Of a stretch of DNA of 64,000 bases, positions 1 through 64,000 are shown piece by piece. The number at the start of each line of letters is the position of its first letter. Within the stretch, counting starts at the first letter, position 1. Location of the stretch: the NCBI GenBank assembly GCA_000004985.1, contig GG738873.1; one strand, 5' to 3'. This stretch comes from Naegleria gruberi. Taxonomy: Eukaryota. The notes beneath the pieces were generated by a model. That model worked only from the letters and a program-made list of their open reading frames with translations, was not told the origin of the DNA and ran no database searches. The position numbers and the translations under genes are program-made.

Positions 1-1004
1 CCATGTGAAAATATATTACAAAACTTGGGAGCAATATAAATTTCAATATTTTTCAATTCTGCAGTTTTACAAAACTCTACAAATTCTTCCACATTTCCAA
101 TATTCTTTTCAGAGAGAAGTTCAAATCGACTCTCCTTGACAGATTTTTCCAATATTTGATTCCAATTTCCAGGATATAGAATCTCTACACACTCCTTTAA
201 ATATTTAAATCCCTGAATGCTTGTGACCTTGAAATTCATAACTATTTCAGAAACTTGTGGAGTGAGATCGTAGCCGTTCTGATCTTTGAAATTTAAAATA
301 TAATTCTTAATTGATTCCAATTTCTCTCTCTCATCAAATTGAAACAATAGCATTGGAAGAAGACTATCATTTAGAGTTGGCTTGAAATTATTCAACATTT
401 TACAAATATCGAACTGCTTTCTTTGAATGCAGAATTTTAAAAGAGAAGGAGAAAATCTATTCCAATACTCAGATTCTTCCTTTGTGCGTTCTTCTTTGTT
501 GACTTTCTTGTTGAGAATAAATTTTCTTGCTTGATCTAGGTAGAATTGACCAAACACATTCGAATGCTTAAATTCCAATACATTTTCCTCTAAATTTCTC
601 ATAATCATTTCCAATCCATTCACCATATTCACATAAAACACTGAATAAAACGCAGAATGGACTAATTTCTTATATCTTTCTCCATAAATTATTGATTGAT
701 CATCATTCGAATCTTTTCCCATAAATTTCACTTGTTTTTCATTCTCAATATTTTGTTTGTAAAGTTTCCGAAGGCAAGATAACGTCTTTTCACAATATTT
801 CTCATCACTCTTTCCAATCTTCTTCTTCAATATAGAATAGTCATTAATTTTAATTTTCAACCAATTCGAAAGTAGTGTTTTCCACACAATTTCATAACGA
901 TCTAATTCATGCCACGATCTTGAAACAGAGAGAATAGAAACACCATCACGAATATTAACAAATTCCAAGATGCAATACAAAGTGTCATGATACAGTTGAC
1001 TCAT
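1..1004 (-). CDS. hypothetical protein, partial (3' part lies beyond the window start); N-terminus resembles an F-box
   Basis: Minus-strand open frame from an ATG at 1002-1004 (A-rich context) running off coordinate 1. The N-terminus MSQLYHDTLYCILEFVNIRDGVSILSVSRSWHEL looks like an F-box. It is absent from the ORF track because no stop falls inside the window. Confidence 0.45.
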   Translation of the reverse strand, partial: MSQLYHDTLYCILEFVNIRDGVSILSVSRSWHELDRYEIVWKTLLSNWLKIKINDYSILKKKIGKSDEKYCEKTLSCLRKLYKQNIENEKQVKFMGKDSNDDQSIIYGERYKKLVHSAFYSVFYVNMVNGLEMIMRNLEENVLEFKHSNVFGQFYLDQARKFILNKKVNKEERTKEESEYWNRFSPSLLKFCIQRKQFDICKMLNNFKPTLNDSLLPMLLFQFDEREKLESIKNYILNFKDQNGYDLTPQVSEIVMNFKVTSIQGFKYLKECVEILYPGNWNQILEKSVKESRFELLSEKNIGNVEEFVEFCKTAELKNIEIYIAPKFCNIFSH

Positions 1005-1367
1005 TTTTTTAAAAGATCAATTTCACAATCAACTTTAATGATGGCATTGTACACTATTCCTTAAGGATATTTAGAGGGTCAAAGAATGTTATTAACTTAG
1101 TTAACATTTTGTAAAATAATTTGAATATTGTAATTTCAATTAATCGTCTCGTTCTTTCAGTAATTTTGTCCACGGACAATAAAACTGTATTGTAATATTG
1201 AAACACGTCATCTAGACGTCATTTTGATAAATATCTTCTCACATTCAACAAATATGTGCAAGGATTTTCTCCAATTTTCTTTCCACTTCTCACACCAATG
1301 AAACAATTCACAACACAAATAAGGAAACTTCCACCATGCATTCCAATCAATTAAAAACACAAAAAAA

Positions 1368-4046
1368 ATGAAAAAACAACACAACAGCAAGGTGAGAAAA
1401 TCCATGAATCCCTCCTTGTTATCTTCTCTCTTGCCAACACCAACAGCATCATCAACAACTGAAGATATTTCTGAGGAGCCAACAGATTCCTCTCCTATTA
1501 GAGAAACAACAACAACAAGAAGGAGAAATAATCATGCAACAGTAGTATTGGCAATTGATGAGGAGGAGAATGATAATGATGATGAGGAAGTAAATGATGA
1601 AATTGGATTATCCATTGCAAAGAGTGAGATTTCCCTCCGAACACTTCCAATGATTAATTCAATAGAAAAGGATTTTTCCGATGATGATGAAGATGATGCA
1701 GATGAAGCCTTTGATGATTTGAATGAAGAAGAAGAAACTCTATTATACTATCGGAGGGATGACACTGTGAGTGAGGATTCATCTACTGGAGCAGCTGCTT
1801 CCTCTGCTATCAATGGAGGATTTAATTCATCATCAAACAATGCTACTAGAGGAGTCTCTAATCCTCTTCTCGTAACATCAGAAGCAACAAATCCAATTCT
1901 TAATTATGGAACTGAAAAGAAGAAGAAAAAGAAGAAGAAGAAGAAGAAATCAGACAAGGCCAAATTGGATTTACAATTCATGATTCGGTTTTTCAAAATA
2001 ATTGGATATTGTCTGAGGGATATTGGATATAATAGTGATTATCATTGGACTGATGAGAATGGAAGAAGAGTTTCCAGATTGTTTTCAAGAAAACGAGTCG
2101 TGCATGAATTGAATCAATCAGAGAAGAAGGGATGTGGAGCATTTTGTTACAACTTTTCATTGTTTAACGTGTTTTTGGTGGTTCTCTTCTTGCTTATTTG
2201 CATTGGAGAGATTTTACTGGGAAATGAAGTTGGTAAATTACCTGGAGCTTTCTATACTGTAATTATTGATGCGAGTTCTAAGAATTTTGGAGATGCCAAA
2301 CCATTTATTCATGTCATGTTGACAAGTTTACTTTGGATTTGTGGAATAACAGCTCTGAAAACTTTTAGACAATTTATTTTGGATGTTATTCGAGTTTATT
2401 GGAGAAGAAATTTAACTTATCATACACAGAGGAGATATTTCGAGAATAGTAACTTTTACAAAATGTTGTTACTTGATAAGAGAATTGATAATCCAGATCA
2501 AAGAATTACCAAAGATGTAGAGAATTTTGTAGATATGACTTGTAAATTAATTGAGAGTGTTTTCACAGGACCAATCACTGTATTTTACTATACTGTCACT
2601 GTGTTTATGAATTTGGGTTGGCAAGGGCCTCTTTTCTGCTTTGTCTTTTTCATTATTGGTTCCATTTGTAACAAGTTGATTATTTCACCAATTGCTAATT
2701 TGTGGTTTATTCAAGAAAAGTTTGAAGGAAATTTCAGATATACTCATGCATTGTTAAGATCAAATGCAGAGTCTGTTGCCTTCTATGGAGGAGAATCAAA
2801 TGAAAAGATCAAGTGCAATCAAAAGTTGAAAGGAGTAATCAAGAATAGAAGAAAGATTGTTGTGTGGAATTTACTCTTGAATGGAAATATGAATTTATTT
2901 GGTTATGTTGGAAGTATTTTGGCATATGTGATTGTTGCCATTTCTGTATTCTTGATTGGTGGATTTATTGATGCCAATGCTACAGCAGGTGAAATTGCTG
3001 GCAAGATTTCTGTTGTAAGTATTCTTGATTGTGTAAATTAACATGTGCAGTCTTCATTCCAAGTAATGATGCTCATCTATGGTTTTACCACCTTCATTCA
3101 GACTGGTGCTAATATTTCAGAACTTGCTGGTTTTACTGGAAGACTCGGTGAAATGTACGAAGTGATGAATGAAATTGAGAAGGATACTGAATTGAATAAT
3201 ATTGGAAAGGTTACTGAGGAACACTCACTTTTGGAATCAACAACATCCAATAATAATTATCAACAAGAATCGGATAGATCTGGATCCACCGATACTAACG
3301 ACGTGAACTATATTGAATTTAAGAACGTCTCTGTATCTGTTCCAAAAGGTATCAGAGAAAAGTACAGAACCAATCACAACCTTGTTGAAAATCTTAGTTT
3401 CAAGATTTTACCAACTCAACACACTTTAATTGCAGGTCCTAGTGGTTGTGGTAAATCATCAGTTTTAAGAATTTTGGCAAATTTGTGGCCAAACAACTCT
3501 GGACAAATTATCAAACCGTCCACAACTCTTGGAAACAGTTCGAAACCAAATATTTTCTACGTTCCTCAAAACCCTTACATTTCCAGTGGTTCGCTAAGGG
3601 ATCAAATTACTTACCCACTCAAAACTCCAAAGAGAAATGTGGAAGATCATCCAGCTCTCTTAGAAGCCATTCAGCAGTCTCGACTCGAATATATTCTCGA
3701 ACGAGTTCATAAGAAGGATTGGGATGGTGAGTGTAATTGGAATGAATTGTTGAGTCCTGGAGAGAAGCAACGTTTAGCTCTTGCTAGAATCTTTTATCAC
3801 AAACCTAAATTTGTAATTCTCGATGAAGCAACCAGTGCTTGTGATGTAAATGTTGAAGAGATGATTTATCGTGACATTATCAAACAAGGATCTACAGTCG
3901 TTTCAGTTGGCCATCGTCCAACCATTGTGAAATTCCACACTCACATGCTTAGACTGAATGGATCAGCCTCAACTTTGGAAAATGCTAAAGGATGGGAATT
4001 TGGAGAAATTTCAGAATTCAGAACGAAAAAGAAGAAGAATTATTAA
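1368..4046 (+). CDS. abcD: peroxisomal-type ABC half-transporter (ABCD subfamily); exons 1368..3014 and 3051..4046 joined across a 36-nt GTAAGT..CAG intron
   Basis: Two ORFs (1368..3041, 3045..4046) join in frame once the intron 3015..3050 (gtaagtattcttgattgtgtaaattaacatgtgcag) is removed. The product has a TM domain with an EAA-like loop, a Walker A box (GPSGCGKSS), an ABC signature (LSPGEKQRLALAR) and a Walker B box (FVILDEATSA). It also has a long acidic/poly-Lys N-terminal extension. Confidence 0.85.
1918..1948 (+). repeat. (AAG/AAA)n coding microsatellite (poly-Lys K12) in the ABCD N-terminal extension
   Basis: The tract gaaaagaagaagaaaaagaagaagaagaagaagaaa encodes EKKKKKKKKKKKK. Confidence 0.6.
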
Positions 4047-4085
4047 ACAACAATTATTTCTACCAATATTATTTACAAATATTAT

Positions 4086-4745
4086 TTACATTGTATATTT
4101 TGTTTCAAATTCCTTCCTTTCCATTCGCCTTCTCAAATTCCTCTTCATTCTTTCCCTTAATTGTTTTTGTTTCCTTCTTATTCTCTCTGGAGTTATCAGT
4201 CGTTGAATTTTCACACCTTTCACATCGGATTTCTTACAAATTTTGACATTTCTCTTAATGACAAACTTTCTGACATCGTCCTCTTTTGAGAGATTGAATA
4301 ATTTCCGTATTTTTGAAGCTCGTTTAGGTCCAAGAGTTTTGTGTTTTGGATCATCAGTGAGGCCAACAATTACATGAGCTGGAGATTTGATTAATTTCAA
4401 AGAAACAGCAGAAACTGAACGATCCAGGAAACATCCCATTAAGGTTTTTCTTCTCCTTTCTCCATCTCTTTTTCTCCAACATTTCTGAAATCCAAATTCG
4501 CCTGCCCTTAACAACGGACTAATTTTTCCAATTTTCAATATTGTAGGATGACACTGTTTACCATTGTTATTGATAGCAGCTGTGATTTTAAATTTACAAT
4601 TTGCCAAATCAGGAATATTCAATATATCACCAGAAATGCATTCTCCAATTCTTTTTCCAAGAAATGGAAATGATTGATAGTACAAATCTGAAGTTTCGTA
4701 TACTTTTGTTTGACTAGTGAGTGGATTTGATACTTGAAGCTTCAC
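4086..4745 (-). CDS. rps6: 40S ribosomal protein S6 (eS6)
   Basis: The 219-aa ORF aligns along its whole length to eukaryotic S6 (KLQVS..., GKRIGECISGD, GFQKCWRKRDGERRRK, LGPKRASKIRKLFNLSKEDDVRKFV). Its first codon is GTG, not ATG; see findings. Confidence 0.85.
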   Translation of the reverse strand: MKLQVSNPLTSQTKVYETSDLYYQSFPFLGKRIGECISGDILNIPDLANCKFKITAAINNNGKQCHPTILKIGKISPLLRAGEFGFQKCWRKRDGERRRKTLMGCFLDRSVSAVSLKLIKSPAHVIVGLTDDPKHKTLGPKRASKIRKLFNLSKEDDVRKFVIKRNVKICKKSDVKGVKIQRLITPERIRRKQKQLRERMKRNLRRRMERKEFETKYTM

Positions 4746-4789
4746 AGAATTGCATTCTATTCATCTCGGAATCAATTTTGAAAACTTAC

Positions 4790-4969
4790 CTTTCTCAAAT
4801 AATAATACTTTGGTTGACCTGAATACGTAGCCCTGTCAGCCATCTGTTCTTGCATGTTGACATCCTGTGAAAAGTATTGTATTCCTCTCGAATATTGATC
4901 ATCAAGTCTATTTATTGGCTTTGATGATGCTGGTTTGCCAGGCATTGAAAGTTTGCTTCTTCTGTACAT
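4790..4969 (-). CDS. 60-codon ORF (MYRRSKLSMPGKP...YYYLRK) ending exactly at a GTAAGT donor; candidate 5' exon of rps6 or an independent small ORF
   Basis: An ATG at 4967-4969 follows an A9 run. The frame ends ...AGA AAG|GTAAGT at 4790. A 50-nt intron (4740..4789) with an AAG acceptor would splice it in frame to the S6 body at 4739. Confidence 0.3.
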
Positions 4970-5020
4970 TTTTTTTTCAAAGTTCCACCAATGTTCTGAA
5001 AATTACGGCACAGAGATGAA

Positions 5021-6244
5021 CTACCAGTAGATCAAATGAGTTATTTTCCTAATTTCTTCAAATTCTATTAGACATTCCTCAAAATTAGCAATAAATTCAT
5101 TAGATTCTGAATCGTCAATTCGATCCACGAGTCGATCGACCTTCTTTACAAGATTCTTGACCTTCACTTTATCTTCTTCTTGGAATAGTTTGCTTGATAT
5201 TCTATTGAGATGAACAATTTCCTCTTGTAAATTATAAATCAAGCCAATAATACCCAATTCTTCACTCCAAATTTTTCTAAATTCATTCAGAGAAATCATT
5301 TCATCCTCAATTGGATACAGAAGATAACTTCCAAGTCGATGGTTCTTAAAAAGCAATTTGAATAATCTTGATTGACCACTTGGAACCAAAACTCCCAATG
5401 TAATATTCGTTTCAATAGTTCTGTGTGCATATTCCAACCAATATTTCAAATTCACATTCAATTGAGAGATTTTTGAATCACTCAATAGAATATTTTCCAA
5501 AACCGATGGGTGTATTTGATCCCTAATTGAGATTTCAAGAATTTGCCTATCTTTTGAGTTATAGACATGTCCAAGTCTTAATTTGTAATATTCACAGTCG
5601 ATTTCTTCTAGATTAGGCAATAAACTGATGATTGGATTGAAAACCTCTTGGAAATCAAAGGAAGGAAATGAAATGAACATTTTGGTGATTGTTCTGAATT
5701 CACTAGGAATTGCTGGTTGTCTAAGTTTCAAGTCAAATGTCAATTTCATTGTTTCTATTAGAGGATTTAATTCTCTGTTTTCTTGAAGGCAATCCTTTAG
5801 GTATGAAATATCACAGGCAATGAGTTTCTGGATTATTTCTTTGTTTTTCTTTGACTGGAACAAATCTTTCACATTCAAAGTTATTGATCCAATGTGTTCT
5901 TTCAAACGATCATTCAAAGTTTTTTTGGAATCAGTTTCTTCTTGAATGACAGCAGTTTTCTCAACTTGAATTTCTGGTAATTTTTCTTCCACCTCCTTAT
6001 CAACTATTTGCTCAGCTTCATTCCCATGTCCAATCAATTCCAATTCCTCTTCATGTTGGGCAGTTATTGTCTGTTGTTTGGATTCGATAGCACAACCAGA
6101 TAAGCCATGATTGGAGAGATCAAGAGTTTGTGTCTCCTTTTGATTTGTGGCAGGAGAACAACGTGCGTGAAGATAAACTTTATAAATCCAGAGGAACAGT
6201 TGAGGATCTTGCGTAATTTGTGAAAAGAGTGTGTCTGTTGCCAT
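5021..6244 (-). CDS. hypothetical protein (407 aa)
   Basis: Long minus-strand ORF with an A-rich ATG context (caaaaaaaATGgc). I recognised no domain. Confidence 0.55.
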   Translation of the reverse strand: MATDTLFSQITQDPQLFLWIYKVYLHARCSPATNQKETQTLDLSNHGLSGCAIESKQQTITAQHEEELELIGHGNEAEQIVDKEVEEKLPEIQVEKTAVIQEETDSKKTLNDRLKEHIGSITLNVKDLFQSKKNKEIIQKLIACDISYLKDCLQENRELNPLIETMKLTFDLKLRQPAIPSEFRTITKMFISFPSFDFQEVFNPIISLLPNLEEIDCEYYKLRLGHVYNSKDRQILEISIRDQIHPSVLENILLSDSKISQLNVNLKYWLEYAHRTIETNITLGVLVPSGQSRLFKLLFKNHRLGSYLLYPIEDEMISLNEFRKIWSEELGIIGLIYNLQEEIVHLNRISSKLFQEEDKVKVKNLVKKVDRLVDRIDDSESNEFIANFEECLIEFEEIRKITHLIYW

Positions 6245-7526
6245 TTTTTTTGTTTTTTGAAAACGTGATGCATAAGAAATACTTCTAATAGCTTTCTAAT
6301 GAATTGTAAGCTCGCTAATTTGTGAATTGAATTCCAAAACAGTTTTGACATTGAGCAACTCAAAGAGCTGAAACAAAATAGCAGAGTTTGGAATATGAAA
6401 ATAAAGGTGAAGAAATTATTGAGGTTAGTGAAAGTGGAAATGAAGTTTAAGGGGTTGAAAGTGTAGTGAGATCATGGAGAAGATGATGAAGAGGAGATTG
6501 GAAGAAGAAATAAAGGGGAGTAACGTTGAATAATTTCTATGATTTCTTTTCAATTAAAATCACATGATAGTGAGAATGCTGTGTCATGCTTGTTGTGTAT
6601 TTTTTGTAGAAGTAAAATAGTAGCGCGATATTTTACCGTTAAATTTTTAAAACAAAAACAAGCACAACACCCAATTCGTGTTGATGAAGTAATTTTTAAA
6701 AACCAAGAAAGACATCATCTACAAAAGCAAAAAAACAATCGGAAAAAGAACATGAAGAATTAGTAACTCTTCTTCCAGAAGCAGTCTTGCTGTATTTTCA
6801 TTGATTTGATGAAATTGTTTTCCCTCTTCCTAACATATGTATCTTTTTGGTAACTGTCAATATAGTTCATTGTGAGTTGCATTCTTCAGCAGCATCCTAA
6901 AATGTCATCAAATTGTTTTATACAACAACAAGTCTCAATAATAATAACACAACCATCACTCTATTAATATTTTCAACAATCATCATCAACAAAAAACCTT
7001 AACTGTACCTGTTATATTTGCAATTCATTCCATTTGTATCAAGTGACACGAATTATCTTAAGCACACAACTGCTTATTGAATTCATCCACTTAATGCAAT
7101 AACAATAACAGAATTGCATTTCCATCTACCCTTCACATTGTGTTTCTAAAGAGGGCCTTCTAAAATAATAAGTATGCGACTCAATGTAAATAATTCTATC
7201 ACAACCCTTATGGACATGAGTATGTATTGTAAACAAACAATCGGAAATGTTATCCAAAACAAAGATATTTAAAAGCCCGATTTCTGAATTTTGTTTCCAC
7301 TGTCTAAGGATGGTATGAAAGGGGATGTTCATTTCTTGGAACATTTGGGTAACCTACTACTTATTCGAAAGTGACACCGATGGTTGTCGTGCCGCAAAGA
7401 GTTTGTTCGTTTGCAATAACTCTGATTTGTTTTGGCTCTTGATTCAGGTGGGCCGATTTCGAATAACTATGGGGACAAGGATGTTTGGGAAGAAACATCT
7501 TTCAAAAAAAACTCTGTACACTAAGA

Positions 7527-10500
7527 ATGCCTGAAATTCTTGGCAATACAACCCACGCTAAACATGCTGTGGGATTTAACGTATCCCTCTTGGTAAGTTT
7601 CGAATAGAGAACATCTTTACTAATATTTCAATAATTAACAGAAAGGTGGTACTATTACTCAAACGATTGTAAGTTGTTTCCAATAGAATCAATGTTTTCA
7701 AACCATTCAGATTGGTGCAATTATCACAGGTTTAGTTGTTGCATCAACTGTTGCTACTATTATTCTCGTTTCTGTTGGTGTTGGTTACTCTAGTCCAGGT
7801 AAGTATTTCAGTGTTGAATTAGGCTGGTTTATTCTTGCTATTTTATGTTTTCCTCACATGCCTTCCTCTGGTGCGCTGTTAAATCGTGTTATCTCTCCAA
7901 ACATTGTTGATGTTCTAAAACATTCGAATAGTTGCCAATCCTGACACTGCCACAACATTCAAGCGTGTTGCTGTTACTCTTGATGTTTTGGCCAATGACA
8001 AAGATCCACGTGGTGGTAATCTTACTTTAACCCAAATTGTTGTTTCTCCTGCACATGGTACCGCAAAGATTGTTTCCAACTCCAAGATTGTTTATCAATC
8101 AAATGGAGCATTCTCTGGTAATGACACTTTCAGTTATGAAGTTACAAATTCTTTCATGACTGCAAATGCAACTGTAACTGTACAAGTATTGAATAGAGCT
8201 CCAGAAGCTGTTCCAATTACTAAAACTGTCTCTAAGAATGTCAAGAATAGTTTGATTGACATTTTTAACTTTGTTGGTGATAATGATCAAAAGATTAGTG
8301 ATCCAGATTCTGATGTATTGTATGCTGTTTCTTATGATGGTAGAAAGATTTTGAGTGGAAACTCTGATTCTTTTGGTTCCATTACTGTTGATCCATATAA
8401 TGGTTATTACTATACTCCTGTAGATGGTTTTAATGGAGTTGAACAATTCAATTATACTATTAGTGATGGTAATGATACTTCCACTTCCACTATTACATTG
8501 ACTATTGCCAATGACGCTCCAGTTGCAGTTGACAATGTCTATAACGTTCCAAAGTATGGTAGCATGGTATTGGATGTCTTGTCCAATGACTATGATATCA
8601 ATGGTGATGATTTCAATATTTCAAGTGCTGCTGGTACTGGTTACGGAGCTATTGCTGTTGACAAGAAGTTTATTACCTATATTACCTCGAGTACTCGTAC
8701 TAAGAAGTATTCTGATTCTTTCGAATACACCATCTCTGATGGCAATTTGGAAGCATCCGCTATTGTAATTGTCAATGTTTACAATTCTGCCCCAACTGTT
8801 TACTCCAAGACTGTTATTGTTGCCAAGAGCTCTGTTAACAATCTCATTACTGTAGATTACAATGATCCAGATCGTAAGGATTTGGTTTCTTTGAGCCGTG
8901 TTACTCCTGCTTTGGCTTCATTGTCCCCTGCTGCTTCATTGTTGGTTACAACCACCTATGAAAATGTCTTTTTCGAATGTTGTGAATGGATCAAAGTTGA
9001 AACCAATAATTATACTATTAGTTTCACTCCAGTTGCCAATACTGTCTATACTCAAACTTTAACTGTTACCATGACTGATACCGAAGCTGAAGGTACTGGT
9101 ATTATTACTATTATTGTTCAAAATACTCCTCCAGTTGCTGTCTCTGATTCTGCTGAATGTAATAAGAATCAACAAGTCTTGATTAATGTTGTTGCCAATG
9201 ACTATGATCAAAATAGTGGAGACACTGCCTTAATTCAATTGTCAGCTGTTGGTTGGACTAGTGCCACAACAAAGGGTGGTTCTGTTCAACTTTACAATAC
9301 CACACATGTCTTGTATACTGCTCCAAGTAATTTCTTGGGTGATGATGTTGCTACCTATGTCATTACTGACCAAAGTAAGGATGCTCAAGGTAATCCAGAT
9401 TCTACCAGTTATTCTAAAGGTACTATTAACATTAAGGTCATTAATAATCCACCAACTCCTGCTGATGATACCATCACCATTTCAAAGGGTGTAACTTCTT
9501 CTTTGAATGTTTTGGACAATGATTCTGATCCAAATGATGGTGCTTCATCTGTTTATACTATTAATTCTGTTTCTGCTTCTTCAATTAAGAATATTTTGGC
9601 TACTATTCAAAAGACTAGTGGTGCAAAGGATACCTTGTCTTATACTGCTAACAATGAAGAATATACTGACAAGCTCACTTATGATGTCACTGATCAAGAC
9701 GGCATGACCTCCACCTATAAGGCTACTGTTACTTTGAATGTTATTAACAATGCTCCTGTTGCTAAAGATGATACCTATTCTACCAAGTGGAATAGATCTG
9801 TTGAATGTTCTGTTAAGGATAACGATGAAGATATTAACGGTGATTTGGCCAAGTCCACAATTTCCATCACTTCTAATCCATCTAATGGTGCTGCTTTGGT
9901 TGTTGGTGATAAGATTGTTTATACTCCATCTAATGGATTCGTTGGAACTGACTCATTCAAGTACAAGTTGAATGATGGTAGTTCTGCAAATGCTGATTCT
10001 AATAGTGCTACTGTTACTATTACTGTAACTAATACTGCTCCAGTTACTGTTGCTGATTCTGCCACTACTCACTGGAATAATCCAAATGGTATCTTGGTTA
10101 GTCCATTGACCAATGATAATGATCCAGATGGTGATGCTCTTGTTGTTGTTTCTGCTTCTTCTGATTCTTCAGCTGGTGTTGCTTCAGCTGTCGATTCTCA
10201 AACTGTTAAATTTGTTCCAAACACTGTCTCTGCCACCACTGGTACTAAACAAGTCACCTACTATGCTTCTGATTACAATATGCAAACTGCTGGAACTATC
10301 AATGTTCAAGTTACTAATACCAAACCAGTTGCCAATGCTGACTCTTATACTCTTCACTGGGCTGCTTCTACTACTCAATTGAGTGTCTTGTCAAATGATG
10401 CTGATGCTGATAATGATGATCTCTCAGTTGGAAGTGTTAGTGGTAGTTCTGCTGCTGTTAACAGTGGTTCATCAATCACTTATACTCCAAAGAAGGATGG

Positions 10501-13500
10501 TGTTACTGATATATTCCAATATACTGCTACTGATTCAGTTACTGCTTCTGATGCTGCCACTGTTACTGTCAAGTTCACTAACAATGCTCAACCATCTGTC
10601 AGTGATTCCTCAACCACCATTCACTGGAGAACTTTTGCTTCTCAAAACAATCAACAAGATTTCACCGTTCTCAACTCTAACACTGATGCTGATAGTGATT
10701 CTCTTTCATTGACTGTTGGCGCTTCTGCTACTGGTATTTCTGGAGCTTCTTGTATCAAGACTAGTGATTCTGTTCCTAAGGTTAGAGTTACTGCTCCAAC
10801 CAAGACTGTTGGTACTGCCTCTTGTACTTTCACTGTTTCTGATGGCTTAGCTTCAAGCAGTGCCAAGACCTCTGTTGTCATTACTAACAATGCTCCAACA
10901 TGTAGTGATATTACTGTTTCATTCAATCCAAGTTATATTTCATCTGGTCAATCTTTCTCAATTGCTTCATCTGTAACTGATGCTGATTCTAATGATATTC
11001 CATATTTGGTTCCAGGAAGTGCCATCATTGTTGGTTCTACTTACCCAAGTGATAGTTTCCAAGTTTCTGGAAGTAATTTGTTATTCAAACCAATGGCTAC
11101 TGTTGGTGATCGTAATTATGCTTACACTGTTACTGATGGCGTTTCTACCTCTGCTCAATGTGCCTTCAAGATTGTTGTTAGCTCAGTATCTTCCAGCGAT
11201 TATGCTCAAAGCTTTGATGTTCATTGGGCTGCCACCTCTGTCAAGCTCGATATTTTGGCCAAATTGACCACTTCAACAATTGTTCGTTTGGGTTCTACCG
11301 CTGCTTCTGGTACTGCAACCATCACTGGTGGGATTCTCTATTTCACACCATTGAGAAAGATCTACGTTGACACTTTCACTGTAATTGTTGCTGATTCAGG
11401 AAATGTTGAAAGCACTGTCACTGTCACAGTTTCAACATTCAACAATGTTCCAACCGCTAGTCTTGCCACTCAAACTATCAATTGGGGAACTTCCAAGACT
11501 ATTGACCTCTTGGTTAATTATGCTGATACTGACTATACTAATGGTCTCGAATCTAAGGGAACAGTTAGTAGTATTGATAAGACATCTCTCAGTACTAAGG
11601 GTACTGTTTCTGCTCTATCAGGTAGCTCTGTTACTTATTCTGCTCCAGCCAATTATGTTGGTACTGATAGCTTTAAGGTTACTGCTACTGATGGTTTGGC
11701 TACTGTCACATTCACTGTCACTTTTAACATGATCAATACTGCTCCAGTTACAAACACTAAATATTTCAGTATTCACTGGGCTACTCACAAGGCTGGTTAT
11801 TCAATGAATTTGGCAACTGATGTCACTGATGCTGAAGGAAATACCTTAACTTATTCTGTTACTCCATCAAGTATTTCACCATCCACTGCTGGTACCGTTG
11901 CTATGGGAACTTCACCAAATGCTGTTGCCACTGGTCCATCAAGTGCTTACTTGGGTAAATTCTCATTCACTTATTCTGCCTCTGATTCTATTGCTACAAC
12001 TCCTGGTACCGTTCAAGTTACTGTTTACAATAACATGTCCACTCCAGTTGCTGACTCTAAGGATGTTCACTGGAAGGCTACTGGTATTACTCTTAGTCCA
12101 TTTGCCAAGTTTGCTCCAACCTTTAAGGATGCTGATGGTGACAGCTTGTCATTTGTTAGTGCTTCAGCTCAAAAGGGTACTGTTAGTACTGGAACAACCA
12201 CTTTAACTTACAATGCTCCTGGAAATGCCATTGGTGCTGATGTTGTCTCTTACAAATTCACAGATGGTGCTGAATCTCTCCAAAATGCTGCCACAATCGT
12301 CAATATTAATCTCTTCAATACTGCTCCACGTGCCATTGATAAGACCGCTAGTGGCAAATGGAGTTCAACAATTACAGTTGATTTGAGCAGTTCTTGTGTT
12401 GATGATGATTCTTTGGATACTGCTACTTTCAATGGAGCTGTTTCAAGCATTGTTGGTGGTACAACTTCTGTTTCTGGAAAGAGTGTTTTATATACTCCAA
12501 CTAGCTCACTTACTTATACTGGTTCTAATGGTGTTTATACTGCTACTGGTTCATTCAAATTCCAATGTACTGATGGTTTGTCAACTGCCACTAATCCTGG
12601 AACTGCTACCATTACAGTTACTAATAATGCTCCAACTGGTACTGGAAAGAGTACAAGTATTAATAGAGATTACACAAAGACTACCTATGATTTCACTTGG
12701 GCTGATATTGCTACTGTTTCTGATGCTGATGGTGACTCTATTTCATACATTAACTTTGCCTCTTCTGATGCTGCAATCACCGTCTCTAATATTGGAACTG
12801 GTATCAGATTGACCACTTCAAACAAGTTTGTCAATGGTGCCAAGTCTATTACCTTCAAGCTTAATGATGGTCTTCATGACAGTGTTTCACAATTGACTTT
12901 CACTGTTACCTTTGTCAACTCTGCTCCAGTCTGTGCCTCTAACTCTATTACTTTGAATAAGAAGGATTCAATTGATCTCTCTACATTGTTCTCTGCAACT
13001 GATTCTAACAATGATCCATTTACTTATGCTTTGACTAGCTCAATTTCCACTGATTTTGGTACAACAGTTGGTACTGTCTTTACCGCTTCAGCAACCCGTA
13101 GTGGTGCCACTTCTGTTACTTACACTGCCACTGATACTCTTGCTACCAGCACTGCCTGTACTATTTCAGTAACTATTAACAATAGAGCTCCAGTTGCTGA
13201 TGACATTTCCTATCAAGTTGTTCCAGTTGCCAGTTCATATGTTCACTCTTACACCTATGTTGCTACTGATGCTGATTCTGATACTTTGACCTATACTGCC
13301 ACAAGTAATGATTGTGTTTCTCAAAATCTTGCCACTACTCTCACAATCTCAACTTCAGGTGCCATCACCTTCACCAGAAAGTCAACTGCAGTTTCTGGAA
13401 GTTGTAAACTCTACATTACTGTTACTGATAACAATCAATTGACCAATGCTCAAGATACTGCCACTATTACATTTGTTATCTCATCAACTTCACCAATTGC

Positions 13501-14662
13501 TAAGGACGACAGATTTGAAATTAACCAAGGTCAAACTATTAGAATTTTCGCAAGTCAAATCTTGGCCAACGATCTCGATGAATTCAATTCCACATCCACT
13601 CTTACTCTCACCAGTATTTCATGCCCAGACTCGACCTATTGTCACAAGACTCCAAGACAAGTTACTTACAATGGTTTACCAGCTGTTGAACTCGATTCTG
13701 ATTCTTCTACTTGTCAAGCTGATAAATTCAGATATGCCATGACAACTGGTATGGGTGCTGTCAGATATGCTGACGTCTATGTCGAATTTAAGAATTGTTA
13801 CTGTGCTGCCAAGATTGACTTTGTCTTTTTACTCGATTCCTCCAAGTCAATTGGTTCAACTAACTTTGATTTGATGAGAGATTTGTCCAAGAGAATTACT
13901 GGTAGAATGAAGATTGCTGACGATGCCATTAAGGTTTCCATTGTCAAATTCCACAACAATGGTACATTGGCTTTGAAACTCTCCTCTGATGGTACCTTAA
14001 TTAATAGCACACTCACAACTATGTCCTACGAGGCGGGAAGTACGGCTCAAGTGCCCGGACTCAGAGTTGCTGTTGATGCTTTGAGACCTGCCAATGGTGG
14101 TAGAGCTGATGCTGACAAGGTTATTTATATTTTAACTGATGGATTGGCAAACGTTCCATGTTCATGTACCTCTTGCAGAAATGAATGGCAAGCAAAGCCA
14201 TCAGTCTTTTACAATTCAATTCAAGTTAATATTTTAGGAAAGTACACTGGAAATACCTTGAATTCTCAATTGGACAATTTATGTGCTTACAAGTATACTG
14301 ATACTTCAGTTTTGAATGGACAAACTTGTTCATACTGTTCCTCAAGTAATTATGCCTATTGTTTACCATGTGCTGATGCTGTTCCAATTGCTTCAAAGAT
14401 TAATAGTTGGAAGCGTAATGCTAGTGGAGTTGTTCCAACTGATCTTGATAATCCTTACAATGGAAACAATGCTGTTCAATGGAAGATTGTTGCTATGGCT
14501 GTAGGTGATGCCATGTCAAATGTTTGGGGAGCCAGACAAATCCAAGGTATGAATTATGATTCCACAAGAGCTATGACTGTTTCTTGGACTGACTTGTCTT
14601 CAACTATGAGTGAAATTGTCGATCAATCTTGTAATCAAGTCACAACTACTGCTGCTGCTTAA
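7527..14662 (+). CDS. giant type II membrane protein: N-terminal signal-anchor, ~18 tandem cadherin-like/VCBS-like repeats, C-terminal vWA domain; exons 7527..7592, 7642..7668, 7711..7798, 7932..14662
   Basis: The 2224-aa ORF (7988..14662) starts at TTG and is open upstream to an acceptor at 7931. Three short upstream exons (66, 27 and 88 nt) with GTAAGT donors and CAG/TAG acceptors encode MPEILGNTTHAKHAVGFNVSLL/KGGTITQTI/IGAIITGLVVASTVATIILVSVGVGYSSP, which forms a TM helix. The body repeats ~100-aa units carrying the motifs (V)L(A/S)ND.D.(D/N)GD and Y(T/S)P..(F/Y).G.D.F.Y...DG. The C-terminus has DFVFLLDSSKSIG, a DxSxS MIDAS motif typical of vWA domains. Confidence 0.75.
8000..13500 (+). 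repeat. tandem ~300-nt coding repeats (cadherin-like/VCBS-like modules) inside the giant gene
   Basis: The motifs NDxDxDGD, APVAxDD and HW recur about every 100 residues through the ORF. Confidence 0.6.
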
Positions 14663-14859
14663 ATAAATAATATGCAATAGCTTTTGATAATATCAAGTGT
14701 GTGGGAACAAAATTGTTTGTGATAGAGCATTGAGTTAATGCCTATTTTCTTCACTCCAGGATTTTCCTTTTTAAGTTTGGCAAAAATTTTCAAACTCTTC
14801 CAAGCTGCAAGAAGAAAAGATTGAAAGATTGTGTTGGAATGAGACACTTTATTTAGCAA

Positions 14860-16987
14860 TTACCACCAATCAGCAGTGAAAGAACGAGATTCTGGATGAC
14901 CAAATGGACAACCTGTTCCATCTCCATTTCCATCACCTTCATCATCACATTCTCCAAAAACTCCCATATCATCATCGTCTTCACTCTTCAATCCACTGTA
15001 TTTTCTATTTTCCTCTGGTGTAATGGCATGATAATTGGCATTTTGAGGAGATTTGAATGAACGTAACCAAAATGCACGATCGAAACTCTTCAATAACATG
15101 TAATCCTCCTCGTACTTTTCTTGGAAATCTGGAATCTTTGAGAGAATTGTACAAACTAGAATATCCAATTGTTTGTGAGTGTAGAATGTAATCTTCTTTT
15201 CCTTAATTCCAACCAATTCTCTAATATCATCAGGAACTCTCCATCTAATATTACACAAACCCTTAGTTCTCAATTTTTCCACATAGTGTTGCATGGATCC
15301 TGAAAAGTTCATCTTGATACCAAGAGCTTTACAAATATCATCAACGAAATGTTGACAATTGGATGAGTGTTGAGAATAGGCACGATGCACATTCCATTCG
15401 GAAATGACCTGACTAACCTTTTCAATAGCAACATCCAAATTCTTTGTGGAAATTTCCTGTATATCAATGGCAAGTGTTGCTGCATTACTATAACAACGAC
15501 GAGGAATACACAATGAACTACTATTCCACTCAATCAACCATGGTCTAATATTAAATTATATTGGAAATTAAAAAATTATTGGAAATTACTATTAAATAAG
15601 AACATACCCTAAAATTACACCAGAGTGGAATAAACCAAATTGAGGAGACATGGAAACTGAACTCATAATTGGAGAGAGTAATCTTCTCATAGTTCTCTCC
15701 TTCTTATTTTTGGCAATTTCAGCAATTACCAACTTGACCTTGATGGTATCTCTGAAACGAGTGGCAAGTTTCTTACTCAATTCCTCAGCTTCTTCAATGT
15801 CGGAAGGAAGTTTATCAAGAGAGGCTGAATCAGTCATACCAATCAATGATTTGGATTCTGATTTGGAATTTAAAGAAAATCCCTTAGATCCATGTTGTGA
15901 AATATTTCTCATTGAACTAAATAATTTCTTGATAGCATTAAATTCCTTGTTGAGATAGGCCTTTTTAAGACCTTCAATAGTACACAAATTCTCTGCATAT
16001 TCCTTCAAGTCGTCATCGCTCATATTTTGAACCTTCTTTGATGATTGTCTGATTTTACCAATGATAACTCCCAATTGTTCTTGATGAGTTAGCAATGGAA
16101 AAGAACTATCGGATGATTGACCTGATTGTGAAATAATATCAGAAACAGTTGTTGAACTTCTATCAATTGGATCAACATATCTATATCCATTACCATAAAT
16201 ATCTTGTGAAATTTTTGTAAGAGTTTCAAAAAGCTCAGCACGTAAACCATCTGAATAAACAGGTCTCAATTTATCAAAAACATAATCTCCATAATCGGAT
16301 GGTTTTGTAATATTAATGAAAATTTGACCATCAATTTTGTGTGAAAGGAATGTTTCTTCATGTTCCTTTGACCAAGCTCCAATTCCCAAATTTTCATCTT
16401 TCAATTTTACAATACGAGAATCGTTTCTAATAAGTGAGACAACTTCGTGAGCTGTTAATGTTCTGACATCACGATTTCTAATCATACCAGAATCAATAAC
16501 AGTTGCTTTACTCACAAAACTACTTGATTTACCACTCAATTTATCATTTTTCTGTCTTTCACTTTCAAAATTAACACTTTCCATATTAAATACTAAACAG
16601 TAGTAGAATTAGAAAATAAATTATTAGAAAGTACAATTAAAACTCACCAAATGCGTTATCTTTTAAATGATTAATAGCAGAGTATAATTTTCTCAAGTGA
16701 CCAAAAGCAAATACAAAATTCGAAACCCAATTTTTCAAATCTTGTTCGGACGAAATTCCACCAATTTTATTCTTCAACAGAGATCCATCAGTTATTCCAC
16801 ATTCTACAAAATCAATATAGTATTCTGATAATCCGTTTAATGATAACCATGTTTGAATGTCCTTTTTGTTCCAATCTTGAACGCGATCTTTATATTTCGT
16901 TTAAAATATTCGAAATAATGTGATGATGTTGGTAAATATTTTGTTATTATTACTTGTTGAATACATACCAGATTTGAGTGGTTTCAT
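14860..16987 (-). CDS. SAM-domain protein; minus-strand exons 16987..16969, 16887..16648, 16592..15608, 15544..14860
   Basis: ORFs 15592..16584 and 14860..15537 join across a 63-nt GTATGT..TAG intron (15545..15607). Two upstream exons (19 nt MKPLKSG; 240 nt) read in frame through GTATGT/GTGAGT introns. The 240-nt exon encodes a SAM-like fold: DRVQDWNKKDIQTWLSLNGLSEYYIDFVECGITDGSLLKNKIGGISSEQDLKNW. Confidence 0.7.
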
Positions 16988-17317
16988 AGTGTTGATGTTT
17001 TGTTGTTTTTTTGTGTGATAAGTTGTCTACAAACAAATAAACAGATGTTTGACACATTCTGCTACATTTATACACTTTTAATGGAATCTGGGTGAAACTG
17101 CTGAAGAAACACTAACAAAGATCTAAGGTAAATAACACTTCATTGTTAAATGTGTTTTTACTTGTGAAAAGTAATTGCGCCTAGAGTGGGAGTATTCAAA
17201 TAAAATACTTTGTCATTTTTCAATATTGTACATATCTACAATTGTTTTGTGTTGATCTCATTATTCCATAACGAAATCAAACTGCTACTAGATAGTTAAA
17301 TCTGTTAGGAGTGGTTA

Positions 17318-19399
17318 TCAGTTATTATCTGAATCATAATCTTCACTATCATCCTCCGAGTACTCATATTCTTGATTTCTCTTATCTAACCTTGACTCAT
17401 TCAAGCTCATCTCGGCAAGTGACCTTTCAAGGTTATTAATTGTCTTTTTGAGCTTGTTAACTTCAACTTCTCTGTGTTCCAATTCTTCTTTGTGAGATCG
17501 TTCGCTCTTTCTCTTCTCCTTCAAGTATTGAATTTTAAATGATTCAAATCTTTCTTCAATCATCTTTTCCAATTCTCTTTGATGTTGTTTTACAATTTTG
17601 CTTAGCTCTAGATCGGATTGGTGTGAAGCTTCTTGTTCATCGTATGGAACTGTAAAACTAGATACTGGTGTTGGAGCCCTTGCTGATGAGGTATCCTTAA
17701 GTGTTGTAAATCCGGTTGAACTTGGTGGTCTGAAACTTGTGCCAGACTTTTGTGATTTACTTGTCTCGAATAGTTTCATTTGAAGTTGAACCAATTCGTT
17801 GAGATAGTTAGATCGTTGTTCATCTAAAAGCTTATCTCTTCTGGACACTTGCTCTTTAATAATGTCCATTTCTGCAGATCTTCTGGACATTTCAATTTTG
17901 AGCGTATCAATTTCCTCTTGTTGAATCAAATTCACACCTTCCAAGTGATTAATTTTTTCCAAAAGGAAGAGATTTTCAGACTTTAAATCATGAAGCATCA
18001 TTTCCAGATTCTTATTGGTCTGTTTCATTGTCTTGACTCCCTTAGCGATTCTGTCATTCGATGTTGACAAGCTTCCAATAAAGTCCTTCAAAATATTATC
18101 AATAGTTTTCTTTGCAATGTCTTCTATTTCCAAAGATATTTCCGAATCCAATTTAACTACTAAGGAATGTTGAGGGCTATTTGTTGAAGTTGCTCTCCTC
18201 AATTCCAATAAAGCCTTGTGTAGAACAACCATTGAAGGATTTCCTCCAAACTTGGGGACTGATCTCAAATAAACCTCAGGAATCTTCTCTTGAGCCAAAG
18301 TTTTAACTACAGAAATAAATCCTCTAATGAGAGATTCTCTACATTTGGCTTGTTCTGATTGAAGATTTTTATCGAAAAAGGTAATACCTAGAGTAAGGTC
18401 GTTAACTCTATCATCAAACTTTCCCTTAATTTCATCCAATTGCTTGATAATTTCACTAAAATGTTCAAATCTAACCTTTCCAGCATATAAATCCTCGTCT
18501 TGGAATTGGAAACTTCCCATATGTCTTACCATTGGAGTTGAGAGGTTTGGCAGAGAATCTCTTGTTCCGTTATTATCTCCACTGTAAGGTGTTTCAGCAC
18601 CCAATCTACTATCCTCAAAAGAATTTCCTACAGCTTTTGGCAATCCTTGAACATTTGGAGAAAGTAAATTAACTTGAGAATTCGTCTTGGACCTTACAGA
18701 GTTATTCACCGATACTTCAGAAGCAAATGAATCATTGGCAGTGCTAATCGAATTACCACTGTCATCCAGATTTTGTCTCGAATGAATACTATCTTCAAAT
18801 TCTACACTACCCTTTGATGGATTTCTTAATAATTTTGATGGAACAGTTAGAGATTGATTTACAATTGTAGATTCAGATCCACGATATGAATTTTGAATAT
18901 CAGAGTTATTATTATCATACTGATTACTTGTTGTTGGTGTTATGGAAATTTCGCTGTTATCAATTCCAGAATAAGATCTTCCAGAAGAATGTACAAGTCT
19001 AGCATCCGATTCAATAGTTAAGGATCCCTTAGAAGAACTATTCTGCGTTCTCCTCACGAGAGGTTGAGCTGTACTGGATCTTGATTGAGATGAAGATACA
19101 CTACTACCTGTACTTGCTGCTCGTTGTTGAAGCTGTTGTCGATAGGCCATTGAACGTGGCTTTATATTCTGATGACGTGCACTGTTTGAAACTGGTGTTA
19201 TTGTTCTACTCATTGATGAGCTATTACTTGGAGATAAGGCAACATGTTCATCATGATTATCAGCATCATTGCTATGATCTAAAATTTCCAATCCATTGTT
19301 AGAAAACCCTTCCGAACTCCAATTAGGCCTTCTGATTGGTGTTGAAGGGGATTTCATTGCTTGCATTTTTTTCTCTTCTTCCTTAGTTTTTAACGACAT
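17318..19399 (-). CDS. Ser-rich N-terminus / coiled-coil C-terminus protein (693 aa)
   Basis: Single long ORF starting at an ATG (19397-19399). It is low-complexity Ser/Asn-rich and then has heptad-like, charged segments. Confidence 0.65.
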   Translation of the reverse strand: MSLKTKEEEKKMQAMKSPSTPIRRPNWSSEGFSNNGLEILDHSNDADNHDEHVALSPSNSSSMSRTITPVSNSARHQNIKPRSMAYRQQLQQRAASTGSSVSSSQSRSSTAQPLVRRTQNSSSKGSLTIESDARLVHSSGRSYSGIDNSEISITPTTSNQYDNNNSDIQNSYRGSESTIVNQSLTVPSKLLRNPSKGSVEFEDSIHSRQNLDDSGNSISTANDSFASEVSVNNSVRSKTNSQVNLLSPNVQGLPKAVGNSFEDSRLGAETPYSGDNNGTRDSLPNLSTPMVRHMGSFQFQDEDLYAGKVRFEHFSEIIKQLDEIKGKFDDRVNDLTLGITFFDKNLQSEQAKCRESLIRGFISVVKTLAQEKIPEVYLRSVPKFGGNPSMVVLHKALLELRRATSTNSPQHSLVVKLDSEISLEIEDIAKKTIDNILKDFIGSLSTSNDRIAKGVKTMKQTNKNLEMMLHDLKSENLFLLEKINHLEGVNLIQQEEIDTLKIEMSRRSAEMDIIKEQVSRRDKLLDEQRSNYLNELVQLQMKLFETSKSQKSGTSFRPPSSTGFTTLKDTSSARAPTPVSSFTVPYDEQEASHQSDLELSKIVKQHQRELEKMIEERFESFKIQYLKEKRKSERSHKEELEHREVEVNKLKKTINNLERSLAEMSLNESRLDKRNQEYEYSEDDSEDYDSDNN

Positions 19400-19756
19400 C
19401 GTAGTTGATTTAATAACGGAAAGTTATTTGTTCAAAACTTGATGGCGGGCAATATAAAGTAAATCATGATATGAACCTCATATCATTTTCTATGTAGATG
19501 TATATTGATCAGCTAGTTTCTTTCTTGTTGCTAAATAAGCTGATGATACAATGTATTTGTTGTATGTATCAATTTACTTCATCATCATAAAAATTAATAT
19601 AAATTCCTGCCATTCATCCTTGTTAATAAAATCCTCTTCATCATAATTTGCTTTTTAATATATTTTGTTTTATTGATGTGTGTTCTTGCCGACCTCGTAA
19701 AGTCAATTCAAAATTCCATTGTACAAGTTTTTACTACTAGAGTGTTCCGCTTCTAT

Positions 19757-20064
19757 TTAATGATGGCTCGATTGTGTTGTTTCCTTTGGTTCGGTTGTTT
19801 TGAATCTGTTTGAATAAGTATCCTTTTGTTCGAGTAATTTCTTTTCAACCTTCTTGTGCCATTCAGACTATTTAAAAAAGACAATTAATAAATAGAAGAA
19901 AATCATCATCATACCTCTTTAAAATGGTGCAAACATTCCACATAATCTTCCAAATTAGCACTACAGGCCTTTGGTTGTTCATTGTGATACATGCAGCTTC
20001 TGTAATCCATCCAGAGACCGTAACATCTTCCGTTCTTGCTTCTAACACCGTAACCTGATGACAT
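19757..20064 (-). CDS. ndufs5: complex I NDUFS5-like twin Cx9C protein; minus-strand exons 20064..19915 and 19867..19757
   Basis: The exon 1 peptide MSSGYGVRSKNGRCYGLWMDYRSCMYHNEQPKACSANLEDYVECLHHFKE has two C-x9-C pairs and matches NDUFS5 (GRCHAFEKEWIEC...CKIEYDDFVEC). It ends at a GTATGA donor; a 47-nt intron leads to an exon ending in TAA. It is not in the ORF track because both exons are under 60 aa. Confidence 0.65.
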
Positions 20065-20326
20065 TTTTTATTTTAAAAAAATATTTTTTAAATAAAATTA
20101 AAGAGAACAATACTCCCAACAAGTGAACGATAAGATAAAAAGGAAGTTGAAATTTGAGTCAATTGACTCAGTGATATTAAGATATTCTCTCATCATGAAA
20201 TTTATTCTATTGTCAGTGAATGAGTAGAAAAAAAAAGCTCTTCTTTTCATTGAACCAATTTCAATTTGGTTCAATAAGCTATGAAATCAATATTCACAGA
20301 GTCACAACAAGTGACTGCATTTTGCA

Positions 20327-22007
20327 TTATTCTCGTGGTATTTTAATACGTTCTGTAACTCTTCCAAACAGATTTACAAATGAAAGTTCCATAATATTCG
20401 AAGATAATCTTATATAGATAAATCCAGATTCTTGTTGGAATTTCTTCAAGTATGGATGGTGGTTTGAAACATCAAAGCGAACAGCTGATCCAGCTCCAGA
20501 AATGAAATGGTTAAGAGTGTCGTATGGTTTCAAGTATTGAATACTGTGGTCATGTCCTGAAAAATAATATCTAATATCATTCTTCCTAAGGAATGGAAGT
20601 AAATGTTCAATGAGATTTTCATTGTCTCCGTGTGTGGATGCTGAATAGAATGGATGATGTCCAATTGCAATCTTCCACAATGGAATATCACTTTTCTTAT
20701 CATCGGTGGCAAATTCATTCACATTCTTTCTCAAAATATTTGTTCTCGATCTTTCAGAGTTGATGAAATATGAAATGGCATCCTCTTCTCCACTCTCAAT
20801 GTTCTCGTCTAATTGTTTCATAACAGTTTCCATGTACTTTTTTTGAGCTCGAATATCTCTGGTTTTGTGGAGGGCTTCCTTATTCATTTTAGGATGAGTA
20901 TAATACTTGTGAATGAATGGATTAGTATCGAAAAACAAAAATTGAACTCTAAAATCAAAATTTCCAACTAGATTTCCAATAGTGTCAGTTCCATCTTTGG
21001 AAAGAAGTTGAATTCTCTTCTCTGGGAAGTACATTGTCTCTGAAAAATACTCTGATGCAATATATAAACGTTTGGATGAAGAAGGGTGATTGGTATATTC
21101 GATTTGAGCTGCTGGATTGGATCTATAATCTAAATTATTTAATAATATTAATCCAATTATTATAAAAATTATTGAAATTCCACATACCATGATTTCCCAA
21201 AACAGATAAGAATGGAATTTTTTGCAAACTTTCATGTTTGTACACATTTTCAAAACTCTCCTTAAACAAAGGATCATCTACAGATTTTACACCCTCTATT
21301 ATTATTATTAATATTGAAATAATTAAATTTCCACTCCAAACAGTAAACTTACCTTGATAGAAATTATCTCCAGTTGAAATAGCAAAATCACATCCAAAAT
21401 TTTGACAATAATATCCCATCTGCTCTGCAACATGTGACTGATTGAATGCTCCCTTTCTTCCCCAATCCCCAAATACTATAAACTTTAAAAACTTTTCATC
21501 AGATTTTGAAGAATACTTCAAATGCCAATCATTCTTATCATTACTCGAAACAACAGAATAAATTCCAATCTTGAATTGATCCATCTCTTCATCAGTCAAT
21601 ACAAAAAACACAACACTCATCAAAATAATGGTCGACAATATTATCAACAAGGAACAAATCAAACACATGGAAAAATAGGGCGAATTTCTAATAATTCCAA
21701 ATTGTGAAAGTTTTTGATGTTTCTGTTGCCACATTGACAAGAATCCAGAATCTTTCTTACTATCCGAATATGAAGAATAGGATGATGGTAATGTTGATGA
21801 AAATTGGAAAGTAGATGTTACAGTACTCGGATCAGATGAATATTCCCCACCACCACTATTACCCTGTCCACTATTCGATGCTCGGAACATTCCACCACCA
21901 ACACTATCGACACCTACTCCTCCTCCAGCACCTCCAGCACCAGCACCTCGAAATGATAATAAATTATTGCTCGAGAAGGTTTTTCTATTGTTGAGGAGGT
22001 GAGCCAT
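20327..22007 (-). CDS. acp5: purple acid phosphatase (tartrate-resistant acid phosphatase type 5-like), membrane-anchored; minus-strand exons 22007..21188 and 21129..20327
   Basis: It has the metallophosphatase motifs GDWG, GDNFY, GNH|D (split by a 58-nt GTATGT..TTTAG intron at 21130..21187), GHHP and GHDH. There is an N-terminal Gly-rich region and a TM segment. Confidence 0.85.
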
Positions 22008-22328
22008 TTTTTTTGGTAATGAAATTGATTTAAAATTGGCAAGTCAGTGATAAATTATAAATTGGTGGAACACGTGTCATTGATGAAGATTGTGTGAAAT
22101 TGGGAAATGTTTTCAGAGGAAAATGAAAAGGATGGAAACAACACAGTTTATTATCACTTTGAGAGCTCAAAAAGATCACCACTCTTTCGAAATTGAGGAT
22201 GATGATAATATTATAGAAAATTTCTCTGTTGCACACAATACTTTCCAACTCCTTTAATATCTTAATATTTTTTTGTAATTTAGTATTAAACATTTTATTA
22301 AACATTTAATTTTCATTTACAAAAAAAA
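22008..22328. promoter_or_regulatory. bidirectional intergenic/promoter region between divergent acp5-like (-) and U-box (+) genes
   Basis: 321-nt AT-rich spacer flanked by divergent start codons. Confidence 0.3.
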
Positions 22329-24401
22329 ATGCCATTCTTTGAAGACTTTCTCACCACTCCAGCACGATCAAATAATACCAATCATCAACCAAAGAAAAAA
22401 CCCACATCCACTAATAACAAACAACAACAACAAAATACATCAACAACACAAATGGTCGATGATGTTGTAGAAGTAAATTCCGATGATTCCGATGCCATTG
22501 TTTCATCACCCTCCACTGCAACTCATAAACGAAGGATTCCCAAAGTATTAAATCATACCAAACCCATTGTTGTTATTGATGATAAAGATGAGAGGAGTAG
22601 CAGTGGTGCTGCTGCAATTGTTATTGAAATTGATGATATGACAAAGCCTAAGGTGAAGAGAGAACGTTCGGATGATGTGGTTTTTGTATCATCAAAGAAA
22701 GTGGTGGTGCAATCGACTTTATCGGAGCCTTCAATTGTTGCATCTTATAATAATAATGGAAGCAATAATAGTAATAATATGAATAATATGAATAATATGA
22801 ATAATAGTAGTAGTACTTTATCAAATTCGACAACTACAATGGGCAGTACTGTTGCAGCAATGACACAAGAAAAATCACAATCTAATAATTCATCGATTAA
22901 TAGTGGAGAAAAGAGCAATCATTCCTCTAATAATTTGGAAAGTAATAATTCGAGCCAGTTTTCACAAGTTTCAACGAGTGCTAATAGTGCTATTACTACT
23001 ACTGTCCAGACTACACCAATAGGAAACAATAATTCCAGTAATGGCGTGGCAGTTGTAGGTTCGCCCGATGTCATTGCCAAATTACCAAAACCTAAAATTG
23101 AGGAAAATTCAATAATACCATCATTACAGCAAGCTAATCCTATTGTGAATAATCAACAACAAATGGGAAATGTCAATGCAGATATGAGAAATAATTCGAA
23201 CCCCTCTATAACAAGTGGAAATAATCAAACATCACAACAGAAAGATAACCTCAATCAAGTGACTTTAAAAATTCCAAATAATTCCACACAATCTGTTAGA
23301 ACAGTGAGCCTAACTTCTTCAAACATTCCTCCTCAACAACAGCAAAATATTGCAAAACCAAAAGAAACTATCCCAACAGTACCAACTCCACCTTCTCCAA
23401 TTTTCCAACCCAACCAAAATCCTGTAAATACCAGAATACCAAGCCCTGCTAGCAATGTAACAAATCCTACCAATCAAATTAACAGACCTGTAAATAATAA
23501 TTTAACTATCGAACAACTCACGCAACAAACTCTAATCACAATTGAAAATTTGAAAAGGAGAGTTGAGTTTAGTACTGTGTCATGCCCTGTAACACGAAAA
23601 ATCGTTACTAATCCAGTTTTGGCTAGTGATGGAATTGTATATGATAGAACGTTCATTCTGTCCTACATTTCTGAGCATGGAAGTTATAGCCCTATAGTGA
23701 AAGGATGTAAAATAACTGAGTCTTCTCTCATTAATGTTGATAGCATATATGCAAAGGCTGTATTAATGATTGAGTGTAGAATTTCAAAAATAATTGAAAT
23801 ACTTCAAAGCCCTGATTTTTTAAAGCTAGCTCCCTTAATACCGGAAAATTATTTGGATTTGATTAAGTTTGCTTTGGATTTAATGGCAGAAGGGAAACTA
23901 AATACACCTTCCACACCAAAATTTATTGAATTTTTAAGAAAGAACAAAGCCAAGTTACTATCTCATTACAGTTCCAAGTTGAAACAACAAGGGAGAAACG
24001 ATCAATCGTTGTACATACTTATGGAAAGTTATGAAATGCACAAAATTGGATGCCACTGTGACGATATTGCTTCTGTCATAGTTTCACTTTTGACTGAAAC
24101 TAAGGAACAAAATGTTGTGAATGAGGAAAAGAAAGCAGAATTGATACGAGATCTTTTTACGATTTCAAATTTGTCTCTTCCTAAATTATTGACCTATTTT
24201 AATATTGAGAAAGATTTTGCCATAATATTGGACATACTTTCAGTAATGATCAAACGAAACATGTGTAGATATGAGGCAATTTCAACTTTTATAATTCAAA
24301 CAATAACTGAGATCAATAAGGGAGAAATAGACAATCCATTTTACAAACAAATTTTGTTTTTCAGGGATCAATTAGTGATTTGCAGAAAGGAAATGGAATA
24401 A
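22329..24401 (+). CDS. U-box domain protein (putative E3 ubiquitin ligase) with long Asn/Ser/Gln-rich N-terminal region
   Basis: The U-box consensus appears at VSCPVTRKIVTNPVLASDGIVYDRTFILSYISEHG. The start context is aaaaaaaaATG. Confidence 0.75.
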   Translation: MPFFEDFLTTPARSNNTNHQPKKKPTSTNNKQQQQNTSTTQMVDDVVEVNSDDSDAIVSSPSTATHKRRIPKVLNHTKPIVVIDDKDERSSSGAAAIVIEIDDMTKPKVKRERSDDVVFVSSKKVVVQSTLSEPSIVASYNNNGSNNSNNMNNMNNMNNSSSTLSNSTTTMGSTVAAMTQEKSQSNNSSINSGEKSNHSSNNLESNNSSQFSQVSTSANSAITTTVQTTPIGNNNSSNGVAVVGSPDVIAKLPKPKIEENSIIPSLQQANPIVNNQQQMGNVNADMRNNSNPSITSGNNQTSQQKDNLNQVTLKIPNNSTQSVRTVSLTSSNIPPQQQQNIAKPKETIPTVPTPPSPIFQPNQNPVNTRIPSPASNVTNPTNQINRPVNNNLTIEQLTQQTLITIENLKRRVEFSTVSCPVTRKIVTNPVLASDGIVYDRTFILSYISEHGSYSPIVKGCKITESSLINVDSIYAKAVLMIECRISKIIEILQSPDFLKLAPLIPENYLDLIKFALDLMAEGKLNTPSTPKFIEFLRKNKAKLLSHYSSKLKQQGRNDQSLYILMESYEMHKIGCHCDDIASVIVSLLTETKEQNVVNEEKKAELIRDLFTISNLSLPKLLTYFNIEKDFAIILDILSVMIKRNMCRYEAISTFIIQTITEINKGEIDNPFYKQILFFRDQLVICRKEME

Positions 24402-24419
24402 ATTTATTTAAATTGGCAG

Positions 24420-26750
24420 TTATCTATCTGAAGATGAACCAACATTTGATTTTTTCAAAGGTGGCTCAAGAGAAGAAGTAGGGAAAGATGGGAATGGTGA
24501 AGGAGTCCAAGGAGCAAATGGGTTTGATGGAAGAGGAGTCATACCAGGGAAAAGACCAGGGTTCAAAGGGGAAGGATGAGGCATTTGACCCATTTGACTC
24601 ATAGCGTTTGACATATCTGCAACAGGCATTGGTTGCATTCCATGATAGCCTAGAGGAGTCATAGGTTGATGATGGTGATGAACTGTATGAATTGATGGTT
24701 GTTGTTCATGTGCTTGAAGGCCAAACATTTCAATCTTATTTCTATTAAATCCACATTGGAAGAAGAAGTGATTGTCTTTTTCTAACCATTTCTTTTCTTC
24801 GATATCAAGTTGAATATCAGGATCCATGAATTTTGCTTGACACTTTCCCTTGATACTAACCAAAGGACCATAGTGCATATCTTCATGAGTAAGGAAGATT
24901 TCCTTTTCACATGGATAATCATGATGTTTTCTACATTTTGATTGGTTTGTTGCTTCTTCGATATTACATCCAAATCCTTGTAAATCACTCCATCTGTAGT
25001 ACCATTGCCCAACAAATCTCATTTCATCATTCTTTGTTTGAACAAAGTTTACAATTTTACAAACCCAATATTTTTCGATATCTTTTCTTTCATCAAGAGC
25101 CTCGTCCTTATCTTGTCTATCCTCTGAATCACAATCCTCAGGAGAGACAAAAACTATATCGTTAACTCGGTAAACAATTCCATCCTTCAATAAATGAGCA
25201 TAAAAATAGTCTCCATTATCATTTAATCCAACAGGTTCACCTAGCCAAGACATTCCTGAACTCATTGGATAAAGTTGTGCATTTGGATCGTGAGAAGAAT
25301 ACATTTGAGGCATATGATTTGGGAACATTGGAAGGAATGGATTATACATCATATTCATATCATTCATTGGCCATGGATTGGCATTAGGATCAATATATGG
25401 ATTTGGAGCATACTGGTTAATCATTTCTCCTTCCTCAGGTTGAGTTTCCTTTTTTCTCTTTTTTGTTGTTGATCCCTTTTTTGTTTTTTTACCTGTTTGT
25501 TGTTTTGGTGAAGTACAACCTGTAGTAAATTTTGAGTAATCAACTTTTGTTGTAGTGGTACAGGCCTTTGTTACAACCTTAACTGTTGGATTGAGAGGCA
25601 TTGGTTGATTCAAATATTTGGAAATGTTAGCATCCTTTTTCACAAAAGTTTTGAATTCAGCAGAGAAAATTGTAAAATGATAATCATCAGATGAGTCTGT
25701 TGGGGTGTACTTTACACAAAGTCTGAAAGGCATATATTGAAATCTCTTTGAACAATATAAACTATTGATACCAAAACGTATTACAATTTCTTCATCTGAT
25801 GATCTATGTAAACTAGAAATATTAATAGTAGATTTGTCTTCTGACTTTTTAGGTTGGGAAGATCCTTTCTTTTTTGATACAGTTGCCTTCTTTTTCTTTG
25901 AACTTGTTTTACCATCAGCAACTGGGGAAGTAGGATCTTCTGGGAAAACAGGGATACGATCATTATATCCCATTACAAGAAACATATCAATTCCTTCCAT
26001 AATTTTAACTTGATTCTTTCCAGCAAATATCTTTTCACTACAAACAATTCTAACATCATACTTATGTTTCCATGTAAGTGTATAAAGTACTTCTGGGAAT
26101 TCTTCTGTGAATGTGGTGTGCCTAGAACCCTTAACAAACAGTCTAACATTAAATGTTGGAGCATGTGGGTTATGTTGTTGTTGGTGAAAATGTTCGGAAA
26201 CTGTTGTTCCTGAATTAGGAAGATTAGGTTTTTCATCTTGATCACTTGGGATACAGTATTGACTCCAATCCAATCTTGTTCCGACACTGATGCAATCAGT
26301 TACATAATGTTCATATACTATTGGTAAGTGGTATTTCAAAGCATGGTTAATTCTTTCTTTGTCATGATTGTTAGAGTTAGGAGTTATAAGTATATTAACT
26401 TTTTCATTTGGAGCATCAAAGAATTGACCTCCATTAGAAATAATTTTAAACTTTAAATCTTCAAGATGTGGATCTAAAAGAGCCTGAGAAAAACAGACAA
26501 GAAACCCTTCGAATATCTTTTCTTGAAGCCCAAAATGGGAGTTATACATATCATTAGTTGTCTCTGCAGCTGCTTGAACAATTACATGTTGGTCAGTTGC
26601 TGTAGCAGAGTAATCATTATGTTGTTGTTGGTTTAATCCCTCCGAATTATCTAAAATAAAACCTTGGTTATATGATGATGATTGTTCTGATGACACTGAT
26701 TCATCATCGGTTCTTTCATCGTCTTCAGTCTTAAAATTTGTAATGTTCAT
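24420..26750 (-). CDS. BRCT + BAH domain chromatin-associated protein
   Basis: The N-terminus has a BRCT-like fold (FEGFLVCFSQALLDP...LPIVYEHYVTDCI). The C-terminus has a BAH-like segment (GDYFYAHLLKDGIVYRVNDIVFV...YWVCKIVNF...RFVGQWYYRW). Pro/Met-rich tracts are also present. Confidence 0.75.
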   Translation of the reverse strand: MNITNFKTEDDERTDDESVSSEQSSSYNQGFILDNSEGLNQQQHNDYSATATDQHVIVQAAAETTNDMYNSHFGLQEKIFEGFLVCFSQALLDPHLEDLKFKIISNGGQFFDAPNEKVNILITPNSNNHDKERINHALKYHLPIVYEHYVTDCISVGTRLDWSQYCIPSDQDEKPNLPNSGTTVSEHFHQQQHNPHAPTFNVRLFVKGSRHTTFTEEFPEVLYTLTWKHKYDVRIVCSEKIFAGKNQVKIMEGIDMFLVMGYNDRIPVFPEDPTSPVADGKTSSKKKKATVSKKKGSSQPKKSEDKSTINISSLHRSSDEEIVIRFGINSLYCSKRFQYMPFRLCVKYTPTDSSDDYHFTIFSAEFKTFVKKDANISKYLNQPMPLNPTVKVVTKACTTTTKVDYSKFTTGCTSPKQQTGKKTKKGSTTKKRKKETQPEEGEMINQYAPNPYIDPNANPWPMNDMNMMYNPFLPMFPNHMPQMYSSHDPNAQLYPMSSGMSWLGEPVGLNDNGDYFYAHLLKDGIVYRVNDIVFVSPEDCDSEDRQDKDEALDERKDIEKYWVCKIVNFVQTKNDEMRFVGQWYYRWSDLQGFGCNIEEATNQSKCRKHHDYPCEKEIFLTHEDMHYGPLVSIKGKCQAKFMDPDIQLDIEEKKWLEKDNHFFFQCGFNRNKIEMFGLQAHEQQPSIHTVHHHHQPMTPLGYHGMQPMPVADMSNAMSQMGQMPHPSPLNPGLFPGMTPLPSNPFAPWTPSPFPSFPTSSLEPPLKKSNVGSSSDR

Positions 26751-27021
26751 ATTATTATATACTATCTAGTCGTCCGATTATAATCAGCCAACTATTCCAA
26801 GAACCGATGATAGATGATGTTAGTCAAAAAATACTATTTATTATCCAGCCAGGAGAGAACACTTTTGTAGATGAGAAAGTGTTGGGTGTGATGATATTTT
26901 TTTATTTAATAAAATAAATATGTATTTTTATTTGCTGGCTAAAATACCGCCCAAATTATTTTCCACTGATTGCTTCTTCTTGTAATTGGGCCTCAAAATT
27001 TATTGCAATAAAACTAATTTA

Positions 27022-28128
27022 TTACCACTCTAGAGATTTATCTTGGGATGGCTTCTTATCTTGTGGTGTTGAGGCAGCATCTGTTTGAGATGAAGATGAT
27101 GATTGTTGTTCAATCTCTTTGGCCATTGCTTCTCTACCTGCTCTTGCTTGACCATGAGATGAGTATAAAGTAATTCTGGCAGTACCCTTGTTAAGACCTT
27201 CAAGGAAGACACATGCTCTACACAATTCTTGACTACTAATATAACCACACTTGACACAGTTCATCAAAGTTCTCTTTTTTACAGTGGAATCCTCTGAGAT
27301 TGTTTCATTGGTAAATTCAAATTGTTCAGCAGATTTAACAATATCAATAATTGTTTGAGGTCGTAATTGTTCCAAATCCTTGATAAGTTCTCTAGCATGT
27401 CCTCTGTAAGCATTTGGAGAATAAGAGCACTCAGTACTAAAGTAATCTAATTTCTTAAAATAGGCGTAGAGAACAATTTCCTTTTGATAAGTATACTTGA
27501 ATGGTTTGGCTCTTGGAATGCTAAAACCTCCTTCATCATGTGTAATAATATCAACACATCGTTCAAGTCTTCCAATATCTCCTCTAAGAATATTCATCAA
27601 AACAGTTTCAGCAATATCATCGGCATTGTGACCAGTTACCATCTTGTCAACCTTTAATTGTTCACATCCTCTATCAAGTGCTTGTCTTCTGAAAACTCCA
27701 CAGAATGTACAGTTATTCTTCAATCCGATTTGTTGAACAATTTCATCCATTGACCATCCATATAATTCTTTATAACTTAAAATTTTGAGAGGTACTTGAT
27801 ATTGCTCTCTATTTCTTTTAACTGTTTCTAAACTATCATCTCTATAACCTTTAATACCTTCATCAATACTCAACAAGTATAAATCCAATCCGTAATTATA
27901 TCTTTCATTCAAAACTTTCATAATATGTGCCAACGCTGTAGAATCCTTTCCACCACTAGCAGCAATAGCAACCTTATCTCCAGGTTTAAATAAATTATTA
28001 TTAATAATAGTTTCATGAATTTCCGTCTCGAACAAGTCAAAGAAACATTCCCTACAAATGAGGGCTCCGTTCTTTGGTCTTTTAAGTGCTGCGTTTCTAG
28101 AGTTGCAGTTTGCACAAGGCTTTGGCAT
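27022..28128 (-). CDS. ctu1: cytoplasmic tRNA 2-thiolation protein 1 (Ncs6/CTU1)
   Basis: It has a PP-loop SGGKDS and CxxC zinc-finger pairs (CANC...CREC; CVKCGY...CRAC), with full-length similarity to Ncs6/CTU1. Confidence 0.9.
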
Positions 28129-28342
28129 ATTTTTTTTGAATTTAAAATTTATTCTTTGTTGAGGCCAAATTTCAAAATTGCATATTCAATTATTAAAAAA
28201 TTGTTTATTAGGAAAGATGACCAGTAGCTTTATTGGAATTAATTTTTTATTGAAATAATCTTTAAAAAGATGCTTTACAAAAATATGAACCTTGATATAT
28301 TTCGACTAATTAGAAGAATAATCACCAAACAAGCCTAAAAAA
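28129..28342. promoter_or_regulatory. bidirectional intergenic/promoter region between divergent ctu1 (-) and F-box (+) genes
   Basis: 214-nt AT-rich spacer between two divergent ATGs, each in an A-rich context. Confidence 0.3.
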
Positions 28343-29422
28343 ATGCCACCAAGAAAGAAATCAGCCAAAAAGAAGGAAGAGGAAGAGAGTGACGAAGAAA
28401 TACTAGAAGAACCAACCGAATTTAATATTACAATAGATGATGATGTTAAACCTTTCACAAACGAATATGATGAATTAGTTAGATTTGATTCTCTCGAAAA
28501 GCTTCCTTCCGAAGTTGTATTTGAAATATTTAGCTTTTTACCTTCTATTCCATACTATTTTAAATTGCAATTGTTGAGTAAATTCTACAAGGAAAAGTTT
28601 CAAGAAATTATTACCCAAACAAAACATTTAGATCTTGCACCACTCAATCTTCAACATCATGCAATTTGGCCTAAAGTATGTCAAATGATCAAAGATTGTG
28701 GATCTTCATTAAAGAGTATTCAATTTGGAGAATTAAATTACAAATGGAATGAAATCAAGGAAGCAATTCTAAAGAAATGTTCCAAATTGGAAGAACTTGC
28801 ATTAGTAACTCCTACCATGTACTTTACTTCATTATTCAGAAAGGATGGCTCTTACTATGGATATTATGGTGGCCCTACTGTTGACTACTCTGAAGATAAA
28901 AAAAACAGAGATGTATGGTGTGATACTCTTACCACACTCAATGTGATTGGTTTAGAAAAGCCAAGAAAAGGCAGACGAAATCATAGTTACCTTCTCACAA
29001 GTGCCACTTTCAAATATATTCTTGAAAAATTCCCAAAGCTCAAAAATATTAATTTCATTCTTACTAATTATACAGAAATGCAAATTCAATCTCTTTATGA
29101 TGCAGTTGTAAGAAATAGAAAGAGATTACTTGAGTGGAGAGAAAAGGGTGGTAGTACTGATGGCCTTTATGAACGAACTGGAATTTGGTATGAAGAAGCT
29201 ATTGGAATTGTAGATTTTGATATTCCACACGATTTGAAAATCAATGTACAAGGAAGTATTGGAAAATTATCATCAATCGATGCTGCTAAAAATATTGTAG
29301 AAGTTTACAATATCAATCCAAATACCAAGTTTGAATTCTTATTCCAGAAGAATTCAAATGGTACATTACTAGATCAAATTATTGGTAGCCGTGCTGCTTA
29401 CAAACAAAAACATCAAGGTTAG
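28343..29422 (+). CDS. F-box / LRR-like protein; probably continues via a 38-nt intron into the ankyrin ORF
   Basis: An F-box is present at LEKLPSEVVFEIFSFLPSIP. The ORF ends ...CAAG|GTTAGT, a good donor at 29418. Confidence 0.7.
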   Translation: MPPRKKSAKKKEEEESDEEILEEPTEFNITIDDDVKPFTNEYDELVRFDSLEKLPSEVVFEIFSFLPSIPYYFKLQLLSKFYKEKFQEIITQTKHLDLAPLNLQHHAIWPKVCQMIKDCGSSLKSIQFGELNYKWNEIKEAILKKCSKLEELALVTPTMYFTSLFRKDGSYYGYYGGPTVDYSEDKKNRDVWCDTLTTLNVIGLEKPRKGRRNHSYLLTSATFKYILEKFPKLKNINFILTNYTEMQIQSLYDAVVRNRKRLLEWREKGGSTDGLYERTGIWYEEAIGIVDFDIPHDLKINVQGSIGKLSSIDAAKNIVEVYNINPNTKFEFLFQKNSNGTLLDQIIGSRAAYKQKHQG

Positions 29423-29455
29423 TTGACATTTTCCCATTTTTATAACATTCCAAAG

Positions 29456-30612
29456 TAATTAACTATTTATTGAACAATGGAAGTCTTATTTCCAACCTGT
29501 CTGCAAATTCATGGCTCAATATTTTAAAACAACCAAATGAAAAAATCAAAAATCTTTTAGAAGAAATTACAAAATGGGTGGCCACCAAAAATGAAGGAAA
29601 AATGCTTTCTTCTGGCATATTCGCCTTAATAGTTTCAGGATGTATTTTTAATAATGTTGGAAATTTTATCAAGAATCTACAAGTTATGTTAAATAATGGC
29701 TGGTCAGATGTCAAAGACCAAAATCAAGACTTTATAACACCATCAATCATTTCGAACGAGTTGTGCACTTTTATGATTGAAAAGGCAGGATGTAAACTTA
29801 ATCCAACGACCGCTGCTACATTACTATCATCAGCTCTTTACTCTCACTTTAACTCACTTCCAATAGTTTTAAAGCTAGTTCCAGAAAAATTAGCCGAAAC
29901 ACCAACTGGGCAAGTTAAACCAACTCTCTCCCATGCCATTTCCAATTCTGATATACCTGATAGTGTAATTAATTATATTTTTGATTTTATTGTAAAGCCA
30001 AGTTATGCATTGAATGTGTTCACAAATACAGCTACTGGTGAAACTATTATTCATCAGCTGATTGCTGCTGACAGACTTGAACCTCTGCGTCTATTGCTTG
30101 ACATGCTTAAGGAACAAGAAAGAATTTCAAAAATTATTAACATTCCAAATAATTCAGGAGATACAGCACTTCATATGGCCTGCAAAAATAACAAGATTCA
30201 ACTAGCAAAAGACTTGGTAAATCATTATAGTGCTAATAAGAATTTATATAACGCCGATAATCAATTCCCTTATGATTTATTGAAAGTTAGCTCCCTTTCA
30301 TTCCTTCCTGAAATTTTAAAGCCAGATGAGGAAAAAGTTGAAGAGCTTAAAGAGTCCATAAAACAGAAGGAAAAAGAAATGCTTAAAGCACAAAAGAAAA
30401 AATCTCCAAAAAAGTCAGCAACCAAACGTAAAAAGGAAGAAAAGGAATCTGAAGAGGAGGAAGAGGAGAAACCAAGAAGGTCAACCAGAAAGAAAACCAA
30501 AAAGGAAATCCCAGTTGATTTAACTGACGATGATGAACAGGAAGTAGTTGAGGTGGAATCTGAGGAGGAAGTAAAACCAAAAAGAAAGCCAAGAACCTCG
30601 AAAAAAAAGTAA
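29456..30612 (+). CDS. ankyrin-repeat region with K/E-rich C-terminal tail; no in-frame ATG, likely the 3' exon of the F-box gene
   Basis: The ORF starts at TTG and has no in-frame ATG before an upstream stop. The acceptor ...ccaaag| at 29455 is phase-compatible with the F-box donor. ANK motifs include GDTALHMACKNNKIQLAKDLV. Confidence 0.65.
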
Positions 30613-30708
30613 CAGTATTTCCAATGAGTATCAATAATATCACCTTAGAATTGTTTAATAAATTGACATTAATTAGAAACAAGTTTTACAAAAACCAACC
30701 TTTAAAAA

Positions 30709-33357
30709 ATGAGAGAACCAACAGTATCGTATCTCCTTCCCTATCCCAACAACAAGATCAAAGCACATCGATTCGGAATCAACAAATTAATTTATTGTGG
30801 AGAGAATCAAACAGATAATGATCATCATGAATATTTGCTGTCTGGAGGAAGAGATGGTACTATTAAATGTTGGTCTTTAAATAATGTAGGAAAACAAACA
30901 TCCATACAATCATCACCTTTATCATCATCGAGTCCATCATCATCTGATCATCATCATAAATATGTATTTAGTTTGGAAGAGCATGTAGATTGGGTAACCG
31001 ATATGATTTTACTTGCAGATAGACATCATTTAATTAGTTGCAGTCAGGATAATACTCTAATGTTGTGGGACGTTGATATAAATGATCCGAAGCATTGCTT
31101 AACATACAGGTTAGTATAATTTGGAGAGTGGATGAAAAATAATAATTATTTGATTAGAACACATACTGATTATGTTACTTGTTTGGCTGCTCCAACAAAT
31201 CATTCAGGACAAATGACCTGTTCAACATTTTGTTCAGGAGGTCTAGATTGCTCTGTATTTGTTTGGGATGCTGAAAGGTTATGCTCAATAAGATCATATT
31301 TTGAATCAATTAGTAATAATATAGTTAGTAATCAACAAGTCAATAATCAAGAATTTGGCCAAAAACCTTTCCAACAATATGATATTCAGAGCTTGCAAAA
31401 TTATTATCCTCCTCATCTTAACCCTCAACCAAAGCATAGCGTCTATGCCCTTGATATATCAACATGTGGAAATAATGGTACATTAATAGAACAGCACATG
31501 TTGGTAGCGGCTGGATCTACTGACCAACTTGTTAGATTGTACGATTTGAGAACTTCATCAAAGGTTGGTAAACTAAGAGGCCACAAGGATAATATTAGAT
31601 GCCTTAAATTAACAACAGATGGAAAAAATTGCATTACTGGATCAACAGATGGTACAGTTAAATATTGGGATTTAAGAAACCAGAGATGTTTACAAACATT
31701 CTCTTTCAATTCCTCAAAAACCTCTACTAACGCATCAATTTGGACCCTAGAGTTTGATCCATTCGACACAGATCAAGCCTCTTTTACAATTGGAACCAGA
31801 GATGGTTTTGTATATTATCTTGATGCAAAGAATAAGAAGATGTGTACTGTTGCAGATTTAAATTCAATGACATCTCAATCATTTAACAAGCATTCAGTTC
31901 TTTGCACTAGTATTGCTCCAAAAGGTGGAAAATTATCGAGCACAATTTGGGTTGGATCTACTGATTCAAATATTTATGAGTTCGAGTATGGTAAATTAGT
32001 GGATGGATTATCTGCATCTAAGGATCCTTACAGTGAAAACAATGCTGTACTGACTCCAAAATCTGCCTCCAACTCTTTTAATGCTATGGATATGTCGCCA
32101 GTATTTTCTAATCTTGTAGATTATTCTCCACTAACTCCAAAAACTCCAAGCAGAGCAAGAGCTAGCTCATTCCAAGTGCAGAGAAAGCCATCAGGAACAT
32201 TGCATTGTCATCCAAAGTCAAAAATTCTTGGATGTCCTGGTATTATTGCACACTTTATATTGAATTGTAGAAAGAGAGTGTTAGTGAAGGATAACTCTGG
32301 AAGAGTTACTCTTTGGGATATTACCACAGGTAACATGATCAAAGATTATACAGAACTCAATAATACAATGACAGATGACGGAGAGGATTTATTTGAAACC
32401 TTATGCAACGATTTTTCTAAAGAAATGATTTCTGTGAGGAATTGGTTCACTGTTGAGAAAAAGTTGGGATGTCTAGAAATTGTACTCAATCCAAATGAAT
32501 GCTTTAATGCAGAAAATTATGCCTTCGAGTCTGGTTTCAAAGATGCTATTGAGGAAGAAAAGGTCAACTATGGAGTAATGACCATTCAGGCTCTGTTTAG
32601 AAATTGGAAAGAATGTAGAAATGAAGTTTTATTGCAACAAATGTCAGAAGAGGAACGTAAAGAAAGAGAAGAAAGGCTCAGTACTGAGCAAAGAGAAGAC
32701 CTCCCTCAATTACTACCAGAGCGTACATTTAATTTACCTGAAAATACTTCTGTAATCGTTCACTTTGAAAAGAATGATAGTGAGAAGAGCCCTTTCAAAA
32801 AGCAACTAAGACACTTTGATGGCAATGAGACCGAAATTACTCACATTCCTCAGTGGGTTGTTGATATTTTAAGAGGTATTCCTCCTAATGTAAACCCTCA
32901 GTCACACAAACTTTCATTCTACTTGGAGCCGGCTCATGATGAAAAGTATCTTGGACCACTTCTTCAAAATCATGCCAAGTTGGTTGCTCATAGAATTTTG
33001 AGAATTTACAAAGTTGCCTCTCACATTGCAACAAAATTGAATCTTGAGCTACCTACTGTTAAAGAACTGGAGGAATCAAAGAAGTTATATTATGAACTGA
33101 AAGCAAAGGAGCACGAAGAAAATCCTCAAATTCCCCTTATAACTCAACAGGATGACGAGAACTTTGATGAGTCCCTCAAGTTGAGTGCAGAACGTGATCC
33201 AAATTCGCAATGTCGCCCAGAAGAATTTATTGAGATTATTTGTTATGGAAATAGAATGAAAAATACTTGGAATTTAGCTATTGCCAATGCGTTTTATCGT
33301 CCAAATAATGTATCTTGGATAACCCTCAACTATAGACAACGATACAGAACCAAGTAA
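30709..33357 (+). CDS. wdr48: WD40 repeat protein 48 (UAF1/Bun107-like); exons 30709..31109 and 31158..33357
   Basis: A 48-nt GTTAGT..TTGATTAG intron (31110..31157) joins the two ORFs. Segments EHVDWVTDMILL...LISCSQDNTLMLWDV, RTHTDYVTCLA, PQWVVDILRG and YLEPAHDEKYLG align to WDR48. Confidence 0.85.
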
Positions 33358-33577
33358 TCAAGTAGACTTGTTTTGATTTGTGTAAAATTGTAAATTCAAA
33401 AAAGAGGGGAAATTGAAAAGATGGGCCTATTTGGTATGCTTGAACTGCACCAAAATGAAAGCCATAGTGGTATTCTTTCTTTCTGTCTATTGAGTCCAAG
33501 AATATTAAACTATCACATCCAATTAATTATTTCATTTATCTTAGTTATCCAAGTTTAAACAATCAAATATCAAAAAA

Positions 33578-33742
33578 ATGAACTCTGTATCGGAAAAGAT
33601 CTCACAAACAGCAAAAGACATTAACGAATTTGTTCACAATCATCCAGCTTGGACAGCCATCGGAACATTGTGTGTCTTGTATATTGGAGGTAGTATTTAC
33701 TTTAGAAGAGATAAGCCACTCTTGAAGGATGAAAATGAGTAA
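33578..33742 (+). CDS. 54-aa single-pass membrane mini-protein (hypothetical)
   Basis: An ATG follows an A7 run. One hydrophobic segment (AWTAIGTLCVLYIGGSIYF) precedes a TAA stop. It is below the ORF-track size cut-off. Confidence 0.3.
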   Translation: MNSVSEKISQTAKDINEFVHNHPAWTAIGTLCVLYIGGSIYFRRDKPLLKDENE

Positions 33743-33949
33743 TTATTTATTTGGATCATCAATCACCAGCAGCCTTTATTTAATTAATAAAAATTATTTC
33801 ATCCTCCTTCCTCATCATCAAATAATTTAATTTAATAATAATAGAGTAATAATTTATTAATATAATCAATTAGCCAAATGGACTCCATTCAAGTCCACGC
33901 TCATCATCATGATATTAATAATAATATTCATCTAATTTAATTAAAAAAA

Positions 33950-34858
33950 ATGTCCAATTTATTCAATAAAGTAAAGAAGCTTGTCTCATCAGCAGCATCG
34001 ACAATATCGGGATCCTCAACAAGAACATTCGTTGGAAAAGATATCAAGGGAAATAGCTATTTTTTGGAGGTGGATACAGGAAAGGAGAAGAGAACTGTAG
34101 AGTATTCTAAAGGCTATGATACCTCTGCTTTGCATTTACCTCAAGATCTTCCATTGGAGTGGGTTTCGTGGTTAAAGTATTTACGTGAAAAACCACCAAC
34201 AGAAAAGGAATCCAAGATTTTGGCTGATTATAGAGAAAAATTAAAAGCAAATGGAGAAAAGTGGGATGAAGAACAAAGAAGACTCTTTTTACAAAATCAA
34301 GCAAATGAGGGAAATGCTAGAAATAATATTAGGAGTGAAAATGAAAATTATAGACCAAGTGATACACCACCATCTTTCCAATTTGTTGCAGATCGTCTCA
34401 AAGAAGAGGGAAAACTCTCTAATGAAGCTGCCACTTTGACAGAAGAATTTGAAGGTGGAGACAAGTCACAAAATGTAAGACTTTCAAAGATGTTATCTGC
34501 AAGTGGAGAATTGAAATCAACCTATTCAGCTAAGGAAATGGAACAATTGAGGAGAGGATCTAAAATTGCACAATACGAGGAAGAGCAAGCCAAATCAGAA
34601 AAAGATCCATTTGCTCATCTCATTCCAGATGCCAGATATAAGAGAAATCGTACTGATGAAGATGTTCAACAACTTCTTAACCAAGCTGCTGAAGAATTTG
34701 ATTTACCAAAGGATATGAGAAATCCATCCAATCTCACTCAGGAACAAATCAGAAATGTATCCAAACATTACTCAAAATCTAGAACTAGTCCTTTCCTTGG
34801 TAAGAAACCACAAGTAAGAGCCAATTCTGGATTTGTAAATAATGAAGAAGAAAAGTAA
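33950..34858 (+). CDS. ndufaf2: NDUFA12-family protein, NDUFAF2 (mimitin)-like complex I assembly factor with acidic C-terminal extension
   Basis: It shows VGKDIKGNSYFLE...PLEWVSWLKYLREKPPTEKE, matching the GxDxxGNKYYE...W..W...R..PPT.EE signature. Confidence 0.65.
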   Translation: MSNLFNKVKKLVSSAASTISGSSTRTFVGKDIKGNSYFLEVDTGKEKRTVEYSKGYDTSALHLPQDLPLEWVSWLKYLREKPPTEKESKILADYREKLKANGEKWDEEQRRLFLQNQANEGNARNNIRSENENYRPSDTPPSFQFVADRLKEEGKLSNEAATLTEEFEGGDKSQNVRLSKMLSASGELKSTYSAKEMEQLRRGSKIAQYEEEQAKSEKDPFAHLIPDARYKRNRTDEDVQQLLNQAAEEFDLPKDMRNPSNLTQEQIRNVSKHYSKSRTSPFLGKKPQVRANSGFVNNEEEK

Positions 34859-34976
34859 TGTGTTTTGTATCAATTTTATTATAAATTATCATTCGAAGTT
34901 TCAAGGATTAAGAAAAGAAGTTAACTTCAAGAAAATTCAGGCAGAAAGGTATCACAATATATGATAAACCTTGGTT

Positions 34977-37228
34977 TTATTTGCATGAAGAGTTCTTACA
35001 TTGTTGTTTGAAGAAAACAGTTCCCTTCTCAATCAATGAAGAAACATATTCATCACTGGTTGGATACATTTTTGGCTTAATGAGAGATGAGACTTTGACT
35101 TGATGTCGAGGTTTTCCATAGAGATCAGCCAATGCTTCACTCGGTAATAAATACCATCTCAAGTGGCCGTACTTGGATTTGAAGCCATAGGTTTCTTCAT
35201 CTCCAAATAGTTTTGTAATTTCTTCCTCAAAATCCAAAGTAAAGTTATTATTCTTGACTAGCTCAACTGACTGATCGAGTAATTGTTGAGCATTTTGTAA
35301 AATATCGGCATAATTGTGTAATTTCTTTGGTTCTGAGGTAAATAATTGATTGAACTTTTCAACAAATTCCAATTGACCATTTTGGAAAGTCACATCTGTC
35401 AACTTCTTTCTGTGTTGTGTTAAAAACTTGGTGAAATTGGCATGAATTGGTGCTGAATTGGAATCGAAATTTCTGTGCATCCATTCGTTTGTCTTTTCAT
35501 TGAAAATATAATAAGGCAAAAACTTCCAACCATGCGTGGCCACAAAATCCATCGCATTAAGTATAAAGTCCACCATCTTGTCATCGAAAAAGTAATTGAA
35601 ATTCAATCGTATCCATCCAGGTTTCAAATGAACTAGTGAAATAGGACTCTTATACGATTCCAATAAGGCTCCCTCCAATTCGTGAACTTCCTCTTGTGAA
35701 ATACCGAGAATTTCCTCTCCATACGGACCTGCACAAGCACAGCCACTTCTCGTCTGAATTCCAAACAAATCATTCATGAGTAAACTAATGAAAGAGTGGT
35801 GCAAATAATAATCACCATGTTTGACTAGAAAGGAAAAGAAGGCCAATCTATCAACTCCTCCCATTGATGCTTTCTTGACCTGGTCCTAGAATGTGTAAAT
35901 TTGGATTCCTACTCAAGAAATCAAAAGCCCTCTGTCTGTAATTCTCCTCAATTTTTGTAATCAATTCAGCTCCAACATCTTGTTTCAATTTGAATGCCAA
36001 GGCACATCGAATTGAGCCAATAATATCTGGAGTGCCTCCTTCCTCACGTTCCTCAATGATATTGGTATAACTATGATTGTTGGCATCAACAAAATAGACA
36101 GTTCCACCAGCTGGTCTATTTGGAGTCTCTGGAAATACAATTTCAGTCAACTACTAGAGGAAAATTTCAATACTACTTACTATTTTGGAATAGTTTCTTC
36201 TTGGCAACTAAAACACCAGGTGTTCCAGGGCCTCCAATAAACTTGTGTGGTGAAATAAAGATGGCATCTTTCTGATACATTGGATCATTTCTTGGATTCA
36301 TGTCAATTGGAACGTATGGAGCTGCTCCAGCATAATCAAAAAAGCACAATGCTCCAAATTCATGACTTAACTTTGAAATTCGATCACAATCTGTCAAAAC
36401 TCCGGTAACATTTGAACCAGCACTGAATGAACATATCAAAACTCGTTTTCCATTCTTGTACTTTTTCAAACATTCTTCCAAATATTCAAAATTCACATTT
36501 CCAAACTTGTCTTCAATAATTTGCACCACAATGGCTCCAACTTCTCTCCACGGCAAAATATTACTATGATGTTCATACGGTGATATAAACACAACAGGAA
36601 TCTCTTCATGACCACTAGCATTCTGAACTAGTTCTCTAATACCAATACAATGTACCAATGTTGAAATAGCCGAAGTACTTCCACTTCCTTGAAATAAGAC
36701 AACATCCGAATCTTCACCACCACTCAATCTTGCATTCACACATTCAGCAATAATTCTCCTAGCATCCTCTCTGAAATGAGTTGTCTGAAATCCACTAAAC
36801 GATGAAGTAGTATGTGTATTTGCATAGGTAGGTAAAACTTCCTCAAACAAATAATCTTCAATGAATTTGAGTGGTTTTCCAGAGGCAATATAATCACAAT
36901 AGGTTAGTGGAAGAAATCTATTTTCCTCAAATGGAGTTCTAAAGACTGCTTCACTTCCAATGATATTTTCATGAATATTCTTGATGAGGGAAACCTTGCT
37001 TTTCACAGTTTGCTTTCTGACACTTTCCTTTTCAAATTGTAAAGTTTCGTCTATTATCTTTTCTAATAACTTGTATTCGATAGAGTGTTCATCAAATGGT
37101 CGACTACTTCTTTGAGCCATCGTTCTCTTTGGACGAGTTAGTACAAGTGTCTTTTTGAACTTTTCAATTTCTTCGTCTGCATTCACCTTACGTGAGGATG
37201 ATGTAATTGTAATTTGTTTGTTTCCCAT
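34977..37228 (-). CDS. class V aminotransferase / cysteine desulfurase-like PLP enzyme; minus-strand exons 37228..36181, 36128..35880, 35854..34977 (last junction uncertain)
   Basis: A PLP-lysine context SPHKFIGGPGTPG is present. A 52-nt GTAAGT..TTTCCAG intron (36129..36180) restores ...LFQN|K|TPNRPAGG. RSGCACAGPY resembles the SufS R.GHHCA.P site. ORFs 35851..36150 and 34977..35864 are offset by one frame; see findings. Confidence 0.75.
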
Positions 37229-37977
37229 TTTTTTATGTGGTTGAAATTGTTGAATGTTGTGTGGTTCAATTTAAAGCAGTGAGCCGTTATGTGTTCCAAG
37301 TACTAATTTCTTGGTCGGTATGGATAAATTTGGACAGGTTACCTTAAAAAATAACAAGTGCTCTCTCATTGTAGTTCAAGTGGAACAACTGCCCAGTTCT
37401 ATCACTGTTGTAATCTAATGAAAATGTTCCTAGAGTGAAAATTCATTCTATGAAAGGTTGGGAGAACTCGAAAAATAGTTCGGTGCAGTGAATATGGGTA
37501 TTTCAATATGATCTCAATAGAAGATAGAGCCGGTTCAAGTTGAAAATGATTTTACGAAAGTGGTGGAATAACTTATTTTCTTTTTCTACCTCTTTCTACC
37601 TTGGTTTTCTATTAATCTCTTTCTCTTCTTTTTCATTTCTAGTTTGATTTTAGCATCATCATTCCCTAAATTGGCTTCATACCATGAAATGGCCATTTCT
37701 CTAACACTTTCTTCTTCACAAAGCATATCACCTAAGGCAATTTGAGCATCCTTATCATTGGCACTAGCTAATTTCTCCAGTAAGTTATAGGACTTCTCGT
37801 ATGATTGGTGAACTCCATTTCCTTCATAATGTAAATTTCAAACGATTGTTCGACACCATCGATCTCCTAGTTTTGTTTGAGCTTCATTGTCTCCGTCATT
37901 AGTTGGCTCCTTCAATCAGTTCAATAGTGATATCCACGAAAAAGAATACAGATCTGAAAAGATAATTTTTAATTAGA

Positions 37978-40900
37978 TCATCTTCTCCTTCTTCTTAATT
38001 GGTCAAAAACTGAATTATTCAAAATATCCTGTGCTTGAGGTCTGATGGCACTGTCCTTTTCCAACATTGATAAAGTCAAGTCAATGATATATTGAGAATA
38101 TTGACCAGGCTCTTCCATTTTCTTCTTTAATAATTGTGAAACTTCCTTTTGATCCTTAGTGACATAGAGTTGACTAATTGATGTAAAAGTGTCCTTAGTT
38201 ATTATTTGATAAATAGTTACACCTAAACTGTAAATATCAGTGTTATAGAAATACTTGCCACCATATCCCAATTCTTTAAAAAACAATTTAAAATTAATGT
38301 CAGTTATCTCTTAATTACTTACCAGGTGACATGAATAGAGGAGTGCCAGCATATGAATTATTGGTAGAACCTTGATTTGCTTTGGCCAATCCAAAATCTG
38401 CAATAACTATTTCAATATTATCCTTATCTAAACTCTTTACAAAAATATTGGATGGTTTGATATCTCTGTGGATGAGTTTCATTGAGCTGTGAATATAATC
38501 AAGAGCGCTACACATTTGGAAAATGATTTGCAATAATATCTGTTCTGAACATGTAGAATCATCTTTGGTCAATTGAACCAAATCTCCCAATTCATAAAAG
38601 TCCATATCAATACACAACAATTGATCCTTACTAATAAAAAAGTCATTAACCTTAAGAATATTTGAATGGTGAATATTCATCAATTGAGTTCCTTCCTTCA
38701 TAAAATTATTCAACTCCTCTGTTGATGTGTATTTGATTACTTTGATTGCCTTCATGGTGTTTGTTTTGGAATCAAAAGCTTTGAATACTGAACCAAAGGC
38801 ACCTTGACCAATTTTAACCAAGTCCATATATCTTGAGAGTGGATTGAAGGATTGACTGCTACCTCCAGTAGATGAGATACTAGTGAGAGGAGTCAAAAAC
38901 ATACTGGCATCTGATGGGAAATCACTTGATTGACCAAGCTCAATATTTTGAATAGTTTGAAGTTCGTACGCTTTTTGAGATTTTAATTTCCAAACACAAA
39001 CTGAAAATACCACTACAATAATAGCTATGATAATTATTGCAATCAACACAACTGGAATTGTAACACCAAGGATGATACCAAGAGTTTGATCATCAATGGA
39101 TCTGGGAATTGAGTTAGAAACATTAGGTGCATAATAATAAGCAAGTTCTTGAACTGTGAATAGAGATAAGTGATTAGTGACACATTCCAAATTGAAATAG
39201 AGTTTACCTTCCTCTCTTTTGACAATTGTCATTGATTGAGTCAAAATACCAGAATTAGACCAAGTTTGTTTCACTGAATCATAGTAACTGCATGAAATGT
39301 TAGTATCTGTCTTGTCATTTGTAAACAAATTATTGAACTTGATTGAAATTGGTTTTGTAAGGCCACTGACAGGTACTTGAGCTCCACTTTCTTGACTATA
39401 AATGGATAATTCAAAAATTGGTCTATTTTCAAGAATGTTATTTAGTGTGGTATCCTTCTTGATCAATGAAGAGCTGTAGAATAATTTGACATTGTTTGGA
39501 ATACTTAATTGAGAAGTAAAATCGGATGGGAAACTGGCCGAAACTTGAATAGTATCTTCAATCATTATAGAAATTTCCTTTCCATTCAATTGAGTTTCCA
39601 AATCCAGACTTTCAAGTGAATAAGTCCCCAATGTATTATTCGTAGTCAACCCACTCAACAATAAATATTTAACTTGATATCCTACAATGAGTGATTGTTT
39701 CTCTAATTTTGAGGAAAATCTCTTAATCAAAATAGATTGTAAATTTGATAGCTCAGTATAGTGAGTTTCGTCCAATAGAGTTAATCTTAATGCAGAAGTA
39801 TAGTACTGCTTGGATTTGTCCATTCCTGAATAAGTCCAATCAAGCCACTTTACAAGATTATCAGTCATGGAATTGATGGAATTTTCATCTTGTAAAGTGA
39901 GATCGAGAATTGAGAAAATATCACAAATTATTGGAAGGACCATTTGAATAAGTTTTTCATCGACTTTGGATGTCAAACTCTGTACATTATTTAGGAGTGA
40001 TAGCATTTCATTCAAATTGGAGTTTAGAGTTTGAATTTGAGAATTGGAAGTTTCGGTAAACAATCTTCCAGTGAAATTTTCAAAATTAGTTTCGTTTAAA
40101 AGGAGAATTGACATGAGGGAATTAATGGAATTGACAGTTTCAATCTTCAATGGTTCTACTCTTTTTAAAGTATAAAATTGATCATTTACATAATTCAGTT
40201 TAGACGAAATTGAGTTTGTAATCGAATTTGGAGCTTTCATTGTAATTGTTCTTGTAAGCGTTCCAATAGATCCATATCTATTGACAAGTTTTACAACGAG
40301 ATTTAAATCTGAACCATCTCTACTGAGTGGAAGTCTGGTTACAAGGTTTTTCTTTAGAGTGTTGGAAAGAATTGATATTCTTTCTCCTTGTTGAGAATGA
40401 ATTTCCATTACATAATTCGAAACTGGTTCTGAAGGTAAATTGAGACAAGAAATGGTCATGAAGCTTTCGAATGCATAATTAACAGCTTCGTTTCTTAAAT
40501 TGTAATAGGAACATGAAAATCTTGGAGTATTGTCAATTCTTGTGGAAAGTGAAATATTCGATTGACCAAACTCATTCCAAGTTGACAACTCAAATGAATA
40601 AAATTCACCATCAATCAAATATTCATTTCCAATATTCAACTCTGATGTAACAGAATTACCACCAACATTTCTAATGGTTTCTCTATTTCTCAAGAATTCG
40701 TCCACATTCTCACCCACTGCAACATTCAATCTTCCTTCCACCAATTTCCAACTTGTTGTAACACTAGAAGTAGAAGAAATAAGAGTCTTTAAAACCAATG
40801 GACGATGACTAGCATGAATAGGAGGTCTATAAGGGCTACTAAGTTTTGGAGCTTGAATGGATGAATCAGTCAACTTGATAAAACCAATGAAATTGTAAGG

Positions 40901-43900
40901 AATTGAAACGAACGAGTTGGTATAGTAAACTATTAAATTGATAGAGTACATTCCTTCAGATAAATTCAAAGATGCTGGATTAAAAGTCAACGATTGTTGA
41001 GTATTTTGACTTGTACATAAATTTGAAGAAATGGTCAACTTGGTCAAAGGATCAACTTGGAAACATGAATAAGAATAAGTGAAATAATCCTTAATAGTAA
41101 ATGTCGTAATGAATGGATCATCATTTTCAAATGTTATAGTAATGGCTCCATTTCTAATAGAATGTGTTCTATTGACTTGTGTCAAGACATGATCCAATCT
41201 GTCAAATGTTTTGTAATTGAAATAGTATGGAAGTGATAAACTTTCATATGTTTTCAAGTGTAATCCAACTACTTGTGCATTAGAATTGTATTCACTATCA
41301 ATTAGTTCATTATTATAAATGTTGACTAATCTAAACATTTGCTTTTGAAAAACTTCAGCATTTAAAAGACTGAAAAATCCAGAAAAAGTATACGAAATGG
41401 AACTATTCAATGAATTCAAGCTAGATTCTACAATACAATTATGTCCAACACATGAAAATGGAGCATCCTTAACATTATCTCCAAACCAAGTGAAAGAAGG
41501 TGGTAAACTCTTGAGATTTGGTTGAACTCTTGTAATATCTCTTGAACTAGTTGCATAATTTAACAAGTTGACTGAATCAAGTTTCAAAGTGAGTACTTTC
41601 AGATAAGAGGCATCCAATGGAATGGTATTTAACAAGGAAATTGGAATGTTGATAATTGACTTGTTGTTATATTGTAAAAGATGGGATGAAATAGTTTGAG
41701 GACAATTTTCACATGTCCACACACGTTGAACTCGTTTGAAGGAATGGTAATAGTCATCTGTGTTGGATCTAACAATCAAATCTTGACTTGGTGGGAGAGT
41801 GGTGAGTAAATCATTGATTGAGGAAACAAAACTTCTTCCTTTCATAATGTTTAAAGATTCAGTTGAGTTGACCATCAATGAAATGTTATATCTGCTATCA
41901 GAATCAAGTAAAATTATTGATCCATGTACAATTGAGTGATCATATCCGAGTAAAATCTTGAAATAAGAACTAGTCCACAAGCATTGAACAAAATCCTTCT
42001 CACCAAATCTTGACTGTTCGTCCAAATTCATAATTTGATCACATGAGAAAATACTACCTGCTTGTTTTGAAATATTGAGAATGTTACTGAATGGAGAATA
42101 GATTAAAGCATTAGGAACATCTAGAAGGACATGATGATGTTGACATTTGTTTCCAGCAAATCCTTCATTACATAAACAATTATCAATTCCAATACAGCTA
42201 CCTCTCGATGAGCAAACATTTGAATTATTGGAATAGAGACCAAAACAATTGCTGTGTTGACATTCCTCGCCTCCATATCCCGTGTTACAATTACATTGAT
42301 TTGGAGCTTGACATTTACCTCTTCCATAACATACAGAGCTAGAATTGGATAGAATTCCAAAACATGAAGTCAAGGAACAATCCTTCTCTTTCCAGCCCTG
42401 ATTACATGTGCAGTTATCATAGGAGCTACATTGACCATTACCTGAACAAATGTATGAAGTATTAGACGAAAGTACATTGTAACATTTTAAAAATTCACAT
42501 CTACTACCACCCCATTCTTTTGGACATTTACAATCACCAGGTCCATCACATGTTCCGTTGTTTTGACAAACACTAACTCCAACAGATTGACCAGCACAAG
42601 TAAAATCATCACAAAAAGCACCAAAATAACCTATTGAACATGTACAGTTATTGTAAAAGTTACAGACACCGTGTCCAGAACATACACCTGGAGATGTTTT
42701 CACAATTCCATTACAATTATATAATTCGCACTCATTGCCATAGTATCCAAATGGACAGGAACAATTATTGTAAGCTGTACATTGACCTCTTCCAGAACAA
42801 ACTGAAGAGTTGGAAACTGCCATACCAAAACATGTGAAATTCATGCATGCACTTCCAAAATATCCCTCCACACATGAACAATTGTTTGGTTTAATGCAAC
42901 TTCCATGAGAGGAACAAACAGATGGGTTGGTATTTCTAATTCCAAAACAATCAAACTGTTCACAATTAGTGCCATTGTAAAGAGCTGTGCAGTTACAATA
43001 GTTTGGAGATTGACATGTTCCTCCACCTGAGCAAACATTTGTGGCCTGGTAATTGACTCCATAACAATCAAATTCTTCACAATTAGCTCCATAATAATTT
43101 GTATTGTAACATGTACATTCCAAGCTTGTACTGTTAAAGTATTTCTGGCTACTTCCACAAGATTGGAAAGACATGAGTCGAATAACATTATTTCCAGTAT
43201 CTGCAATGTAGATTTCACCAGAATTTCCTAATGCTAATCCTTCAGGATCACTGAATTGAGTATTGAGAGCAGCCATGAAATCTGGAGAGCTTCCTTTAGA
43301 TCCTGTTCCTGCAAGAGTTGAAATCTTACCATTAGTAACCTTTCTAATTCTCTGATTTTCCTTATCAATGAAAATCAAGTCACCTGTCGAGGTCACTTCT
43401 ATGGCGCCAGGCTTGTTTAACGAAGCTGACAAGGCACTTCCTCCATCTCCTGAAAAACCAGCAATACCATTACCTGCCACTGTTGAAATAATTCCACTTT
43501 GTAAATCAATTTTACGAATTACATGATTGATATTCTCAGTAAAATACAGAGCTCCAGAATATAATGCTATTCCATCAGGACCATTTAATTTGGCATTGAC
43601 TGCCAAATTTCCATCTCCTGAATATCCTGCACTCCCTGTTCCAGCAATAATATAAACATCCAAACCATCAATTTTAAGAATCATATTGTGTAAATAATCT
43701 GTCAAGTAAATAATGACTTTGTTGGGGTCATTAATCATGACGAAATGATTACTAGTGAAACTAGCTAGGTTATAGGTTGTTGGTGATGAAATTGGACCTC
43801 CTGTACAAGAACCTGCAATAAGAGAAACTGTGTATCCAGAATCCACTCTCTTCACAGCACAATTATTCTCCAGAAAGAATATTTTAGAATCGACCTGTCG

Positions 43901-45298
43901 TTGTAAGCCATAGTTTGGAGTGGTAATAACAGGACCAGTGGTACTAGTTGCACTGGATGAAGTTGTTTGACCAATGATACCTGCAAGATTGGTAATTATT
44001 TTGGAGGAGAGATCAATACTTCTCACTGCATAACTATTGGAATCAGCAAGTGTCAACACTCCATTCAAATAATAAACACTTGTTGGTTTTGAAAGGAAGG
44101 CAGAAAGAGCAGGTATTCCACTACCAAATTGTTGACTACTTGTACCTGCTATAGTTGAAATGGTGGATGCTTGTCCATCAGACACTGTTGCCTTTCTTAT
44201 TCTATTATTTCCCAGGTCAGCAATGTAAATATTTCCATCGCCATACACAACATTTGATGGATTTGAAATGCAATTTGTGGCAGCCGACCCATCATTAAAA
44301 CCTGGTTGTAAATTAACACCCACAAACTCAGTAATGAGATAGGGACTTTGAATAATGTTTTTTCTCCTGATTGTGTGACCAAGTGAATTGCAAATATACA
44401 TGTATCCACTTGCAATAGTCAACCCTTGAGGTCTTATTAAATCGCTATTACCAACGACTTCAGATACAGTATTGGAAGACAGTTTACAAACTCGATCATT
44501 ATTAGTATCAGAAAAATAGAGATTGTAATCATCACTTGAGAAGAATACTCCATACGGTGAAGCCAATTTCAAATTTAATGGTGGTTGAGTCATGTCACTT
44601 GATCCACTCATACCAGCAATACCAACTACTCTAATCACCATTGGAGTGCTATCCAATTGAGTTATTTTACGAATTATATGATTACCAGTATCTGCAAAAT
44701 AAATCTCTGTATTTGCTGGATTAATTGTAATACCACTTGGACTACTCAACTTGGTTAGAAGAGCAATTCCATCCCCAGAAACATCTGCTACTCCAGTTCC
44801 AGCAATTGTTGTAATTGTACCATTCACATAAATTTTCCTAATACGGTGATTTCCAGTATCAGTAAATACAATGTCACCATTATTCATCAAAATTATGCCT
44901 CTAGGTTGATTAATTGCAGCATTGACAGCTGGACCACCATCTCCTGAGAAACTATTTGCCACGCCATTGCCAGCAATTGTTGTGATCTTTCCAGTTGAGT
45001 CAATCTTTCTAATTCTATTGTTTGATGTATCGCAAATGTACATTGGATAAATTGTGTTAGGTGTAATTGCAATACCAGATGGTCCTTTTAATGAAGAGGC
45101 AGTTGCTGGTAGATTATCTCCAACAACATTGCCGCCACCTGCCAAAGTTGTCATGTTAAAAATTGGCACCGAACAATGACTCTCAACACATGTCAAAACA
45201 AACACAACTGCTAGCAATAGAATGAAGGGAACTACAACCAGATTGTGTACGGACACATGCCTGTCCATGCGTGTGTGAGAGCGATGTGAAAGAGGCAT
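37978..45298 (-). CDS. receptor protein kinase: signal peptide, NHL-repeat beta-propeller region, ~10 EGF-like modules, large Cys/Asn-rich stalk, TM helix, Ser/Thr-type kinase; minus-strand exons 45298..38323 and 38273..37978
   Basis: It has a signal peptide, about 14 NHL-type repeats (G.G..G.SGDGG.A..A.LN.P.GI......Y..D..N..IRKI), Cx..C.C..G..G..C EGF-like repeats, a TM segment (ILGVTIPVVLIAIIIIAIIVVVF), and GxGxxG, VAIK-like, HRDIKPSN and DFGLAK kinase motifs. A 49-nt GTAAGT..TTTAAAG intron (38274..38322) rebuilds the APE motif as GTPLFMSP|E|LGYGG. Confidence 0.85.
42130..43200 (-). repeat. tandem EGF-like (C-x-C-x-x-G-x-x-G-x-x-C) coding repeats in the receptor kinase ectodomain
   Basis: Roughly 31-aa Cys-spaced units recur (CQSPNYCNCTALYNGTNCEQFDCFG ...). 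Confidence 0.6.
43200..45150 (-). repeat. NHL-type beta-propeller repeats (coding) in the receptor kinase
   Basis: GDGG.A..A.L..P.G.A and YIADT.NN.IRKI-like units repeat. Confidence 0.55.
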
Positions 45299-46417
45299 GT
45301 TTTTTATATGATGGAAATTTCTCTCTGTCTCAGTCCTGGGAGTCTGAAAAAGTAAAAGCTGATTCTTTCAACCGACAAACAAAATCACTAGGGTGACAGG
45401 TTGTTGGAGCCGCGGTTTTGAAAGTTGGAGAATTTCAACTGCATCATCTAGACATTATTTGAATAGTAGTGGTCATAGTAGGTTATGGAATTTGATGGAA
45501 TGTACATCATGATTTGGAAATTATTATTTTGAAAAATTCAAGATTTAGATCATTATCTGATCTTTCAATAACCATCACTATATTATTTATCATTATTCTA
45601 ATAGTATTAATATTTGTGAAAATTAATATTTTAGGGGAAGCGAACATTTTCACTAAAATCATCATCACTGCTTGATAATTTGGAAAACTTTTAATCTAGC
45701 ATTGTTCAGCATGGTCCATTTTGGATAAAATTGCTTCTGCTAATTTTCCTAATCGTTTTCAGTAATTATGTTATTTAGTAATATTTAATTATTATTTTCA
45801 ACATAAAATCACATCTCAACATGTACTTCATCATCTTCAAAACTTTCTTCGATTACTACTATTTAAATTGCTTATTAACAACATATTTATTGTCAGTGTT
45901 GCACCATTTGGTGAATTTCACAACTTGATATAATATTGATGACAACCTGATTCATTCCAAGACTACACAACTAATCATCTTCAATCATCTATTGAGTATT
46001 CATGTAGTGAGAGTTGTTGATGGTGATACAATTATTTGTAAGATGAATGATGGAGTGAATGAAAGGATTGGAGTGGACACACCCGAAACGGTTATTCAGT
46101 GATGGAATTATTAAAACATTGGTTTACAAAAGGAAAATGGAGGCAATGACTAAAAGGACAACAAAGAGACTAGAGAAAATTGGAGCAGAAAAACTCATTA
46201 CAGGAGTAGGAGAGAGGGAAGTATTATGTACATTATTAGGAATACTCATTACAGGATTAGGTGTAGGAGTACTCTTTTCAGGTGTAGGAGTGAGGGAAAT
46301 GAATTTGTTACCAAAATTGAGCTGCAGCAGACAAGTCAACAACCATTGGAGCATTCATAAATCCAGAGAATGTACTAGTAGCACAATCAATATCCAAATT
46401 GATCTTAATCTTCATGG

Positions 46418-47867
46418 TTAGACCTTTCCATTTTGACTAACTGGAACAACATCGAACGACAATTCATTTTCCAAGAGAATTCCCTTAATAACAGTTGATG
46501 GTCCAAGATTTTGGGTGGCATTAGAGAGGACAATAGTACCATTGGCAAACCATGATGACATATAACCAGTGTAAGAACCTTGAATTCTTTCCAAGAGAGC
46601 ACCAGGATAAGCTGGGGTAGCAACACTCTTACGGAGTTGTTCAATGATTGGAGTGAAAATAATTGGGGCATTCTTGAGAGCAATATTGTTAGCAACTGGA
46701 GAGTTCAATGAAGCCAAAGTGATCATTACAAAATCAAGTTCTGGAACAACCAATGGTTTGGCATTGTAGCCGTAAACAGAACCTCCCTTGGTCAAGTAGA
46801 ACAAGTTATTTTTGTCATCATACATGGTTTCAAAAGCACCCAAACCAATGGTGAATGTAGCATCGTTAGCCAAGAAGGTTGGCATGATGAATTGTCTCAT
46901 GGCATCCTTTGAAATTGGAACAGGGCACGCAGTGGCATTGTTAAGAGAGCTATAGGTGAAACAAGAGAAGAATTTTAACATATCATTAGCAGTACTGTAC
47001 ATGCCACTCTTGGGCCAACAACATGGTCAAATAATCTGGATCTCTACCAACAACCATCTTGGAAAGAATATCAGAAGAGTAATCAAATCCAGTGTTAGTC
47101 ATGCCCAACTTGTCGAAAATGTTAGTCTTACAGAATTCTCTGAATGATTTACCTGTAATCAATTCAAGAACTCCACCCAAAATGGTAAAGTCAACATTAC
47201 TGTAATAACGATCACTTATGGATGGAGCCATAAATTGCAACAAGTCAACTGTGGTCTTTCTGTATTCATCAAAAGTCATACTGCAATTATATGGATCACA
47301 AGGAGAAGTTCTAGACAAACCAGCACCGTGACTCATTAATTGTCTGAAAGTAATCTTGTTAGTTGCTGTCGTAAAGTACTTGTTAGTATATTGAAAGTCT
47401 TTAACATAGTTAGTGATTGGTTCATCAATACTCTTAATAAGACCCAATTCTTGAGCAATCAAAGCAGCCATACTGGTAAAAACTTTAGTGACAGAGGCAA
47501 CTCTAAAGATGGAATCGGCAGTTGGAGTTTCAGTTTCCTTACCCTTAGTACCAACTTGACCAACACCTTGGTTCATAACAACAGTATCTCTATATTTGGC
47601 AAGAATAATTCCGGATCCATTCTTTACACCATTGTCAACCAAAATAGATTTAACCATATTATTCTTGAGTTCTGTTAAAGCAGATTGAAGAGTTGAAACA
47701 TCAATTTCTGCAGATCTTGGAAGAATGTTACATTTAGGGTTTGCATCAGATGCCTTCAATACTCTGACTTGAGACTTGAGAGATCTAGCACTTGCCTTTG
47801 GATTGACATCAGAACTTATCTTAGTGTAAGCAACGAACCAATCAAGACCTGGCATCCAGAAGTACAA
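46418..47867 (-). CDS. beta-lactamase/transpeptidase-like serine hydrolase with C-terminal lipocalin-like domain; minus-strand exons 47867..47052 and 47008..46418 (43-nt intron proposed)
   Basis: It has SxxK (FRVASVTKVF), YSN, HGAG and GMYSTANDM motifs. Overlapping ORFs 46986..47867 and 46418..47002 differ by one frame. A GTTGGT..CCCAAG intron at 47009..47051 would give ...ILSKMV|SGMYSTANDMLKF. Confidence 0.7.
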
Positions 47868-49012
47868 GTTGCCACATTTGAGAATCTAAGAACTTCATTT
47901 CCGTAACCTCCCTTAAACAATGTCAAAGAATCGATATATGCAGCTTCTTGAATATCTCTAATAATGAAAGCATTATTTGGTTGGTAATCCAAATCAAAAT
48001 TAACATAATTTCCACCCAAATTAATGTTCATAATAGTTTGACCATCTTGATAATACAAAGTGGCATTGGTTCCATCAGCATTACACAAATAGGTACCTTG
48101 GTACTTGGCTTGATCTTGAGCTGGAGGTAAAACAAATGCTGGCATGACAGAAACATATTGACTCATAAGTGTTCCAACAGCCTTAGCATAAATTTGTTCA
48201 GCAATATATGTAGCAAAGACATCTCTATTGGAAGAAATTGAAATGATTGCAAACTTGTATTCTGGAACAAAGATCATGTGAGTAGAAAATCCGAGAACGC
48301 TTCCTCTCTTAGATCTCTTCCATACGTTATACTTGCTATCGTGACTCATTTCAAAGGCAAAACCAGTTGCATTTTGAGCGTCTGGAGAAATATATTGAGG
48401 AGTGAAAAATTCACGAACAGTTTGACGAGTAAGAATACTTTCATCATTCAAGATTGAGGAGGCATAATAGGTCAAATCTTGCAATGTAGAGTAAGCATCC
48501 ATGGAACCTTCACACCAACCAGACTTTAATTCAGAATCGAATGTGATAGTGGCATTGCCAGCATAGCTAGGAGCAACATGAGTGGAAACAGTGAGGAGAT
48601 CAGAGACGAGACCAGAGTTGGACATGGAGGCACTTTTCATTACATCCTTAAGATTAGAAGAGACGGATTGACCATTAATTTTAGCAAGAGCTTGACTCAA
48701 CCAACAATAACCAAAGTCAGAATAAACTGGTACAGAGTATGGTTCATGTACAACTGAAGAATGTCCAGGAAGACCAGAAGCAGCCATTGCCTTAACAACT
48801 TCATCATTAGAAAGATTACAATCAAATAGTTTGCAAGGAGCTTGTCTTCCGAGACCACTCATGTGTGTGGACAATTGTCTCAAAGTAACAGAGGAAATTG
48901 GAAACTTGGAGAATGTACTAGTGAGAGCATCATCGAGTTTCAACTTTCCAGCATCTCTCATTCTGAACATTTGAGTAGCAACCAACAATAACGAAAATTT
49001 CGTAAAAAGCAA
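47816..49012 (-). CDS. beta-lactamase-like paralogue lacking the N-terminal ~100 aa and the catalytic Ser (LFTK in place of SVTK); pseudogene or non-catalytic paralogue
   Basis: It aligns to the neighbouring gene from the helix after SxxK through the lipocalin-like C-terminus. The frame opens only at 49030 after a TAG. There is no room for an upstream exon before the next ORF at 49037. Confidence 0.5.
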   Translation of the reverse strand: MLFTKFSLLLVATQMFRMRDAGKLKLDDALTSTFSKFPISSVTLRQLSTHMSGLGRQAPCKLFDCNLSNDEVVKAMAASGLPGHSSVVHEPYSVPVYSDFGYCWLSQALAKINGQSVSSNLKDVMKSASMSNSGLVSDLLTVSTHVAPSYAGNATITFDSELKSGWCEGSMDAYSTLQDLTYYASSILNDESILTRQTVREFFTPQYISPDAQNATGFAFEMSHDSKYNVWKRSKRGSVLGFSTHMIFVPEYKFAIISISSNRDVFATYIAEQIYAKAVGTLMSQYVSVMPAFVLPPAQDQAKYQGTYLCNADGTNATLYYQDGQTIMNINLGGNYVNFDLDYQPNNAFIIRDIQEAAYIDSLTLFKGGYGNEVLRFSNVATCTSGCQVLIGSLLTLR

Positions 49013-49036
49013 CCATGGAATTAAAATGCGATTTTT

Positions 49037-51271
49037 CTATTTTTTTTTATTTGCCAAAATTTCTTTCAATTTTTTGAATACTGATTCTCTCTCCTTTCCT
49101 TCATCTGTAAACGAAAAACCATACAACAACACATTTGAAGGTGGAATACGTGTATTTCTATTTTGAACTCCAAAATCCTCAAATTCTTTTGACTCATCAT
49201 TCCATTGGAGCACAGAGAGATGAATTCTCTCATCATAATACAATAAATATTTTCCAACCTCATAATAATCTTGGCTCATTTGAGTTTTAAATGCAACCAG
49301 TGTTTCCAATTGTAAATGTTTTAGAAATTGTTTTTTCTTATCAGGAACAAAGTAATCATGAGATGAAATTTGAATTCTACTTCTTCTAGTGGTTTCTTCA
49401 TTAATGGTGACAGAGTTATTCGAAATTGAATTTTCTGTCAACCAAAAATCCAAATTGGTTTCATTGGAAAATAAAGACTTTGTTTTTTCTATAAAATAAT
49501 CTTCATACCATTTCCAAGTTGCATCTGCAAGCATTGATTTGATTTTGTTTAATCCTTTTAATAAATCTAATTCGAAAGCTGGTGGTGTGATAATGTCAGG
49601 AACATTGTTAGGTACAACATTATTTCTAAATATTTCAATAACTCCATCCTTTCCATTCAATCCTACCCATTTAGAATTATCATAATTAAATTCACGAACT
49701 TGCAAAACAGGTTTGTCATTTTCCATTTTAATTTTAAATCCATGAAAATCAGAAATTCCTTTAAATGTATTGACATTATCTTTAAATAAGGATTTAAAAT
49801 CAAACATTCTTTCTAAAAATGATATTTCAGGAACATTTTTAGAATAAATTTCTTTCTTTTTTTCAATAAATTCAAGAGGACTATGACATGAATTATTTTG
49901 AAAATAAATTGAATGAATTGAAAAAAATTGATCTATATCAGTATGAGTATGTCCAACAATCATGGTGCCAATAATTACTTTTTTTACCCACCCCAAACTA
50001 ACTAATAAACCTGCGAATGCTACAGCGTACTTGTTTTTGAGTTCTTTTGAGCAATTGTCTGCTTGTAAATACAGAATTGATGGTAAATTTCCTTTTTCTT
50101 TTTTTAAATTATATAAATATTCATACAGAACTGTTAGTGCCAAATTGGCTCCACCTTCACAATTAGGAAGTTTTAATTTAATCTGATATTTTCTTCCATG
50201 TGAAATTAGTCCATAATTTGATATGTTTAATTTTTTAACAGCATTACTATTTTTAGTAGCATTGGCAATTACTGGATATGGTGTTGCTTGTGCACCATCA
50301 ATTATTATAGATAAATACTTGTTTGGATTAGCTATTGCTTTTTCTATTTTTTTTTTAAAAACAAATCTTTCTCCACAACATTCATTAATATGTTTGGCTC
50401 TTGCTTTTTTTGCTTTTTCTTGCTCAACTTCATTTGTTGATCTCTTTAAATTATTTAATCTAGCACACTCATCACATTTTCCTAATCTAGTATTTTTTGG
50501 TAATTTAATATTGGGAAATAAGTTTTTTGCTTGTCTTTTAAAAGTATCCAACCTATAGTAAGCACCTTCTTGTGATGAGACATATATTTCATATATTGGT
50601 TTCCAAGTATTGAAACCAGTAATGTGCATTTCATTTGCATTAGGTAATGGTTCAGCAAAGTTTTCTGCGAATACTGAAAACCAAGATTTAAAATTTGTGA
50701 GCTTTTCACTATCTTCCTTAATTGGTGAATGTTGTTCGTCAATTTTAGATAAATCAGTCTTTTTGGATTTTTTCAATTTATATGAAGAAATACCATAAAT
50801 ATTTTTGAACATTATTTCACAAACAGGTTTTCCGTTAATTGTATAGTTGTTTGAGTGTTGTGTAATATTTCCAACAAATTTCAACTTGTCTTTTTCCTTC
50901 AATCCTGCATAGAATGTTCTTTTTTCAGTTATTTCCGAAATTGTAAAATTAGTATTGCAATGCTTAACGCAACAATTTTTCAAGATACATGAGGAAATCG
51001 CATTATCATTCAATAATTGTTTTGATTTTTTTCCTAATTTTTCCTCTGGTGATCTTAATCTTCGTTTTGTTGATTTGTATGTACGTTTTGGTTTTGTATT
51101 AATATTGGCAATCTCTGATGAATTAGTATTATTATTAATATTTTTATCACGATTTAATTTTAAATAAAGATTAATTGGTGATTCATCCTCTAATTCCGAG
51201 TTATTAAAATCTTGATAATTATTATCATCATTGTCCTGTTGAAAGTATGAAAGTAATTCACTTGCAGACAT
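49037..51271 (-). CDS. 744-aa ORF with DDE-transposase-like motifs and Cys-rich N-terminus; candidate transposase or domesticated derivative
   Basis: Motifs include SIIIDGAQATP (cf. the Harbinger/PIF first D), ~78 aa, YLQADNCSKE (cf. the DNA second-D motif), ~39 aa, then the acidic cluster GHTHTDIDQ. The N-terminus has CILKNCCVKHC...CDECARL. The ATG sits in an A-rich context and the ORF is intact. Confidence 0.45.
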   Translation of the reverse strand: MSASELLSYFQQDNDDNNYQDFNNSELEDESPINLYLKLNRDKNINNNTNSSEIANINTKPKRTYKSTKRRLRSPEEKLGKKSKQLLNDNAISSCILKNCCVKHCNTNFTISEITEKRTFYAGLKEKDKLKFVGNITQHSNNYTINGKPVCEIMFKNIYGISSYKLKKSKKTDLSKIDEQHSPIKEDSEKLTNFKSWFSVFAENFAEPLPNANEMHITGFNTWKPIYEIYVSSQEGAYYRLDTFKRQAKNLFPNIKLPKNTRLGKCDECARLNNLKRSTNEVEQEKAKKARAKHINECCGERFVFKKKIEKAIANPNKYLSIIIDGAQATPYPVIANATKNSNAVKKLNISNYGLISHGRKYQIKLKLPNCEGGANLALTVLYEYLYNLKKEKGNLPSILYLQADNCSKELKNKYAVAFAGLLVSLGWVKKVIIGTMIVGHTHTDIDQFFSIHSIYFQNNSCHSPLEFIEKKKEIYSKNVPEISFLERMFDFKSLFKDNVNTFKGISDFHGFKIKMENDKPVLQVREFNYDNSKWVGLNGKDGVIEIFRNNVVPNNVPDIITPPAFELDLLKGLNKIKSMLADATWKWYEDYFIEKTKSLFSNETNLDFWLTENSISNNSVTINEETTRRSRIQISSHDYFVPDKKKQFLKHLQLETLVAFKTQMSQDYYEVGKYLLYYDERIHLSVLQWNDESKEFEDFGVQNRNTRIPPSNVLLYGFSFTDEGKERESVFKKLKEILANKKK

Positions 51272-51510
51272 TTTTTTTGGAAATATTTTTGACTAATTAA
51301 GAAAATTAAAATACAAGAAAATCACAATAATTGATTTATTCTCTTAAAGTATATAATTTAAAACCAAAAACAATTGGACAATTATTTGGTAAATATTTTC
51401 AGCCGAAAAGCAATGCAATTTTTGTGAAAAATGATTCATCATTAAATTCCGAATACAATTTAATTTTCAAAGATGTTTATTTAATAAGGCATTAAAATTG
51501 ACTAAAAAAA

Positions 51511-53501
51511 ATGTCTTCAAGTGAATCATCACAATCAACAAGTAACGAAATACAAGAAAATGTTGTTGGTGATAATATTTCATCATCAAAATCCAACAAT
51601 AATTTACCATCGTCCACTAGTACTTCTGAATCAACAATTGATGTTCATGAATCGACACCCGATTCATCTAAAATTCCGGAGCAAACAACTAACAAGCAAA
51701 ATTCAGAAGATGAGAACTCCTTTGAAACCTATTACAAATTAGGGGACCCTGTAAATATTAAGGGAAAACCAACTGATCTCTTTAAAAGCATTACTATCAA
51801 GAATACTGGAAACCAACTAATCAGTGAATCTGTTGTACGATTTAAAAAATCCAACATTTCATCATTATTTTACATTTTAGGAATTAAAAAATTAAAAAAG
51901 TCATTTAAGGTGTGTGGAATTTTAGAAACGGATTTCAGTAAAACCACTGATCTTGATCACGAGTGGTTGGAATTGGTTGACGAGAATGATAAGAGTGTAA
52001 AAACATTTAAAACAAGAATTATTAAATTAAATGAACAACCAACCAAAAAAAATTCCAAAAGCAATTCTGTTGATACCTCCTCCAAGAATGAAGGTAGAAA
52101 ATATGAAACAAGATCATCTAAAAAGAAAAAAACAGAAGAAGAAGAACATGTACTTGAACAAGAACAACAATCTAATTCCGAATCTGAAGAAGAAGAACCA
52201 CCTCCAAGAGTAGCCAGAAAAAAATCAACTAGAAAATCAAGTAAAAAATCTGAATCAGAAGAAGAAGAAAAAGAGGTTTCTCCAAGAGTAGCCAAAAAAA
52301 AACAACAACAAGAAAATCAACAGGTAAAGTAGGAAGGCCAAAAAAGTCCGAGACTGTTTCAGTGGATGATGATGACATTTTATTTTCAGATATTTTGTCC
52401 AATAATTCTAAACCTAATTTAAATTCAAATACTATTAGTAACAGCTCAGTCAAATCAGTCACCAAACCAACCAAATTAAAAAATAATTCCAATAATTATG
52501 ATGATAATTCAAATAATAATTTAAATAATACTTTAATCAAATATGATGAAAATTTAAATACAAATCCAAATACTAATAATAGAAATATTTTCAGTAACAA
52601 CAAATTTAATAATAATAATAACAATAATTTAAATTATAATAATACTAATAATATCAAAAATTATGGTAATAATAATTATAATAATTATGATAATGTTATT
52701 GACTTAAATAACTCACATAATTCAAATAATTTTATTTTTAATTCAAATACTAATACGGAACAAAATTGTTACAACAGAAACAATTTCAATTCAATTAATA
52801 ATAATTTTAACAATAATTACAATCCCAATAATTATGAAAATGTATCAATTTACAATTCAAACAATAGAAATAATTTTTTGAATTATAATAATAATTTTGA
52901 CAATCATCATTTAAGCAATGATAATTCTAATAATTATTCAAATAATTTCAGTGCAAATAAATACAATAATATGAATAGTCATAATAATTATAATAATTGG
53001 AATACCAATGACAATATTTCAAATAATTATTTAAATAATAATAGAAATAATTTATGGAACAATTTCAATTCTAATAACAACTATCATCCAAATGCTAATA
53101 ACAATTTTACTAATTATCCAAATAATAATACTAACAATTTTAATAATTATCCAAATAATAACAATTTTAATAATTATGCAAATAATAATAATTTAAATAA
53201 TTATGCAAATAATAATTATAATAATTGTAACAACAATACAAACAATGGTCCTATTAACCTCCATAACAACACGATGATGAGTGTGTTGCATCATGTCAAT
53301 AATATGATCGACAATGAAATGGATTTCGAATTAAAAATGATGATTAACAAATTAATGGATAAATTAAACCAAACAGAGGAAAAAAACACTTTATTGAAAT
53401 TAATTGGTTCAACCAGGAATTTACATTATAGAACCCCAGGTAATTCCGAGAAAAACTCAAAATTGAAAGAATTACTATTCAAACTTCTTAATGATGAATA
53501 A
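51511..53501 (+). CDS. low-complexity nuclear-type protein: Ser/Lys/Glu-rich N-half plus Asn-rich (prion-like) C-half; two ORFs joined near 52294..52362
   Basis: ORF 52362.. starts at GTG and has no in-frame ATG, while its frame is open back to 52254. An internal repeat (PPRVARKKSTRKSSKKSE versus SPRVAKKK/TTTRKSTGKVGRPKKSE) indicates that the second frame is coding from the A9 run at 52294-52302. Confidence 0.7.
52440..53270 (+). repeat. Asn-codon (AAT/AAC) rich low-complexity coding tract (N/Y/F-rich prion-like domain)
   Basis: The tract runs from NNSNNYDDNSNNNLNN through to NYANNNYNNCNNNTNN. Confidence 0.7.
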
Positions 53502-53805
53502 TTAATTTTTTTAATAAAAAATTTCGTAAAAATGTGATTTTTTGCCTGACGATTTTTACCAAATTTTTGTTCAATTTGGTCAAATCACCAATACGAACCT
53601 TAGTGGTTGCATCACCATTTCCAGAGAACAAACTTGATATGTTTCCACCTGGAAACATAATACTACTAGCAGCAAAACCCGATGACACTGTAAAGGCAGC
53701 ATCTTGGATAGCTTGAGCATCGCTTGGAGAAAACTTTGCTTCTAAGAAGGTAGAGCAGAAAAGCAAGCAGCTTAGAAAAATTACTACAATTGTTTGTTTG
53801 AGCAT
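53488..53805 (-). CDS. small secreted protein (105 aa) with N-terminal signal peptide
   Basis: An ATG follows an A7 run. The N-terminus MLKQTIVVIFLSCLLFCSTFLEA looks like a signal peptide. The 3' end overlaps the neighbouring gene's last codons, so the true C-terminus may be spliced. Confidence 0.4.
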   Translation of the reverse strand: MLKQTIVVIFLSCLLFCSTFLEAKFSPSDAQAIQDAAFTVSSGFAASSIMFPGGNISSLFSGNGDATTKVRIGDLTKLNKNLVKIVRQKITFLRNFLLKKLIIHH

Positions 53806-54291
53806 TTTTTTGCTTTTTGTAATTCTATTGTGTCGCAGTTGTTTTTAACAGATTTCTACTGCAGTCGAAAAAGTTTTCAACAATCTAGATTGTGTTTTAT
53901 TATTGCTTAAGCATGAACACTTTTGGAAATTTCGAGAACAATACATGTCAAATGATTTTTTAGAAGGGCACCGTAATGGAAAAGGACAAGTGCTGTTTGA
54001 GAAATAAGCAAACATTCCATCATTGGAGGATAAATTGTTGAGGATTAAGCGGAAGGGAATTGAGAGAAGTAATGGGGATAAGATGCAACAATTCAATAGA
54101 ATTCAAGATCTTGGAAAGGAATTCATAAGTAGTCGATGTGTACATTTGGCCTAATGCACAAATTAACCTGTTGTTACTTTACGTCGAGGATTGTTGTTGT
54201 TTTTGACATTATCAAAGATCTTTTCACATGATGTTCAGATTATTTAGAAGAAGTATTTTAAGTTTTTATAAATATTGTGAGGAAGATGTAT

Positions 54292-55566
54292 TTACATATT
54301 AGGATTGAATGTTGTAACTTCATCAATCATTGAATGTAGGGTTGGATATTGGAATTGGAAATTTTCTTGTATCGACCTTGTTGGAAGGACGTATTGACCT
54401 TCACATAATAATTGAGATCTTTCATTGCCGAATAATTTAGATACTAGTGAGTAAGGGAATGGAATCATTGGGAAGGGTATTATATTTGTCTTGAGATTCA
54501 ATCTAGCTGAAAATTGTTGGAATGTGATCATGTCTGGCATGACAGTATTGTAAATGATTACTTTTTCACTCGATTTTTGTGAGTAATAATTATTAAAATT
54601 AGTATATAAAGCGTGAATGTACATGTTAGCAGCATCAACAAGATGTATACAACTGAATGGTTGTAAACCATTTCCAAAAACTATTGGAACAGCAATTCCA
54701 AGGTAAGGTATTGTCATTTCTTTGAGAACACCACCTCCTTTTCCTACTATGGCTCCTGGTCTCATTATTATTCTTTGTTTGATATTGTCTGCTTGTGTAT
54801 TGCAGATGGCATTTTCAACTGCACCTGTCACTTCACCAAGAGGGTTATTAGCTGGTGATGGGCAATTATATTCAGTATAAATTGGTGTTTCAGCATTTGG
54901 ATCTGAAGTGCAAGGATAGAATCCAACAGCTGATGTGCCAATAAATGTACTGGCACTATCTCCGAATGAATTCAAATAATTAATCAAATCAATTGTTGTG
55001 GCAGTTCTTGAATCTAAGATTTCCTGTTTGAATTTTGGAGTCCAACTTTGTTTTCCAATTGATACACCACTCAAATTAATTGCTGCAACCTTTTTATCAT
55101 TTCCAAATGTATCCTTTTCTTCACAAACTTGATGATTAAAGAGGAATGTACTCTCATTTTCCTTCCAATTTTTAACACTTATCTGAATGGAATTCTTTCT
55201 TTCCCATTTACTTTGTGGTAACTCCTTTTCAAGTAATTTCCTTGTTTCTTCTGGATTTCTCGAAATGACAGTCACTTGAGAAATGTTCATTAACTTTTCC
55301 GAGTAGGGCACCTTATCAGTTGGAGTAATCACTTGCTTTAACAATTGTTTGCCCAAAAACCCAGAGCCACCACCAACTACCAAGTGAGAAACAGTTTCTG
55401 CAATTGGAGCAGATGCTGCATTTTGCATACTTGCTTCAGTACCCTGATTGACCATATTAAAATATGAGTAATAGTGATGATAGGTTTGTTTTTGTTGCCC
55501 TTTGGTCAATATCATCCATTTGGCTCCAAGCTTACAACCATGTACTTTCTTATTGGCAATGAACAT
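54292..55566 (-). CDS. SDR39U1/YfcH-like NAD-dependent epimerase family protein (Rossmann N-terminus, DUF1731-like C-terminus)
   Basis: VVGGGSGFLGKQL and GNGLQPFSCIHLVDAANMYIHAL are present. The true start may be the internal Met (MVNQGTEAS...), which has an AT-rich context. Confidence 0.75.
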   Translation of the reverse strand: MFIANKKVHGCKLGAKWMILTKGQQKQTYHHYYSYFNMVNQGTEASMQNAASAPIAETVSHLVVGGGSGFLGKQLLKQVITPTDKVPYSEKLMNISQVTVISRNPEETRKLLEKELPQSKWERKNSIQISVKNWKENESTFLFNHQVCEEKDTFGNDKKVAAINLSGVSIGKQSWTPKFKQEILDSRTATTIDLINYLNSFGDSASTFIGTSAVGFYPCTSDPNAETPIYTEYNCPSPANNPLGEVTGAVENAICNTQADNIKQRIIMRPGAIVGKGGGVLKEMTIPYLGIAVPIVFGNGLQPFSCIHLVDAANMYIHALYTNFNNYYSQKSSEKVIIYNTVMPDMITFQQFSARLNLKTNIIPFPMIPFPYSLVSKLFGNERSQLLCEGQYVLPTRSIQENFQFQYPTLHSMIDEVTTFNPNM

Positions 55567-56499
55567 TTTCCGAAGCCTTCAATATATTATTTATCTTGTT
55601 GTACTATATGTAGAGAATCCTATTCCTTGTATCGAGTCGAGTATTAAAACTTGTGGTCGTCCTCACAATCTTTTAATCAATTTGAGAGATTGAAGCCTAC
55701 TGTAAAAAACGAAAGGCTTATGTGTTTGTTTTTTTTGAACCTAATTGGTTGTTTGACTAACTTGTTTCGGTTTCCTCTTCTGTTGTATCATGCTGCCTAT
55801 AGGGATACAAATTGATAGGGTTGTGGCGTTATTGTATCGGAAATATTCTCCTGCTTGAAGAGATGATGAATTTGACTTGAAGGGCCGCAGCAACTTGCTG
55901 GAATTTTATGTTGTTAATTATCACGAGATGAAAAGATAGGTTGAGCCTTACACACCTCTTCAAAGAAGTAAGGAAAACCACTTAAGATTTTTTTAAAAAA
56001 GAAAAATATGAACGAGTGTTTTAATCTCTTTTGGTTTCTTAAAACTCTCATATTCGGACGCCTCTTTGTAAGTGATTGAAATTTCGTTACCATTATCATC
56101 CAAATATTTAAATACCAAATTTTCTAATTGTTTGCCACTTATTGCTACATTTAACATTCCGTGAAAGGGTGTTGGCTTTAATGTTGGTCATTTTTTTGAT
56201 TAGAAAGACCCTTACTTTCTCCCCTAATGGAATCGTCCTGTGAAAAATGGAATTAAAGTCACATGGCAAATTAATAAACAAGATTGAAAACAATAAGTTA
56301 TTATTCCAATAGGTATTAAAGCTCAGTGACTGTTTCACCTTTAGGTGAGTCAACCTCGACATGCTTTTATTGATAAATCTGTATTGATTAGTTGAGTATT
56401 TTCCAAGTACTGCTCAAAGATCGACCATTTTCCACCAGGTCAACCAGTGCAAAACCCAGACCATAACAAGATGAACTTTGAAAGAAAATTACAAAAAAA

Positions 56500-57986
56500 A
56501 TGACTAAAGACATAATAATGGAATGGGAACTAGAACGTCTCTTTGAAAAAGCAGATTCTGGAATTTTTAATTTTATTGATGATCCCCACAAGGAAATGGA
56601 GCCTTTCGTTAATCAGACGAATAGAGATGGAGTAACATTATTGTACTTGGCATGTGCAAACGGAAGGGAAGATGTTGTAAAATACTTGTTGGATGTAAAG
56701 GGATTGGATGTCAATTTTAAAGTGAGTTTTGAAATTCGAATATAATTTAATTATAATCAAAAATAGGAAGTGAGTTTTTGATTCCGTGATGATAATTAAT
56801 TTGTGAATTTTAGGGAGTATGTTTTTTTATTCATAGGATGGGGAATTAATTATGGACTAGCTTGTATGTATTAATCACCATATTCAATTATTATTAATAA
56901 TTGAATAGGCAGCAGTATGTATTTTGTGGATTATATTTGGAATTTACTATTGAACTAGAAAAGGGTATGGTTGTTTTGAGAGTTTCATTTTAGTAACCAC
57001 AATAGACTTCTGAACGTAAGCTTTATACAGTAAGTTTGGACTTAATTCAATTTGCTGAATATTTGAAAGCTTGTATGTTATTTATGAAAAATTAATAGAT
57101 TTAACATGTTTAGGAGAGTGTAAGTTTAGGATAACTCATTATATTCAACAATATTTAAAGGCTGTAAGTTTTTGAATTGGTTGGGCATTAAACAGAGAAG
57201 ACACCTCTATACGTTTCATGTGAGATTGGGAGAATTGATATTGTGAATCTGCTTCTTAGTCACCCTGGTATAGATATTGATTATGGTTACAGATTCGATA
57301 GCAGATATACTCGTGGTCATGCAATTGACAGATCACCTCTTTTTATTTCTAGTGAAAAGGGACATGTGGAAATTGTAAAACAATTACTTTGCTCTAATGC
57401 AAATCCCTTCGAAGGTGAAACTCGAGACAACTACACCCTGTCATGTTTAGGTGTTTCCATAATTAATAATCAGTGGGAACTAGCTTCAATAATTTTAGAT
57501 CACATGAAGTTAATGGATTGTCATACCGACGGATGGAATAATCTCATTTCTGACATTCTATTGACATGTGGGAAAAGAAATTTATCATTTTTGAAACAGT
57601 TATTGGAATCTAACATTTTTTGCATTGATGATAGTGTAAGTGATTAAACAAATTAATGCTCATTATCTTAGCTTCCCTTACATTATAGCATTTTAAAGGA
57701 GGACAGTATTATGGCAAGCTTACTTGTAAAGTATGGAGCTAATAGAGAGTTGGATGCTCACTCTGAGTCTCTTAATGTTTATCTTGTTTGTGCCATGAGA
57801 AATTTTGATGGATTGGAAGAATTTCAAATCCTTGATTCGATTTATGAAACACCAACAGAACTTGCTGAAAGGTTAAATGTTGACCTATTTTTTTCGATTA
57901 AGGAAGAAAGTGCTATGAAGAGAAAACTACTGACCTCATTGCCTAATCTTAGCTATTGTGATGTTATTGTGAGATTAAGAGAATAA
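56500..57986 (+). CDS. ankyrin-repeat protein (possible SOCS-box-like C-terminus); exons 56500..56721, 57198..57635, 57672..57986
   Basis: Three ORFs carrying ANK motifs (GVTLLYLACANGREDVVKYLLDVKG; KTPLYVSCEIGRIDIVNLLLSHPG; SPLFISSEKGHVEIVKQLL; LPLHYSILKEDSIMASLLVKYGAN) join in phase via a GTGAGT donor at 56722, AG acceptors at 57195/57197, and a 36-nt GTAAGT..CTTAG intron at 57636..57671. Confidence 0.7.
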
Positions 57987-58087
57987 TCTACATTAAAAAT
58001 AGATATATTTAAGAATATTATCATAAACAAACAATAAAAAAATCAGCAAGAAACACAACACCATGTCTTTTACACACGCGTTTCCAA

Positions 58088-59236
58088 TCACATAAAGTCA
58101 TTGTTGGGAAGGAAATTGCTGCTATCTGACAACATTTTGGAATCCTCTTCTACTATTTGGTCCTGATGATATGTGGATTGTGTTGGAGAGGCAATTGTTT
58201 GGAAAAGAGGGCTCATCTTCTCAGGCAAAGCCTCCGTAAAGTTTCCTTTAATATCTAGTTGTTGTTGATGTGAAGGAAAAGTGGTACTAATTTCCAATAG
58301 CTTGGATGGATTGTCATGGAAAAGTACTGCAGCAACAAGACTATGCATTGTTCTAAAACTATTCTTCATCTAATTTAATAATTAATTAAATAATTATAAT
58401 ACAATTAATTTCCTACCTTGAATATTTCATTAGCAATTCTAGTAATAGTATAGTATTAATAAGTAATAACAATAATTATGATACCTACATGATTCCATTC
58501 ACATTAGGAAGTTGGCAGAGAAGAGAAACATCAGCTGGTGAATTAATATTACCATACGCTAGTAATGGCACTGTAAAGCCTTCTTCTTTGATCTTGAACA
58601 ATAACTCCTTTGGAACAAACTCTCTCCGAGCAAATTCATCCAATTGCTCATCATTAAGTTTCACAATATTCAGTGCACCCATAGTAATGTTCCTGAGTTG
58701 GTGAATGATTGAAGCCATCTCTCCAAAGTGAGTCCTAATAATTTTGGCTCCTTTAGCAATGTTTCTGAGTGCTTCTGGGAAGGTATTGGCTGGATTAATG
58801 AATGTAATATTGGAGAGTGATTCAGTGCTTTTTGAGAAGGAATGTTCATCAACAATTGATTGATCATGCTCATCAATAATAGTAACACCCAATTCATTAC
58901 ACAATTTAGCTTCCATTACATGCCCCTATAATTTGCATTATTTAAATAACATTGGACATAGTACCAACCTTCCTTATTCTTGCTATGAGTGGTAATTCAG
59001 AACAGACTTGATTAATTTCGTTCAATTTACAATAATCAATCAACTCATTCTAAATGAGTGTAGAAGCAACCAAACATCATCAACAATGCGTAATATTAAT
59101 ATTGCTATTAATTATTATAATAACTCACTTCTTGACCAACCATCAAGCAACATTTAACTTGGTTAAACTTTTGTGCCAATGCAACAGCTAGAGTTGCCTC
59201 TTCAACTGAAACCACCTCGAACACAACAAGTTTCAT
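58088..59236 (-). CDS. PdxS/SNZ (PDX1) family protein, probable non-catalytic pseudoenzyme; minus-strand exons 59236..59129, 59049..58969, 58925..58489, 58438..58417, 58369..58088
   Basis: Five exons (introns of 79, 43, 49, 47 nt with GTGAGT/GTTGGT/GTAGGT donors) give a 309-aa protein. It aligns to PdxS: LPLIARIRKGHVMEAKL to IPVMAKARIGHIVEA; FPEALRNIAKGAKIIRTHFGE to [46 protein letters not shown] to [38 protein letters not shown] to AKAIVEATTHFTD. The catalytic K81 is replaced by R and K149 by H. Confidence 0.8.
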
Positions 59237-60409
59237 TTCTTTCGATACTACCAAGATGGGTAAAGGATAATTTTGGAAGAATGGTTTGCTACGAATAGAA
59301 TGTTGTGATGAATTTGTTTTTATTTTTCTTTGAGATTATACAGTAGAATATTACAAGAATTAGAGAATCAATTCTATTTAGTAATATGATTTTTAGAAAA
59401 GTTACAACATTGTTCAACAAGAATCAATTTACTGGATTTTATTACCATGTCCAACACAAAATATGGGCTTCAGCTTATATCATTACATTTAGTGAAATAC
59501 CTCAAAATTTATTTCTTGACGTTTCATTTACCTTTCCATCACGATTAGGATTGAACGTAGATCCTAAAACATTACAACTTTATATTTCAAACTCAAAACA
59601 GGAAAGAATTTACAACTATCACTTGTAATCAAATAACACTGAACTGGACTTTAAATTCTTCAGACAATTTAAATTCCAATTCTTTCTCATTCACTCTCCA
59701 AGCAGATAAGGTAGATTTTATAATCAAACCTTCAGAAACCTTTAATTTCACATTCCCTGCTACATTAACAGTTCAAGAATCCGAAAGTTCAGCATTTTCT
59801 TCATTGAACGTTAAACCAACTCTTGGATGCAATGTACAACCTTTTGAAATTATCACGAAATCATTTCCAAGAGATTTATGATAGTAATCACATGTTCCTA
59901 AGTTGGTTGTCAGATCGAAAAGAAATGACAGGGAAAGAAGAGGACTTTTACAATAGTTTTCTTTCTTCAATACTTAACAAGTTTAATATTGGCAGCCAAA
60001 ACCCTTAAATGAATGTCTTGCAGAAATGGTATACAATCCAGAGAATAATACTCTATTTTTAATGAGGATTCAGAATGTTAAGTTTTAAGTAATACAGTTT
60101 TTGTCTTAGGAAGTATTGGATTAAAATTATTGTTAAAAAGTTTAAAATGTAGCCCTTCCTAATTTAATTTATTAATTATTTATGGTGGTACACCAAAGGA
60201 AGACCAAAAATCAATACAACATGATTACAACAACTGCACCAATCGTTGTGATGGTCAAGTGTCCAATCAAATGCTGTGCTATTACAAAATCAGAACAAGG
60301 CGTTTAACAAAAAATATTGACGCAAAAAAATTTTTTAGGAATTTTTGCCATCATATTTACCCGTCATCACGCATTAAAAAGAAATACAACAACAACACCA
60401 AGCAAGATC

Positions 60410-61495
60410 ATGGGCAAGAGAAAGCAAATAACCTCTAGCAAGAGCAGTAAAAAGGTTAAAAAGGAAGAAGAAGAGGTTGATCCGATCATCAAGGAAGAAG
60501 AGGTCCTCAAAGTAGAGGAGCCAGAGGACAACAAACCAGAGGCATCAACAGGACATGAAGCTTCTCCAAAGCAAAACAAACAAAAGAACAAGAAGAAGAT
60601 GTTTTGGCCAGTCTCGATGAAGTCTCTCCAATTTAACTCTGATCATTCCGAGACAGACATTAAAAAGTTGTTGGAGATGGTAGACAAGCATGGTGAAGAG
60701 TTCATTCAACATTGTTGTTTGGGCTTGTTTGTACAAGAGAAAGGAGGTAAACATTCTTTAATATTGAACAAAAGATATAAGAATGTAATTGCCACGTTTG
60801 GAGATGTGGAGAAGGTGTCATTATTGGAGATTATATTTCTCCCAAACCTTGCAAGCGTACAAGTTGAAACAATTGAATGCAAGCCCCACACAAAGAAAAC
60901 TTGCTTCTCCTCCATGAATGGCCTATCAAAAGTACATACTTATCCTTCAAAGCTAGCTTGGAAAATTAATTATGGAGATGGGAGCTTTGATCTTCACGTG
61001 ATGGTGGAAGCTGCCACTAAAACAATTCAAAACAATTCAAAGGGAGCCTACTTTGATTTTTCAGAGTATTTTAACACTTCTTTGACCTTCTTTGATGCAA
61101 GCGAGCTCGAGGACACTGGAAGACCAAGAAAAATTTCAGCTGGTTTGTTAGAAAGTCGCACCCCAACCACTCAATCAACAACACCACCATCCCCACAAAC
61201 AGAAAAAAACCCACCTACATATTCATTACTAGACACTTGTGGAATTATAGAAAAGTTGTGCTTTAAAGACCAACTTTTTGTGTTCACGTTTTTAGCACAT
61301 AGTTTACAAATTACACCTCACCCAACACAATGTCCAATACAATATCCAACACAACCAGAACCACATCCAACAGAACAACAGAGTGACATTGACAGTCTTT
61401 TTTGTGAAGAAGAACCCACTACCGCTTGTGAATCACACTTTATTGACCCAAGCCTTGTTGACTCTCTTTTAAAAAGTAACTACAATTTGAATTAG
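60410..61495 (+). CDS. hypothetical protein with K/E-rich N-terminus (361 aa from first ATG; ORF track starts at an upstream TTG)
   Basis: The first in-frame ATG is at 60410 (MGKRKQITSSKSSKKVKKEEEE, NLS-like). I recognised no domain. Confidence 0.55.
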   Translation: MGKRKQITSSKSSKKVKKEEEEVDPIIKEEEVLKVEEPEDNKPEASTGHEASPKQNKQKNKKKMFWPVSMKSLQFNSDHSETDIKKLLEMVDKHGEEFIQHCCLGLFVQEKGGKHSLILNKRYKNVIATFGDVEKVSLLEIIFLPNLASVQVETIECKPHTKKTCFSSMNGLSKVHTYPSKLAWKINYGDGSFDLHVMVEAATKTIQNNSKGAYFDFSEYFNTSLTFFDASELEDTGRPRKISAGLLESRTPTTQSTTPPSPQTEKNPPTYSLLDTCGIIEKLCFKDQLFVFTFLAHSLQITPHPTQCPIQYPTQPEPHPTEQQSDIDSLFCEEEPTTACESHFIDPSLVDSLLKSNYNLN

Positions 61496-61574
61496 TTAAT
61501 ACATGTTGTTCTATTGGCAAGTAAAATTTCAATAATGTTAAGATTAATTCACATTAATCTTGGAGAAATAAAAA

Positions 61575-62264
61575 TTACAATTCATACCTATCACTTCTTG
61601 CGTAACAATTAGAGCTGGTATGCGAAGATCTTCCACATCGAGAACAACCTCCATAACTATCATCGTCACTACTACTCTCATCATCTGAATAATAACTTGT
61701 TCTTGACCCAGAACCTACAACTGACCTTCCAAAAACATCTGAATTAGCAAAACATTGACTGGCATGATGAGAGGTCCTACCACATCTAAAACAAGCCGTT
61801 TTTTCACTCTTTGAGTTATGTAAATGTTGATGAATGGCCCCATCGAGCACTGCCAAATTTCCATATCGATTGTCTGTCTTGTTTTTATTGATGTGATGAA
61901 CGTATAATTTCACTTCCAATCTTCTTTTCGGCAACTCTTCTGTGGGTGAATTTCCACCCCAAACCATTATCAGAATTAAAAATTGCCTGTAGCCTGATGA
62001 ATTGTAACGAATGTTGAGATTGTTTGTTGGTGATGGTTGTACTTGTTGAGATGTTGATAAAGATCGAACACTAGTTGTAATAGTACTATTGGTGTTGTTG
62101 GAACTCTTGCTTCCTAATGAACGAATATTGTTCGAGTAGGGATTGTATCGATTTTGATTGTTGCTGCTTGATGAATTCGTGCTATTGGGAAAACGAGGCA
62201 TTTTTTTGTAAACTTTATGAATTCTTGCTTTTTTTGTAAGGTGCACAATGTTTGGATGAACCAT
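61575..62264 (-). CDS. CCHC zinc-knuckle protein (two C-x2-C-x4-H-x4-C knuckles), Asn/Ser-rich N-terminus
   Basis: Knuckles CFRCGRTSHHASQC and CSRCGRSSHTSSNC are present. An alternative Met at 62199-62201 has a stronger A-rich context. Confidence 0.6.
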   Translation of the reverse strand: MVHPNIVHLTKKARIHKVYKKMPRFPNSTNSSSSNNQNRYNPYSNNIRSLGSKSSNNTNSTITTSVRSLSTSQQVQPSPTNNLNIRYNSSGYRQFLILIMVWGGNSPTEELPKRRLEVKLYVHHINKNKTDNRYGNLAVLDGAIHQHLHNSKSEKTACFRCGRTSHHASQCFANSDVFGRSVVGSGSRTSYYSDDESSSDDDSYGGCSRCGRSSHTSSNCYARSDRYEL

Positions 62265-62505
62265 TTAAACTTTACATTGTTGTTTCAAAAAGTGTCAACA
62301 CAAATGCAATATAAACAGTTCAACCTACGCTATTACAGGAGTAGTATTAACAATTTAAAAATAAACCTTCTTATTGAATACGGAGAATGGTAACACTCTA
62401 AACAGGAGTTAATATTTTTGGCGGGACTTTTCTGTGCTTCCGCATTAGAAAAAAAGTGGTGCACTTGAAAGTGGTTGTTGGCTAACGTATCAGAGAATTT
62501 AGAAG
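62265..62505. promoter_or_regulatory. bidirectional intergenic/promoter region between CCHC gene (-) and PPPDE gene (+)
   Basis: 241-nt spacer between divergent ATGs. Confidence 0.25.
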
Positions 62506-64000
62506 ATGGGAAACTCTGTTTCGGAATCTATTGATGATTCTCCATACAAGGGAGAGGAAGATGATGATGCTCTTGCTACTCCTTTGTATGATTGGACGCC
62601 ACAAGATTTTTATAGCTTCTTGTTGGCAAACAAGATTGAAAAGAATATTGTAAAAAGTATGTAGATTTTGTTGTGTGATGATGATTATAATATTTTCTAT
62701 TGTTACTGTTTATTATTAAAAATTTATTATTAACAGAATTTAATAACAAGAAAAACCAGATTTCAACTTTTATTGGAAGATATAAATCCTTTGGAGAGGC
62801 TCTTTATCATTTATCGTCACCTAACCCAATCATGGCTATTTCTAAGGATGCCAAATCGTCAAAAAGAATTTTTGATTTAATTATGGATATTAAACGAAGA
62901 CAACTTAAGAAGGGAACAATTAATGTTGAGAAAAAGACGGAAATGGAACAAGAACATTTAAAACTCATGGATGAAATATTTGAAAAGAATGCTCCTGAAA
63001 ATTATCATATTTTTGATTTTAGTGATGATGAATGTCTTGTTAAGGATATTGTTGACGATCCAGAAAATCCAAGCACTTCTTTATCTGATCAAACAGTATC
63101 ACCAGCTACTTCATCATTCCTTTCAAGTAATTCTTCACTTGGATTTAATGAACTTAGTGTTGGATCTCTGGATAGTGAAAAAAGAGGAGGAATGTTCACA
63201 TCGCAACAACCAAGGATAGAGAGTAGATCCTCTGAATCACCAAAGATTGATATTTCACCAAAAGTTAAACTGAGTCATATCTATCATCCAGTTAAGCTTT
63301 TCCCTTATGAGGCACTAACAGAAGCAGAAAAGATGGCAGTCAAGAATTGTTGTAAAAAATTGGAAATTACTTTGAAAAAACAATCCAAAAATCAACTTTT
63401 AACAACAGCTCAAAACTTATGTCTACCTGACCGTTTCAAATATAGATTTTTCCATCCTAACTTTAAACAAGGCGAGTACCAGATACAAGGTAATTGTTCA
63501 AAAAAGAAAGTTACACTACCACTCAAACTTGTTATCACAACTCTCAGTGACACTCAAATGCATAGAGTTATTAGAAGAATTGGACATTTTGCTAACATTG
63601 CAAACAGCGATGAAAAGGGAGGATTTGGACTTTTCCACACTGCCCTGATTGTTGGAAACTGGTACGTCGAATTCAACGATAATTCCATAGCGTGTGTTAG
63701 ACCAATTTCTTCTAGTAAGGCTGTTTTTGTTTGTAATATAAAATATTACCCAGAATCTGATATTAATGAGGTAATTAACAAAGTGAGTAGAGTATGTTGC
63801 TTGTGGAATGCAACCCAGTACTATGATGTGAAAACAGTAAGTTTTTTTTATATACTTATTTTTCTAATTCCTTACTATTAGGCTAACTGTCAACATTTCA
63901 CACAAGCTGTTTTACAAGCCTTGAATATAGATATTAATACCTGTGAAGAAATTTCTCCCCTTGTAAAGGAATATTTTTTCAAACTTAAAAAGTATGGTCT
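62506..64000 (+). CDS. protein with N-terminal myristoylation-type motif (MGNSVSE) and C-terminal PPPDE/DeSI-type peptidase domain, partial (continues past window end); exons 62506..62656, 62737..63836, 63882..>64000
   Basis: Exon 1 (151 nt) ends AAAAA|GTATGT; an 80-nt intron reaches TTAACAG|. Exon 2 ends AAAACA|GTAAGT; a 45-nt intron has an acceptor TAG that the ORF track reads as the stop. GLFHTALIVGNWYVEF and ANCQHFTQAVLQAL match the PPPDE His/Cys motifs (GVFHSGIEV...NCNHF). Confidence 0.7.

Follow-up and report, generated by a model that had tools for sequence, protein, structure and literature searches.

A probable two-exon gene for a divergent, N-terminally extended eS6 paralogue in Naegleria gruberi

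An S6 reading frame without an ATG

The stretch analysed here, 64,000 nucleotides of Naegleria gruberi contig GG738873.1 (assembly GCA_000004985.1; hereafter the window), carries on its minus strand a reading frame for an S6-type ribosomal protein that opens with GTG (4745-4743), AAG (4742-4740) and CTT (4739-4737). This places V-K-L exactly where canonical eS6 has M-K-L (residue 1 of the frame aligns with residue 1 of nearly all solved eS6 proteins). No ATG lies in frame upstream of the GTG, where TCT, AAT, TGC, GAA and ATA are met before the stop TGA (4763-4761). Where, then, would translation of this gene begin, and what protein would it yield? A sequence-only reading of the window had noted the missing ATG and proposed an in-phase splice from an upstream 60-codon ORF, with initiation at the GTG, an A-to-G assembly error or an ATG mini-exon as fallbacks. 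When the minus strand was re-read, its description of the GTG-AAG-CTT opening, of the upstream ORF ending AAG|GTAAGT at 4790 and of the 50-nt interval between them proved accurate.

The upstream ORF runs from an ATG at 4969-4967 to ...TTG AGA AAG|GTAAGT, with its final exon base at 4790, and joining 4790 to 4739 takes out exactly 50 nt (GTAAGT...GTGAAG) while keeping the frame. The resulting model comprises, all on the minus strand, a start codon at 4967..4969 preceded by a run of A (ttgAAAAAAAAATG / ttgaaaaaaaaATG), an exon 1 coding part at 4790..4969 (60 codons, MYRRSK...YYYLRK), a spliceosomal phase-0 intron of 50 nt at 4740..4789 (GTAAGTTTTCAAAATTGATTCCGAGATGAATAGAATGCAATTCTGTGAAG) and an exon 2 coding part at 4086..4739 (217 codons plus a TAA stop, LQVSNP...ETKYTM*). 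The modelled mRNA junction reads ...TTGAGAAAG|CTTCAAGTA and the protein sequence that spans it ...YYYLRKLQVSNPL..., with the last codon of exon 1, AAG (K), at the position of K2 in canonical eS6. An A-run also stands before the ATGs of two other genes in the window, an ABC gene and a 407-aa gene, and the latter ends, with its stop at 5021, 51 nt ahead of the S6-like ATG.

We consider it likely that the locus is a two-exon N. gruberi gene (exon 1 4969..4790, exon 2 4739..4086) for a divergent, N-terminally extended eS6 paralogue of 277 aa. Translation would start at the ATG at 4969 and the 50-nt phase-0 intron (4789..4740, GTAAGT...AAG) would be removed, leaving a product in which a 59-residue lineage-specific extension is fused to a complete eS6 fold (...YYYLRK|LQVSNP...). 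The lysine of the mature K-L would come from the last codon of exon 1 and not from the intronic AAG. On the splice model as a whole, the GTG-AAG is in all probability no start codon but the six 3'-terminal bases of the intron, translated as though they continued into exon 2, with the GTG (4743..4745) at positions -6 to -4 relative to the 3' splice site.

The 407-aa ORF that directly precedes the S6-like gene (5021-6244, minus strand) has no Pfam match. On the plus strand, the ABC gene (1368-4046) encodes an ABCD-type half-transporter (PF06472 plus ABC_tran) with a low-complexity N-terminal region that includes a run of 12 lysines, and its only stop is carried by a 36-nt in-frame intron at 3015-3050 (GTAAGT...TTAAC...CAG). 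A variant genetic code was considered for such in-frame stops and rejected, as this stop lies within a GTAAGT...CAG intron and the stop upstream of the S6 frame likewise lies inside an intron. G+C in the window is 0.25-0.28 between 50000 and 54000 and ~0.33 elsewhere.

Extended eS6 paralogues and their gene structure

The reading frame matches Pfam PF01092 (Ribosomal_S6e) with E=2.5e-28 and 98.9 bits against a cut-off of 26, over profile positions 1-125 of 125, and its residues 1-214 are collinear with residues 1-209/214 of the solved Plasmodium, yeast, plant and human eS6 proteins (E down to 6e-37); exon 2 holds a complete eS6 fold from the equivalent of canonical residue 3. The earlier statement that every eS6 begins M-K-L stands for canonical eS6, including that of Naegleria (P0010, MKLKIS), and fails for the extended paralogue clade described below. 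For the window protein, ...L-R-K-L-Q-V-S is predicted after 58 further residues; the lack of an M-K-L start speaks against a canonical eS6 and not against membership of the eS6 superfamily.

Naegleria gruberi possesses a separate canonical eS6 (EFC44004.1 / NAEGRDRAFT_68050), which clusters at 90% identity with the canonical proteins of N. lovaniensis and N. fowleri; in N. lovaniensis the canonical gene lacks introns and opens with ATG-AAG-TTG. The window protein is 39-42% identical to the canonical eS6 of Naegleria and Willaertia, and the extended paralogues as a group 38-48%, compared with 79% between the canonical proteins of the two genera. Judged by its sequence, the window gene does not represent the one canonical eS6 gene of the organism. 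It differs from that gene by a 59-aa extension in place of the initiator Met, by an intron at the boundary corresponding to codons 2 and 3, and by strong divergence in the N-terminal half of the fold, whereas the C-terminal half is almost invariant between the two proteins. Because the block PKRASKIRKLFNLSK-DDVRK-VIKR...KGVKIQRL-TPERIRRK is identical or nearly so in the extended paralogues and the canonical protein, we infer that the window protein, like the other extended paralogues, may have kept its place at the eS6 site of the 40S subunit and may serve there as an alternative isoform.

The nearest proteins to the window protein come from N. gruberi (P0007), N. lovaniensis (P0003 and P0008), N. 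fowleri (P0009) and several metagenomes, and all of them carry 45-60 extra N-terminal residues. The annotated extended paralogues are N. gruberi XP_002670307.1 (NAEGRDRAFT_74747, 286 aa), N. lovaniensis C9374_007606 and C9374_014249 (280 aa each) and N. fowleri FDP41_010695 (P0009); among named genomes, extended proteins are found in Naegleria species only. A neighbour-joining tree of the S6 domain (11 sequences, BLOSUM62 distances, no bootstrap) separates the extended paralogues from canonical eS6 as a single clade, which contains at least three subfamilies; the window gene belongs to this clade and has one of the family's longest branches. One subfamily unites the window gene with the metagenomic locus L001 and with L009, another P0003 with L006, and a third P0008 with the N. 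fowleri protein, with L008 nearby; P0007 branches on its own. The window gene and L001 make up a subfamily of their own, with 44-50% identity to the remaining named paralogues over the S6 domain. Taken together, the sequences point to the extended eS6 paralogues being a fast-evolving clade.

Intron positions in the relatives were determined by mapping the annotated proteins back onto their genomic loci. The closest homologue, L001 (70% identical over the S6 domain), has an ATG preceded by an A-run, a homologous 63-codon exon ending ...TTG AGA AAA|GTGAGT, a 45-nt intron and an exon 2 that starts ATT CAA GTT (IQV); no synteny was found between the window and L001, which leaves strict orthology unproven. 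The two N. lovaniensis loci, L002 and L003, have exactly one intron each, between residues 58 and 59 and in the same alignment column (124 and 172 nt, with donors GTGAGT and GTAAGA, respectively, and TAG acceptors). A 103-nt intron occupies the same boundary in N. fowleri (L005), the metagenomic L006/L007 are arranged likewise, with an intron of 211 nt, and the L009 contig starts inside its intron and reads ...TTGTAG|TTC CAA ATT at the same acceptor site. The A-run precedes the exon-1 ATGs of L001, L002, L006 and L008. The annotated Naegleria paralogues thus resemble the window gene in having an exon 1 of ~58-60 codons with a homologous extension, a phase-0 intron and then the eS6 domain.

In the metagenomic L008 (ENA ERZ27315067 k141_1751343, 303-1127), an intron-less extended S6-like member of the family, extension and S6 domain form one uninterrupted ORF, which shows independently that the two belong to one polypeptide; either the L008 lineage lost the intron, or the gain of the intron postdates the divergence of that lineage. 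With the exception of L008, a phase-0 intron separates the extension from a conserved [LFYI]-Q-[VIL], and the window gene shares this arrangement (its junction YYYLRK|LQVS aligns with NYYHQLK-FQLA in a paralogue). Before this motif the extended clade has R-K, L-K, R-R, H-H, R-H or N-K, and ahead of these residue pairs lies the extension of 45-60 aa. Comparison with S6 from related species, which the sequence-only reading had itself put forward as a check, therefore backs its upstream-exon model: in the relatives a homologous exon 1 precedes an intron placed at the identical codon boundary.

The extension itself is conserved in a limited set of positions. In the window protein and the annotated paralogues it follows the motif P-x-[KR]-x-[LI]-D-x3-G/S-x-G-[FYWI]-x-[HYF]-x2-[QE]-D-x-[DN]-[VLIM], and D23 and G29 are invariant in the alignment, where the window's KPINRLDDQYSRGIQYFSQDVNM stands against NPLKRLDLLVGSGFEHMRQDVDV and KPLRKLDLAFGRGFDHMREDPDV. 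The window extension, which contains the peptides LDDQYSR, GIQYFSQDVNMQEQMADR and ATYSGQPK, is the most diverged, with S-R-G-I-Q-Y-F-S-Q-D where the other paralogues have G-R-G-F-[ED]-H-M-R-[QE]-D. An extension profile that included exon 1 of the window gene had only three matches in a set of 1.84 billion representative proteins, each of them either an S6-like gene or the orphaned exon 1 of one, and searches of Pfam, NCBIfam and PDB profiles gave no significant match. Fragments of the arenavirus L endonuclease were considered as homologues of the extension and dismissed (best PDB E-value 0.13, regarded as chance). AlphaFold gives no confident structure for residues 1-55 of the extension (pLDDT 31-45), and its first confident beta-strand begins at residue 60 of the spliced protein, in the S6 core.

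Three independent species pairs show purifying selection on exon 1. For the window against L001, dN/dS is 0.52 for exon 1 (p=0.037) and 0.24 for exon 2 (p=1e-14); between N. lovaniensis L003 and N. fowleri L005 the values are 0.49 (p=0.041) and 0.21 (p=7e-16), and between N. lovaniensis L002 and L006 0.32 (p=0.0014) and 0.21 (p=2.5e-16). Indels in exon 1 comprise whole codons, and exon 1 is ~75% identical as opposed to ~49% for the introns, which are not conserved. The proposed N-terminal extension is upheld by this selection and by the homology of the upstream ORF to the extensions of the annotated paralogues.

How do the fallback explanations fare against these data? None of the relatives has a GTG or an ATG at the position of the window GTG, making initiation at the GTG, an A-to-G error and a mini-exon alike unnecessary, and the comparison lends support to none of them. 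On the first, an unspliced or internally initiated transcript would be translated from GTG 4745, a near-cognate start codon at exactly the canonical M-K-L position, to give a 219-aa eS6, and the upstream ORF would be an unrelated small gene or uORF. We regard this as very unlikely. In L001, L002 and L003 the codon directly before exon 2 is a TAG stop, with the consequence that the S6 domain there cannot initiate alone; moreover, the supposedly unrelated ORF is homologous to paralogue extensions and under purifying selection, L008 has it joined to the S6 domain within one ORF, and the extension profile matches S6-like genes only. A sequencing or assembly error, with A read as G at 4745, would need just one base change to turn the start into ATG-AAG-CTT and restore M-K-L, and the deposited model is flagged partial. 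Given the intron, however, no such error need be invoked, and it would leave a conserved, selected exon 1 that ends at a GTAAGT donor without a role, which makes it extremely unlikely. An ATG mini-exon further upstream that supplies only the initiator Met is an arrangement known from ribosomal protein genes of yeast, microsporidia and nucleomorphs, and nothing specific to this locus favours it. It strikes us as barely credible here: the acceptor at 4740 calls for a preceding exon with a phase-0 end, and the conserved 60-codon ORF already runs up to the GTAAGT donor at 4789; the space up to the stop of the next gene (5021) is filled by exon 1 and 51 nt; and a long exon 1 is present in all family members.

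The 3' end of the intron

We surveyed the window for other introns, taken as donors soon followed by a stop that join two long ORFs. Some 10 clear cases were found, 36-80 nt in length with one of 203 nt, with GTAAGT, GTATGT or GTGAGT donors and with CAG or TAG acceptors apart from a single AAG (38322..38274). A 50-nt GTAAGT...AAG intron is therefore within the range of the window, with AAG as its least common acceptor (1 of ~10 other introns). The exception at 38274-38322 on the minus strand is a 49-nt intron ending in AAG (…TTTTTTAAAG|) within a very long gene (>2,300 open codons upstream), and its branch motif lies 20-26 nt upstream of the AAG.

The 3' end of the S6-like intron is atypical. 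Its sole yTrAy, the branch-site-like motif TTGAT (4771..4775, minus strand; branch A at 4772), lies 32 nt before the AAG acceptor, and two AGs intervene, one in GAG (AG at 4766-4765) and one in TAG (4757..4759), the latter 17 nt upstream of the AAG. None of 12 comparison introns has an AG between its last branch-like motif and the acceptor used, and the window gene is the only family member with an AAG acceptor and a competing upstream TAG. By the rule that the first AG downstream of the branch point is used, the TAG would be chosen and the product truncated: the junction ...GAGAAAG|AATGCAATT shifts the frame and gives a 64-aa product ending ...LRKNAIL*. No significant RNA structure that could mask the TAG was found (z=0.25). 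We postulate that the TAG could compete with the weak AAG acceptor, although the branch point may instead be a non-consensus site nearer the AAG. Splicing may also be partly unproductive, perhaps as a regulatory device, or the N. gruberi copy may recently have been damaged. That the N. gruberi mRNA is spliced at the AAG is our inference from the gene model. Neither the spliced 277-aa product nor the TAG-spliced 64-aa or unspliced 65-aa products had an exact match in the protein collection, and the exon-exon junction pattern gave 0 matches in a scan of metagenomes and metatranscriptomes.

These features raise the alternative that the N. gruberi copy is decaying or mostly non-productive, such that splicing at the TAG, or retention of the intron, would yield a 64- or 65-aa peptide and the S6 domain would be made rarely or not at all; in a variant of this explanation, competition between TAG and AAG would amount to regulatory unproductive splicing. 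The two AGs that follow the only branch-like motif, the rarity of AAG acceptors in the window, the truncating TAG junction and the long branch of the window gene are all compatible with it. We nevertheless consider it unlikely. First, exon 2 has stayed intact over 217 codons in a 33% GC genome, and its dN/dS against L001 (0.24) indicates constraint, though a pairwise ratio is blind to very recent loss of function. Second, exon 1 is likewise intact and has a normal start context. Lastly, another clear intron of the window, the one at 38322..38274, uses an AAG acceptor, with its branch motif at the shorter distance given above. A productive two-exon gene remains our preferred reading.

Public gene models and comparison with known systems

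In the public record this gene is EFC43541.1 / XP_002676285.1, a 'predicted protein, partial' of 218 aa that is 100% identical to the S6 frame and starts at the lysine after the GTG. The match to N. gruberi also disposes of a microsporidian or nucleomorph source, which the tiny introns had at first suggested. On the splice model as a whole the public model has quite probably missed exon 1, and should be a complete, two-exon protein of 277 aa. Models of other family members show irregularities of their own. The annotated start of N. fowleri FDP41_010695 is an internal ATG (MTDWKD), and at 1375-1554 of L005 (GCA_008403515.1, VFQX01000006.1) the exon-1 ORF runs upstream to an ATG at 1375 (MVRLEKGPYKVRAPMSRPLRNLDLLFGRGFDHMRE...), matching the N. 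lovaniensis orthologue; judging from this sequence, the annotated model probably lacks 42 codons at its start. In L006/L007 (1236-2310; ENA ERZ2098899, Logan SRR29240419), prokaryote-style calls have cut the gene in two: exon 1 became a separate 62-aa 'gene', and the S6 part a 269-aa ORF that opens with ~40 residues of translated intron. P0121 and P0122 seem to be artefacts of a similar split.

What is new here is a lineage-restricted, N-terminally extended eS6 paralogue family; searches of the literature for Naegleria eS6 paralogues and for the accession numbers returned nothing relevant and no description of the family. The analysis corrects a public gene model and suggests that Naegleria retains, beside its ordinary eS6, several additional copies of this core 40S protein that are diverging rapidly. 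Though modest, the finding may offer a tractable case for ribosome heterogeneity in a free-living or pathogenic protist lineage. A bolder reading, which we hold to be rather unlikely, is that the novel N-terminal domain of the at least three fast-evolving eS6 subfamilies of Naegleria gives a subset of 40S subunits a new function, or serves an extraribosomal role, and that competition between the AAG (productive) and TAG (unproductive) acceptors controls the window copy. Were it true, the role could be tied, for example, to differentiation between amoeba, flagellate and cyst, and the locus would be a case of splicing-coupled regulation of a ribosomal-protein paralogue.

Both aspects of the predicted protein have counterparts among ribosomal proteins. 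Duplicated or specialised paralogues are known in vertebrates (RPL3L, RPS27L) and in Drosophila (RpL22-like), where likewise an extra, diverged copy is kept beside the canonical one. Ribosomal proteins with an N-terminal fusion are also known, namely ubiquitin-eS31 and ubiquitin-eL40, in which a polypeptide is similarly added at the N-terminus, but the Naegleria extension is not ubiquitin-like and has no detectable homologue.

Follow-up and report, generated by a model that had tools for sequence, protein, structure and literature searches.

Does a very long open reading frame (ORF) of the amoeba Naegleria gruberi NEG-M begin within its own sequence, or is it the last exon of a split gene whose upstream micro-exons encode a membrane anchor, and what would the product of such a gene do? 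The locus occupies 7527-14662 on the plus strand of a 64-kb window, by which we mean the whole stretch of DNA that was analyzed. The original prediction joined a 2224-aa ORF with a TTG start to three tiny 5′ exons of 66, 27 and 88 nt, each followed by a GTAAGT donor. We found the ORF at 7988..14662 (+), and its frame is indeed open further upstream, to 7919, with a stop codon at 7916-7918 and an AG at 7930-7931. The donors lie at 7593, 7669 and 7799, all three introns end in AG, and the N-terminal peptide written out in the prediction is an exact match to the spliced translation. The gene model is as follows, all on the plus strand.

7527-7592, plus strand: exon 1, 66 nt, encoding Met1-Leu22 (MPEILGNTTHAKHAVGFNVSLL), the first part of a conserved N-terminal tail
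7593-7641, plus strand: intron 1, 49 nt, GTAAGT...TACTAAT...CAG, with in-frame stops if retained
7642-7668, plus strand: exon 2, a micro-exon of 27 nt, encoding Lys23-Ile31 (KGGTITQTI)
7669-7710, plus strand: intron 2, 42 nt, GTAAGT...CAG
7711-7798, plus strand: exon 3, 88 nt, encoding Ile32-Pro60 plus 1 nt
7799-7931, plus strand: intron 3, 133 nt, GTAAGT...AATAG, phase 1
7932-14662, plus strand: exon 4, 6731 nt, encoding residues 61-2303 and the TAA stop, an uninterrupted ORF colinear with relatives of 2309-2315 aa

The spliced coding sequence is 6912 nt long, in frame with a single terminal stop, and encodes 2303 aa. After the in-frame stop TAA at 7464-7466, the ATG at 7527 is the first in that frame. 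GTAAGT occurs 13 times on the plus strand of the window, and three of these occurrences are the donors described here, which fall within 207 nt (P ~3e-5); none is present inside the 6.7-kb exon 4. The GC content of intron 1 is 24.5%, versus 44% for exon 1. Another gene in the window carries a 36-nt GTAAGT intron, and therefore very short introns are normal here. When all in-frame GT..AG combinations from exon 3 to the large ORF were compared, no join other than 7798/7932 had a consensus donor and also preserved the family sequence GVGYSSP followed by VANPD..ATTFKR.

Homology provided a second line of evidence. Four proteins of N. lovaniensis and N. fowleri (P0001-P0004), each 2309-2315 aa long, cover the whole model (100% of its length) at 53-56% identity and have the same N-terminus across junctions 1 and 2. 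Their N-termini read MPE...GFNLSLLKGGTITQTI followed by a transmembrane (TM) segment; they start with MPExITLGSTT..VGFNLSLLKGGTITQTIVGGIITSLVIASTVATIILVSVGVGYSPP and are colinear with the predicted peptide apart from a one-residue gap near junction 3. The exon 1 peptide aligns with the N-termini of P0001-P0004, P0009 and P0010, and the exon 2 peptide KGGTITQTI is identical in P0001, P0002, P0009 and P0010. Against the RNA-seq-aided N. lovaniensis and N. fowleri models, the spliced N-terminus is colinear and gap-free across junctions 1 and 2, and the gap in the alignment coincides with junction 3. Intron 2 is the sole 5′ intron position that this gene shares with its relatives in N. fowleri and N. 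lovaniensis (within 1 nt, after TQTI); elsewhere their 5′ exons are of 34 and 66 nt, versus 66, 27 and 88 nt here. Because the 5′ intron positions of the relatives differ save after TQTI, what backs the junctions is agreement at the protein level. An environmental read-through fragment, P0138, runs into the intron directly after ...SQTI. Homology and splice signals together show a genuine gene structure, with four exons predicted from the sequence.

It had also been anticipated that automated callers would miss the 5′ exons, and this is what we observed: paralogue models lose the micro-exons, and the present gene apparently has no model at all. The N. gruberi paralogue model P0007 is without exactly the peptide of the 27-nt exon, P0008, P0011 and P0012 begin within or just past the TM segment, and P0005 has a wrong first exon. 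A literature search on Naegleria microexons returned nothing relevant.

The annotation status of the locus was read from its neighbors. Flanking ORFs of the window are identical to the N. gruberi proteins EFC43542/D2VI68, EFC43460/D2VI73, EFC43547, EFC43548, EFC43463/D2VI78, EFC43464/D2VI82 and EFC43552. EFC accessions form a separate series for each strand and UniProt accessions run by position, and because of this difference in numbering D2VI69-72 are the four minus-strand entries EFC43543-46. Read in this way, the accession numbers leave no annotated plus-strand model between 6244 and 22329. A full-length search of the protein collection found no self match, and exact look-ups in it of the spliced 2303-aa protein, the form starting at Met136 and the TTG-ORF form were negative for all three. 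Word-index searches with the C-terminal domain and with the N-terminal profile also gave no self match, and each returned only short fragments and missed known full-length relatives. Among the fragments returned were ones in which the 5′ coding part had been called as a separate ORF. From the accession numbering and the negative look-ups, the four-exon gene apparently lacks a model in the public GenBank annotation. What is new is this N. gruberi copy; its protist family is already catalogued, with members in sister species deposited as hypothetical proteins without a described function.

The product has three parts, the first of which is a short N-terminal tail (residues 1-31), conserved in the family, followed by a hydrophobic segment.

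7711-7788, plus strand: hydrophobic segment, residues 32-57 (IGAIITGLVVASTVATIILVSVGVGY), conserved in the family

Residues 32-57 contain the only 19-residue Kyte-Doolittle windows above 1.6 in the 2303 aa, in agreement with the single TM helix originally proposed. In the N-terminal family alignment the residues N18, S20, L21, K23, Q29 and G33 are invariant, and in P0009, P0010, P0031 and P0041 the N-terminal 60 residues are 53-62% identical, versus 30-33% for the whole protein. The charges flanking the TM segment are balanced (+2/-1 on either side), so the positive-inside rule gives no orientation. We infer a type II topology (cytosolic N-terminus, external C-terminus) from the extracellular-type, Cys-rich and sequon-bearing C-terminal part; an invariant N-x-S sequon within the supposedly cytosolic tail weighs against this arrangement. 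The domain content likewise suggests a location at the cell surface.

Most of the protein consists of repeats.

7932-13795, plus strand: 20 tandem repeats of ~95 residues each, residues 60-2015, of the tandem-95/Big_9/bacterial cadherin-like type

A self-built repeat HMM identified 20 units, rather than the approximately 18 extracellular cadherin-like repeats first counted. The repeat type was correctly named, as HMM searches of Pfam and NCBIfam gave matches to Big_9, Cadherin_4, Cadherin_5 and tandem-95 models: Big_9 (PF17963) scored 429.4 bits against a cut-off of 23.6 (2e-131, 15 significant units), NF012211 scored 307.6 bits against a cut-off of 90 (1e-93, 11 stretches), and Cadherin_3 matched as well. 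With tandem units above the curated cut-offs, the protein belongs to the tandem-95/Big_9 group. It is not a classical cadherin, given that PF00028 is absent from the Pfam matches and the TM segment is N-terminal; "cadherin-like" refers here to the bacterial Big_9/Cadherin_4 type. Most repeats carry an acidic ND-x-D or D-x-D-x-D loop, and the repeats may depend on calcium.

The C-terminus is formed by a von Willebrand factor A (vWA) module.

13796-14659, plus strand: C-terminal vWA (I-domain-like) module, residues 2016-2303
13835-13837, 14042-14044 and 14138-14140, plus strand: MIDAS residues D2029, T2098 and D2130, respectively; S2031 and S2033 also belong to the site
14156-14479, plus strand: Cys-rich insertion of ~108 residues within the vWA fold, whose first motif, PCSCxxC, directly follows the MIDAS TDG loop and which also contains CxPC

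The Pfam VWA match (57.8 bits versus a cut-off of 23.8, 2e-15) covers profile positions 1-116 of 174, and D2029, S2031, S2033, T2098 and D2130 are invariant in 16 relatives in the C-terminal alignment. The MIDAS-containing vWA domain that had been proposed is therefore present, with a complete motif whose metal site is predicted from sequence and predicted fold. Cysteines of the insertion are invariant in the C-terminal family alignment, the insertion is shorter in distant paralogues, and judged by its sequence this segment beside the MIDAS site is disulfide-rich. An AF2 model of the vWA region (a 392-residue segment; pLDDT 82, pTM 0.73) placed the helices of the insertion between strands 211-218 and 333-339 (segment numbering). 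Foldseek matched the model to Mfa5 vWF, MIC2, VWF A3, ANTXR2 and integrin I-domains with a probability of 1.00, and comparison of the family profile with the PDB returned collagen VI, PTMP1, MIC2 and integrin alpha-1. The profile matches had E-values of 1e-14 to 1e-96, and sequence identity to the adhesive I-domains is only 13-24%. These comparisons show that the predicted fold matches adhesive I-domains.

The protein is a member of a heterolobosean family defined by the anchor, tandem-95 repeats and vWA module: it has the N-x-S-L-x-K...Q..G tail and TM segment, full-length colinearity with its relatives, and a Cys-rich vWA module ending in VDxxCN. At least 26 clusters (50% identity) with the full C-terminal module were found among the best 150 profile matches, a list dominated by multi-vWA, collagen-VI-like proteins, and the family count is accordingly of whole-profile matches only. 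Family members with complete N-termini carry the same anchor. The family is multigenic and variable in repeat number, C-type lectin domains (PF00059) are added in P0009, P0011 and P0012, and P0005 bears the UniRef name "RapA2 cadherin-like domain-containing". When nine flanking ORFs of the window were compared by tblastn with the loci of four relatives (within 3 kb), nothing fell below E = 0.2, and the positive control worked. Since no synteny was detected within 3 kb, one-to-one orthology with the N. fowleri and N. lovaniensis genes is not established. Searching the literature for the locus tags of the relatives gave nothing relevant.

We consider it probable that the locus is a genuine four-exon N. 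gruberi gene for an anchored tandem-95 stalk with a MIDAS vWA domain at its tip, a candidate adhesion receptor. The hydrophobic segment would stay uncleaved and serve as a signal-anchor, with the N-terminal tail in the cytosol and the C-terminal part of the protein outside. The repeats, as beta-sandwiches, would make up a long stalk, in which calcium probably provides stiffness, that keeps the vWA domain far from the membrane. A divalent cation bound at the MIDAS could then bind an acidic group of a ligand, in the manner of integrin I-domains, MIC2/TRAP and the anthrax-toxin receptors, and through the conserved tail the protein could engage partners in sorting or in the cytoskeleton. An adhesive function is suggested by the domain content.

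A surface-anchored protein could instead be chiefly a receptor, of the phagocytic or lectin kind, for bacterial prey, or a mediator of cell-cell or self recognition, with the repeats as the binding units. Bacteria are the food of Naegleria (PMC8296547), Cadherin_4 and tandem-95 repeats are modules of bacterial adhesins or lectins, P0005 has a RapA2-type name, and the lectin domains and variable repeat number of a multigenic family would suit such a role. The conservation pattern argues otherwise: MIDAS, Cys-rich vWA module and anchor are invariant as the repeats diverge, and therefore the vWA tip is the likely functional head. We regard this reading as unlikely, though it deserves some weight.

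Slightly more doubtful is the possibility that the hydrophobic segment is a long cleaved signal peptide and that the 240-kDa product is secreted as a component of a matrix, coat or cyst wall. Small residues follow the segment (GVGYSSPVA), the flanking charges enforce no orientation, and in profile comparison with the PDB the vWA module is most similar to matrix proteins (collagen VI and mussel PTMP1). Against secretion, the hydrophobic stretch of ~26-28 residues behind a 31-residue region is too long for a typical cleaved leader, such signal peptides being much shorter than the two combined. Tail and TM segment are also among the best-conserved parts across paralogues, which would be unexpected for a discarded leader. 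Extracellular-vesicle proteomes of N. fowleri (PMC9312180) have a "VWFA domain-containing protein", A0A6A5CD16, among their ten top-ranked entries, which would fit secretion if that protein belongs to this family (as P0002 or P0003).

It is very improbable that the upstream exons are spurious and that the start codon lies within the large ORF (Met136, at window position 8156, would be one choice), in which case the product would lack any signal for membrane insertion or secretion. No ATG lies near the 5′ end of the large ORF, and the database models P0006, P0008, P0011 and P0012 do begin internally. However, full-length relatives agree with the spliced N-terminus residue for residue, and consensus donors are concentrated exactly where the model places them. 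Repeat 1 begins before Met136, at residue 60, and shares 64-77% identity with P0001-P0004, and extracellular-type modules would make no sense in a protein without a targeting signal. Bacterial contamination, or a recently transferred and non-functional bacterial adhesin gene, is effectively refuted, for although the repeat type is overwhelmingly bacterial, the non-heterolobosean top matches are all bacterial (25-32% identity) and a tandem-95 gene of the amoeba Vermamoeba was reported as bacterial-like (PMC7125106), the ORF is flanked on its scaffold of 461,873 bp by genes that match N. gruberi exactly, has spliceosomal introns and GC like the local DNA, and encodes a eukaryote-specific architecture common to Naegleria, Willaertia and other protists. 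An open frame of 2243 codons at 34-40% GC implies selection, and if the repeats did come from bacteria, this must have happened long ago.

A 6.9-kb gene of 2303 codons thus seems to be missing from the reference annotation of a model amoeba. The models of its paralogues are cut short at the same micro-exons, and surveys based on that annotation, whether proteomic, transcriptomic or comparative, are blind to it. Nothing about the gene is surprising in kind, and its relatives are already deposited as hypothetical proteins. The adhesion molecules of Naegleria have been described as unknown, and its adhesion factors called "mysterious" (PMC8296547); a multigene family of anchored MIDAS-vWA domains on stalks, with members in the pathogen N. 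fowleri, is a concrete candidate.

Among known proteins, the closest are the "VWFA domain-containing" or "tandem-95 repeat" proteins of Naegleria and Willaertia (C9374_008469 and C9374_006824 of N. lovaniensis, FDP41_006209 and FDP41_010565 of N. fowleri, and the N. gruberi paralogues P0007 and P0008). In overall architecture, length, N-terminal tail with TM segment and C-terminal vWA module with its Cys-rich insert they agree with the present protein, and they differ in 5′ exon structure, some having extra introns in the vWA region. Giant adhesin-like proteins of bacteria (tandem-95/Big_9/Cadherin_4; NF012211, RapA2-type) have the same repeat unit in long tandem arrays that project from the surface. 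These bacterial proteins carry secretion or anchoring modules, in contrast to the spliceosomal introns and predicted N-terminal signal-anchor found here, and the Cys-rich vWA head is specific to the eukaryotic family, the vWA domains of bacterial matches such as P0066 not being detectably close.

The adhesive vWA/I-domains of integrin alpha, Toxoplasma MIC2, Plasmodium TRAP, ANTXR1/2, VWF A, collagen VI and P. gingivalis Mfa5 have the same Rossmann-like fold and DxSxS...T...D MIDAS; the present protein differs in the ~108-residue Cys insert after the TDG loop and has no TSR domains by Pfam. It is not an integrin subunit, as Pfam finds no FG-GAP propeller and no PSI, hybrid or I-EGF domains, the TM segment is N-terminal and residues 1-31 contain no NPxY; the I-domain fold alone is shared.

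The Sib adhesion receptors, which combine vWA, bacterial-type repeats and a TM segment, mediate substrate adhesion (PMC9453864), and no Sib orthologues were found in Naegleria by Herman et al. (PMC8296547). Dictyostelium SibA and SibC ("similar to integrin beta") are amoebal single-pass surface proteins, as the protein described here is predicted to be, and like them it joins a Cys-rich region and repeats of bacterial type to a vWA domain, which in its case is membrane-distal by prediction. Sib proteins are type I, with an N-terminal vWA domain, four repeats, a C-terminal GxxxG TM segment and a talin-binding cytosolic tail with NPxY, whereas here the order is a mirror image, with an N-terminal TM segment, 20 repeats, a C-terminal vWA domain and no NPxY in residues 1-31. 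With the module order reversed and NPxY absent it falls outside the Sib family, and the likeness, judged by description, is architectural and functional only. As a tentative extension, to which we give low confidence, the family might be the heterolobosean counterpart of integrins and Sib, the long-sought Naegleria receptor for adhesion to substrate or host matrix that would include the "integrin-like" activity reported for N. fowleri. Its parts, tandem-95 repeats of bacterial type and a vWA head with MIDAS, would have been put together independently and in inverted type II form, with the invariant 31-residue tail linked to the actin cytoskeleton. Beside Dictyostelium Sib, the protein would be a further amoebal case in which bacterial-type repeats are combined with a vWA domain, here in an inferred mirror-image topology.

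The 2224-aa ORF at 7988..14662 (+), listed with a TTG start, lies in a frame that stays open upstream as far as 7919, with an AG at 7930-7931, as the original prediction had described. It had also been proposed that three tiny upstream exons belong to the gene:

7527-7592, + strand, exon 1, a short open segment of 66 nt, then GTAAGT
7642-7668, + strand, exon 2, a short open segment of 27 nt, then GTAAGT
7711-7798, + strand, exon 3, a short open segment of 88 nt, then GTAAGT

All three are present and join in frame. The intervening introns are 49, 42 and 133 nt long, each with an AG end, and joining the four pieces resulted in a 6912-nt CDS with one stop, at its end, whose N-terminal peptide is identical to the one first predicted; the 2224-aa ORF stands, while the total protein length is corrected to 2303 aa. 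Downstream of a TAA at 7464-7466, the first in-frame ATG is the one at 7527. GTAAGT occurs 13 times on the + strand of the whole window, and three of these are the donors of the gene, spaced within 207 nt (Poisson P ~3e-5 for the clustering), with none in its 6.7-kb exon. When all in-frame GT..AG joins from exon 3 to the large ORF were enumerated, only 7798/7932 combined a consensus donor with retention of the conserved sequence. We conclude that the gene structure is genuine. Near this gene, two + strand ORFs in the same frame (1368-3041, with an ABC_membrane_2 domain, and 3045-4046) form an ABC-transporter gene, where the stop between them sits in a 36-nt GTAAGT...CAG intron (3015-3050). Because that gene has a 36-nt intron, very short introns of the GTAAGT type are normal in the N. 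gruberi genome.

The best matches to the product were four full-length N. lovaniensis and N. fowleri proteins of 2309-2315 aa, with 53-56% identity at 100% query coverage; the N. lovaniensis annotation was made by BRAKER1 with RNA-seq (PMC6125883). Their N-termini read MPExITLGSTT..VGFNLSLLKGGTITQTIVGGIITSLVIASTVATIILVSVGVGYSPP and their alignment with the predicted peptide is ungapped over junctions 1 and 2; beside junction 3 there is a gap of one residue. The same N-terminal module was found in more distant members, including Willaertia magna, other N. gruberi paralogues, EukProt species and environmental sequences, and N18, S20, L21, K23, Q29 and G33 are invariant in an alignment of 11 divergent members. 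Reconstruction of exon structures at the four relatives' loci showed micro-exons at the 5′ end there as well, of 34 and 66 nt as against 66, 27 and 88 nt in the N. gruberi gene. Only the intron after ...TQTI is common to all five genes, within 1 nt (a phase shift of 1 nt), and the environmental fragment P0138 reads into an intron at the same spot. Since the micro-exon positions otherwise differ, the junctions are backed at the protein level and not by conservation of intron position. The N. fowleri copies carry an extra 103-nt intron where the Cys-rich vWA insert begins, which together with the differing 5′ exons indicates intron turnover within the family.

The expectation that automated callers miss such 5′ exons was borne out on the models of five other relatives. 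The N. gruberi paralogue P0007 lacks exactly the peptide of the 27-nt exon, the models of P0008, P0011 and P0012 begin inside or just past the transmembrane (TM) segment, and P0005 has a wrong first exon. On two metagenomic contigs, of 11,727 bp (P0018/P0136) and 10,861 bp (P0118/P0134), the anchor is called as a separate small ORF, of 93 and 111 aa respectively, on the same contig as a large repeat ORF, and the anchor thus seems to be split from the gene body in related uncultured protists as well.

We compared the locus with the public protein set. Exact matches to N. gruberi NEG-M proteins, all on a single 461,873-bp scaffold, were found for these flanking ORFs:

5021-6244, - strand, EFC43542 / D2VI68, exact match
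22329-24401, + strand, EFC43460 / D2VI73, exact match
24420-26750, - strand, EFC43547 / D2VI74, exact match
27022-28128, - strand, EFC43548 / D2VI75, exact match
33950-34858, + strand, EFC43463 / D2VI78, exact match
51511-52332, + strand, EFC43464 / D2VI82, exact match
54292-55566, - strand, EFC43552 / D2VI83, exact match

UniProt D2VI numbers are ordered by position and EFC numbers form one series per strand; D2VI69-72 must therefore be the four minus-strand entries EFC43543-46, which leaves the + strand from 6244 to 22329 without a gene model. A search with the full-length product found no N. gruberi match above 66% identity, a search with its C-terminal 291 aa found no self match, and none of three plausible forms of the model was present in the protein collection by exact look-up. 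From the accession numbering and these negative look-ups, the gene is apparently absent from the GenBank N. gruberi protein set. The window holds a second giant ORF of 2327 aa (38315-45298, - strand), with teneurin-like NHL repeats, many EGF-like domains, a TM segment and a protein kinase, which was also absent from the protein collection by exact look-up. Because the ORF runs out with its kinase match at position 166 of a 263-position profile, a further exon must exist below 38315.

A Kyte-Doolittle scan of the 2303 aa identified one hydrophobic segment only, at residues 32-57, in agreement with the single TM helix predicted from the micro-exons. Charges on its two sides are balanced, and from the domain content (extracellular-type modules, 28 Cys and 17 sequons) we infer a type II orientation, in which the segment would be an uncleaved signal-anchor with a short tail in the cytosol. 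In distant paralogues the tail and TM segment share 53-62% identity as against 30-33% for the whole protein, which speaks against a leader that is discarded and favours a functional motif in the cytosol. N18-x-S20-L21-x-K23 (window 7578-7647, residues 18-23) includes an invariant N-x-S glycosylation sequon, which would lie on the cytosolic side of the membrane.

The repeats are of bacterial type: Pfam matched Big_9 (429 bits, 15 units), Cadherin_4 and Cadherin_5, NCBIfam matched the tandem-95 repeat (308 bits), and the best non-heterolobosean matches are bacterial, at 25-32% identity. The cadherin-like label holds in this bacterial sense; a classical cadherin was rejected for want of a PF00028 match, and an integrin was rejected from the Pfam domain content. 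An HMM built from the repeats counted 20 units at residues 59-2015, rather than the roughly 18 proposed, most with an acidic ND-x-D or D-x-D-x-D loop, and these would most likely build a long stalk outside the cell. Vermamoeba has been reported to carry a bacterial-like tandem-95 gene (PMC7125106).

The predicted C-terminal vWA domain with a MIDAS was recovered by Pfam at residues 2023-2134. In an alignment of the last repeat and C-terminal domain from 16 family members, all five MIDAS residues (D2029, S2031, S2033, T2098, D2130) and at least 12 Cys are invariant. An insert of ~108 residues, PCSCxxC...CxPC, directly follows the TDG loop and is shorter in distant paralogues. An AlphaFold2 model of residues 1912-2303 (mean pLDDT 82, pTM 0.73) matched the Mfa5 vWF domain, MIC2, VWF A3, ANTXR2, collagen VI and integrin I-domains in the PDB by Foldseek (probability 1.00), and the family profile matched collagen VI, PTMP1, MIC2 and integrin alpha-1 I-domains. 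Like adhesive I-domains, the vWA head would most likely bind a ligand via its metal ion, and these likenesses suggest an adhesive function.

The gene is a member of an uncharacterised protist family, deposited under "hypothetical", "VWFA domain-containing" or "tandem-95 repeat" names, and in an exhaustive profile search the best 150 matches included at least 26 clusters (50% identity) that carry the complete C-terminal module. Three protein lists from N. fowleri extracellular vesicles rank a "VWFA domain-containing protein", A0A6A5CD16, among their first ten entries (PMC9312180); it may be FDP41_006209 or FDP41_010565, or a protein outside this family. The adhesion factors of Naegleria "remain mysterious", and no Sib orthologue was found there (PMC8296547); the gene is useful for re-annotation and as a candidate adhesion receptor. 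Functionally, the closest counterpart is Dictyostelium Sib, a type I protein in which a vWA domain and bacterial repeats occur together with a TM segment and an NPxY tail (PMC9453864), whereas the N. gruberi product has the mirror-image module order and lacks NPxY. Rather than a new type of system, we conclude, the gene is an apparently unannotated addition to a known but unstudied family.

Follow-up and report, generated by a model that had tools for sequence, protein, structure and literature searches.

What interrupts the reading frame of a class V aminotransferase gene in Naegleria gruberi? The gene lies in a stretch of 64,000 nucleotides of contig GG738873.1 (the window), which is gene-dense, has 33.8% GC and uses the standard code. 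A preliminary description of this DNA had proposed a 25-nt mini-intron within the gene and, as a fallback, a 1-nt insertion or deletion. The fallback stands and the mini-intron does not: the gene carries one surplus base, or a deficit of two bases, within a continuous coding exon, and nothing is spliced out at 35855..35879. The surplus base most likely reflects an artefact, and a real mutation is the less likely source.

Three ORF segments at 34977..37228 on the minus strand form one gene, which encodes about 732 amino acids when its frame is repaired. Its features are these:

36181..37228, minus strand: exon 1, with the ATG start at 37228
36242..36253, minus strand: the PLP-lysine motif SPHK, in conserved columns upstream of the break
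36129..36180, minus strand: intron 1, a genuine intron of 52 nt with 31% GC (GTAAGT...TTTCCAG)
35863..36128, minus strand: first part of exon 2, in the zero frame, ending GPGQESIN, the N codon AAT being 35863..35865
35860..35862, minus strand: the lesion site, a GGG run (CCC on the plus strand) with one surplus base
35855..35879, minus strand: the candidate mini-intron GTCAAGAAAGCATCAATGGGAGGAG, GT...AG, rejected as coding sequence
35848..35853, minus strand: zero-frame stops, TGA then TAG, which would end a truncated product of 441 amino acids
34977..35861, minus strand: second part of exon 2, in the +1 frame, from GGVDRLAFFSF to the stop at 34977..34979
35733..35750, minus strand: the catalytic-cysteine motif RSGCAC, in conserved columns downstream of the break

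The repaired protein is a SufS-like class V aminotransferase. It matches Pfam PF00266 with 121.8 bits (the gathering threshold is 21.5) over residues 127-486, which extend across the repaired junction, and it has a C-terminal extension of about 240 amino acids. The nearest solved structures are cysteine desulfurases, with best PDB matches at E = 1e-24 to 1e-17. Group II cysteine desulfurases of the SufS/CsdA type (PDB 8d8s, 5b7s, 1t3i; TIGR01979) have the same PLP fold, and the SPHK lysine motif and the RSGCAC cysteine-loop motif are common to both, but the window protein differs in its additional C-terminal domain and in the greater length of its loop at the break. Its scores fall below both curated cut-offs for the SufS family (TIGR01979, 122.7 against 475.1 bits; NF006791, 73.3 against 661), and the protein is SufS-like, not SufS. 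With the predicted PLP lysine and the active-site cysteine loop both in place, it is predicted to be a PLP enzyme of the cysteine desulfurase type.

Splicing of intron 1 joins LFQN to KTPNRPAGGTV, which has the same length as LFxN-xVPxRPGGGTV in homologues, and the N. lovaniensis and N. fowleri genes also switch frame at this position. A homologue from a heterolobosean-like contig (P0007, a raw ORF call) has an unspliced insert of 20 residues, read through at the position of intron 1 (36129..36180), which indicates that the position of the intron is conserved beyond Naegleria. Five spliced gene models of the window have no exact match among annotated proteins, so the introns in the window are supported by splice consensus and frame restoration, and intron 1 by homology as well. 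Just past this intron, at residues 351 and 356 of the repaired protein (about 36105..36125), PGGGTV has become RPAGGTV (amino acids GGG to AGG) and a conserved V has become T. The GGG of this motif is kept in 59 of 59 homologues, and the two changes may reflect functional divergence of a second gene copy.

That the window gene is such a copy follows from a comparison with its relatives. We aligned 60 homologues, and the best matches in the protein collection are proteins of N. lovaniensis (C9374_007073, here P0001), N. gruberi (P0002) and N. fowleri (FDP41_007771, here P0003). P0002 is an intact paralogue of 793 amino acids, named “aminotransferase”, on another scaffold. The window copy is 62-66% identical to these three proteins, and P0002 is 71-72% identical to those of N. 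lovaniensis and N. fowleri, so the window gene is the more divergent second paralogue. It shares with all three the PF00266 domain, the C-terminal extension of some 240 residues, the position of intron 1 and a clade-specific loop, GPGxExI..GG(V/L)xxLAFFSF. By contrast, the three proteins read this loop in one frame, whereas the window copy has one surplus base there, and the long N-terminal extension that they possess is missing in the window copy. Apart from the gene itself, we found no synteny with the N. lovaniensis and N. fowleri loci.

The position of the frame break can be stated to the base. The minus-strand ORFs 35851..36150 and 34977..35864 do overlap and differ by one frame, as originally described. 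The overlap is 14 nt. The former ORF has 99 amino acids, with a C-terminal end of ...NLHILGPGQESINGRS before its stop, and the latter has 295 amino acids, starting with MGGVDRLAFFSF... The tblastx comparison agrees: the single frame of the N. lovaniensis and N. fowleri genes matches frame -2 of the window down to 35863-35866, and the same single frame matches frame -3 from 35876 downward. The conserved residues GPGQESIN are in the zero frame and GGVDRLAFFSF in the +1 frame, and the switch occurs exactly at the G run, where the preliminary description had correctly suggested looking for an indel. Formally, 35862 is the base left over between codon AAT (35863..35865) and codon GGA (35859..35861). 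One surplus base in the G run is equivalent to two missing bases just upstream.

Codon usage in 20 window ORFs (13,154 codons) puts the switch at the same place, because the zero-frame codons are scarce and the +1-frame codon is common. GGG accounts for 3% of Gly codons and AGG for 8% of Arg codons, and the dicodon GGG-AGG does not occur once; GGA is the commonest Gly codon (50%), and the +1-frame dicodon GGA-GGA occurs seven times.

Homologues are colinear across this junction. In the nearest of them the loop has the consensus ILGPG(K/R)E(C/S)I..GG(V/L)KKLAFFSF, and in the alignment GQESIN of the window stands opposite G(K/R)E(C/S)I(S/A/E) in the Naegleria proteins. At the site of the break, the single-frame reading is ILGPGKECISKGLKKLAFFSF in N. 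lovaniensis and ILGPGRESIEKGGVKKLAFFSF in the N. gruberi protein P0002. Similar single-frame strings occur in P0004-P0007 and P0017, which are raw ORF calls from heterolobosean-like contigs, and 48 metagenome loci are also colinear here. We measured the spacing of the loop as the number of residues from the G of ILG to the S of FFSF in 59 aligned homologues, where it is 10-17. Removal of one base from the window gene gives GPGQESINGGVDRLAFFSF and a spacing of 16, as in N. lovaniensis and N. fowleri. With two bases added, the spacing becomes 17, the value of the N. gruberi paralogue P0002 and of five other homologues.

Apart from the break, the gene is intact and selectively maintained. The downstream frame is open for 295 codons without a stop, in DNA of 34% GC. 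Among the columns that are conserved at 90% or more, 109 of 114 are kept upstream of the break and 39 of 42 downstream, where the three changes are conservative. Thus, 148 of 156 conserved columns are kept; the eight deviations are as many as in the intact paralogue P0002 and fewer than in several other eukaryotic homologues. Identity to N. lovaniensis is 70% upstream of the break and 71% downstream. A test for a decayed pseudogene found a single lesion and no relaxed constraint. The truncated 441-residue product would lack the catalytic cysteine, which lies downstream of the break; given this and the lack of decay, purifying selection has acted on the gene up to practically the present. The single lesion, the kept columns and the open 295-codon frame exclude an old pseudogene, and of the pseudogene readings only a very young one is possible.

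The gene is apparently unannotated. We found no near-identical protein for it in the protein collection. The spliced, repaired and truncated models have no exact match there, and exact look-ups of the 295-aa and 351-aa ORFs also returned nothing. Neighboring genes do have protein records, namely EFC43463 (NDUFA12-like, 33950..34858) and EFC43548 (CTU1-like, 27022..28128). These two belong to a set of six window ORFs that match proteins of N. gruberi strain NEG-M (EFC/XP records) exactly, which identifies the window as DNA of that strain. The frame break is probably the cause of the missing record.

Beside the mini-intron, two origins of the extra base had been offered, a real frameshift or an inserted base in the assembly; one of them is almost certainly right, and both survive our analysis. 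We regard the surplus base as probably an indel that arose in base calling or in the consensus of the 2010 Sanger whole-genome-shotgun draft. The true gene would then encode about 732 amino acids and read ...NLHILGPGQESINGGVDRLAFFSF..., and the surplus base would lie in the G run at 35860-35862, between AAT (N) and GGA GGA GTT (GGV). The colinearity of the homologues across the junction and the absence of decay both speak for such an error. Draft assemblies of this kind (8x Sanger coverage) have consensus error rates of 1e-4 to 1e-5, so one lesion in about 45 kb of coding sequence is as expected. Three points count against a consensus error. A run of three Gs is not a classic error-prone homopolymer, the presence of the intact P0002 means that loss of the window copy could be tolerated, and the absent protein record is compatible with annotators having judged the locus defective.

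No further frameshift was needed at the junctions examined among the roughly 20 window ORFs of at least 300 amino acids, and most of the ORF junctions tested proved to be conventional introns. This survey set aside the pairs 51502-52329/52254-53498, 60163-60435/60308-61492 and 22033-22305/21138-22043. Overlapping or adjacent open frames occur at 51502..53498 (plus strand), 60163..61492 (plus strand) and 20327..22305 (minus strand). GTAAAG is the one strong donor at 52324, and the acceptors with which it pairs lie at a distance of 23-29 nt. In the 540-aa metallophosphoesterase model, a hydrophobic stretch, GKFTVWSGNLIISILIIIIEG, resembles a second intron left unspliced near 21260-21350.

One other ORF pair, 47819-49036/46989-47885, was considered as a frameshift and rejected. 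At 46418..49012 on the minus strand there are two tandem genes of the beta-lactamase family (PF00144), whose overlapping frames imitate a frameshift. In the downstream gene of the two, an intron of 46 nt (46950..46995) starts from an unusual donor, GTACTG. Next to them lies an ORF of 744 amino acids (49037..51271, minus strand), in which a DUF7869 domain is recognized at E = 4e-43; one in-frame stop is all that separates this ORF from the next beta-lactamase ORF. The 744-aa ORF may derive from a transposon and, judging from gaps in the accession numbers, probably also lacks a protein record.

We searched metagenomes for a second version of the locus. The metagenome ERR1078381 (PRJEB11402; ENA ERZ929261, Logan) contains contigs that are 98.6-99.2% identical to parts of the window other than this locus, with small indels. 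Three of these (L051, L052 and L054) match 22473..28576 and represent a second N. gruberi-like strain or allelic sequence. A version of the window gene itself was not found in ERR1078381/ERZ929261 by full-length searches, by searches with 149 amino acids centered on the junction or by a metagenome scan. The scan, which used the junction region, returned only bacterial-type homologues with 29-46% identity. The 149-aa search returned only fragments of 124-256 amino acids with 34-63% identity; it missed even the Naegleria proteins, so its negative result is weak. P0125 was considered as an independent copy and rejected, as it comes from an unrelated contig.

The main alternative to a consensus error is that the change is real. 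A very recent 1-nt insertion or 2-nt deletion in strain NEG-M, or in one of its haplotypes, would make the gene a nascent pseudogene or a null allele; we regard this as the less probable of the two origins, though one to be taken seriously. The break does stand in the sequence, and the locus has no protein record. The window copy may be dispensable, since P0002 is intact and has 71-72% identity to the N. lovaniensis and N. fowleri proteins, as compared to 62-66% for the window copy. In addition, the 17-residue spacing seen in the nearest homologues with GGV would agree with a deletion of 2 nt. However, there is no second lesion across the 295 open codons, where 39 of 42 columns are kept, and the parts upstream and downstream of the break are equally conserved, so that a real frameshift would have to be extremely young. 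Pseudogenes with a single lesion should also be much rarer per gene than consensus errors in a draft. Should the base be real, the gene would represent a null allele of very recent origin or, though this is improbable, a site of recoding.

Recoding would mean that the extra G is real and that ribosomes make a programmed +1 shift at GGG-AGG-A. While GGG occupies the P site and the rare AGG the A site, tRNA-Gly would re-pair on GGA, and decoding would continue as GGA-GUU to give ...ESINGGVDRL... We consider this very improbable, even though the local sequence resembles known +1 sites in several ways. The zero frame offers GGG-AGG-A, AGG-AGU-U and AGU-UGA-U, whose A-site triplets are those of +1 sites in yeast. 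Such sites include CUU-AGG-C (Ty1, ABP140 and YFS1), CUU-AGU-U (EST3), GCG-AGU-U (Ty3) and GCG-UGA-C (OAZ1) (PMC12719033). As in yeast, the A-site codon is rare or a stop (AGG, AGU or UGA), the P-site codon could re-pair in the +1 frame (GGG to GGA) and a conserved ORF continues in that frame. Rare AGG (8% of Arg) and abundant GGA (50% of Gly) fit this scheme, a shift at GGG-AGG-A keeps the conserved GGV, and the downstream ORF is fully conserved. The P-site codon differs from those in yeast, and the shift is conserved in no relative. There is no frameshift in the three Naegleria proteins, in P0004-P0007, in P0017 or in bacterial homologues, whereas programmed sites are as a rule recognized by being conserved among relatives, as YFS1 is (PMC12719033). 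We detected no stimulatory RNA structure downstream, where the sequence folds no better than when shuffled (z = 0.03), and motifs this short could have arisen by chance. In the literature, we found no report of recoding of this kind in Naegleria. If it did occur, a nuclear gene of a heterolobosean would have a lineage-specific “saviour” recoding, by which a full-length enzyme is made from a frameshifted gene.

The weakest reading is the 25-nt GT-AG intron at 35855..35879, whose removal would give ...ILGP-V-DRLAFFSF...; we dismiss it, as it would delete GQESINGG, which aligns to conserved residues of the nearest homologues, from a site at which neither N. lovaniensis nor N. fowleri has an intron. 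What had suggested it is present in the sequence. The GT and AG ends are in place, deletion of the 25-mer yields ...NLHILGPVDRLAFFSF... (in a wider stretch, ...ILGPVDRLAFFSF...) and joins the two frames, and the resulting loop is roughly like the short loop of bacterial SufS-type enzymes. The spacing of the spliced product had been said to match the SufS/CsdA consensus exactly. This does not hold for the protein family to which the gene belongs, as the spliced model has a spacing of 8, below the minimum of 10 and the range of 10-17 in the 59 homologues, and its loop would be shorter than in every one of them. Because the nearest homologues align to both GPGQESIN and GGVDRLAFFSF, both halves of the 25-mer encode conserved residues. 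The earlier reading was misled by the short loop of bacterial and SufS-type enzymes, to which the heterolobosean clade adds six or seven residues.

The 25-mer also does not resemble the introns around it in length, donor or AT-richness. It has 48% GC, as compared to 36% in exons, a GTCAAG donor and a purine-rich acceptor, GGGAGGAG. By contrast, the eight convincing introns of the window are 36-63 nt long with 14-31% GC, and seven of the eight have GTAAGT, GTTAGT or GTATGT donors. Very short spliceosomal introns of about 15-30 nt occur in some ciliates and nucleomorphs. The 25-mer resembles these in its GT...AG ends and its length, but the window introns are longer and the 25-mer is coding. A study of Naegleria fowleri used a minimum intron length of 30 bp, based on an assessment of its predicted genes, and gives the average N. 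gruberi intron as 203 bp and the NEG-M genome as 41 Mb with 33% GC and 1.7 exons per gene (PMC8296547); 25 nt is below that minimum. The GC content and gene density of the window are in keeping with these NEG-M values. The claim that no intron of normal size fits the junction holds in practice. Frame-restoring GT-AG or GC-AG candidates of 43-58 nt exist, but each deletes LAFFSF or other conserved residues.

Two observations touch on what the family might do. In oomycetes and other eukaryotes, homologues (P0010-P0014, P0038 and others) have the aminotransferase fused to a PF01171 PP-loop domain. In the window, a CTU1/Ncs6-type PP-loop gene for tRNA thiolation (PF01171 and PF16503; 27022..28128, minus strand) lies about 7 kb from the aminotransferase gene. 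The fusions and the nearby CTU1-type gene hint that this aminotransferase family supplies sulfur to a PP-loop enzyme.

The locus serves as a caution that a GT...AG stretch that restores the frame and mimics the consensus of a distant family can be coding, which in this case was revealed only by alignment of the nearest homologues. Explained as a consensus error, the frame break is an ordinary finding of little weight for biology. Its practical value is for annotation: a repaired model of 732 amino acids with one 52-nt intron, which adds to N. gruberi an apparently unannotated second SufS-like paralogue.

Follow-up and report, generated by a model that had tools for sequence, protein, structure and literature searches.

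To our knowledge, the GAIN domain has been studied almost only as a hallmark of adhesion GPCRs and polycystin-1. In these receptors, cleavage is linked with the action of a tethered agonist on a multi-pass membrane domain, and the tethered agonist of adhesion GPCRs needs the 7TM pocket. For the GAIN/7TM module, an origin in stem holozoans is assumed (PMC12716839), and 7TM-RGS proteins carrying EGF, lectin and GPS motifs have been described in Naegleria fowleri (Bosch et al., JBC 2022, PMC9283941). A survey of protist transmembrane kinases makes no mention of Naegleria, NHL, EGF or GPS (PMC10463195), and the architecture presented here was not found described in the literature on GAIN with kinases, on Naegleria GAIN or on Naegleria NHL.

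In this study, a 64,000-nucleotide stretch (the window) of contig GG738873.1 of the protist Naegleria gruberi NEG-M was analyzed, in which a gene composed of two coding exons is located on the minus strand. Coding exon 1 (38323..45298, minus strand) is a continuous ORF in the spliced model, extending from aa 1 into codon 2326, of which it includes the first base, and it comprises the signal peptide, the entire ectodomain, the TM helix and kinase subdomains I-VIII. Coding exon 2 (37978..38273, minus strand) encodes aa 2326-2423 (i.e., kinase subdomains VIII-XI and an Arg-rich C-terminus) and the TGA stop codon. The minus-strand ORF 45298..38315 has 2,327 codons, and the chance of such a stop-free run at a GC content of about 0.32-0.37 is ~1e-77 (our own arithmetic, with ~7% stop codons assumed). 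The 49-nt, phase 1 intron between the exons (38274..38322, minus strand; GTAAGT...AAAG) is of the GT..AG type and divides the Glu codon of the SPE motif, the equivalent of APE. It contains stop codons in all three frames, which rules out a simple frameshift, and its removal joins TCA CCT G|AA into ...GTPLFMSP|ELGYGG..., after which the ORF ends in TGA at 37978. The intron is further supported by D2VI80, P0001 (a paralog from N. gruberi) and P0130 (the homolog from N. fowleri), all of which are collinear over the junction and read ...SPELG[YL]GG... The C-terminus encoded by exon 2 is common to D2VI80, P0001 and P0130 and is conserved also in P0129, and the Pkinase profile becomes complete only once the intron is spliced out. 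The original prediction of a type I membrane protein of about 2.4k residues, in which an intron splits the APE motif and splicing rebuilds it as GTPLFMSP|E, is therefore borne out by the spliced model of 2,423 aa, its two hydrophobic segments and the collinear homologs. As judged from the sequence, this is a confirmed gene of a 2,423-residue single-pass receptor kinase. Taken as a whole, we consider it likely that the gene product is a type I single-pass receptor Ser/Thr kinase, belonging to a Naegleria-restricted family and equipped with a probably self-cleaving GAIN domain.

The only public protein model for this locus (37978..38680, minus strand; EFC43550.1/XP_002676294.1/D2VI80, annotated as 'protein kinase') is 217 aa long. 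It is 100% identical to aa 2207-2423, lies on the same scaffold (461,873 bp), uses the same splice and begins at the internal M2207. Kinase subdomains I-III are missing from it, as are the G-loop and the beta3 Lys. Several models of the paralogs are mis-spliced or probably truncated. With such fragmentary public models, surveys of the Naegleria kinome or receptors that rely on them will under-count receptor kinases.

From the outside to the inside, the order is signal peptide, NHL, EGF, stalk, GAIN, TM helix, a 50-aa juxtamembrane segment and kinase. The hydropathy scan indicated only two hydrophobic segments (aa 15-40 and 2071-2106), which fits type I topology. They correspond to a signal-peptide-like segment (45179..45298, minus strand; aa 1-40, hydrophobic core about 17-38), with equivalent N-termini in P0001 and P0128, and to the one TM helix that had been foreseen (38981..39082, minus strand; aa 2073-2106). 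N-glycosylation sequons, 28 in the ectodomain and 2 in the cytoplasmic part, are uninformative for topology. Within aa 41-709 (43172..45178, minus strand), 12 NHL-type blades were recognised on the basis of Pfam NHL (77.5 bits, cut-off 20) and TEN_NHL (94.2, cut-off 27.1) matches, blade dissection and PDB matches, the latter being a teneurin-like protein (7e-54), SOQ1, NHLRC2, teneurins and the PknD sensor. These blades probably form two six-bladed beta-propellers, a division that we infer. The EGF array (42131..43159, minus strand; aa 714-1056), delimited by Pfam matches and Cys spacing, is of the teneurin type and consists of one partial 4-Cys module and eight 6-Cys modules with a period of 38-40 aa (EGF_2 75.8, cut-off 22.1; EGF_TEN 77.9, cut-off 65; EGF_Teneurin 53.7, cut-off 24.3). 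The long NHL run of the original prediction was recovered, its estimate of about ten EGF modules was close to the eight complete and one partial modules counted, and in the domain searches with the spliced protein NHL, EGF and Pkinase all exceeded the Pfam cut-offs.

The layout proposed originally was right in the domains that it named but omitted about 1,000 ectodomain residues (aa 1057-2072), i.e., the stalk and the GAIN domain. The stalk of ~650 aa (40154..42130, minus strand; aa 1057-1715) matched no Pfam family; it is poorly modelled, and its C-terminal half is beta-rich and resembles Ig/FN3-type sandwiches. The GAIN domain follows (39131..40153, minus strand; aa about 1716-2056), and its AF2 model has eight helices and then a beta-sandwich, i.e., a helical subdomain A and a beta-sandwich subdomain B into which the GPS strands are integrated. 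This predicted juxtamembrane GAIN domain, with an intact predicted GPS autoproteolysis motif, is the most unusual part of the architecture.

The GPS motif reads C..Y..W..G..C-x3-H-L|S-x-F, and the predicted autoproteolysis site H2043-L2044|S2045 (39164..39172, minus strand) lies in C2039-V-T-N-H-L-S-L-F. From S2045 to the TM start at 2073 there are 28 residues, a spacing like that in ~30 relatives. Pfam GPS (PF01825) scores 14.1 bits in the protein, which is under the 22.5 threshold, and the match is juxtamembrane and covers profile positions 2-44 of 45; in relatives, retrieved when 1.8 billion proteins were scanned exhaustively with the gene's own region profile (E down to 8e-17), it reaches 28.1, 22.4 and 20.6 bits. 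One of the relatives, from N. lovaniensis, is named 'GAIN-B domain-containing protein' in UniProt. When a GPS profile of 31 sequences, with the gene's own protein sequence as its first row, was compared with the PDB, 23 sequences were matched, all of them adhesion GPCRs aligned at C..W..G..C.C.HLT.F (best match ADGRG6, E 1.7e-9). With a 3-sequence profile that covered the whole GAIN region, no relative was obtained from the PDB, the single match to glucuronidase (E 2.2) being a chance one.

Determinants of GAIN cleavage are a His base and a Ser nucleophile, together with an aromatic C1+2 residue and a conserved Gly, and the L1 F803Y variant keeps full cleavage activity (PMC13062082). All of these are present in the N. 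gruberi protein, as H2043, S2045, Y2005 (C1+2, S10.49) and G2017, respectively. The C-x3-H-[LF]-[ST]-x-F motif precedes the TM helix in 33 of 37 relatives; in the alignment of 31 relatives, H is invariant, L occurs in 30 and S/T in 31, and this retention of H-L-S/T in all but one sequence argues for selection on the site. Disulfides of the CL1 GAIN domain pair C801-C832 and C820-C834 (PMC3321182). The counterpart of the first pair is present (C2003 and C2039), the C1 and H-4 cysteines being invariant in the alignment, and the second pair is absent, with I2018 and T2041 at those places. Both cysteines of the second pair (after the conserved Gly and at H-2) are present in four sequences and both are absent in 27, and this joint retention or loss supports the GAIN assignment. 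From the cleavage determinants and the conservation of the site, autoproteolysis of the GAIN domain between L2044 and S2045 is probable.

The protein kinase domain (38005..38830, minus strand, intron-interrupted; aa 2157-2415) was delimited by Pfam Pkinase and motif positions, the profile scoring 171.5 bits (cut-off 31.7, E 3e-50) over positions 1-263 of 263 across the splice. Its motifs include the G-loop GQGAFGSV (2164-2171), the beta3 Lys K2186, the alphaC E2202, HRDIKPSN (2277-2284, HRD at 2277-2279), DFGLAK (2301-2306, DFG at 2301-2303), SPE (2324-2326) and the subdomain XI R2403. The Ser/Thr-type kinase with HRDIKPSN and DFGLAK noticed earlier can therefore be assigned, by its full profile and motif positions, to the eukaryotic Ser/Thr-type kinase superfamily, with a complete predicted catalytic core. 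The nearest solved kinases are MST3/STK24, SLK, CDPK, CaMKI and NEK (E about 1e-27 to 1e-23); STE20 (MST3, 100 bits), SLK, CDPK/CaMK and NEK score near-equally, and no single group is favoured. Outside the family, the top matches in a metagenome-dominated database were Ser/Thr kinases of ~100-140 bits, several labelled bacterial. The bacterial labels are read as a reflection of database composition, and they are not taken to indicate that the kinase is of bacterial origin.

The same layout occurs in at least four full-length paralogs of N. gruberi and in one homolog of N. fowleri, with P0001, P0002, P0128, P0164 and the N. fowleri P0130/P0165 being collinear over 95-98% of the length. In addition, ~30 shorter relatives have the GPS and a TM helix and lack the kinase. 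The kinase is 74% identical to those of the paralogs, the NHL part only 42% to that of the nearest one, and six of the 12 NHL blades are degenerate. The homology searches, including the scan of 1.8 billion proteins, yielded full-length relatives from Naegleria alone, which agrees with the lineage-specific protist architecture originally proposed. A word-index homology search with aa 1076-2143 returned no match; since P0001 shares 79 five-residue words with this region and a local score of 1,058 bits, that result is regarded as an artefact of the tool and not as a sign of absence. The kinase of P0164 is degenerate, with HGN where HRD is expected, and some family members may thus signal without catalysis. 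In Naegleria, this receptor kinase architecture is a multigene family and not a single case.

A mechanism can be proposed for such a receptor. The NHL/EGF part would serve as a binding or adhesion surface, and the GAIN domain would cleave itself at L2044|S2045 during biosynthesis, giving an N-terminal fragment of ~2,000 aa, presumably held non-covalently by the last GAIN beta-strand (SLFTVQE...), and a membrane fragment of ~380 aa that would bear the kinase. Ligand binding or a mechanical pull on the N-terminal fragment might then alter or remove the GAIN cap, upon which the membrane fragment might change in conformation or oligomeric state and the kinase might be switched by trans-autophosphorylation. 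Extracellularly, the receptor would thereby resemble adhesion GPCRs or polycystin-1, and intracellularly a receptor kinase, i.e., it could be an 'adhesion receptor kinase' that dispenses with the tethered-agonist/7TM step. We know of no experimental precedent for a cleaved GAIN domain regulating a single-pass kinase, and we propose only tentatively that GAIN acts as a juxtamembrane gate, in which HL|S cleavage and the loss of the 2,000-aa fragment, driven by force or by a ligand, activate the kinase.

The same gene and architecture could also be explained by a GAIN domain that stays uncleaved and acts as a spacer, the kinase being activated by conventional ligand-induced dimerisation; the ligand of the NHL propellers could then be bacterial prey or a matrix component. 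In P0175/P0294 and P0182/P0301, which lack GAIN, the EGF array runs straight into the TM helix, and the existence of such NHL-EGF-TM-kinases indicates that the kinase output does not need GAIN. Moreover, certain HLS-bearing GAIN domains stay uncleaved, as in BAI2, and the HLS motif is insufficient for cleavage (PMC13062082); the missing second GPS disulfide points in the same direction. However, if the domain were no more than a spacer, the conservation of H-L-S/T, the C1+2 aromatic residue and the Gly in ~30 relatives would be difficult to account for; the module also always lies ~30 residues ahead of the TM helix, as in cleaved receptors. We therefore regard an uncleaved spacer as rather unlikely.

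Two further explanations concern the gene itself. If the D2VI80 annotation were correct, there would be a separate small cytosolic kinase gene, and the upstream ORF would be another gene or non-coding, as might be argued from the 217-aa model being the sole protein recorded for the locus. Starting at M2207 without the G-loop and beta3 Lys, that protein cannot be a complete kinase, and no stop codon separates its region from the TM helix and the ectodomain. The ectodomain shares one uninterrupted exon with the TM helix and kinase subdomains I-VIII, so that the fusion is independent of the intron, which speaks against the kinase exon being a separate gene; four paralog models and the N. fowleri model are likewise full-length fusions. 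This explanation is extremely improbable. It is also quite improbable, though somewhat less so, that this is a paralog which is not expressed or is in decay and which lacks its own function. Its being one of at least five N. gruberi paralogs, its diverged NHL part and its degenerate blades would fit decay, but the 2,423-codon frame is intact despite the AT-rich genome, every catalytic residue of the kinase and GPS is retained, the kinase has a 74% identity to the paralogs, and the splice signals are intact.

The reading of the gene as a receptor kinase with a probably self-cleaving GAIN domain is of broader relevance. A GAIN domain that carries all known cleavage determinants and stands before a single TM helix with an intact kinase allows its own role (cleavage, shedding, force sensing) to be told apart from that of the 7TM domain. 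In Naegleria, the EGF-GPS cassette is found on three outputs, i.e., 7TM-RGS, a short cytoplasmic tail (single-pass) and a kinase, which offers a natural comparison set in a host that is far from animals and culturable in the laboratory. Should GAIN indeed gate the kinase, it would be a portable, output-independent module of cleavage and mechanosensing that predates the GAIN/7TM pairing or is more mobile than it, and that is already used outside Holozoa. The N. fowleri homolog would be a surface-exposed kinase in a lethal pathogen.

Compared with the adhesion GPCRs (e.g., ADGRG6/GPR126, ADGRL1/latrophilin and ADGRE5/CD97), the N. gruberi protein has a similarly big adhesion-type ectodomain including EGF modules and a GPS of the C..W..G..C-x3-HL|S/T-x-F type directly ahead of the first TM helix. 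Sequence-profile and fold matches link the two, as do the disulfide pattern and the cleavage determinants, save one disulfide (one of the two GPS disulfides being present). The adhesion GPCRs have seven TM helices and couple to G proteins, whereas the Naegleria protein has one TM helix, a Ser/Thr kinase and no 7TM tethered-agonist pocket. No seven-transmembrane domain was found after its GAIN domain; one hydrophobic segment follows the GPS and then the kinase. Its host is a discoban amoeba, whereas the adhesion GPCR GAIN/7TM origin is placed in stem holozoans. The N. fowleri 7TM-RGS proteins are from the same genus and share an EGF-containing ectodomain and a GPS before the membrane (PMC9283941), but they have seven TM helices and a C-terminal RGS domain instead of one TM helix, a kinase and NHL.

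Polycystin-1 and sea-urchin REJ proteins also have a long beta-rich extracellular region followed by a juxtamembrane GAIN/GPS. They differ in the multi-pass polycystin membrane domain, as opposed to the single TM helix and kinase output of the Naegleria protein, in which Pfam REJ, PLAT and PKD_channel were not detected at E<=1 (whole protein) or E<=10 (aa 1076-2075). The sea-urchin protein suREJ1 is a single-pass GPS protein, and the gene's region profile also matches GPS proteins of sea urchins for which one TM helix is predicted (P0163, E 4.7e-4).

In Mycobacterium tuberculosis PknD, a single TM helix likewise connects an extracellular NHL propeller with a Hanks-type Ser/Thr kinase inside the cell, and its sensor 1rwi was matched directly by the NHL region in the PDB (E 1.3e-8). 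The original view that an NHL sensor on a receptor kinase is unusual is corrected by this bacterial precedent. The order in PknD is, however, reversed, with an N-terminal kinase and a C-terminal sensor of one six-bladed propeller, without EGF or GAIN, and PknD/PknB kinases were not among the best 60 solved kinases listed, in which the STE20, CAMK and NEK types lead. Teneurins also have an array of EGF modules and an NHL propeller, which fall into the same Pfam sub-families (EGF_TEN, TEN_NHL), and the NHL region has its best PDB matches among teneurin and teneurin-like proteins. Teneurins have type II topology, a YD shell and a toxin-like (Tox-GHH-like) C-terminus and no kinase, whereas the Naegleria protein, in which the Pfam scan detected no YD or Rhs domains, is of type I, with an N-terminal signal peptide, NHL preceding EGF and a C-terminal kinase. 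Finally, the Naegleria NHL-EGF-TM-kinases without GAIN (N. gruberi D2VSK9/P0301 and N. fowleri A0A6A5BWY7/P0294) belong to the same kinase clade (54-63% identity) and share the NHL and EGF ectodomain and the single TM helix, but they lack the ~650-aa stalk and the GAIN domain, and their EGF array joins the TM helix directly.

The gene under study (minus strand, 45298..37978) opens with a reading frame of 2,327 codons (45298 to 38315), which, left unspliced, ends in ...GTPLFMSPGK*; assuming about 7% stop codons, we estimate the chance of such a stop-free run at ~1e-77 (GC about 0.32-0.37). A 49-nt intron at 38322..38274, GTAAGTAATTAAGAGATAACTGACATTAATTTTAAATTGTTTTTTAAAG, carries GT..AG ends and stops in all three frames, and its excision joins G|AA and leaves the frame open to the TGA at 37978, yielding a product of 2,423 aa encoded by exon 1 (45298..38323) and exon 2 (38273..37978). 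Only in this spliced form is the Pfam Pkinase profile complete (1-263 of 263, E 3e-50). The splice is independently supported, since the public model of the locus, the paralog P0001 and the Naegleria fowleri homolog P0130 are all collinear through the ...SPELG[YL]GGKY... segment and have the exon-2-encoded C-terminus in common. The original prediction, i.e., a protein of about 2.4k aa with an intron at 38274..38322 splitting GTPLFMSP|E, was therefore correct, and the spliced receptor-kinase gene is real. It should be stressed that exon 1 holds the ectodomain, the transmembrane (TM) helix and kinase subdomains I-VIII together, and thus the receptor is joined to the kinase irrespective of the intron.

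In the models of two paralogs, P0002 (D2VMZ5) and P0128 (D2VPM5), unrelated residues directly follow GTP[LI]FM (…FMVCYLS… and …FMVSFFN…, respectively). These C-termini look like read-through of an intron starting 7 nt upstream of the splice site used in the window; the implied position is after FM in phase 0, versus after SP+G in phase 1 in the window. Either the intron position has shifted among the paralogs or the genes were mis-modelled.

Five ORFs near the gene are identical to N. gruberi NEG-M proteins (EFC43542..EFC43552). For the gene itself, the sole 100%-identical protein on record is a 217-aa 'protein kinase' (EFC43550.1 / XP_002676294.1 / D2VI80; 37978-38680, minus strand), corresponding to aa 2207-2423 of the full product. 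This model starts at the internal M2207 and is devoid of the G-loop and the beta3 Lys (kinase subdomains I-III are missing), and no ectodomain model was returned from the protein database for the locus. As D2VI80 is only a fragment, the 2,423-aa protein constitutes a re-annotation: the locus is mis-annotated, and the sequences of the family are public but unnamed. Three further kinase-only models of N. gruberi, P0176 (D2V4R8), P0179 (D2VEV7) and P0180 (D2VDH4), each of 280-290 aa and belonging to the same kinase clade, start exactly at the juxtamembrane segment (…NPFSRY..IGQGAFGSV) and may, like D2VI80, be truncated models of additional receptor kinases.

The neighbouring genes are unrelated to the receptor. 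Downstream lies a class-V aminotransferase, and upstream there are two slightly overlapping ORFs of the beta-lactamase family (Pfam; 46989-47867 and 47819-49012, minus strand), which match different halves of the profile and probably represent a single gene broken by an intron or a frameshift. They are accompanied by a 744-aa ORF (49040-51271, minus strand) with a DUF7869 match (E 3.9e-43) and no further domain. Elsewhere in the window, a plus-strand ORF of 2,224 codons (7988-14662) apparently encodes another giant protein of surface/adhesion type, with cadherin-like domains, 14 Big_9 (bacterial-type Ig) domains and a VWA domain at the C-terminus; its listed start is TTG, and the real 5' end is probably located upstream.

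The predicted run of NHL repeats was borne out by Pfam (NHL 77.5 bits, TEN_NHL 94.2 bits), with 12 blades at aa 41-709, six of them well preserved and six degenerate. The best solved relatives of this region are a teneurin-like protein (7e-54), SOQ1, NHLRC2, teneurins, TRIM71 and the sensor domain of Mycobacterium tuberculosis PknD. The EGF array (aa 714-1056) was likewise recovered, EGF_2, EGF_TEN and EGF_Teneurin all exceeding the Pfam threshold, and the count of about ten modules was revised to eight 6-Cys units and one partial 4-Cys unit, with a period of 38-40 aa. Only two hydrophobic segments were found, an N-terminal signal-like one and aa 2073-2106, in agreement with the proposed type I protein with one TM helix. 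The kinase contains GQGAFGSV, K2186, HRDIKPSN, DFG and SPE; a Lys within HRDxKxxN indicates Ser/Thr specificity, and together with the complete profile after splicing these motifs uphold the Ser/Thr-type assignment. Its nearest solved relatives (MST3/STK24, SLK, CDPKs, CaMKI and NEK1/7) score alike. At the sequence level, the architecture, the topology (from hydropathy) and an intact catalytic core of the kinase are established.

The original prediction left out aa 1057-2072, which begins with a stalk (aa 1057-1715); no Pfam family was found in this region at E<=10. The last 50 residues ahead of the TM helix, ISCSYYDSVKQTWSNSGI...LECVTNHLSLFTV, resemble by eye a GPS autoproteolysis motif, and the isolated segment matched the whole Pfam GPS profile below threshold (14.1 vs 22.5 bits). 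A word-index homology search with aa 1076-2143 gave no match; such negatives are untrustworthy for S/N/T-rich queries, because P0001, which has 79 five-residue words in common with this segment and scores 1,058 bits by phmmer, was missed. When 1.84 billion representatives were scanned exhaustively with HMMER, using a profile of aa 1057-2110 of the window protein and two paralogs, 37 proteins were returned, four of them full-length and about 30 covering only the last ~200 profile positions, at their own C-termini. The motif C-x3-H-[LF]-[ST]-x-F lies ~30-45 residues ahead of a single TM helix in 33 of the 37. Several relatives score above or close to the Pfam GPS threshold (P0146, 28.1 bits; P0139, 22.4; P0133, 20.6), one N. 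lovaniensis member is named 'GAIN-B domain-containing protein' in UniProt, and a sea-urchin match clusters with 'adhesion GPCR E2-like'. When 31 GPS regions, with the window sequence as the first row, were aligned and used as a profile, 23 distinct PDB sequences were found, all of them adhesion GPCRs aligned on the GPS (best matches ADGRG6, E 1.7e-9, and ADGRG3, 1.2e-8). The AF2 model of aa 1700-2072 has eight helices and then a beta-sandwich; its mean pLDDT is 58.6, with values of 65-88 across most of the sandwich. As judged from these comparisons, the homology to GAIN/GPS and the integrity of the catalytic site are established.

In CL1, disulfides link C801-C832 and C820-C834, and cleavage occurs after L837 (Arac et al., PMC3321182). 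In the alignment, the equivalent of the 801-832 pair, namely the first Cys and that at H-4 (C2003 and C2039 in the window protein), is invariant. The Cys of the 820-834 pair, one after the invariant Gly and the other at H-2, are both present in four of the 31 sequences and both absent from the remaining 27, the window protein (I2018, T2041) included; being kept or lost together, they behave as expected of a true disulfide pair. The cleavage site itself has His in 31/31, Leu in 30/31 and Ser or Thr in 31/31 sequences. H-x-S/T alone is insufficient for cleavage (Pohl et al., PMC13062082), which additionally calls for the Gly in the Gly-Cys motif and for an aromatic residue at first Cys +2 (F803 in L1, where Tyr or Trp can substitute). 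As Y2005 and G2017 are present and H-L-S/T is conserved, we predict that the GPS can be cleaved, the cut falling between L2044 and S2045 and thus 28 residues ahead of the TM helix.

The full-length NHL-EGF-stalk-GAIN-TM-kinase form is encoded in N. gruberi by this gene, D2VPQ1 (P0001), D2VMZ5, D2VPM5 and D2VGC0 (P0164), and in N. fowleri by A0A6A5C4P6 (P0165). Identity between the gene product and P0001 amounts to 42% in NHL, 50% in EGF, 54% in the stalk, 51% in GAIN and 74% in the kinase. D2VGC0 (P0164/P0129) is full-length with an intact GPS (CQVSHLSLF) and a degenerate kinase (SIHGNIKTSN for HRDIKPSN, i.e., HGN for HRD, an altered G-loop and ITDFGLN), and is a probable pseudokinase paralog. 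About 30 proteins, those looked up being mostly from Naegleria along with Planoprotostelium, sea urchins and metagenomes, have an NHL/EGF-GPS-TM form with a short tail. GPS motifs also occur with EGF and lectin domains in N. fowleri 7TM-RGS proteins (Bosch et al., PMC9283941); considering the 7TM-RGS, short-tail and kinase forms, no fewer than three different outputs carry an EGF-GPS cassette in Naegleria. A recent survey dated the GAIN/7TM linkage to stem holozoans (PMC12716839).

We infer that the GAIN domain would cut itself at HL|S and that the N-terminal fragment would stay non-covalently bound to the membrane fragment. More speculatively, the GAIN cap might be changed or stripped when the NHL/EGF fragment is bound or put under force, and this might switch the kinase, e.g., by leaving the membrane fragments free to dimerise and trans-phosphorylate. 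In the main rival explanation, the protein is a receptor kinase of the conventional dimerising type, in which GAIN stays uncut and acts as a spacer. Sister receptors with NHL-EGF-TM-kinase and neither stalk nor GAIN do exist (D2VSK9 in N. gruberi, A0A6A5BWY7 in N. fowleri), which is consistent with a spacer; however, a spacer leaves the conservation of the GPS catalytic residues unexplained.

Among known systems, an adhesion GPCR is ruled out by the one TM helix, a polycystin by the lack of REJ, PLAT and channel domains, a teneurin by the type I topology and the missing YD shell, and a PknD-like protein by the reversed domain order and the eukaryotic-type kinase. In full-text literature searches, no report of a single-pass protein kinase bearing a GAIN domain was found. 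The gene product is a combination of individually known parts: NHL-sensor kinases occur in bacteria, and GAIN/GPS occurs on 7TM and 11TM proteins as well as, within Naegleria, on the 7TM-RGS proteins.

Follow-up and report, generated by a model that had tools for sequence, protein, structure and literature searches.

A Sola1-type DNA transposon very probably inserted within the coding sequence of a secreted PF00144 paralogue in Naegleria gruberi

Harbinger elements leave 3-bp (TWA) duplications, and the Sola superfamily, whose Sola1 group includes pea aphid Sola1-1_AP, was reportedly set out by Bao, Jurka, Kapitonov and Jurka in 2009. [quoted passage not shown] Kolobok elements, with TTAA-specific duplications and 5′-RR termini, have been reported in Naegleria (PMC9587614). 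In the literature searched, we found no Sola element from Naegleria or any other heterolobosean host.

Here we describe a locus in a 64-kb window (the whole 64,000-nucleotide stretch of DNA that was analysed), the open reading frames (ORFs) of which are exact matches to N. gruberi NEG-M proteins. A 4,582-bp autonomous cut-and-paste transposon, which we assign to Sola1, has very probably landed inside the coding sequence of a secreted PF00144 paralogue (Table 1). A preliminary description had proposed that a mobile element with a DDE/DDD-type transposase broke one hydrolase copy, and the terminal inverted repeats (TIRs), the TSD and the in-frame restoration of the host gene bear this out. The span it gave the element (49037–51271) was too small; the real limits are 48990–53571.

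Table 1 Features of the interrupted locus, with positions in the window
Feature	Position	Strand	Remarks
Tandem downstream beta-lactamase-family copy	about 46124–47800	−	SVTK and YSN; three frame switches
3′ fragment, starting (L)LVATQMFRMRDAGKL...	47816–48989	−	host gene
TSD copy, ATTG on minus strand	48986–48989	−	
Complete DNA transposon, assigned to Sola1 type, 4,582 bp	48990–53571	− (oriented by transposase gene)	TIR pair, TSD and composition
TIR, transposase side: AACGAAAATTTCGTAAAAA	48990–49008	+	minus-strand translation LFTKFS
Transposase gene, 744 aa, intact, ATG-initiated	49037–51271	−	Cys-rich N-terminus, CxxC...H block, DDD core
Second ORF (ORF2), divergent, 273 aa, Lys/Glu/Ser-rich; XP_002676208 'predicted protein'	51511–52332	+	exact match to annotated protein
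Asn-rich 379-codon open frame (ORF3) without ATG	52362–53501	+	no Pfam match
TIR, ORF2 side: AACAAAAATTTGGTAAAAA	53553–53571	−	17/19 match to opposite end
TSD copy, ATTG on minus strand	53572–53575	−	
5′ fragment, ATG, signal peptide and N-terminus, ending ...KVRIGDLTKL	53572–53805	−	host gene

A check for TIRs and a TSD around the hydrolase–transposase junction found both, at 48990/53571. The TIRs are 19 bp long and match at 17 of 19 positions, and the TSD is perfect (4/4). No other inverted pair in the space searched reaches 17/19, and this one is flanked by a 4-bp direct repeat. Taken alone, TIRs so short and imperfect fall short of significance given the extent of the search: a 17/19 pair turned up in 7 of 60 Markov shuffles (about 12%), and the pair together with the duplication in none of the 60. 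The repeat motif occurs in the 64 kb only at the two ends and in one subterminal copy, against 0.07 occurrences expected by chance, and a single copy of the element lies in the window. GC content is 25.7% within the element and 38–39% in both flanking gene fragments; no other 4.58-kb stretch of the window is as AT-rich. An inverted-repeat search restricted to 48500–52000 missed the flanking repeats, the element extending beyond that range. Seen in that search was a 22/23 inverted repeat over the two start codons.

When the element and one ATTG are removed, 53805–53572 joins 48985–47816 in frame, giving an ORF of 467 aa that runs without a break and includes a signal peptide, and an empty-site sequence that reads ...GACCAAATTGTTGGTTGC... 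The restored protein matches PF00144 across the junction (residues 65–329, profile positions 45–308, 64.8 bits, E = 1e-17), up from 52 bits for the fragment, and tblastn across the junction aligned RIGDLTKLLVATQ... with RVASVTKVFTSMA... of the neighbouring copy. The insertion point lies one codon past the Lys of the SxxK-equivalent motif. The truncated hydrolase ORF reported earlier at 47816–49012 (−) is indeed there, its PF00144 match beginning at profile position 60 of 329, but its 5′ end is neither replaced nor missing, as had been supposed: it lies at 53572–53805 (−), on the far side of the element, as expected of a simple insertion.

The impression that a transposase ORF occupies the place of the hydrolase 5′ end is an illusion, created by a TIR that translates as LFTK and by a transposase stop in frame with the 3′ piece. 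The 24 nt between the two ORFs and the LFTK text are both present as first described, and the ORFs share a frame, separated by a single TAG. Reading LFTK as a Leu at the catalytic Ser was nevertheless mistaken; those codons lie within the TIR (48990–49008), and host sequence starts at 48989. The true SxxK position reads DLTK, 4.6 kb upstream in the 5′ fragment. No Ser nucleophile stands there: the restored protein has D-L-T-K where the neighbour has S-V-T-K. Given D-L-T-K in place of SxxK, the interrupted copy is unlikely, as judged from its sequence, to have been an active serine hydrolase, and the host gene may have been decaying or without enzyme function even before the insertion.

The downstream paralogue had been taken as full-length and motif-intact. 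Its SVTK and YSN motifs are present, but as assembled it is neither full-length nor intact: it requires three frame switches (near 47030, 46430 and 46310), an intron being excluded for at least the first, and lacks both an ATG and a signal peptide of its own. Its C-terminal part comprises a Ser/Thr/Pro-rich stretch and a hydrophobic tail. The annotated JGI model P0168, a 628-aa 'predicted protein', spans the breaks of this copy by predicted introns; it fuses two decayed hydrolase copies into a chimera so as to get round the transposon and a frameshift.

We confirmed the 744-aa ORF at 49037–51271 (−), with the IIIDGAQ, LQADNC and GHTHTDID motifs and N-terminal Cys clusters first reported for it. 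In a modelled structure, its DDD triad (D325, D405 and D445/D447) lies on an RNase H-like fold. A Pfam profile search of the transposase returned DUF7869 (3.9e-43), with no DDE_Tnp_4 or Plant_tran match at E up to 0.1; an NCBIfam scan of the protein and a PDB sequence search with the family profile gave nothing meaningful. A search of the N. gruberi protein set yielded no entry for the gene, which is therefore apparently unannotated. Tracing the 20 best HMMER matches to their source brought up no other annotated N. gruberi protein, and identity to the transposase is at most 39% in the 150 HMMER matches listed.

As Sola1 references, we used the cores of Sola1-1_AP and XP_003249065 from the supplement of PMC3985635, both of them fragments only. 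DUF7869 is the only Pfam match of either core (E = 1.1e-5 and 1.9e-5), the scores of these truncated sequences (25.5 and 24.8 bits) falling slightly below the Pfam cut-off of 26 bits, and the Sola2-1_HM and Sola3-1_HM cores have no DUF7869 match. Aligning the family profile with Sola1-1_AP by hhalign gave E = 7.6e-4 at a probability of only 25%, with the register kept at G.N, DNCxxxN[KR]N and GHT. The element combines a DDD triad on an RNase H-like fold, a 4-bp TSD, TIRs and similarity to Sola1 and not to Sola2 or Sola3. On sequence grounds the transposase is Sola1-type, an assignment that rests on two truncated reference fragments. DUF7869, of which we found no mention in the literature searched, is readable in Pfam as the Sola1 transposase core.

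A sister element in N. lovaniensis is mobile, with identical copies at two unrelated loci. Among the HMMER matches listed, the closest transposase homologue (35% identity, alignable with the N. gruberi protein over 93% of its length) sits in a 3,782-bp N. lovaniensis element with 27/28-bp inverted repeats. Its two copies, on PYSW02000012.1 and PYSW02000075.1, are 100% identical (transposases XP_044541740 and XP_044551790), have the TSDs CTAT and TTGA and share no flanking genes. The window shows no synteny with these loci, none of its genes having a homologue in their flanks. The N. lovaniensis terminus reads AACATAAATTT, and those of N. gruberi AACAAAAATTT and AACGAAAATTT; the ORF2-side N. 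gruberi TIR differs from the N. lovaniensis terminus at 1 of 11 terminal bases, and 9 of the 11 are invariant across all four termini. By alignment, these first 11 bases are the only DNA that the two elements share: blastn of the complete N. lovaniensis element against the window found no similarity, and the N. lovaniensis repeat was not found in the window at up to 3 mismatches. The shared terminus is absent from a metagenomic relative, L001, whose far end lies beyond its contig.

Identification of the element makes XP_002676208 a transposon gene. The Asn-rich frame is, to judge from the sequence, probably a continuation of ORF2, shifted at the A9 run at 52294–52302, and an AT-hook-like GRPKK is encoded at 52323–52346 in the ORF3 frame. 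We rejected a 39-nt GT...AG 'intron' linking ORF2 to ORF3, which leaves the reading frame wrong, in favour of a better-fitting slip at the A9 run. At the position equivalent to ORF2, the N. lovaniensis element carries a 344-aa divergent ORF. Compared by Smith–Waterman, the accessory ORFs of the two Naegleria elements and the metagenomic one scored no higher than shuffles, with one weak exception (N. gruberi against L001, 13/500 shuffles), and accessory-ORF homology was dropped as evidence with scores at shuffle level. Kept in position and not in sequence, the divergent accessory ORF might be a required partner.

Working as DDE/DDD transposases do, the 744-aa protein would recognize the inverted termini (AAC[A/G]AAAATTT...) through its N-terminal Cys-rich domains, and its RNase H-like DDD core (D325, D405 and D445/447) would cut the element out. 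The element would then be joined to a target whose two strands had been cut 4 bp apart, and repair of this stagger would produce the ATTG duplication. By this insertion the host gene was left in two pieces, 78 codons long on the 5′ side and 389 on the 3′ side.

The intact transposase, the perfect TSD and the host fragments, both still open (78 codons in the 5′ piece, 53805–53572, and 389 in the 3′ piece, from 48985), argue for a recent insertion, with no sign of decay in the transposase. It is quite conceivable that a genuine element has lost its activity in N. gruberi and survives there as a single-copy relic, its transposase ORF open only through the youth of the insertion. The 744-codon ORF with every family-invariant residue kept, the perfect TSD, the open host fragments and the identical copies of the N. 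lovaniensis sister element speak against this, while the apparent split of ORF2 from ORF3 at the A9 run, the two TIR mismatches (17/19), the lack of a further copy in the window and the lack of an annotated N. gruberi paralogue among the looked-up HMMER matches would all suit it.

Very unlikely, by comparison, is a hydrolase still expressed through splicing out of the whole element as a very large intron. Candidate splice sites are a GT in the ORF2-side TIR (TTG/GTAAAA, 53559/53558) and the AG of the transposase stop (TAG, 49037); the frame is kept across both with no intervening stop, leaving a 20-aa insertion. An in-frame outcome, however, arises by chance one time in three, the insertion would fall in the active-site helix of a copy already without its Ser nucleophile, and the JGI model makes no use of these sites. 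A distant spliced 5′ exon had been raised earlier; a distant 5′ coding part does exist, but a transposon separates it from the rest, with no demonstrated intron.

We give still less weight to the earlier suggestion of a domesticated transposase, a host gene brought next to the hydrolase fragment by an old rearrangement. The TIRs and TSD precisely bracket the break in a host gene with a restorable reading frame, the composition is foreign (GC 25.7%), the N. lovaniensis relatives are non-syntenic, lying at unrelated loci with no window-gene homologue in their flanks, and the gene has no entry in the N. gruberi protein set searched, even if its ORF is intact, conserved and apparently single copy in the annotated proteome. 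Hardly credible is a coincidence of TIRs and TSD in AT-rich DNA, with the hydrolase pieces parted by some other rearrangement or an assembly error: a lone 17/19 inverted pair does arise in about 12% of shuffles, but this one meets the break in hydrolase homology to the base with a 4/4 flanking repeat (0/60 shuffles), restores the reading frame and agrees in termini and in 4-bp TSD length with the N. lovaniensis element, which was delimited independently.

As an insertion of a Sola1-type transposon, the locus is biologically a textbook case of gene disruption, by an element that is possibly still active. The main value of the result is for annotation, and its wider interest is that the N. gruberi element looks young and complete. 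We tentatively suggest, with more doubt than confidence, that Naegleria harbours a still-active, autonomous, two-gene Sola1 lineage, citing the identical N. lovaniensis copies together with the intact transposase, perfect TSD and open host fragments of N. gruberi. If so, DUF7869 (>3,000 representative proteins) would gain an explicit transposase identity, and an endogenous cut-and-paste system could become a genetic tool for Naegleria, a genus for which we know of few such tools.

Compared with its N. lovaniensis sister, the N. gruberi element has the same divergent two-gene layout, 4-bp TSDs and termini (AAC..AAATTT), but protein identity is only 35% and the accessory ORFs are not detectably related; it is also 800 bp longer, because it has the Asn-rich ORF3. 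PIF/Harbinger elements are likewise TIR transposons with an RNase H-fold transposase, and the transposase had first been called Harbinger-like. The absence of a DDE_Tnp_4 or Plant_tran match and TSDs of 4 bp, not 3 bp, speak against that family and for a Sola1-type (DUF7869) protein. Kolobok shares 4-bp duplications and a presence in Naegleria, but belongs to another Pfam family and does not fit the TSDs of the Naegleria Sola1-type elements, which are ATTG, CTAT and TTGA and not TTAA. Sequence similarity to the aphid Sola1 references is distant only, and the Naegleria elements carry a second, divergently transcribed ORF, which may set them apart from Sola1; the DDD triad, 4-bp TSDs, short TIRs and a size within 2–9 kb are those of Sola1, and with Sola1-1_AP the N. 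gruberi transposase shares D-x8-P, DNCxxxN[KR]N and GHT in register and DUF7869 as the sole Pfam family.

The preliminary description had caught a real feature at too small a scale: the 744-aa ORF lying 24 nt from an N-terminally truncated beta-lactamase-like frame, both present as described, belongs to a complete transposon, which we file under the Sola1 type, that landed inside a beta-lactamase-like paralogue and did not replace it. With 48990-53571 and one ATTG taken out, the sequence reads as a continuous 467-aa ORF (...RIGDLTKL/LVATQMFRMRDAGKL..., insertion point at the slash) whose PF00144 match (residues 65-329, profile 45-308, 64.8 bits) runs across the junction, which falls at residue 78; by itself the 3' fragment scored 52 bits. 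On the minus strand, the 5' fragment directly precedes the element, and tblastn paired RIGDLTKLLVATQ with RVASVTKVFTSMA of the neighbouring hydrolase copy. Because removing the element restores the frame, the hydrolase 5' end is neither lost nor replaced; it sits 4.6 kb away. Of the two fates proposed earlier for this end, disruption therefore held and replacement did not. The Leu reported at the catalytic Ser (LFTK) was rejected as a motif, as its codons (ttg ctt ttt acg aaa) are translated inverted repeat; at the true SxxK position the residues are DLTK, and Asp stands where the nucleophile is expected. This paralogue was probably already catalytically inert before the insertion.

A first search near the transposase ORF found no flanking inverted repeats. 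The layout of a related element in N. lovaniensis suggested that the divergent 273-aa gene (ORF2) was part of the element, so the search was widened, uncovering one inverted pair matching at 17/19 or better, with outer ends at 48990 and 53571 and flanked by an ATTG duplication. Among 60 Markov shuffles, a 17/19 pair turned up in 7, in no case accompanied by a 4-bp flanking repeat. Across all 64 kb of the window, the two ends and one subterminal copy are the only occurrences of the repeat motif (0.07 expected by chance). Element GC content is 25.7%, the lowest among 4.58-kb stretches of the window, with both flanking gene fragments at 38-39%. The subterminal copy (53514-53532, 2 mismatches) lies inverted 20 nt inside the ORF2-side end, an arrangement that could let that end form a hairpin or give the transposase a second binding site. 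An intact transposase ORF, a perfect duplication and host fragments whose frames remain open point to a young insertion.

Features of the element and of the interrupted and neighbouring hydrolase genes
Feature	Position	Strand	Detail
End of downstream hydrolase copy	46124-46312	-	Ser/Thr/Pro-rich stretch and hydrophobic tail (...SAPIFSSLFVVLLVIASIFLL, then stop), after a further frame switch
3' host open frame	47816-49012	-	398 codons; PF00144 only from profile position 60 onwards
Target-site duplication	53572-53575 and 48986-48989	-	ATTG, two copies flanking the inverted pair
Terminal inverted repeat, transposase side	48990-49008		AACGAAAATTTCGTAAAAA
Terminal inverted repeat, ORF2 side	53553-53571 (reverse complement)		AACAAAAATTTGGTAAAAA
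Transposase ORF	49037-51271	-	744 aa, ATG start; ORF call
ORF2	51511-52332	+	273 aa; exact annotated match, XP_002676208 'predicted protein'
ORF3	downstream of ORF2	+	Asn-rich open frame, 379 codons, no ATG
5' host fragment	starts 53805	-	signal peptide MLKQTIVVIFLSCLLFCSTFLEA...; runs to ...KVRIGDLTKL at element boundary

Annotated proteins of N. gruberi strain NEG-M, from a scaffold of 461,873 bp, are identical to 5 window ORFs. The exact 744-aa protein was absent from a 15-billion-protein collection and therefore appears to be unannotated in N. gruberi. It shares a frame with the hydrolase fragment across a single TAG; the simplest reading is coincidence, for which the chance is one in three. 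The protein had been described as having Harbinger/DNA-transposase-like motifs; a Pfam search returned DUF7869 as its sole family (3.9e-43, residues 341-529), with no Harbinger, KDZ or Plavaka match. All 25 columns invariant in a 14-member family alignment are kept. They include C101, C105, C151, C266, C269 and H294, which probably form DNA-binding modules that bind metal, and the Asp residues D325, D405 and D445/D447 within IIIDG..., LQxDNCxKExKN and GHTHxDxDQ. In an AlphaFold model (mean pLDDT 72.5; >80 through residues 300-560), the predicted order of strands and helices is RNase H-like, and these Asp residues occupy the canonical positions.

A full HMMER scan with the transposase matched 3,115 representative proteins at E <= 1e-3. 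The best, at 35% identity, comes from N. lovaniensis, where two loci encode it and have in common a block of exactly 3,782 bp at 100% identity. The block ends in 27/28-bp inverted repeats starting AACATAAATTT; the 4-bp direct repeats bordering it are CTAT at one locus and TTGA at the second. Its two genes, a 344-aa Lys/Glu-rich ORF and a 775-aa transposase, are divergently oriented. The block is a genuine DNA transposon that has moved recently. Neither locus has homologues of other window genes in its flanks, so the loci are not syntenic with the window. AAC..AAATTT is common to all four termini of the two Naegleria elements; over the first 11 bases, the ORF2-side end in N. gruberi departs from the N. 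lovaniensis terminus at a single position.

No N. gruberi protein was found among the 20 best matches whose source was looked up. DUF7869 proteins (>3,000 clusters at 50% identity) are patchily distributed: they occur in Naegleria, in Thecamoeba (an amoebozoan, with many transcript isoforms), in lancelets, where some carry the label 'ATP binding', in a nemertean and on many metagenome contigs. P0001, the homologue ranking second (34% identity), lies beside PPR-DYW deaminase and EF-hand genes on the eukaryotic metagenome contig L001 (ENA ERZ27315067 k141_310422), with an upstream divergent ORF truncated where the contig stops; a search of this contig for the AAC..AAATTT terminus found none.

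Accessory ORFs occupy the same position and orientation in both Naegleria elements; their similarity did not exceed that of shuffles, and neither element's yielded a Pfam match. In N. gruberi, ORF2 (frame 0) and ORF3 (frame 2) meet or overlap at an A9 run (52294-52302). Within 52294-52346, shortly before the listed ORF3 start and in the ORF3 frame, lies the coding sequence for an AT-hook-like GRPKK (GKVGRPKK). The simplest reading is one gene shifted by a homopolymer slip at A9. A 23-nt inverted repeat (51256-51278 and 51504-51526, 22/23 complementary, AAAAAAAATGTCT[G/T]CAAGTGAAT) covers the two divergent start codons, so that both proteins begin MS[A/S]SE; a weaker 35-nt dyad extends it, and the N. 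lovaniensis element likewise has a partly palindromic intergenic region, of 73 nt. The repeat may be a symmetric element serving as a bidirectional promoter or as a regulator site.

The tandem downstream hydrolase copy, previously taken as full-length and motif-intact, does retain SVTK and YSN. It lacks its own ATG and signal peptide, and its frame switches near 47030, 46430 and 46310; the first switch falls in the conserved ...GMYSTANDM... block, where the two frames overlap too briefly for an intron. Its Ser/Thr/Pro-rich C-terminal tail resembles a GPI-anchor or membrane-anchor signal. The public gene model here, P0168 (628 aa, 46124-49012), starts at MRDAGKL inside the 3' host fragment; one predicted intron jumps into the downstream copy and another skips the first frameshift. 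P0168 is thus a chimera of the interrupted gene's 3' fragment and the frameshifted copy, its two predicted introns skipping real coding sequence. Nearby, a giant 2,327-aa ORF (38315-45298, minus strand) looks receptor-kinase-like on reading its translation, with what appear to be NHL-like repeats, many EGF-like Cys repeats, a membrane-spanning segment and a C-terminal protein-kinase domain that the end of the ORF truncates.

The Sola superfamily is defined by a DDD transposase and 4-bp duplications; its elements are mostly 2-9 kb, with inverted repeats from 11 bp upwards (PMC10741241). We scanned four core sequences against Pfam: those of Sola1-1_AP, a second aphid Sola1 protein, Sola2-1_HM and Sola3-1_HM (Majorek et al. 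2014 supplement, PMC3985635). Both Sola1 cores matched DUF7869 as their only Pfam family (E 1.1e-5 and 1.9e-5), scoring just under the cut-off because the fragments end halfway through the profile; the Sola2 and Sola3 cores gave no DUF7869 match. With hhalign, the family profile aligned to Sola1-1_AP (E 7.6e-4) with G.N, DNCxxxN[KR]N and GHT in register, and direct reading found the D-x8-P spacing of the first block in both. On these matches, the DDD residues and the 4-bp duplications, we file the element under Sola1, a putative placement based on core fragments, not full reference sequences. Kolobok, the one superfamily named for Naegleria in the literature searched, was rejected: it makes TTAA duplications (PMC9587614), whereas the duplication here is ATTG.

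Follow-up and report, generated by a model that had tools for sequence, protein, structure and literature searches.

Programmed -1 ribosomal frameshifting, known for example from the viral gag-pol and the bacterial dnaX genes, combines a slippery heptamer with a stimulatory RNA structure, a pseudoknot or hairpin, 5-9 nt downstream. Gene models that have been split at homopolymer indels have a plainer signature: adjacent ORFs on the same strand lie in different frames and overlap where a mononucleotide run lies, no start codon is present in the second ORF, and the annotation holds the first piece only. A split of this type, caused by a one-base indel at a homopolymer, is an ordinary kind of finding. 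Runs of A can also be decoded in unusual ways. Bacterial RNA polymerases tend to slip on runs of nine A's (PMC1088944), described cases of A-run slippage include the A9 run of Thermus dnaX, IS elements and the GAAAAAA motif of potyviruses (PMC1088944, PMC4552492), and ribosomes slide on A runs (PMC4363877).

The locus described here, from Naegleria gruberi, shows all of the features listed for split gene models and differs from them in no way of kind; what is special about it is an internal DNA repeat that narrows the frame change to 17 nt. The locus lies in a 64,000-nt stretch of nuclear DNA, part of contig GG738873.1 (GenBank assembly GCA_000004985.1), referred to below as the window. In 2-kb blocks, the GC content of the window ranges from 25 to 40% and is mostly near the 33% published for N. 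gruberi (PMC8296547).

The annotated protein in this region is XP_002676208.1 (‘predicted protein [Naegleria gruberi]’; other identifiers EFC43464.1, NAEGRDRAFT_68595 and UniProt D2VI82), which is 100% identical to the 273-aa product of ORF 51511..52332 on the + strand and is recorded on a 461,873-bp scaffold. On one side, the gene diverges from an intact, transposase-like ORF of 744 aa on the - strand (49037..51271), assigned by Pfam to DUF7869 (PF25273, E=4e-43). In its coding sequence, this neighbor has an A10 run that lies in frame (50347..50356, T10 on the + strand), and its terminal A9 run encodes KKK. On the other side, a small - strand ORF of 105 aa with a signal-peptide-like N-terminus (MLKQTIVVIFLSCLLFCSTFLEA…) lies at 53488..53805 and converges on the gene studied here, overlapping its last 14 nt.

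ORF 51511..52332 ends with the residues ...SPRVAKKKQQQENQQVK, followed by the stop codon TAG at 52330..52332. Shortly before this stop it crosses an A9 homopolymer at 52294..52302 (+ strand, context AGCC-AAAAAAAAA-CAAC), where the sequence in frame 1 reads GTA GCC AAA AAA AAA CAA CAA CAA GAA AAT CAA CAG GTA AAG TAG. From M1 to K264 (51511..52302, + strand), codon usage scores +73 when read in frame 1 and -207 and -75 when read in the other two, and we take this interval as the first part of the gene. The next ORF, 52362..53501, starts 30 nt past the stop with no intergenic space. Its frame (frame 2) is open upstream as far as 52254 and includes the reading ...QKKTTTRKSTGKVGRPKKSETVSVDDDD...; from 52302 onward it reads TTTRKSTGKVGRPKKSETVSVDDDD…; the putative second part of the gene, 52302..53501 (+ strand), thus comprises 399 codons plus TAA at 53499..53501, and is present in no protein collection that we searched. 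A preliminary description of this DNA had placed the A9 run at 52294..52302 and had described the second ORF as lacking an ATG but open back to 52254; both statements are confirmed here.

Several statistics were used to ask whether frame 2 is coding. Between 52362 and 53498 it has no stops in 379 codons, with 23 and 110 stops in the other two + strand frames, and its full open length is 416 codons in DNA of 25% GC. Codon-usage log-odds, trained on the 19 long ORFs of the window, total +116 over 52362..53498 in frame 2 versus -178 and -438 in the other + strand frames. Of the six frames, this one alone is open throughout the region, and among the ORFs listed for the remaining five the longest is 87 aa. 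The Asn-richness does not extend to the last 89 codons, though they too are open and have a positive codon score in frame 2 only. On the strength of its stop counts and codon usage, frame 2 (52362..53498) is predicted with high confidence to code for protein.

These results bear directly on whether the annotation could be correct as it stands, with the gene stopping at TAG 52330 and the downstream frame of 379-416 codons being something separate: a non-coding AAT-rich repeat, a dead remnant or a gene starting from an ATG near 52971. The model in the databases coincides exactly with the 273-aa ORF, no protein corresponding to ORF 52362..53501 is found in any searched collection, and simple sequence of the AAT type can by itself keep several frames open. 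Here, however, a single frame is open while the other two on the strand are interrupted as described, and that frame stays open, and alone scores positive, through the final stretch where Asn is no longer abundant. A start near 52971, the first in-frame ATG (~204 codons past the GTG at 52362), would moreover leave ~240 open codons ahead of it, in a region where the two ORFs have no intergenic gap. We therefore find it decidedly unlikely that the annotation is complete. Because frame 2 lacks its own start codon and the 30-nt gap offers no room for a promoter, ORF 51511..52332 is its sole plausible upstream partner. The two open frames overlap by 78 nt before the frame-1 stop, an overlap of a size that chance alone would give. 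Read-through of the TAG was considered separately and excluded, since frame 1 then meets a TAA soon afterwards and does not enter the Asn-rich frame.

The position of the frame change can be examined with the aid of a repeat within the gene itself. Repeat copy 1 (52166..52240, + strand; …SESEEEEPPPRVARKKSTRKS…) is read in frame 1 throughout, while repeat copy 2 (52244..52320, + strand; …SESEEEEKEVSPRVAKKK / TTTRKS…) changes its register relative to copy 1 from +78 before the A run to +80 after it. At the DNA level, 52166-52224 matches 52244-52302 over 59 nt with 76% identity and a spacing of 78 nt (26 codons), and this match ends exactly with the A run; 52218-52240 then matches 52298-52320 over 23 nt with 87% identity and a spacing of 80 nt. 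The change in spacing from 78 to 80 across the run means that the register jumps by +2, which is equivalent to -1. In a gapped local alignment of the two copies, the sole frame-changing gap, of 2 nt, falls at the A run.

The whole local DNA alignment has a score of 57, compared with 17.8 +/- 3.1 for shuffled sequences, and none of 2000 shuffles scored as high. The part that follows the run was also evaluated by itself: its 14 identities in 16 positions were equalled by 20 of 2000 dinucleotide shuffles, and the corresponding peptide match (STRKSS--KKSES with TTRKSTGKVGRPKKSET) by 97 of 5000 shuffles. Owing to the low complexity and the purine richness of the region, the significance of the repeat match beyond the run is thus moderate (p about 0.01-0.02) and not overwhelming. 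After the run, the peptide match score to copy 1 is 28 in frame 2, versus 13 in frame 1 and 17 in frame 3; similarity in frame 1 ends at the run, whereas the module is carried on in frame 2 (PRVARKK-STRKSS------KKSES aligned with PRVAKKKTTTRKSTGKVGRPKKSET). The codon scores change over at the same place, from +6.3 in frame 1 versus +0.2 before the run to +4.6 in frame 2 versus -5.7 over 52303..52361.

Taken together, the repeat register and the codon scores place a net change of -1 (or +2) within 52294..52310 on the + strand (AAAAAAAAACAACAACA), an interval bounded on the left by GCC (the end of PRVA in frame 1) and on the right by AGA AAA TCA (RKS in frame 2). Internal evidence thus supports a frame change that coincides with the A9 run or adjoins it. 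The preliminary description had joined ORF 51511..52332 and the next frame into a single gene and had pointed out that the second frame reproduces an upstream module; the repeat register, the reversal in codon scores and the stop counts all agree with the first statement, and the identities of 76% and 87% bear out the second, the post-run portion with the moderate significance given above. The same description had proposed a -1 shift at A9. A net -1 at or next to the run is what we find as well, but the missing base is not necessarily an A, as an A9 run followed by T fits equally well. The lost base could be an A (from A10) or a T after A9, or an A7 run may have gained two bases, and the repeat would fit all of these; at the site of the possible lost T, copy 1 reads …AAAAAAATCAAC…. 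An intact allele would then read KKKTTTRKS if it has A10 (…AKKKTTTRKS…), or KKKSTTRKS if it has A9+T (…AKKKSTTRKS…).

An alternative way of bringing the two frames together is a spliceosomal intron between ORF 51511..52332 and frame 2. Four GT..AG candidates on the + strand would connect the two frames with no intervening stop: two mini-introns with the donor CAG/GTAAAG (52324..52346, 23 nt, and 52324..52352, 29 nt) and two longer candidates with the donor CAA/GTAAAA (52241..52362, 122 nt, and 52241..52389, 149 nt), the last of which has a strong acceptor, TTTTATTTTCAG. For comparison with genuine introns of this region, we surveyed all junctions in the window at which same-strand open frames, each 70 codons or longer, could be joined by GT..AG, with no filter on the donor. 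Nine introns were inferred, four on the + strand (3015..3050, 29418..29455, 31110..31157 and 57636..57671) and five on the - strand (38322..38274, 36180..36129, 21187..21130, 15607..15545 and 4789..4740). Three of the nine are verified by Pfam domains that continue unbroken across the splice (protein kinase, class-V aminotransferase and metallophosphoesterase). The sample is small and partly chosen by donor pattern, but within it the introns are 36-63 nt long and 32-51% T, their donors are near-invariant (GTAAGT, GTATGT or GTTAGT) and their acceptors are loose (TAG, CAG or AAG). AAG and CAG acceptors are thus both in use, and AAG, the type that the mini-intron candidates have, occurs in three of the nine.

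The four candidates resemble these short introns in being GT..AG and frame-restoring, and differ from them in donor consensus, in composition and, for the 23- and 29-nt pair, in length. A GT[AT][AT]GT donor occurs in nine of nine inferred introns of the window and is absent near the break, where the donors, listed without a donor filter, are GTAAAG, GTAAAA, GTAGAA, GTAGCC, GTACTT, GTTTCT and GTAGGA. The two mini-introns are shorter than the shortest intron of the window (36 nt), and all four candidates (23, 29, 122 and 149 nt) are 67-83% purine with 9-19% T; none fits the local range of both length and T content. The repeat gives further arguments against splicing. With the mini-introns, repeat copy 2 would lose GRPKK(SE), and the stretch homologous to RKS, which lies upstream of the donor, would be read in frame 1 as QQQENQQ, while the 122- and 149-nt candidates would delete repeat copy 2 as a whole. 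With either class, the frame-2 continuation of the repeat module is lost, and codon scores already favor frame 2 from 52303. For these reasons, we judge an intron to be unlikely. The preliminary description had called the 23- and 29-nt introns the less parsimonious solution, with which donor, length, composition and repeat concur, but its list of candidates did not extend to the 122- and 149-nt introns.

The introns inferred here are also of interest for the gene models of the organism in general. Introns in the gene models of N. gruberi have a mean length of 203 bp (PMC8296547), compared with 36-63 nt in this window, and part of the long annotated introns may accordingly be modeling artefacts.

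A further possibility is that A9 is genuine on all alleles and that the 663-aa protein is made nevertheless, either through RNA polymerase slippage that gives a fraction of the transcripts one more A or through -1 frameshifting or sliding of the ribosome at A_AAA_AAA. In frame 1, A_AAA_AAA (52296..52302) is formally a slippery heptamer of the X_XXY_YYZ type, the -1 frame runs on for 399 codons, and a -1 slip on this heptamer would yield exactly the product that had been proposed in the preliminary description. The nine A's are on the sense strand, in a run as long as the threshold of about nine or more given for slippage in bacteria (PMC1088944), and one added A would restore the frame. The long intact frame downstream would also point to continued translation.

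Other observations speak against recoding of either type. Programmed -1 frameshifting shares with this locus the zero-frame A_AAA_AAA and the long -1 extension; the locus differs in having no downstream structure and no hint of a need for two products. We folded the 63 and 98 nt that follow the run and found no stimulatory RNA structure, with minimum free energies of -3.6 and -11 kcal/mol (z-scores +1.34 and +1.42); 187 of 200 shuffles for the 63-nt segment, and 191 of 200 for the 98-nt segment, were at least as stable. The site thus lacks the second element by which classical -1 frameshifting is defined. Sliding of the ribosome, in an insert series of A9, A10, A11 and A13, was reported to be robust at A11 (PMC4363877). 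The known A9 cases of transcriptional slippage involve bacterial or viral polymerases, whereas here the A10 run of the neighboring DUF7869 gene stays in frame and is read straight through; long A runs are thus tolerated in coding sequence in this region. Adventitious slippage may occur at a low level on a real A9, but it would give a minor fraction of the product only, and our searches found no relatives that would show whether the break is conserved. Production of the 663-aa protein from A9 by either kind of slip is, in our assessment, very unlikely.

We consider it probable that the two frames are pieces of one gene of ~663 aa, broken by an indel in the DNA record, with sequence error and genuine allele counted together. 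That both halves would be translated as one protein, and that an indel is what separates them, we infer from the nucleotide sequence. The gene would combine ORF 51511..52332 with the open frame 52254..53501 (663 codons in all), and a net deficit of one base, or equivalently an excess of two, in 52294..52310 would break the frame at or just after A9. The break would then be neither spliced out nor a programmed decoding signal; it would be either a homopolymer consensus error or a recent genuine frameshift mutation or allele in a heterozygous diploid.

We regard these two origins as about equally likely. Low-complexity DNA is prone to indels, and a frame that has stayed intact for 416 codons in such DNA suggests that the break is not real or is very recent, which counts in favor of an error. 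Homopolymer errors are uncommon in Sanger drafts. If the reference N. gruberi assembly is one, as we take it to be, then a consensus error at the run is not especially likely, which counts in favor of a real allele. Naegleria has been described as mainly a heterozygous diploid (PMC9928731), which makes an allele-specific indel plausible. Also counted for a real allele is a second frame break, 5.3 kb away in a tandem duplicate of the beta-lactamase family, which involves neither a homopolymer nor a canonical intron. A genuine frameshift mutation or allele, an origin that the preliminary description did not mention, is at least as likely a cause as slippage.

The gene with this second break is the latter of two tandem beta-lactamase-family (PF00144) genes and occupies 46418..47885 on the - strand, with the break between ~47061 and 47017. 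Homology to its upstream paralogue runs in one frame to ‘…SDILS’ and resumes 43 nt further on, in another frame, at ‘WPKSGMYSTANDM…’. The site has no homopolymer and no GT[AT][AT]GT donor, and offers only weak introns of 43 or 46 nt (GTTGGT or GTTGTT … CCCAAG). The gene could be a pseudogene or could contain a sequence error or an odd intron. Two other candidates in this region were rejected: a 51-nt intron at 47000..46950 (- strand), which is coding sequence with the motif SGMYSTANDMLKF, and a frame break at 47818/47885, which is the boundary between the two tandem genes.

Returning to the gene broken by the probable indel, its ~663-aa product would have, in order, a Ser-rich N-terminus, a small and probably globular region, a Lys/Ser/Glu-rich linker, an Asn-rich tract and a helical C-terminal region. 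The putative globular region (51700..52040, + strand; ~aa 64-176) contains the motif ‘ITIKNTGNQLISESVV’ and belongs to no family in Pfam; AlphaFold, run with no alignment, gave an unusable model of it (pLDDT 37). Its ‘ITIKNTGN…’ motif weakly resembles a repeat domain in a bacterial repeat protein (P0002) with 27% identity, but since the match was made up of 14 repeated weak stretches at that level of identity, we judged that it is not homology. The linker would carry two PRVA(R/K)KK...KKSE modules together with a GRPKK motif (GGA AGG CCA AAA AAG, 52332..52346, + strand, frame 2), whose likeness to an AT-hook core in a basic linker is that of the motif alone. Compared with the core R-G-R-P, the frame-2 sequence KVGRPKKS has the GRP and the basic flanks and has V in place of the first R, with no Pfam match at E<=10.

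In the frame-2 translation, an Asn-rich low-complexity region of ~250 codons (52482..53235, + strand) is followed by a non-repetitive C-terminal region (53236..53498, + strand), for which AlphaFold, again with no alignment, predicted four helices (pLDDT 55) with a weak likeness to a leucine zipper. A phmmer search of the PDB with the C-terminal region matched 1dip, a TSC22-family DIP zipper, at E=0.064 and 17 bits, which is below significance and is given as a lead only. In this match, the C-terminal 50 residues (within 53184..53498) align with the TSC-box and zipper of DIP/TSC22 (‘…EKNTLLKLI’ with ‘…RENTLLKTL’). The TSC22/DIP family is, to our knowledge, specific to metazoans, and the C-terminal region gave neither a Pfam match nor a fold match that would place it there; the best Foldseek hit in the PDB, at E=2.7, is meaningless.

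Homologues were sought in several further collections. Pfam searches with both ORFs and with sub-regions gave no family. A word-indexed search of 5.8 billion proteins, with the merged product minus its Asn tract as the query, returned only the annotated 273-aa protein, and the same search with the N-terminal region by itself returned no match. An exhaustive HMMER search of 1.84 billion representatives returned only the annotated protein and the bacterial repeat protein mentioned above. Scans of metagenome contigs by protein pattern and by exact DNA gave no match to either half, and look-ups of the exact product found no record in other assemblies or transcript contigs. The protein is thus an orphan, with no detectable homologue of either half in the collections searched. 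If composition is a guide, the basic/acidic linker, AT-hook-like motif, poly-Asn tract and possible zipper would be in keeping with a protein that binds DNA in the nucleus.

The chief value of the analysis is for annotation: NAEGRDRAFT_68595 (273 aa) is probably truncated, and ~390 further codons, with the AT-hook-like motif, the poly-Asn tract and the helical C-terminal region, are unannotated. The example also illustrates that an internal DNA repeat can place a frameshift where no homologue exists. Its wider interest would depend on whether the A9 run is genuine and the full-length protein is still made. With A9 on every allele and a full-length product, the locus would represent ‘savior’ slippage sustaining a frameshifted gene; we know of no earlier case of recoding in a heterolobosean nuclear gene, and recoding at this A9 run, if true, would be the first.
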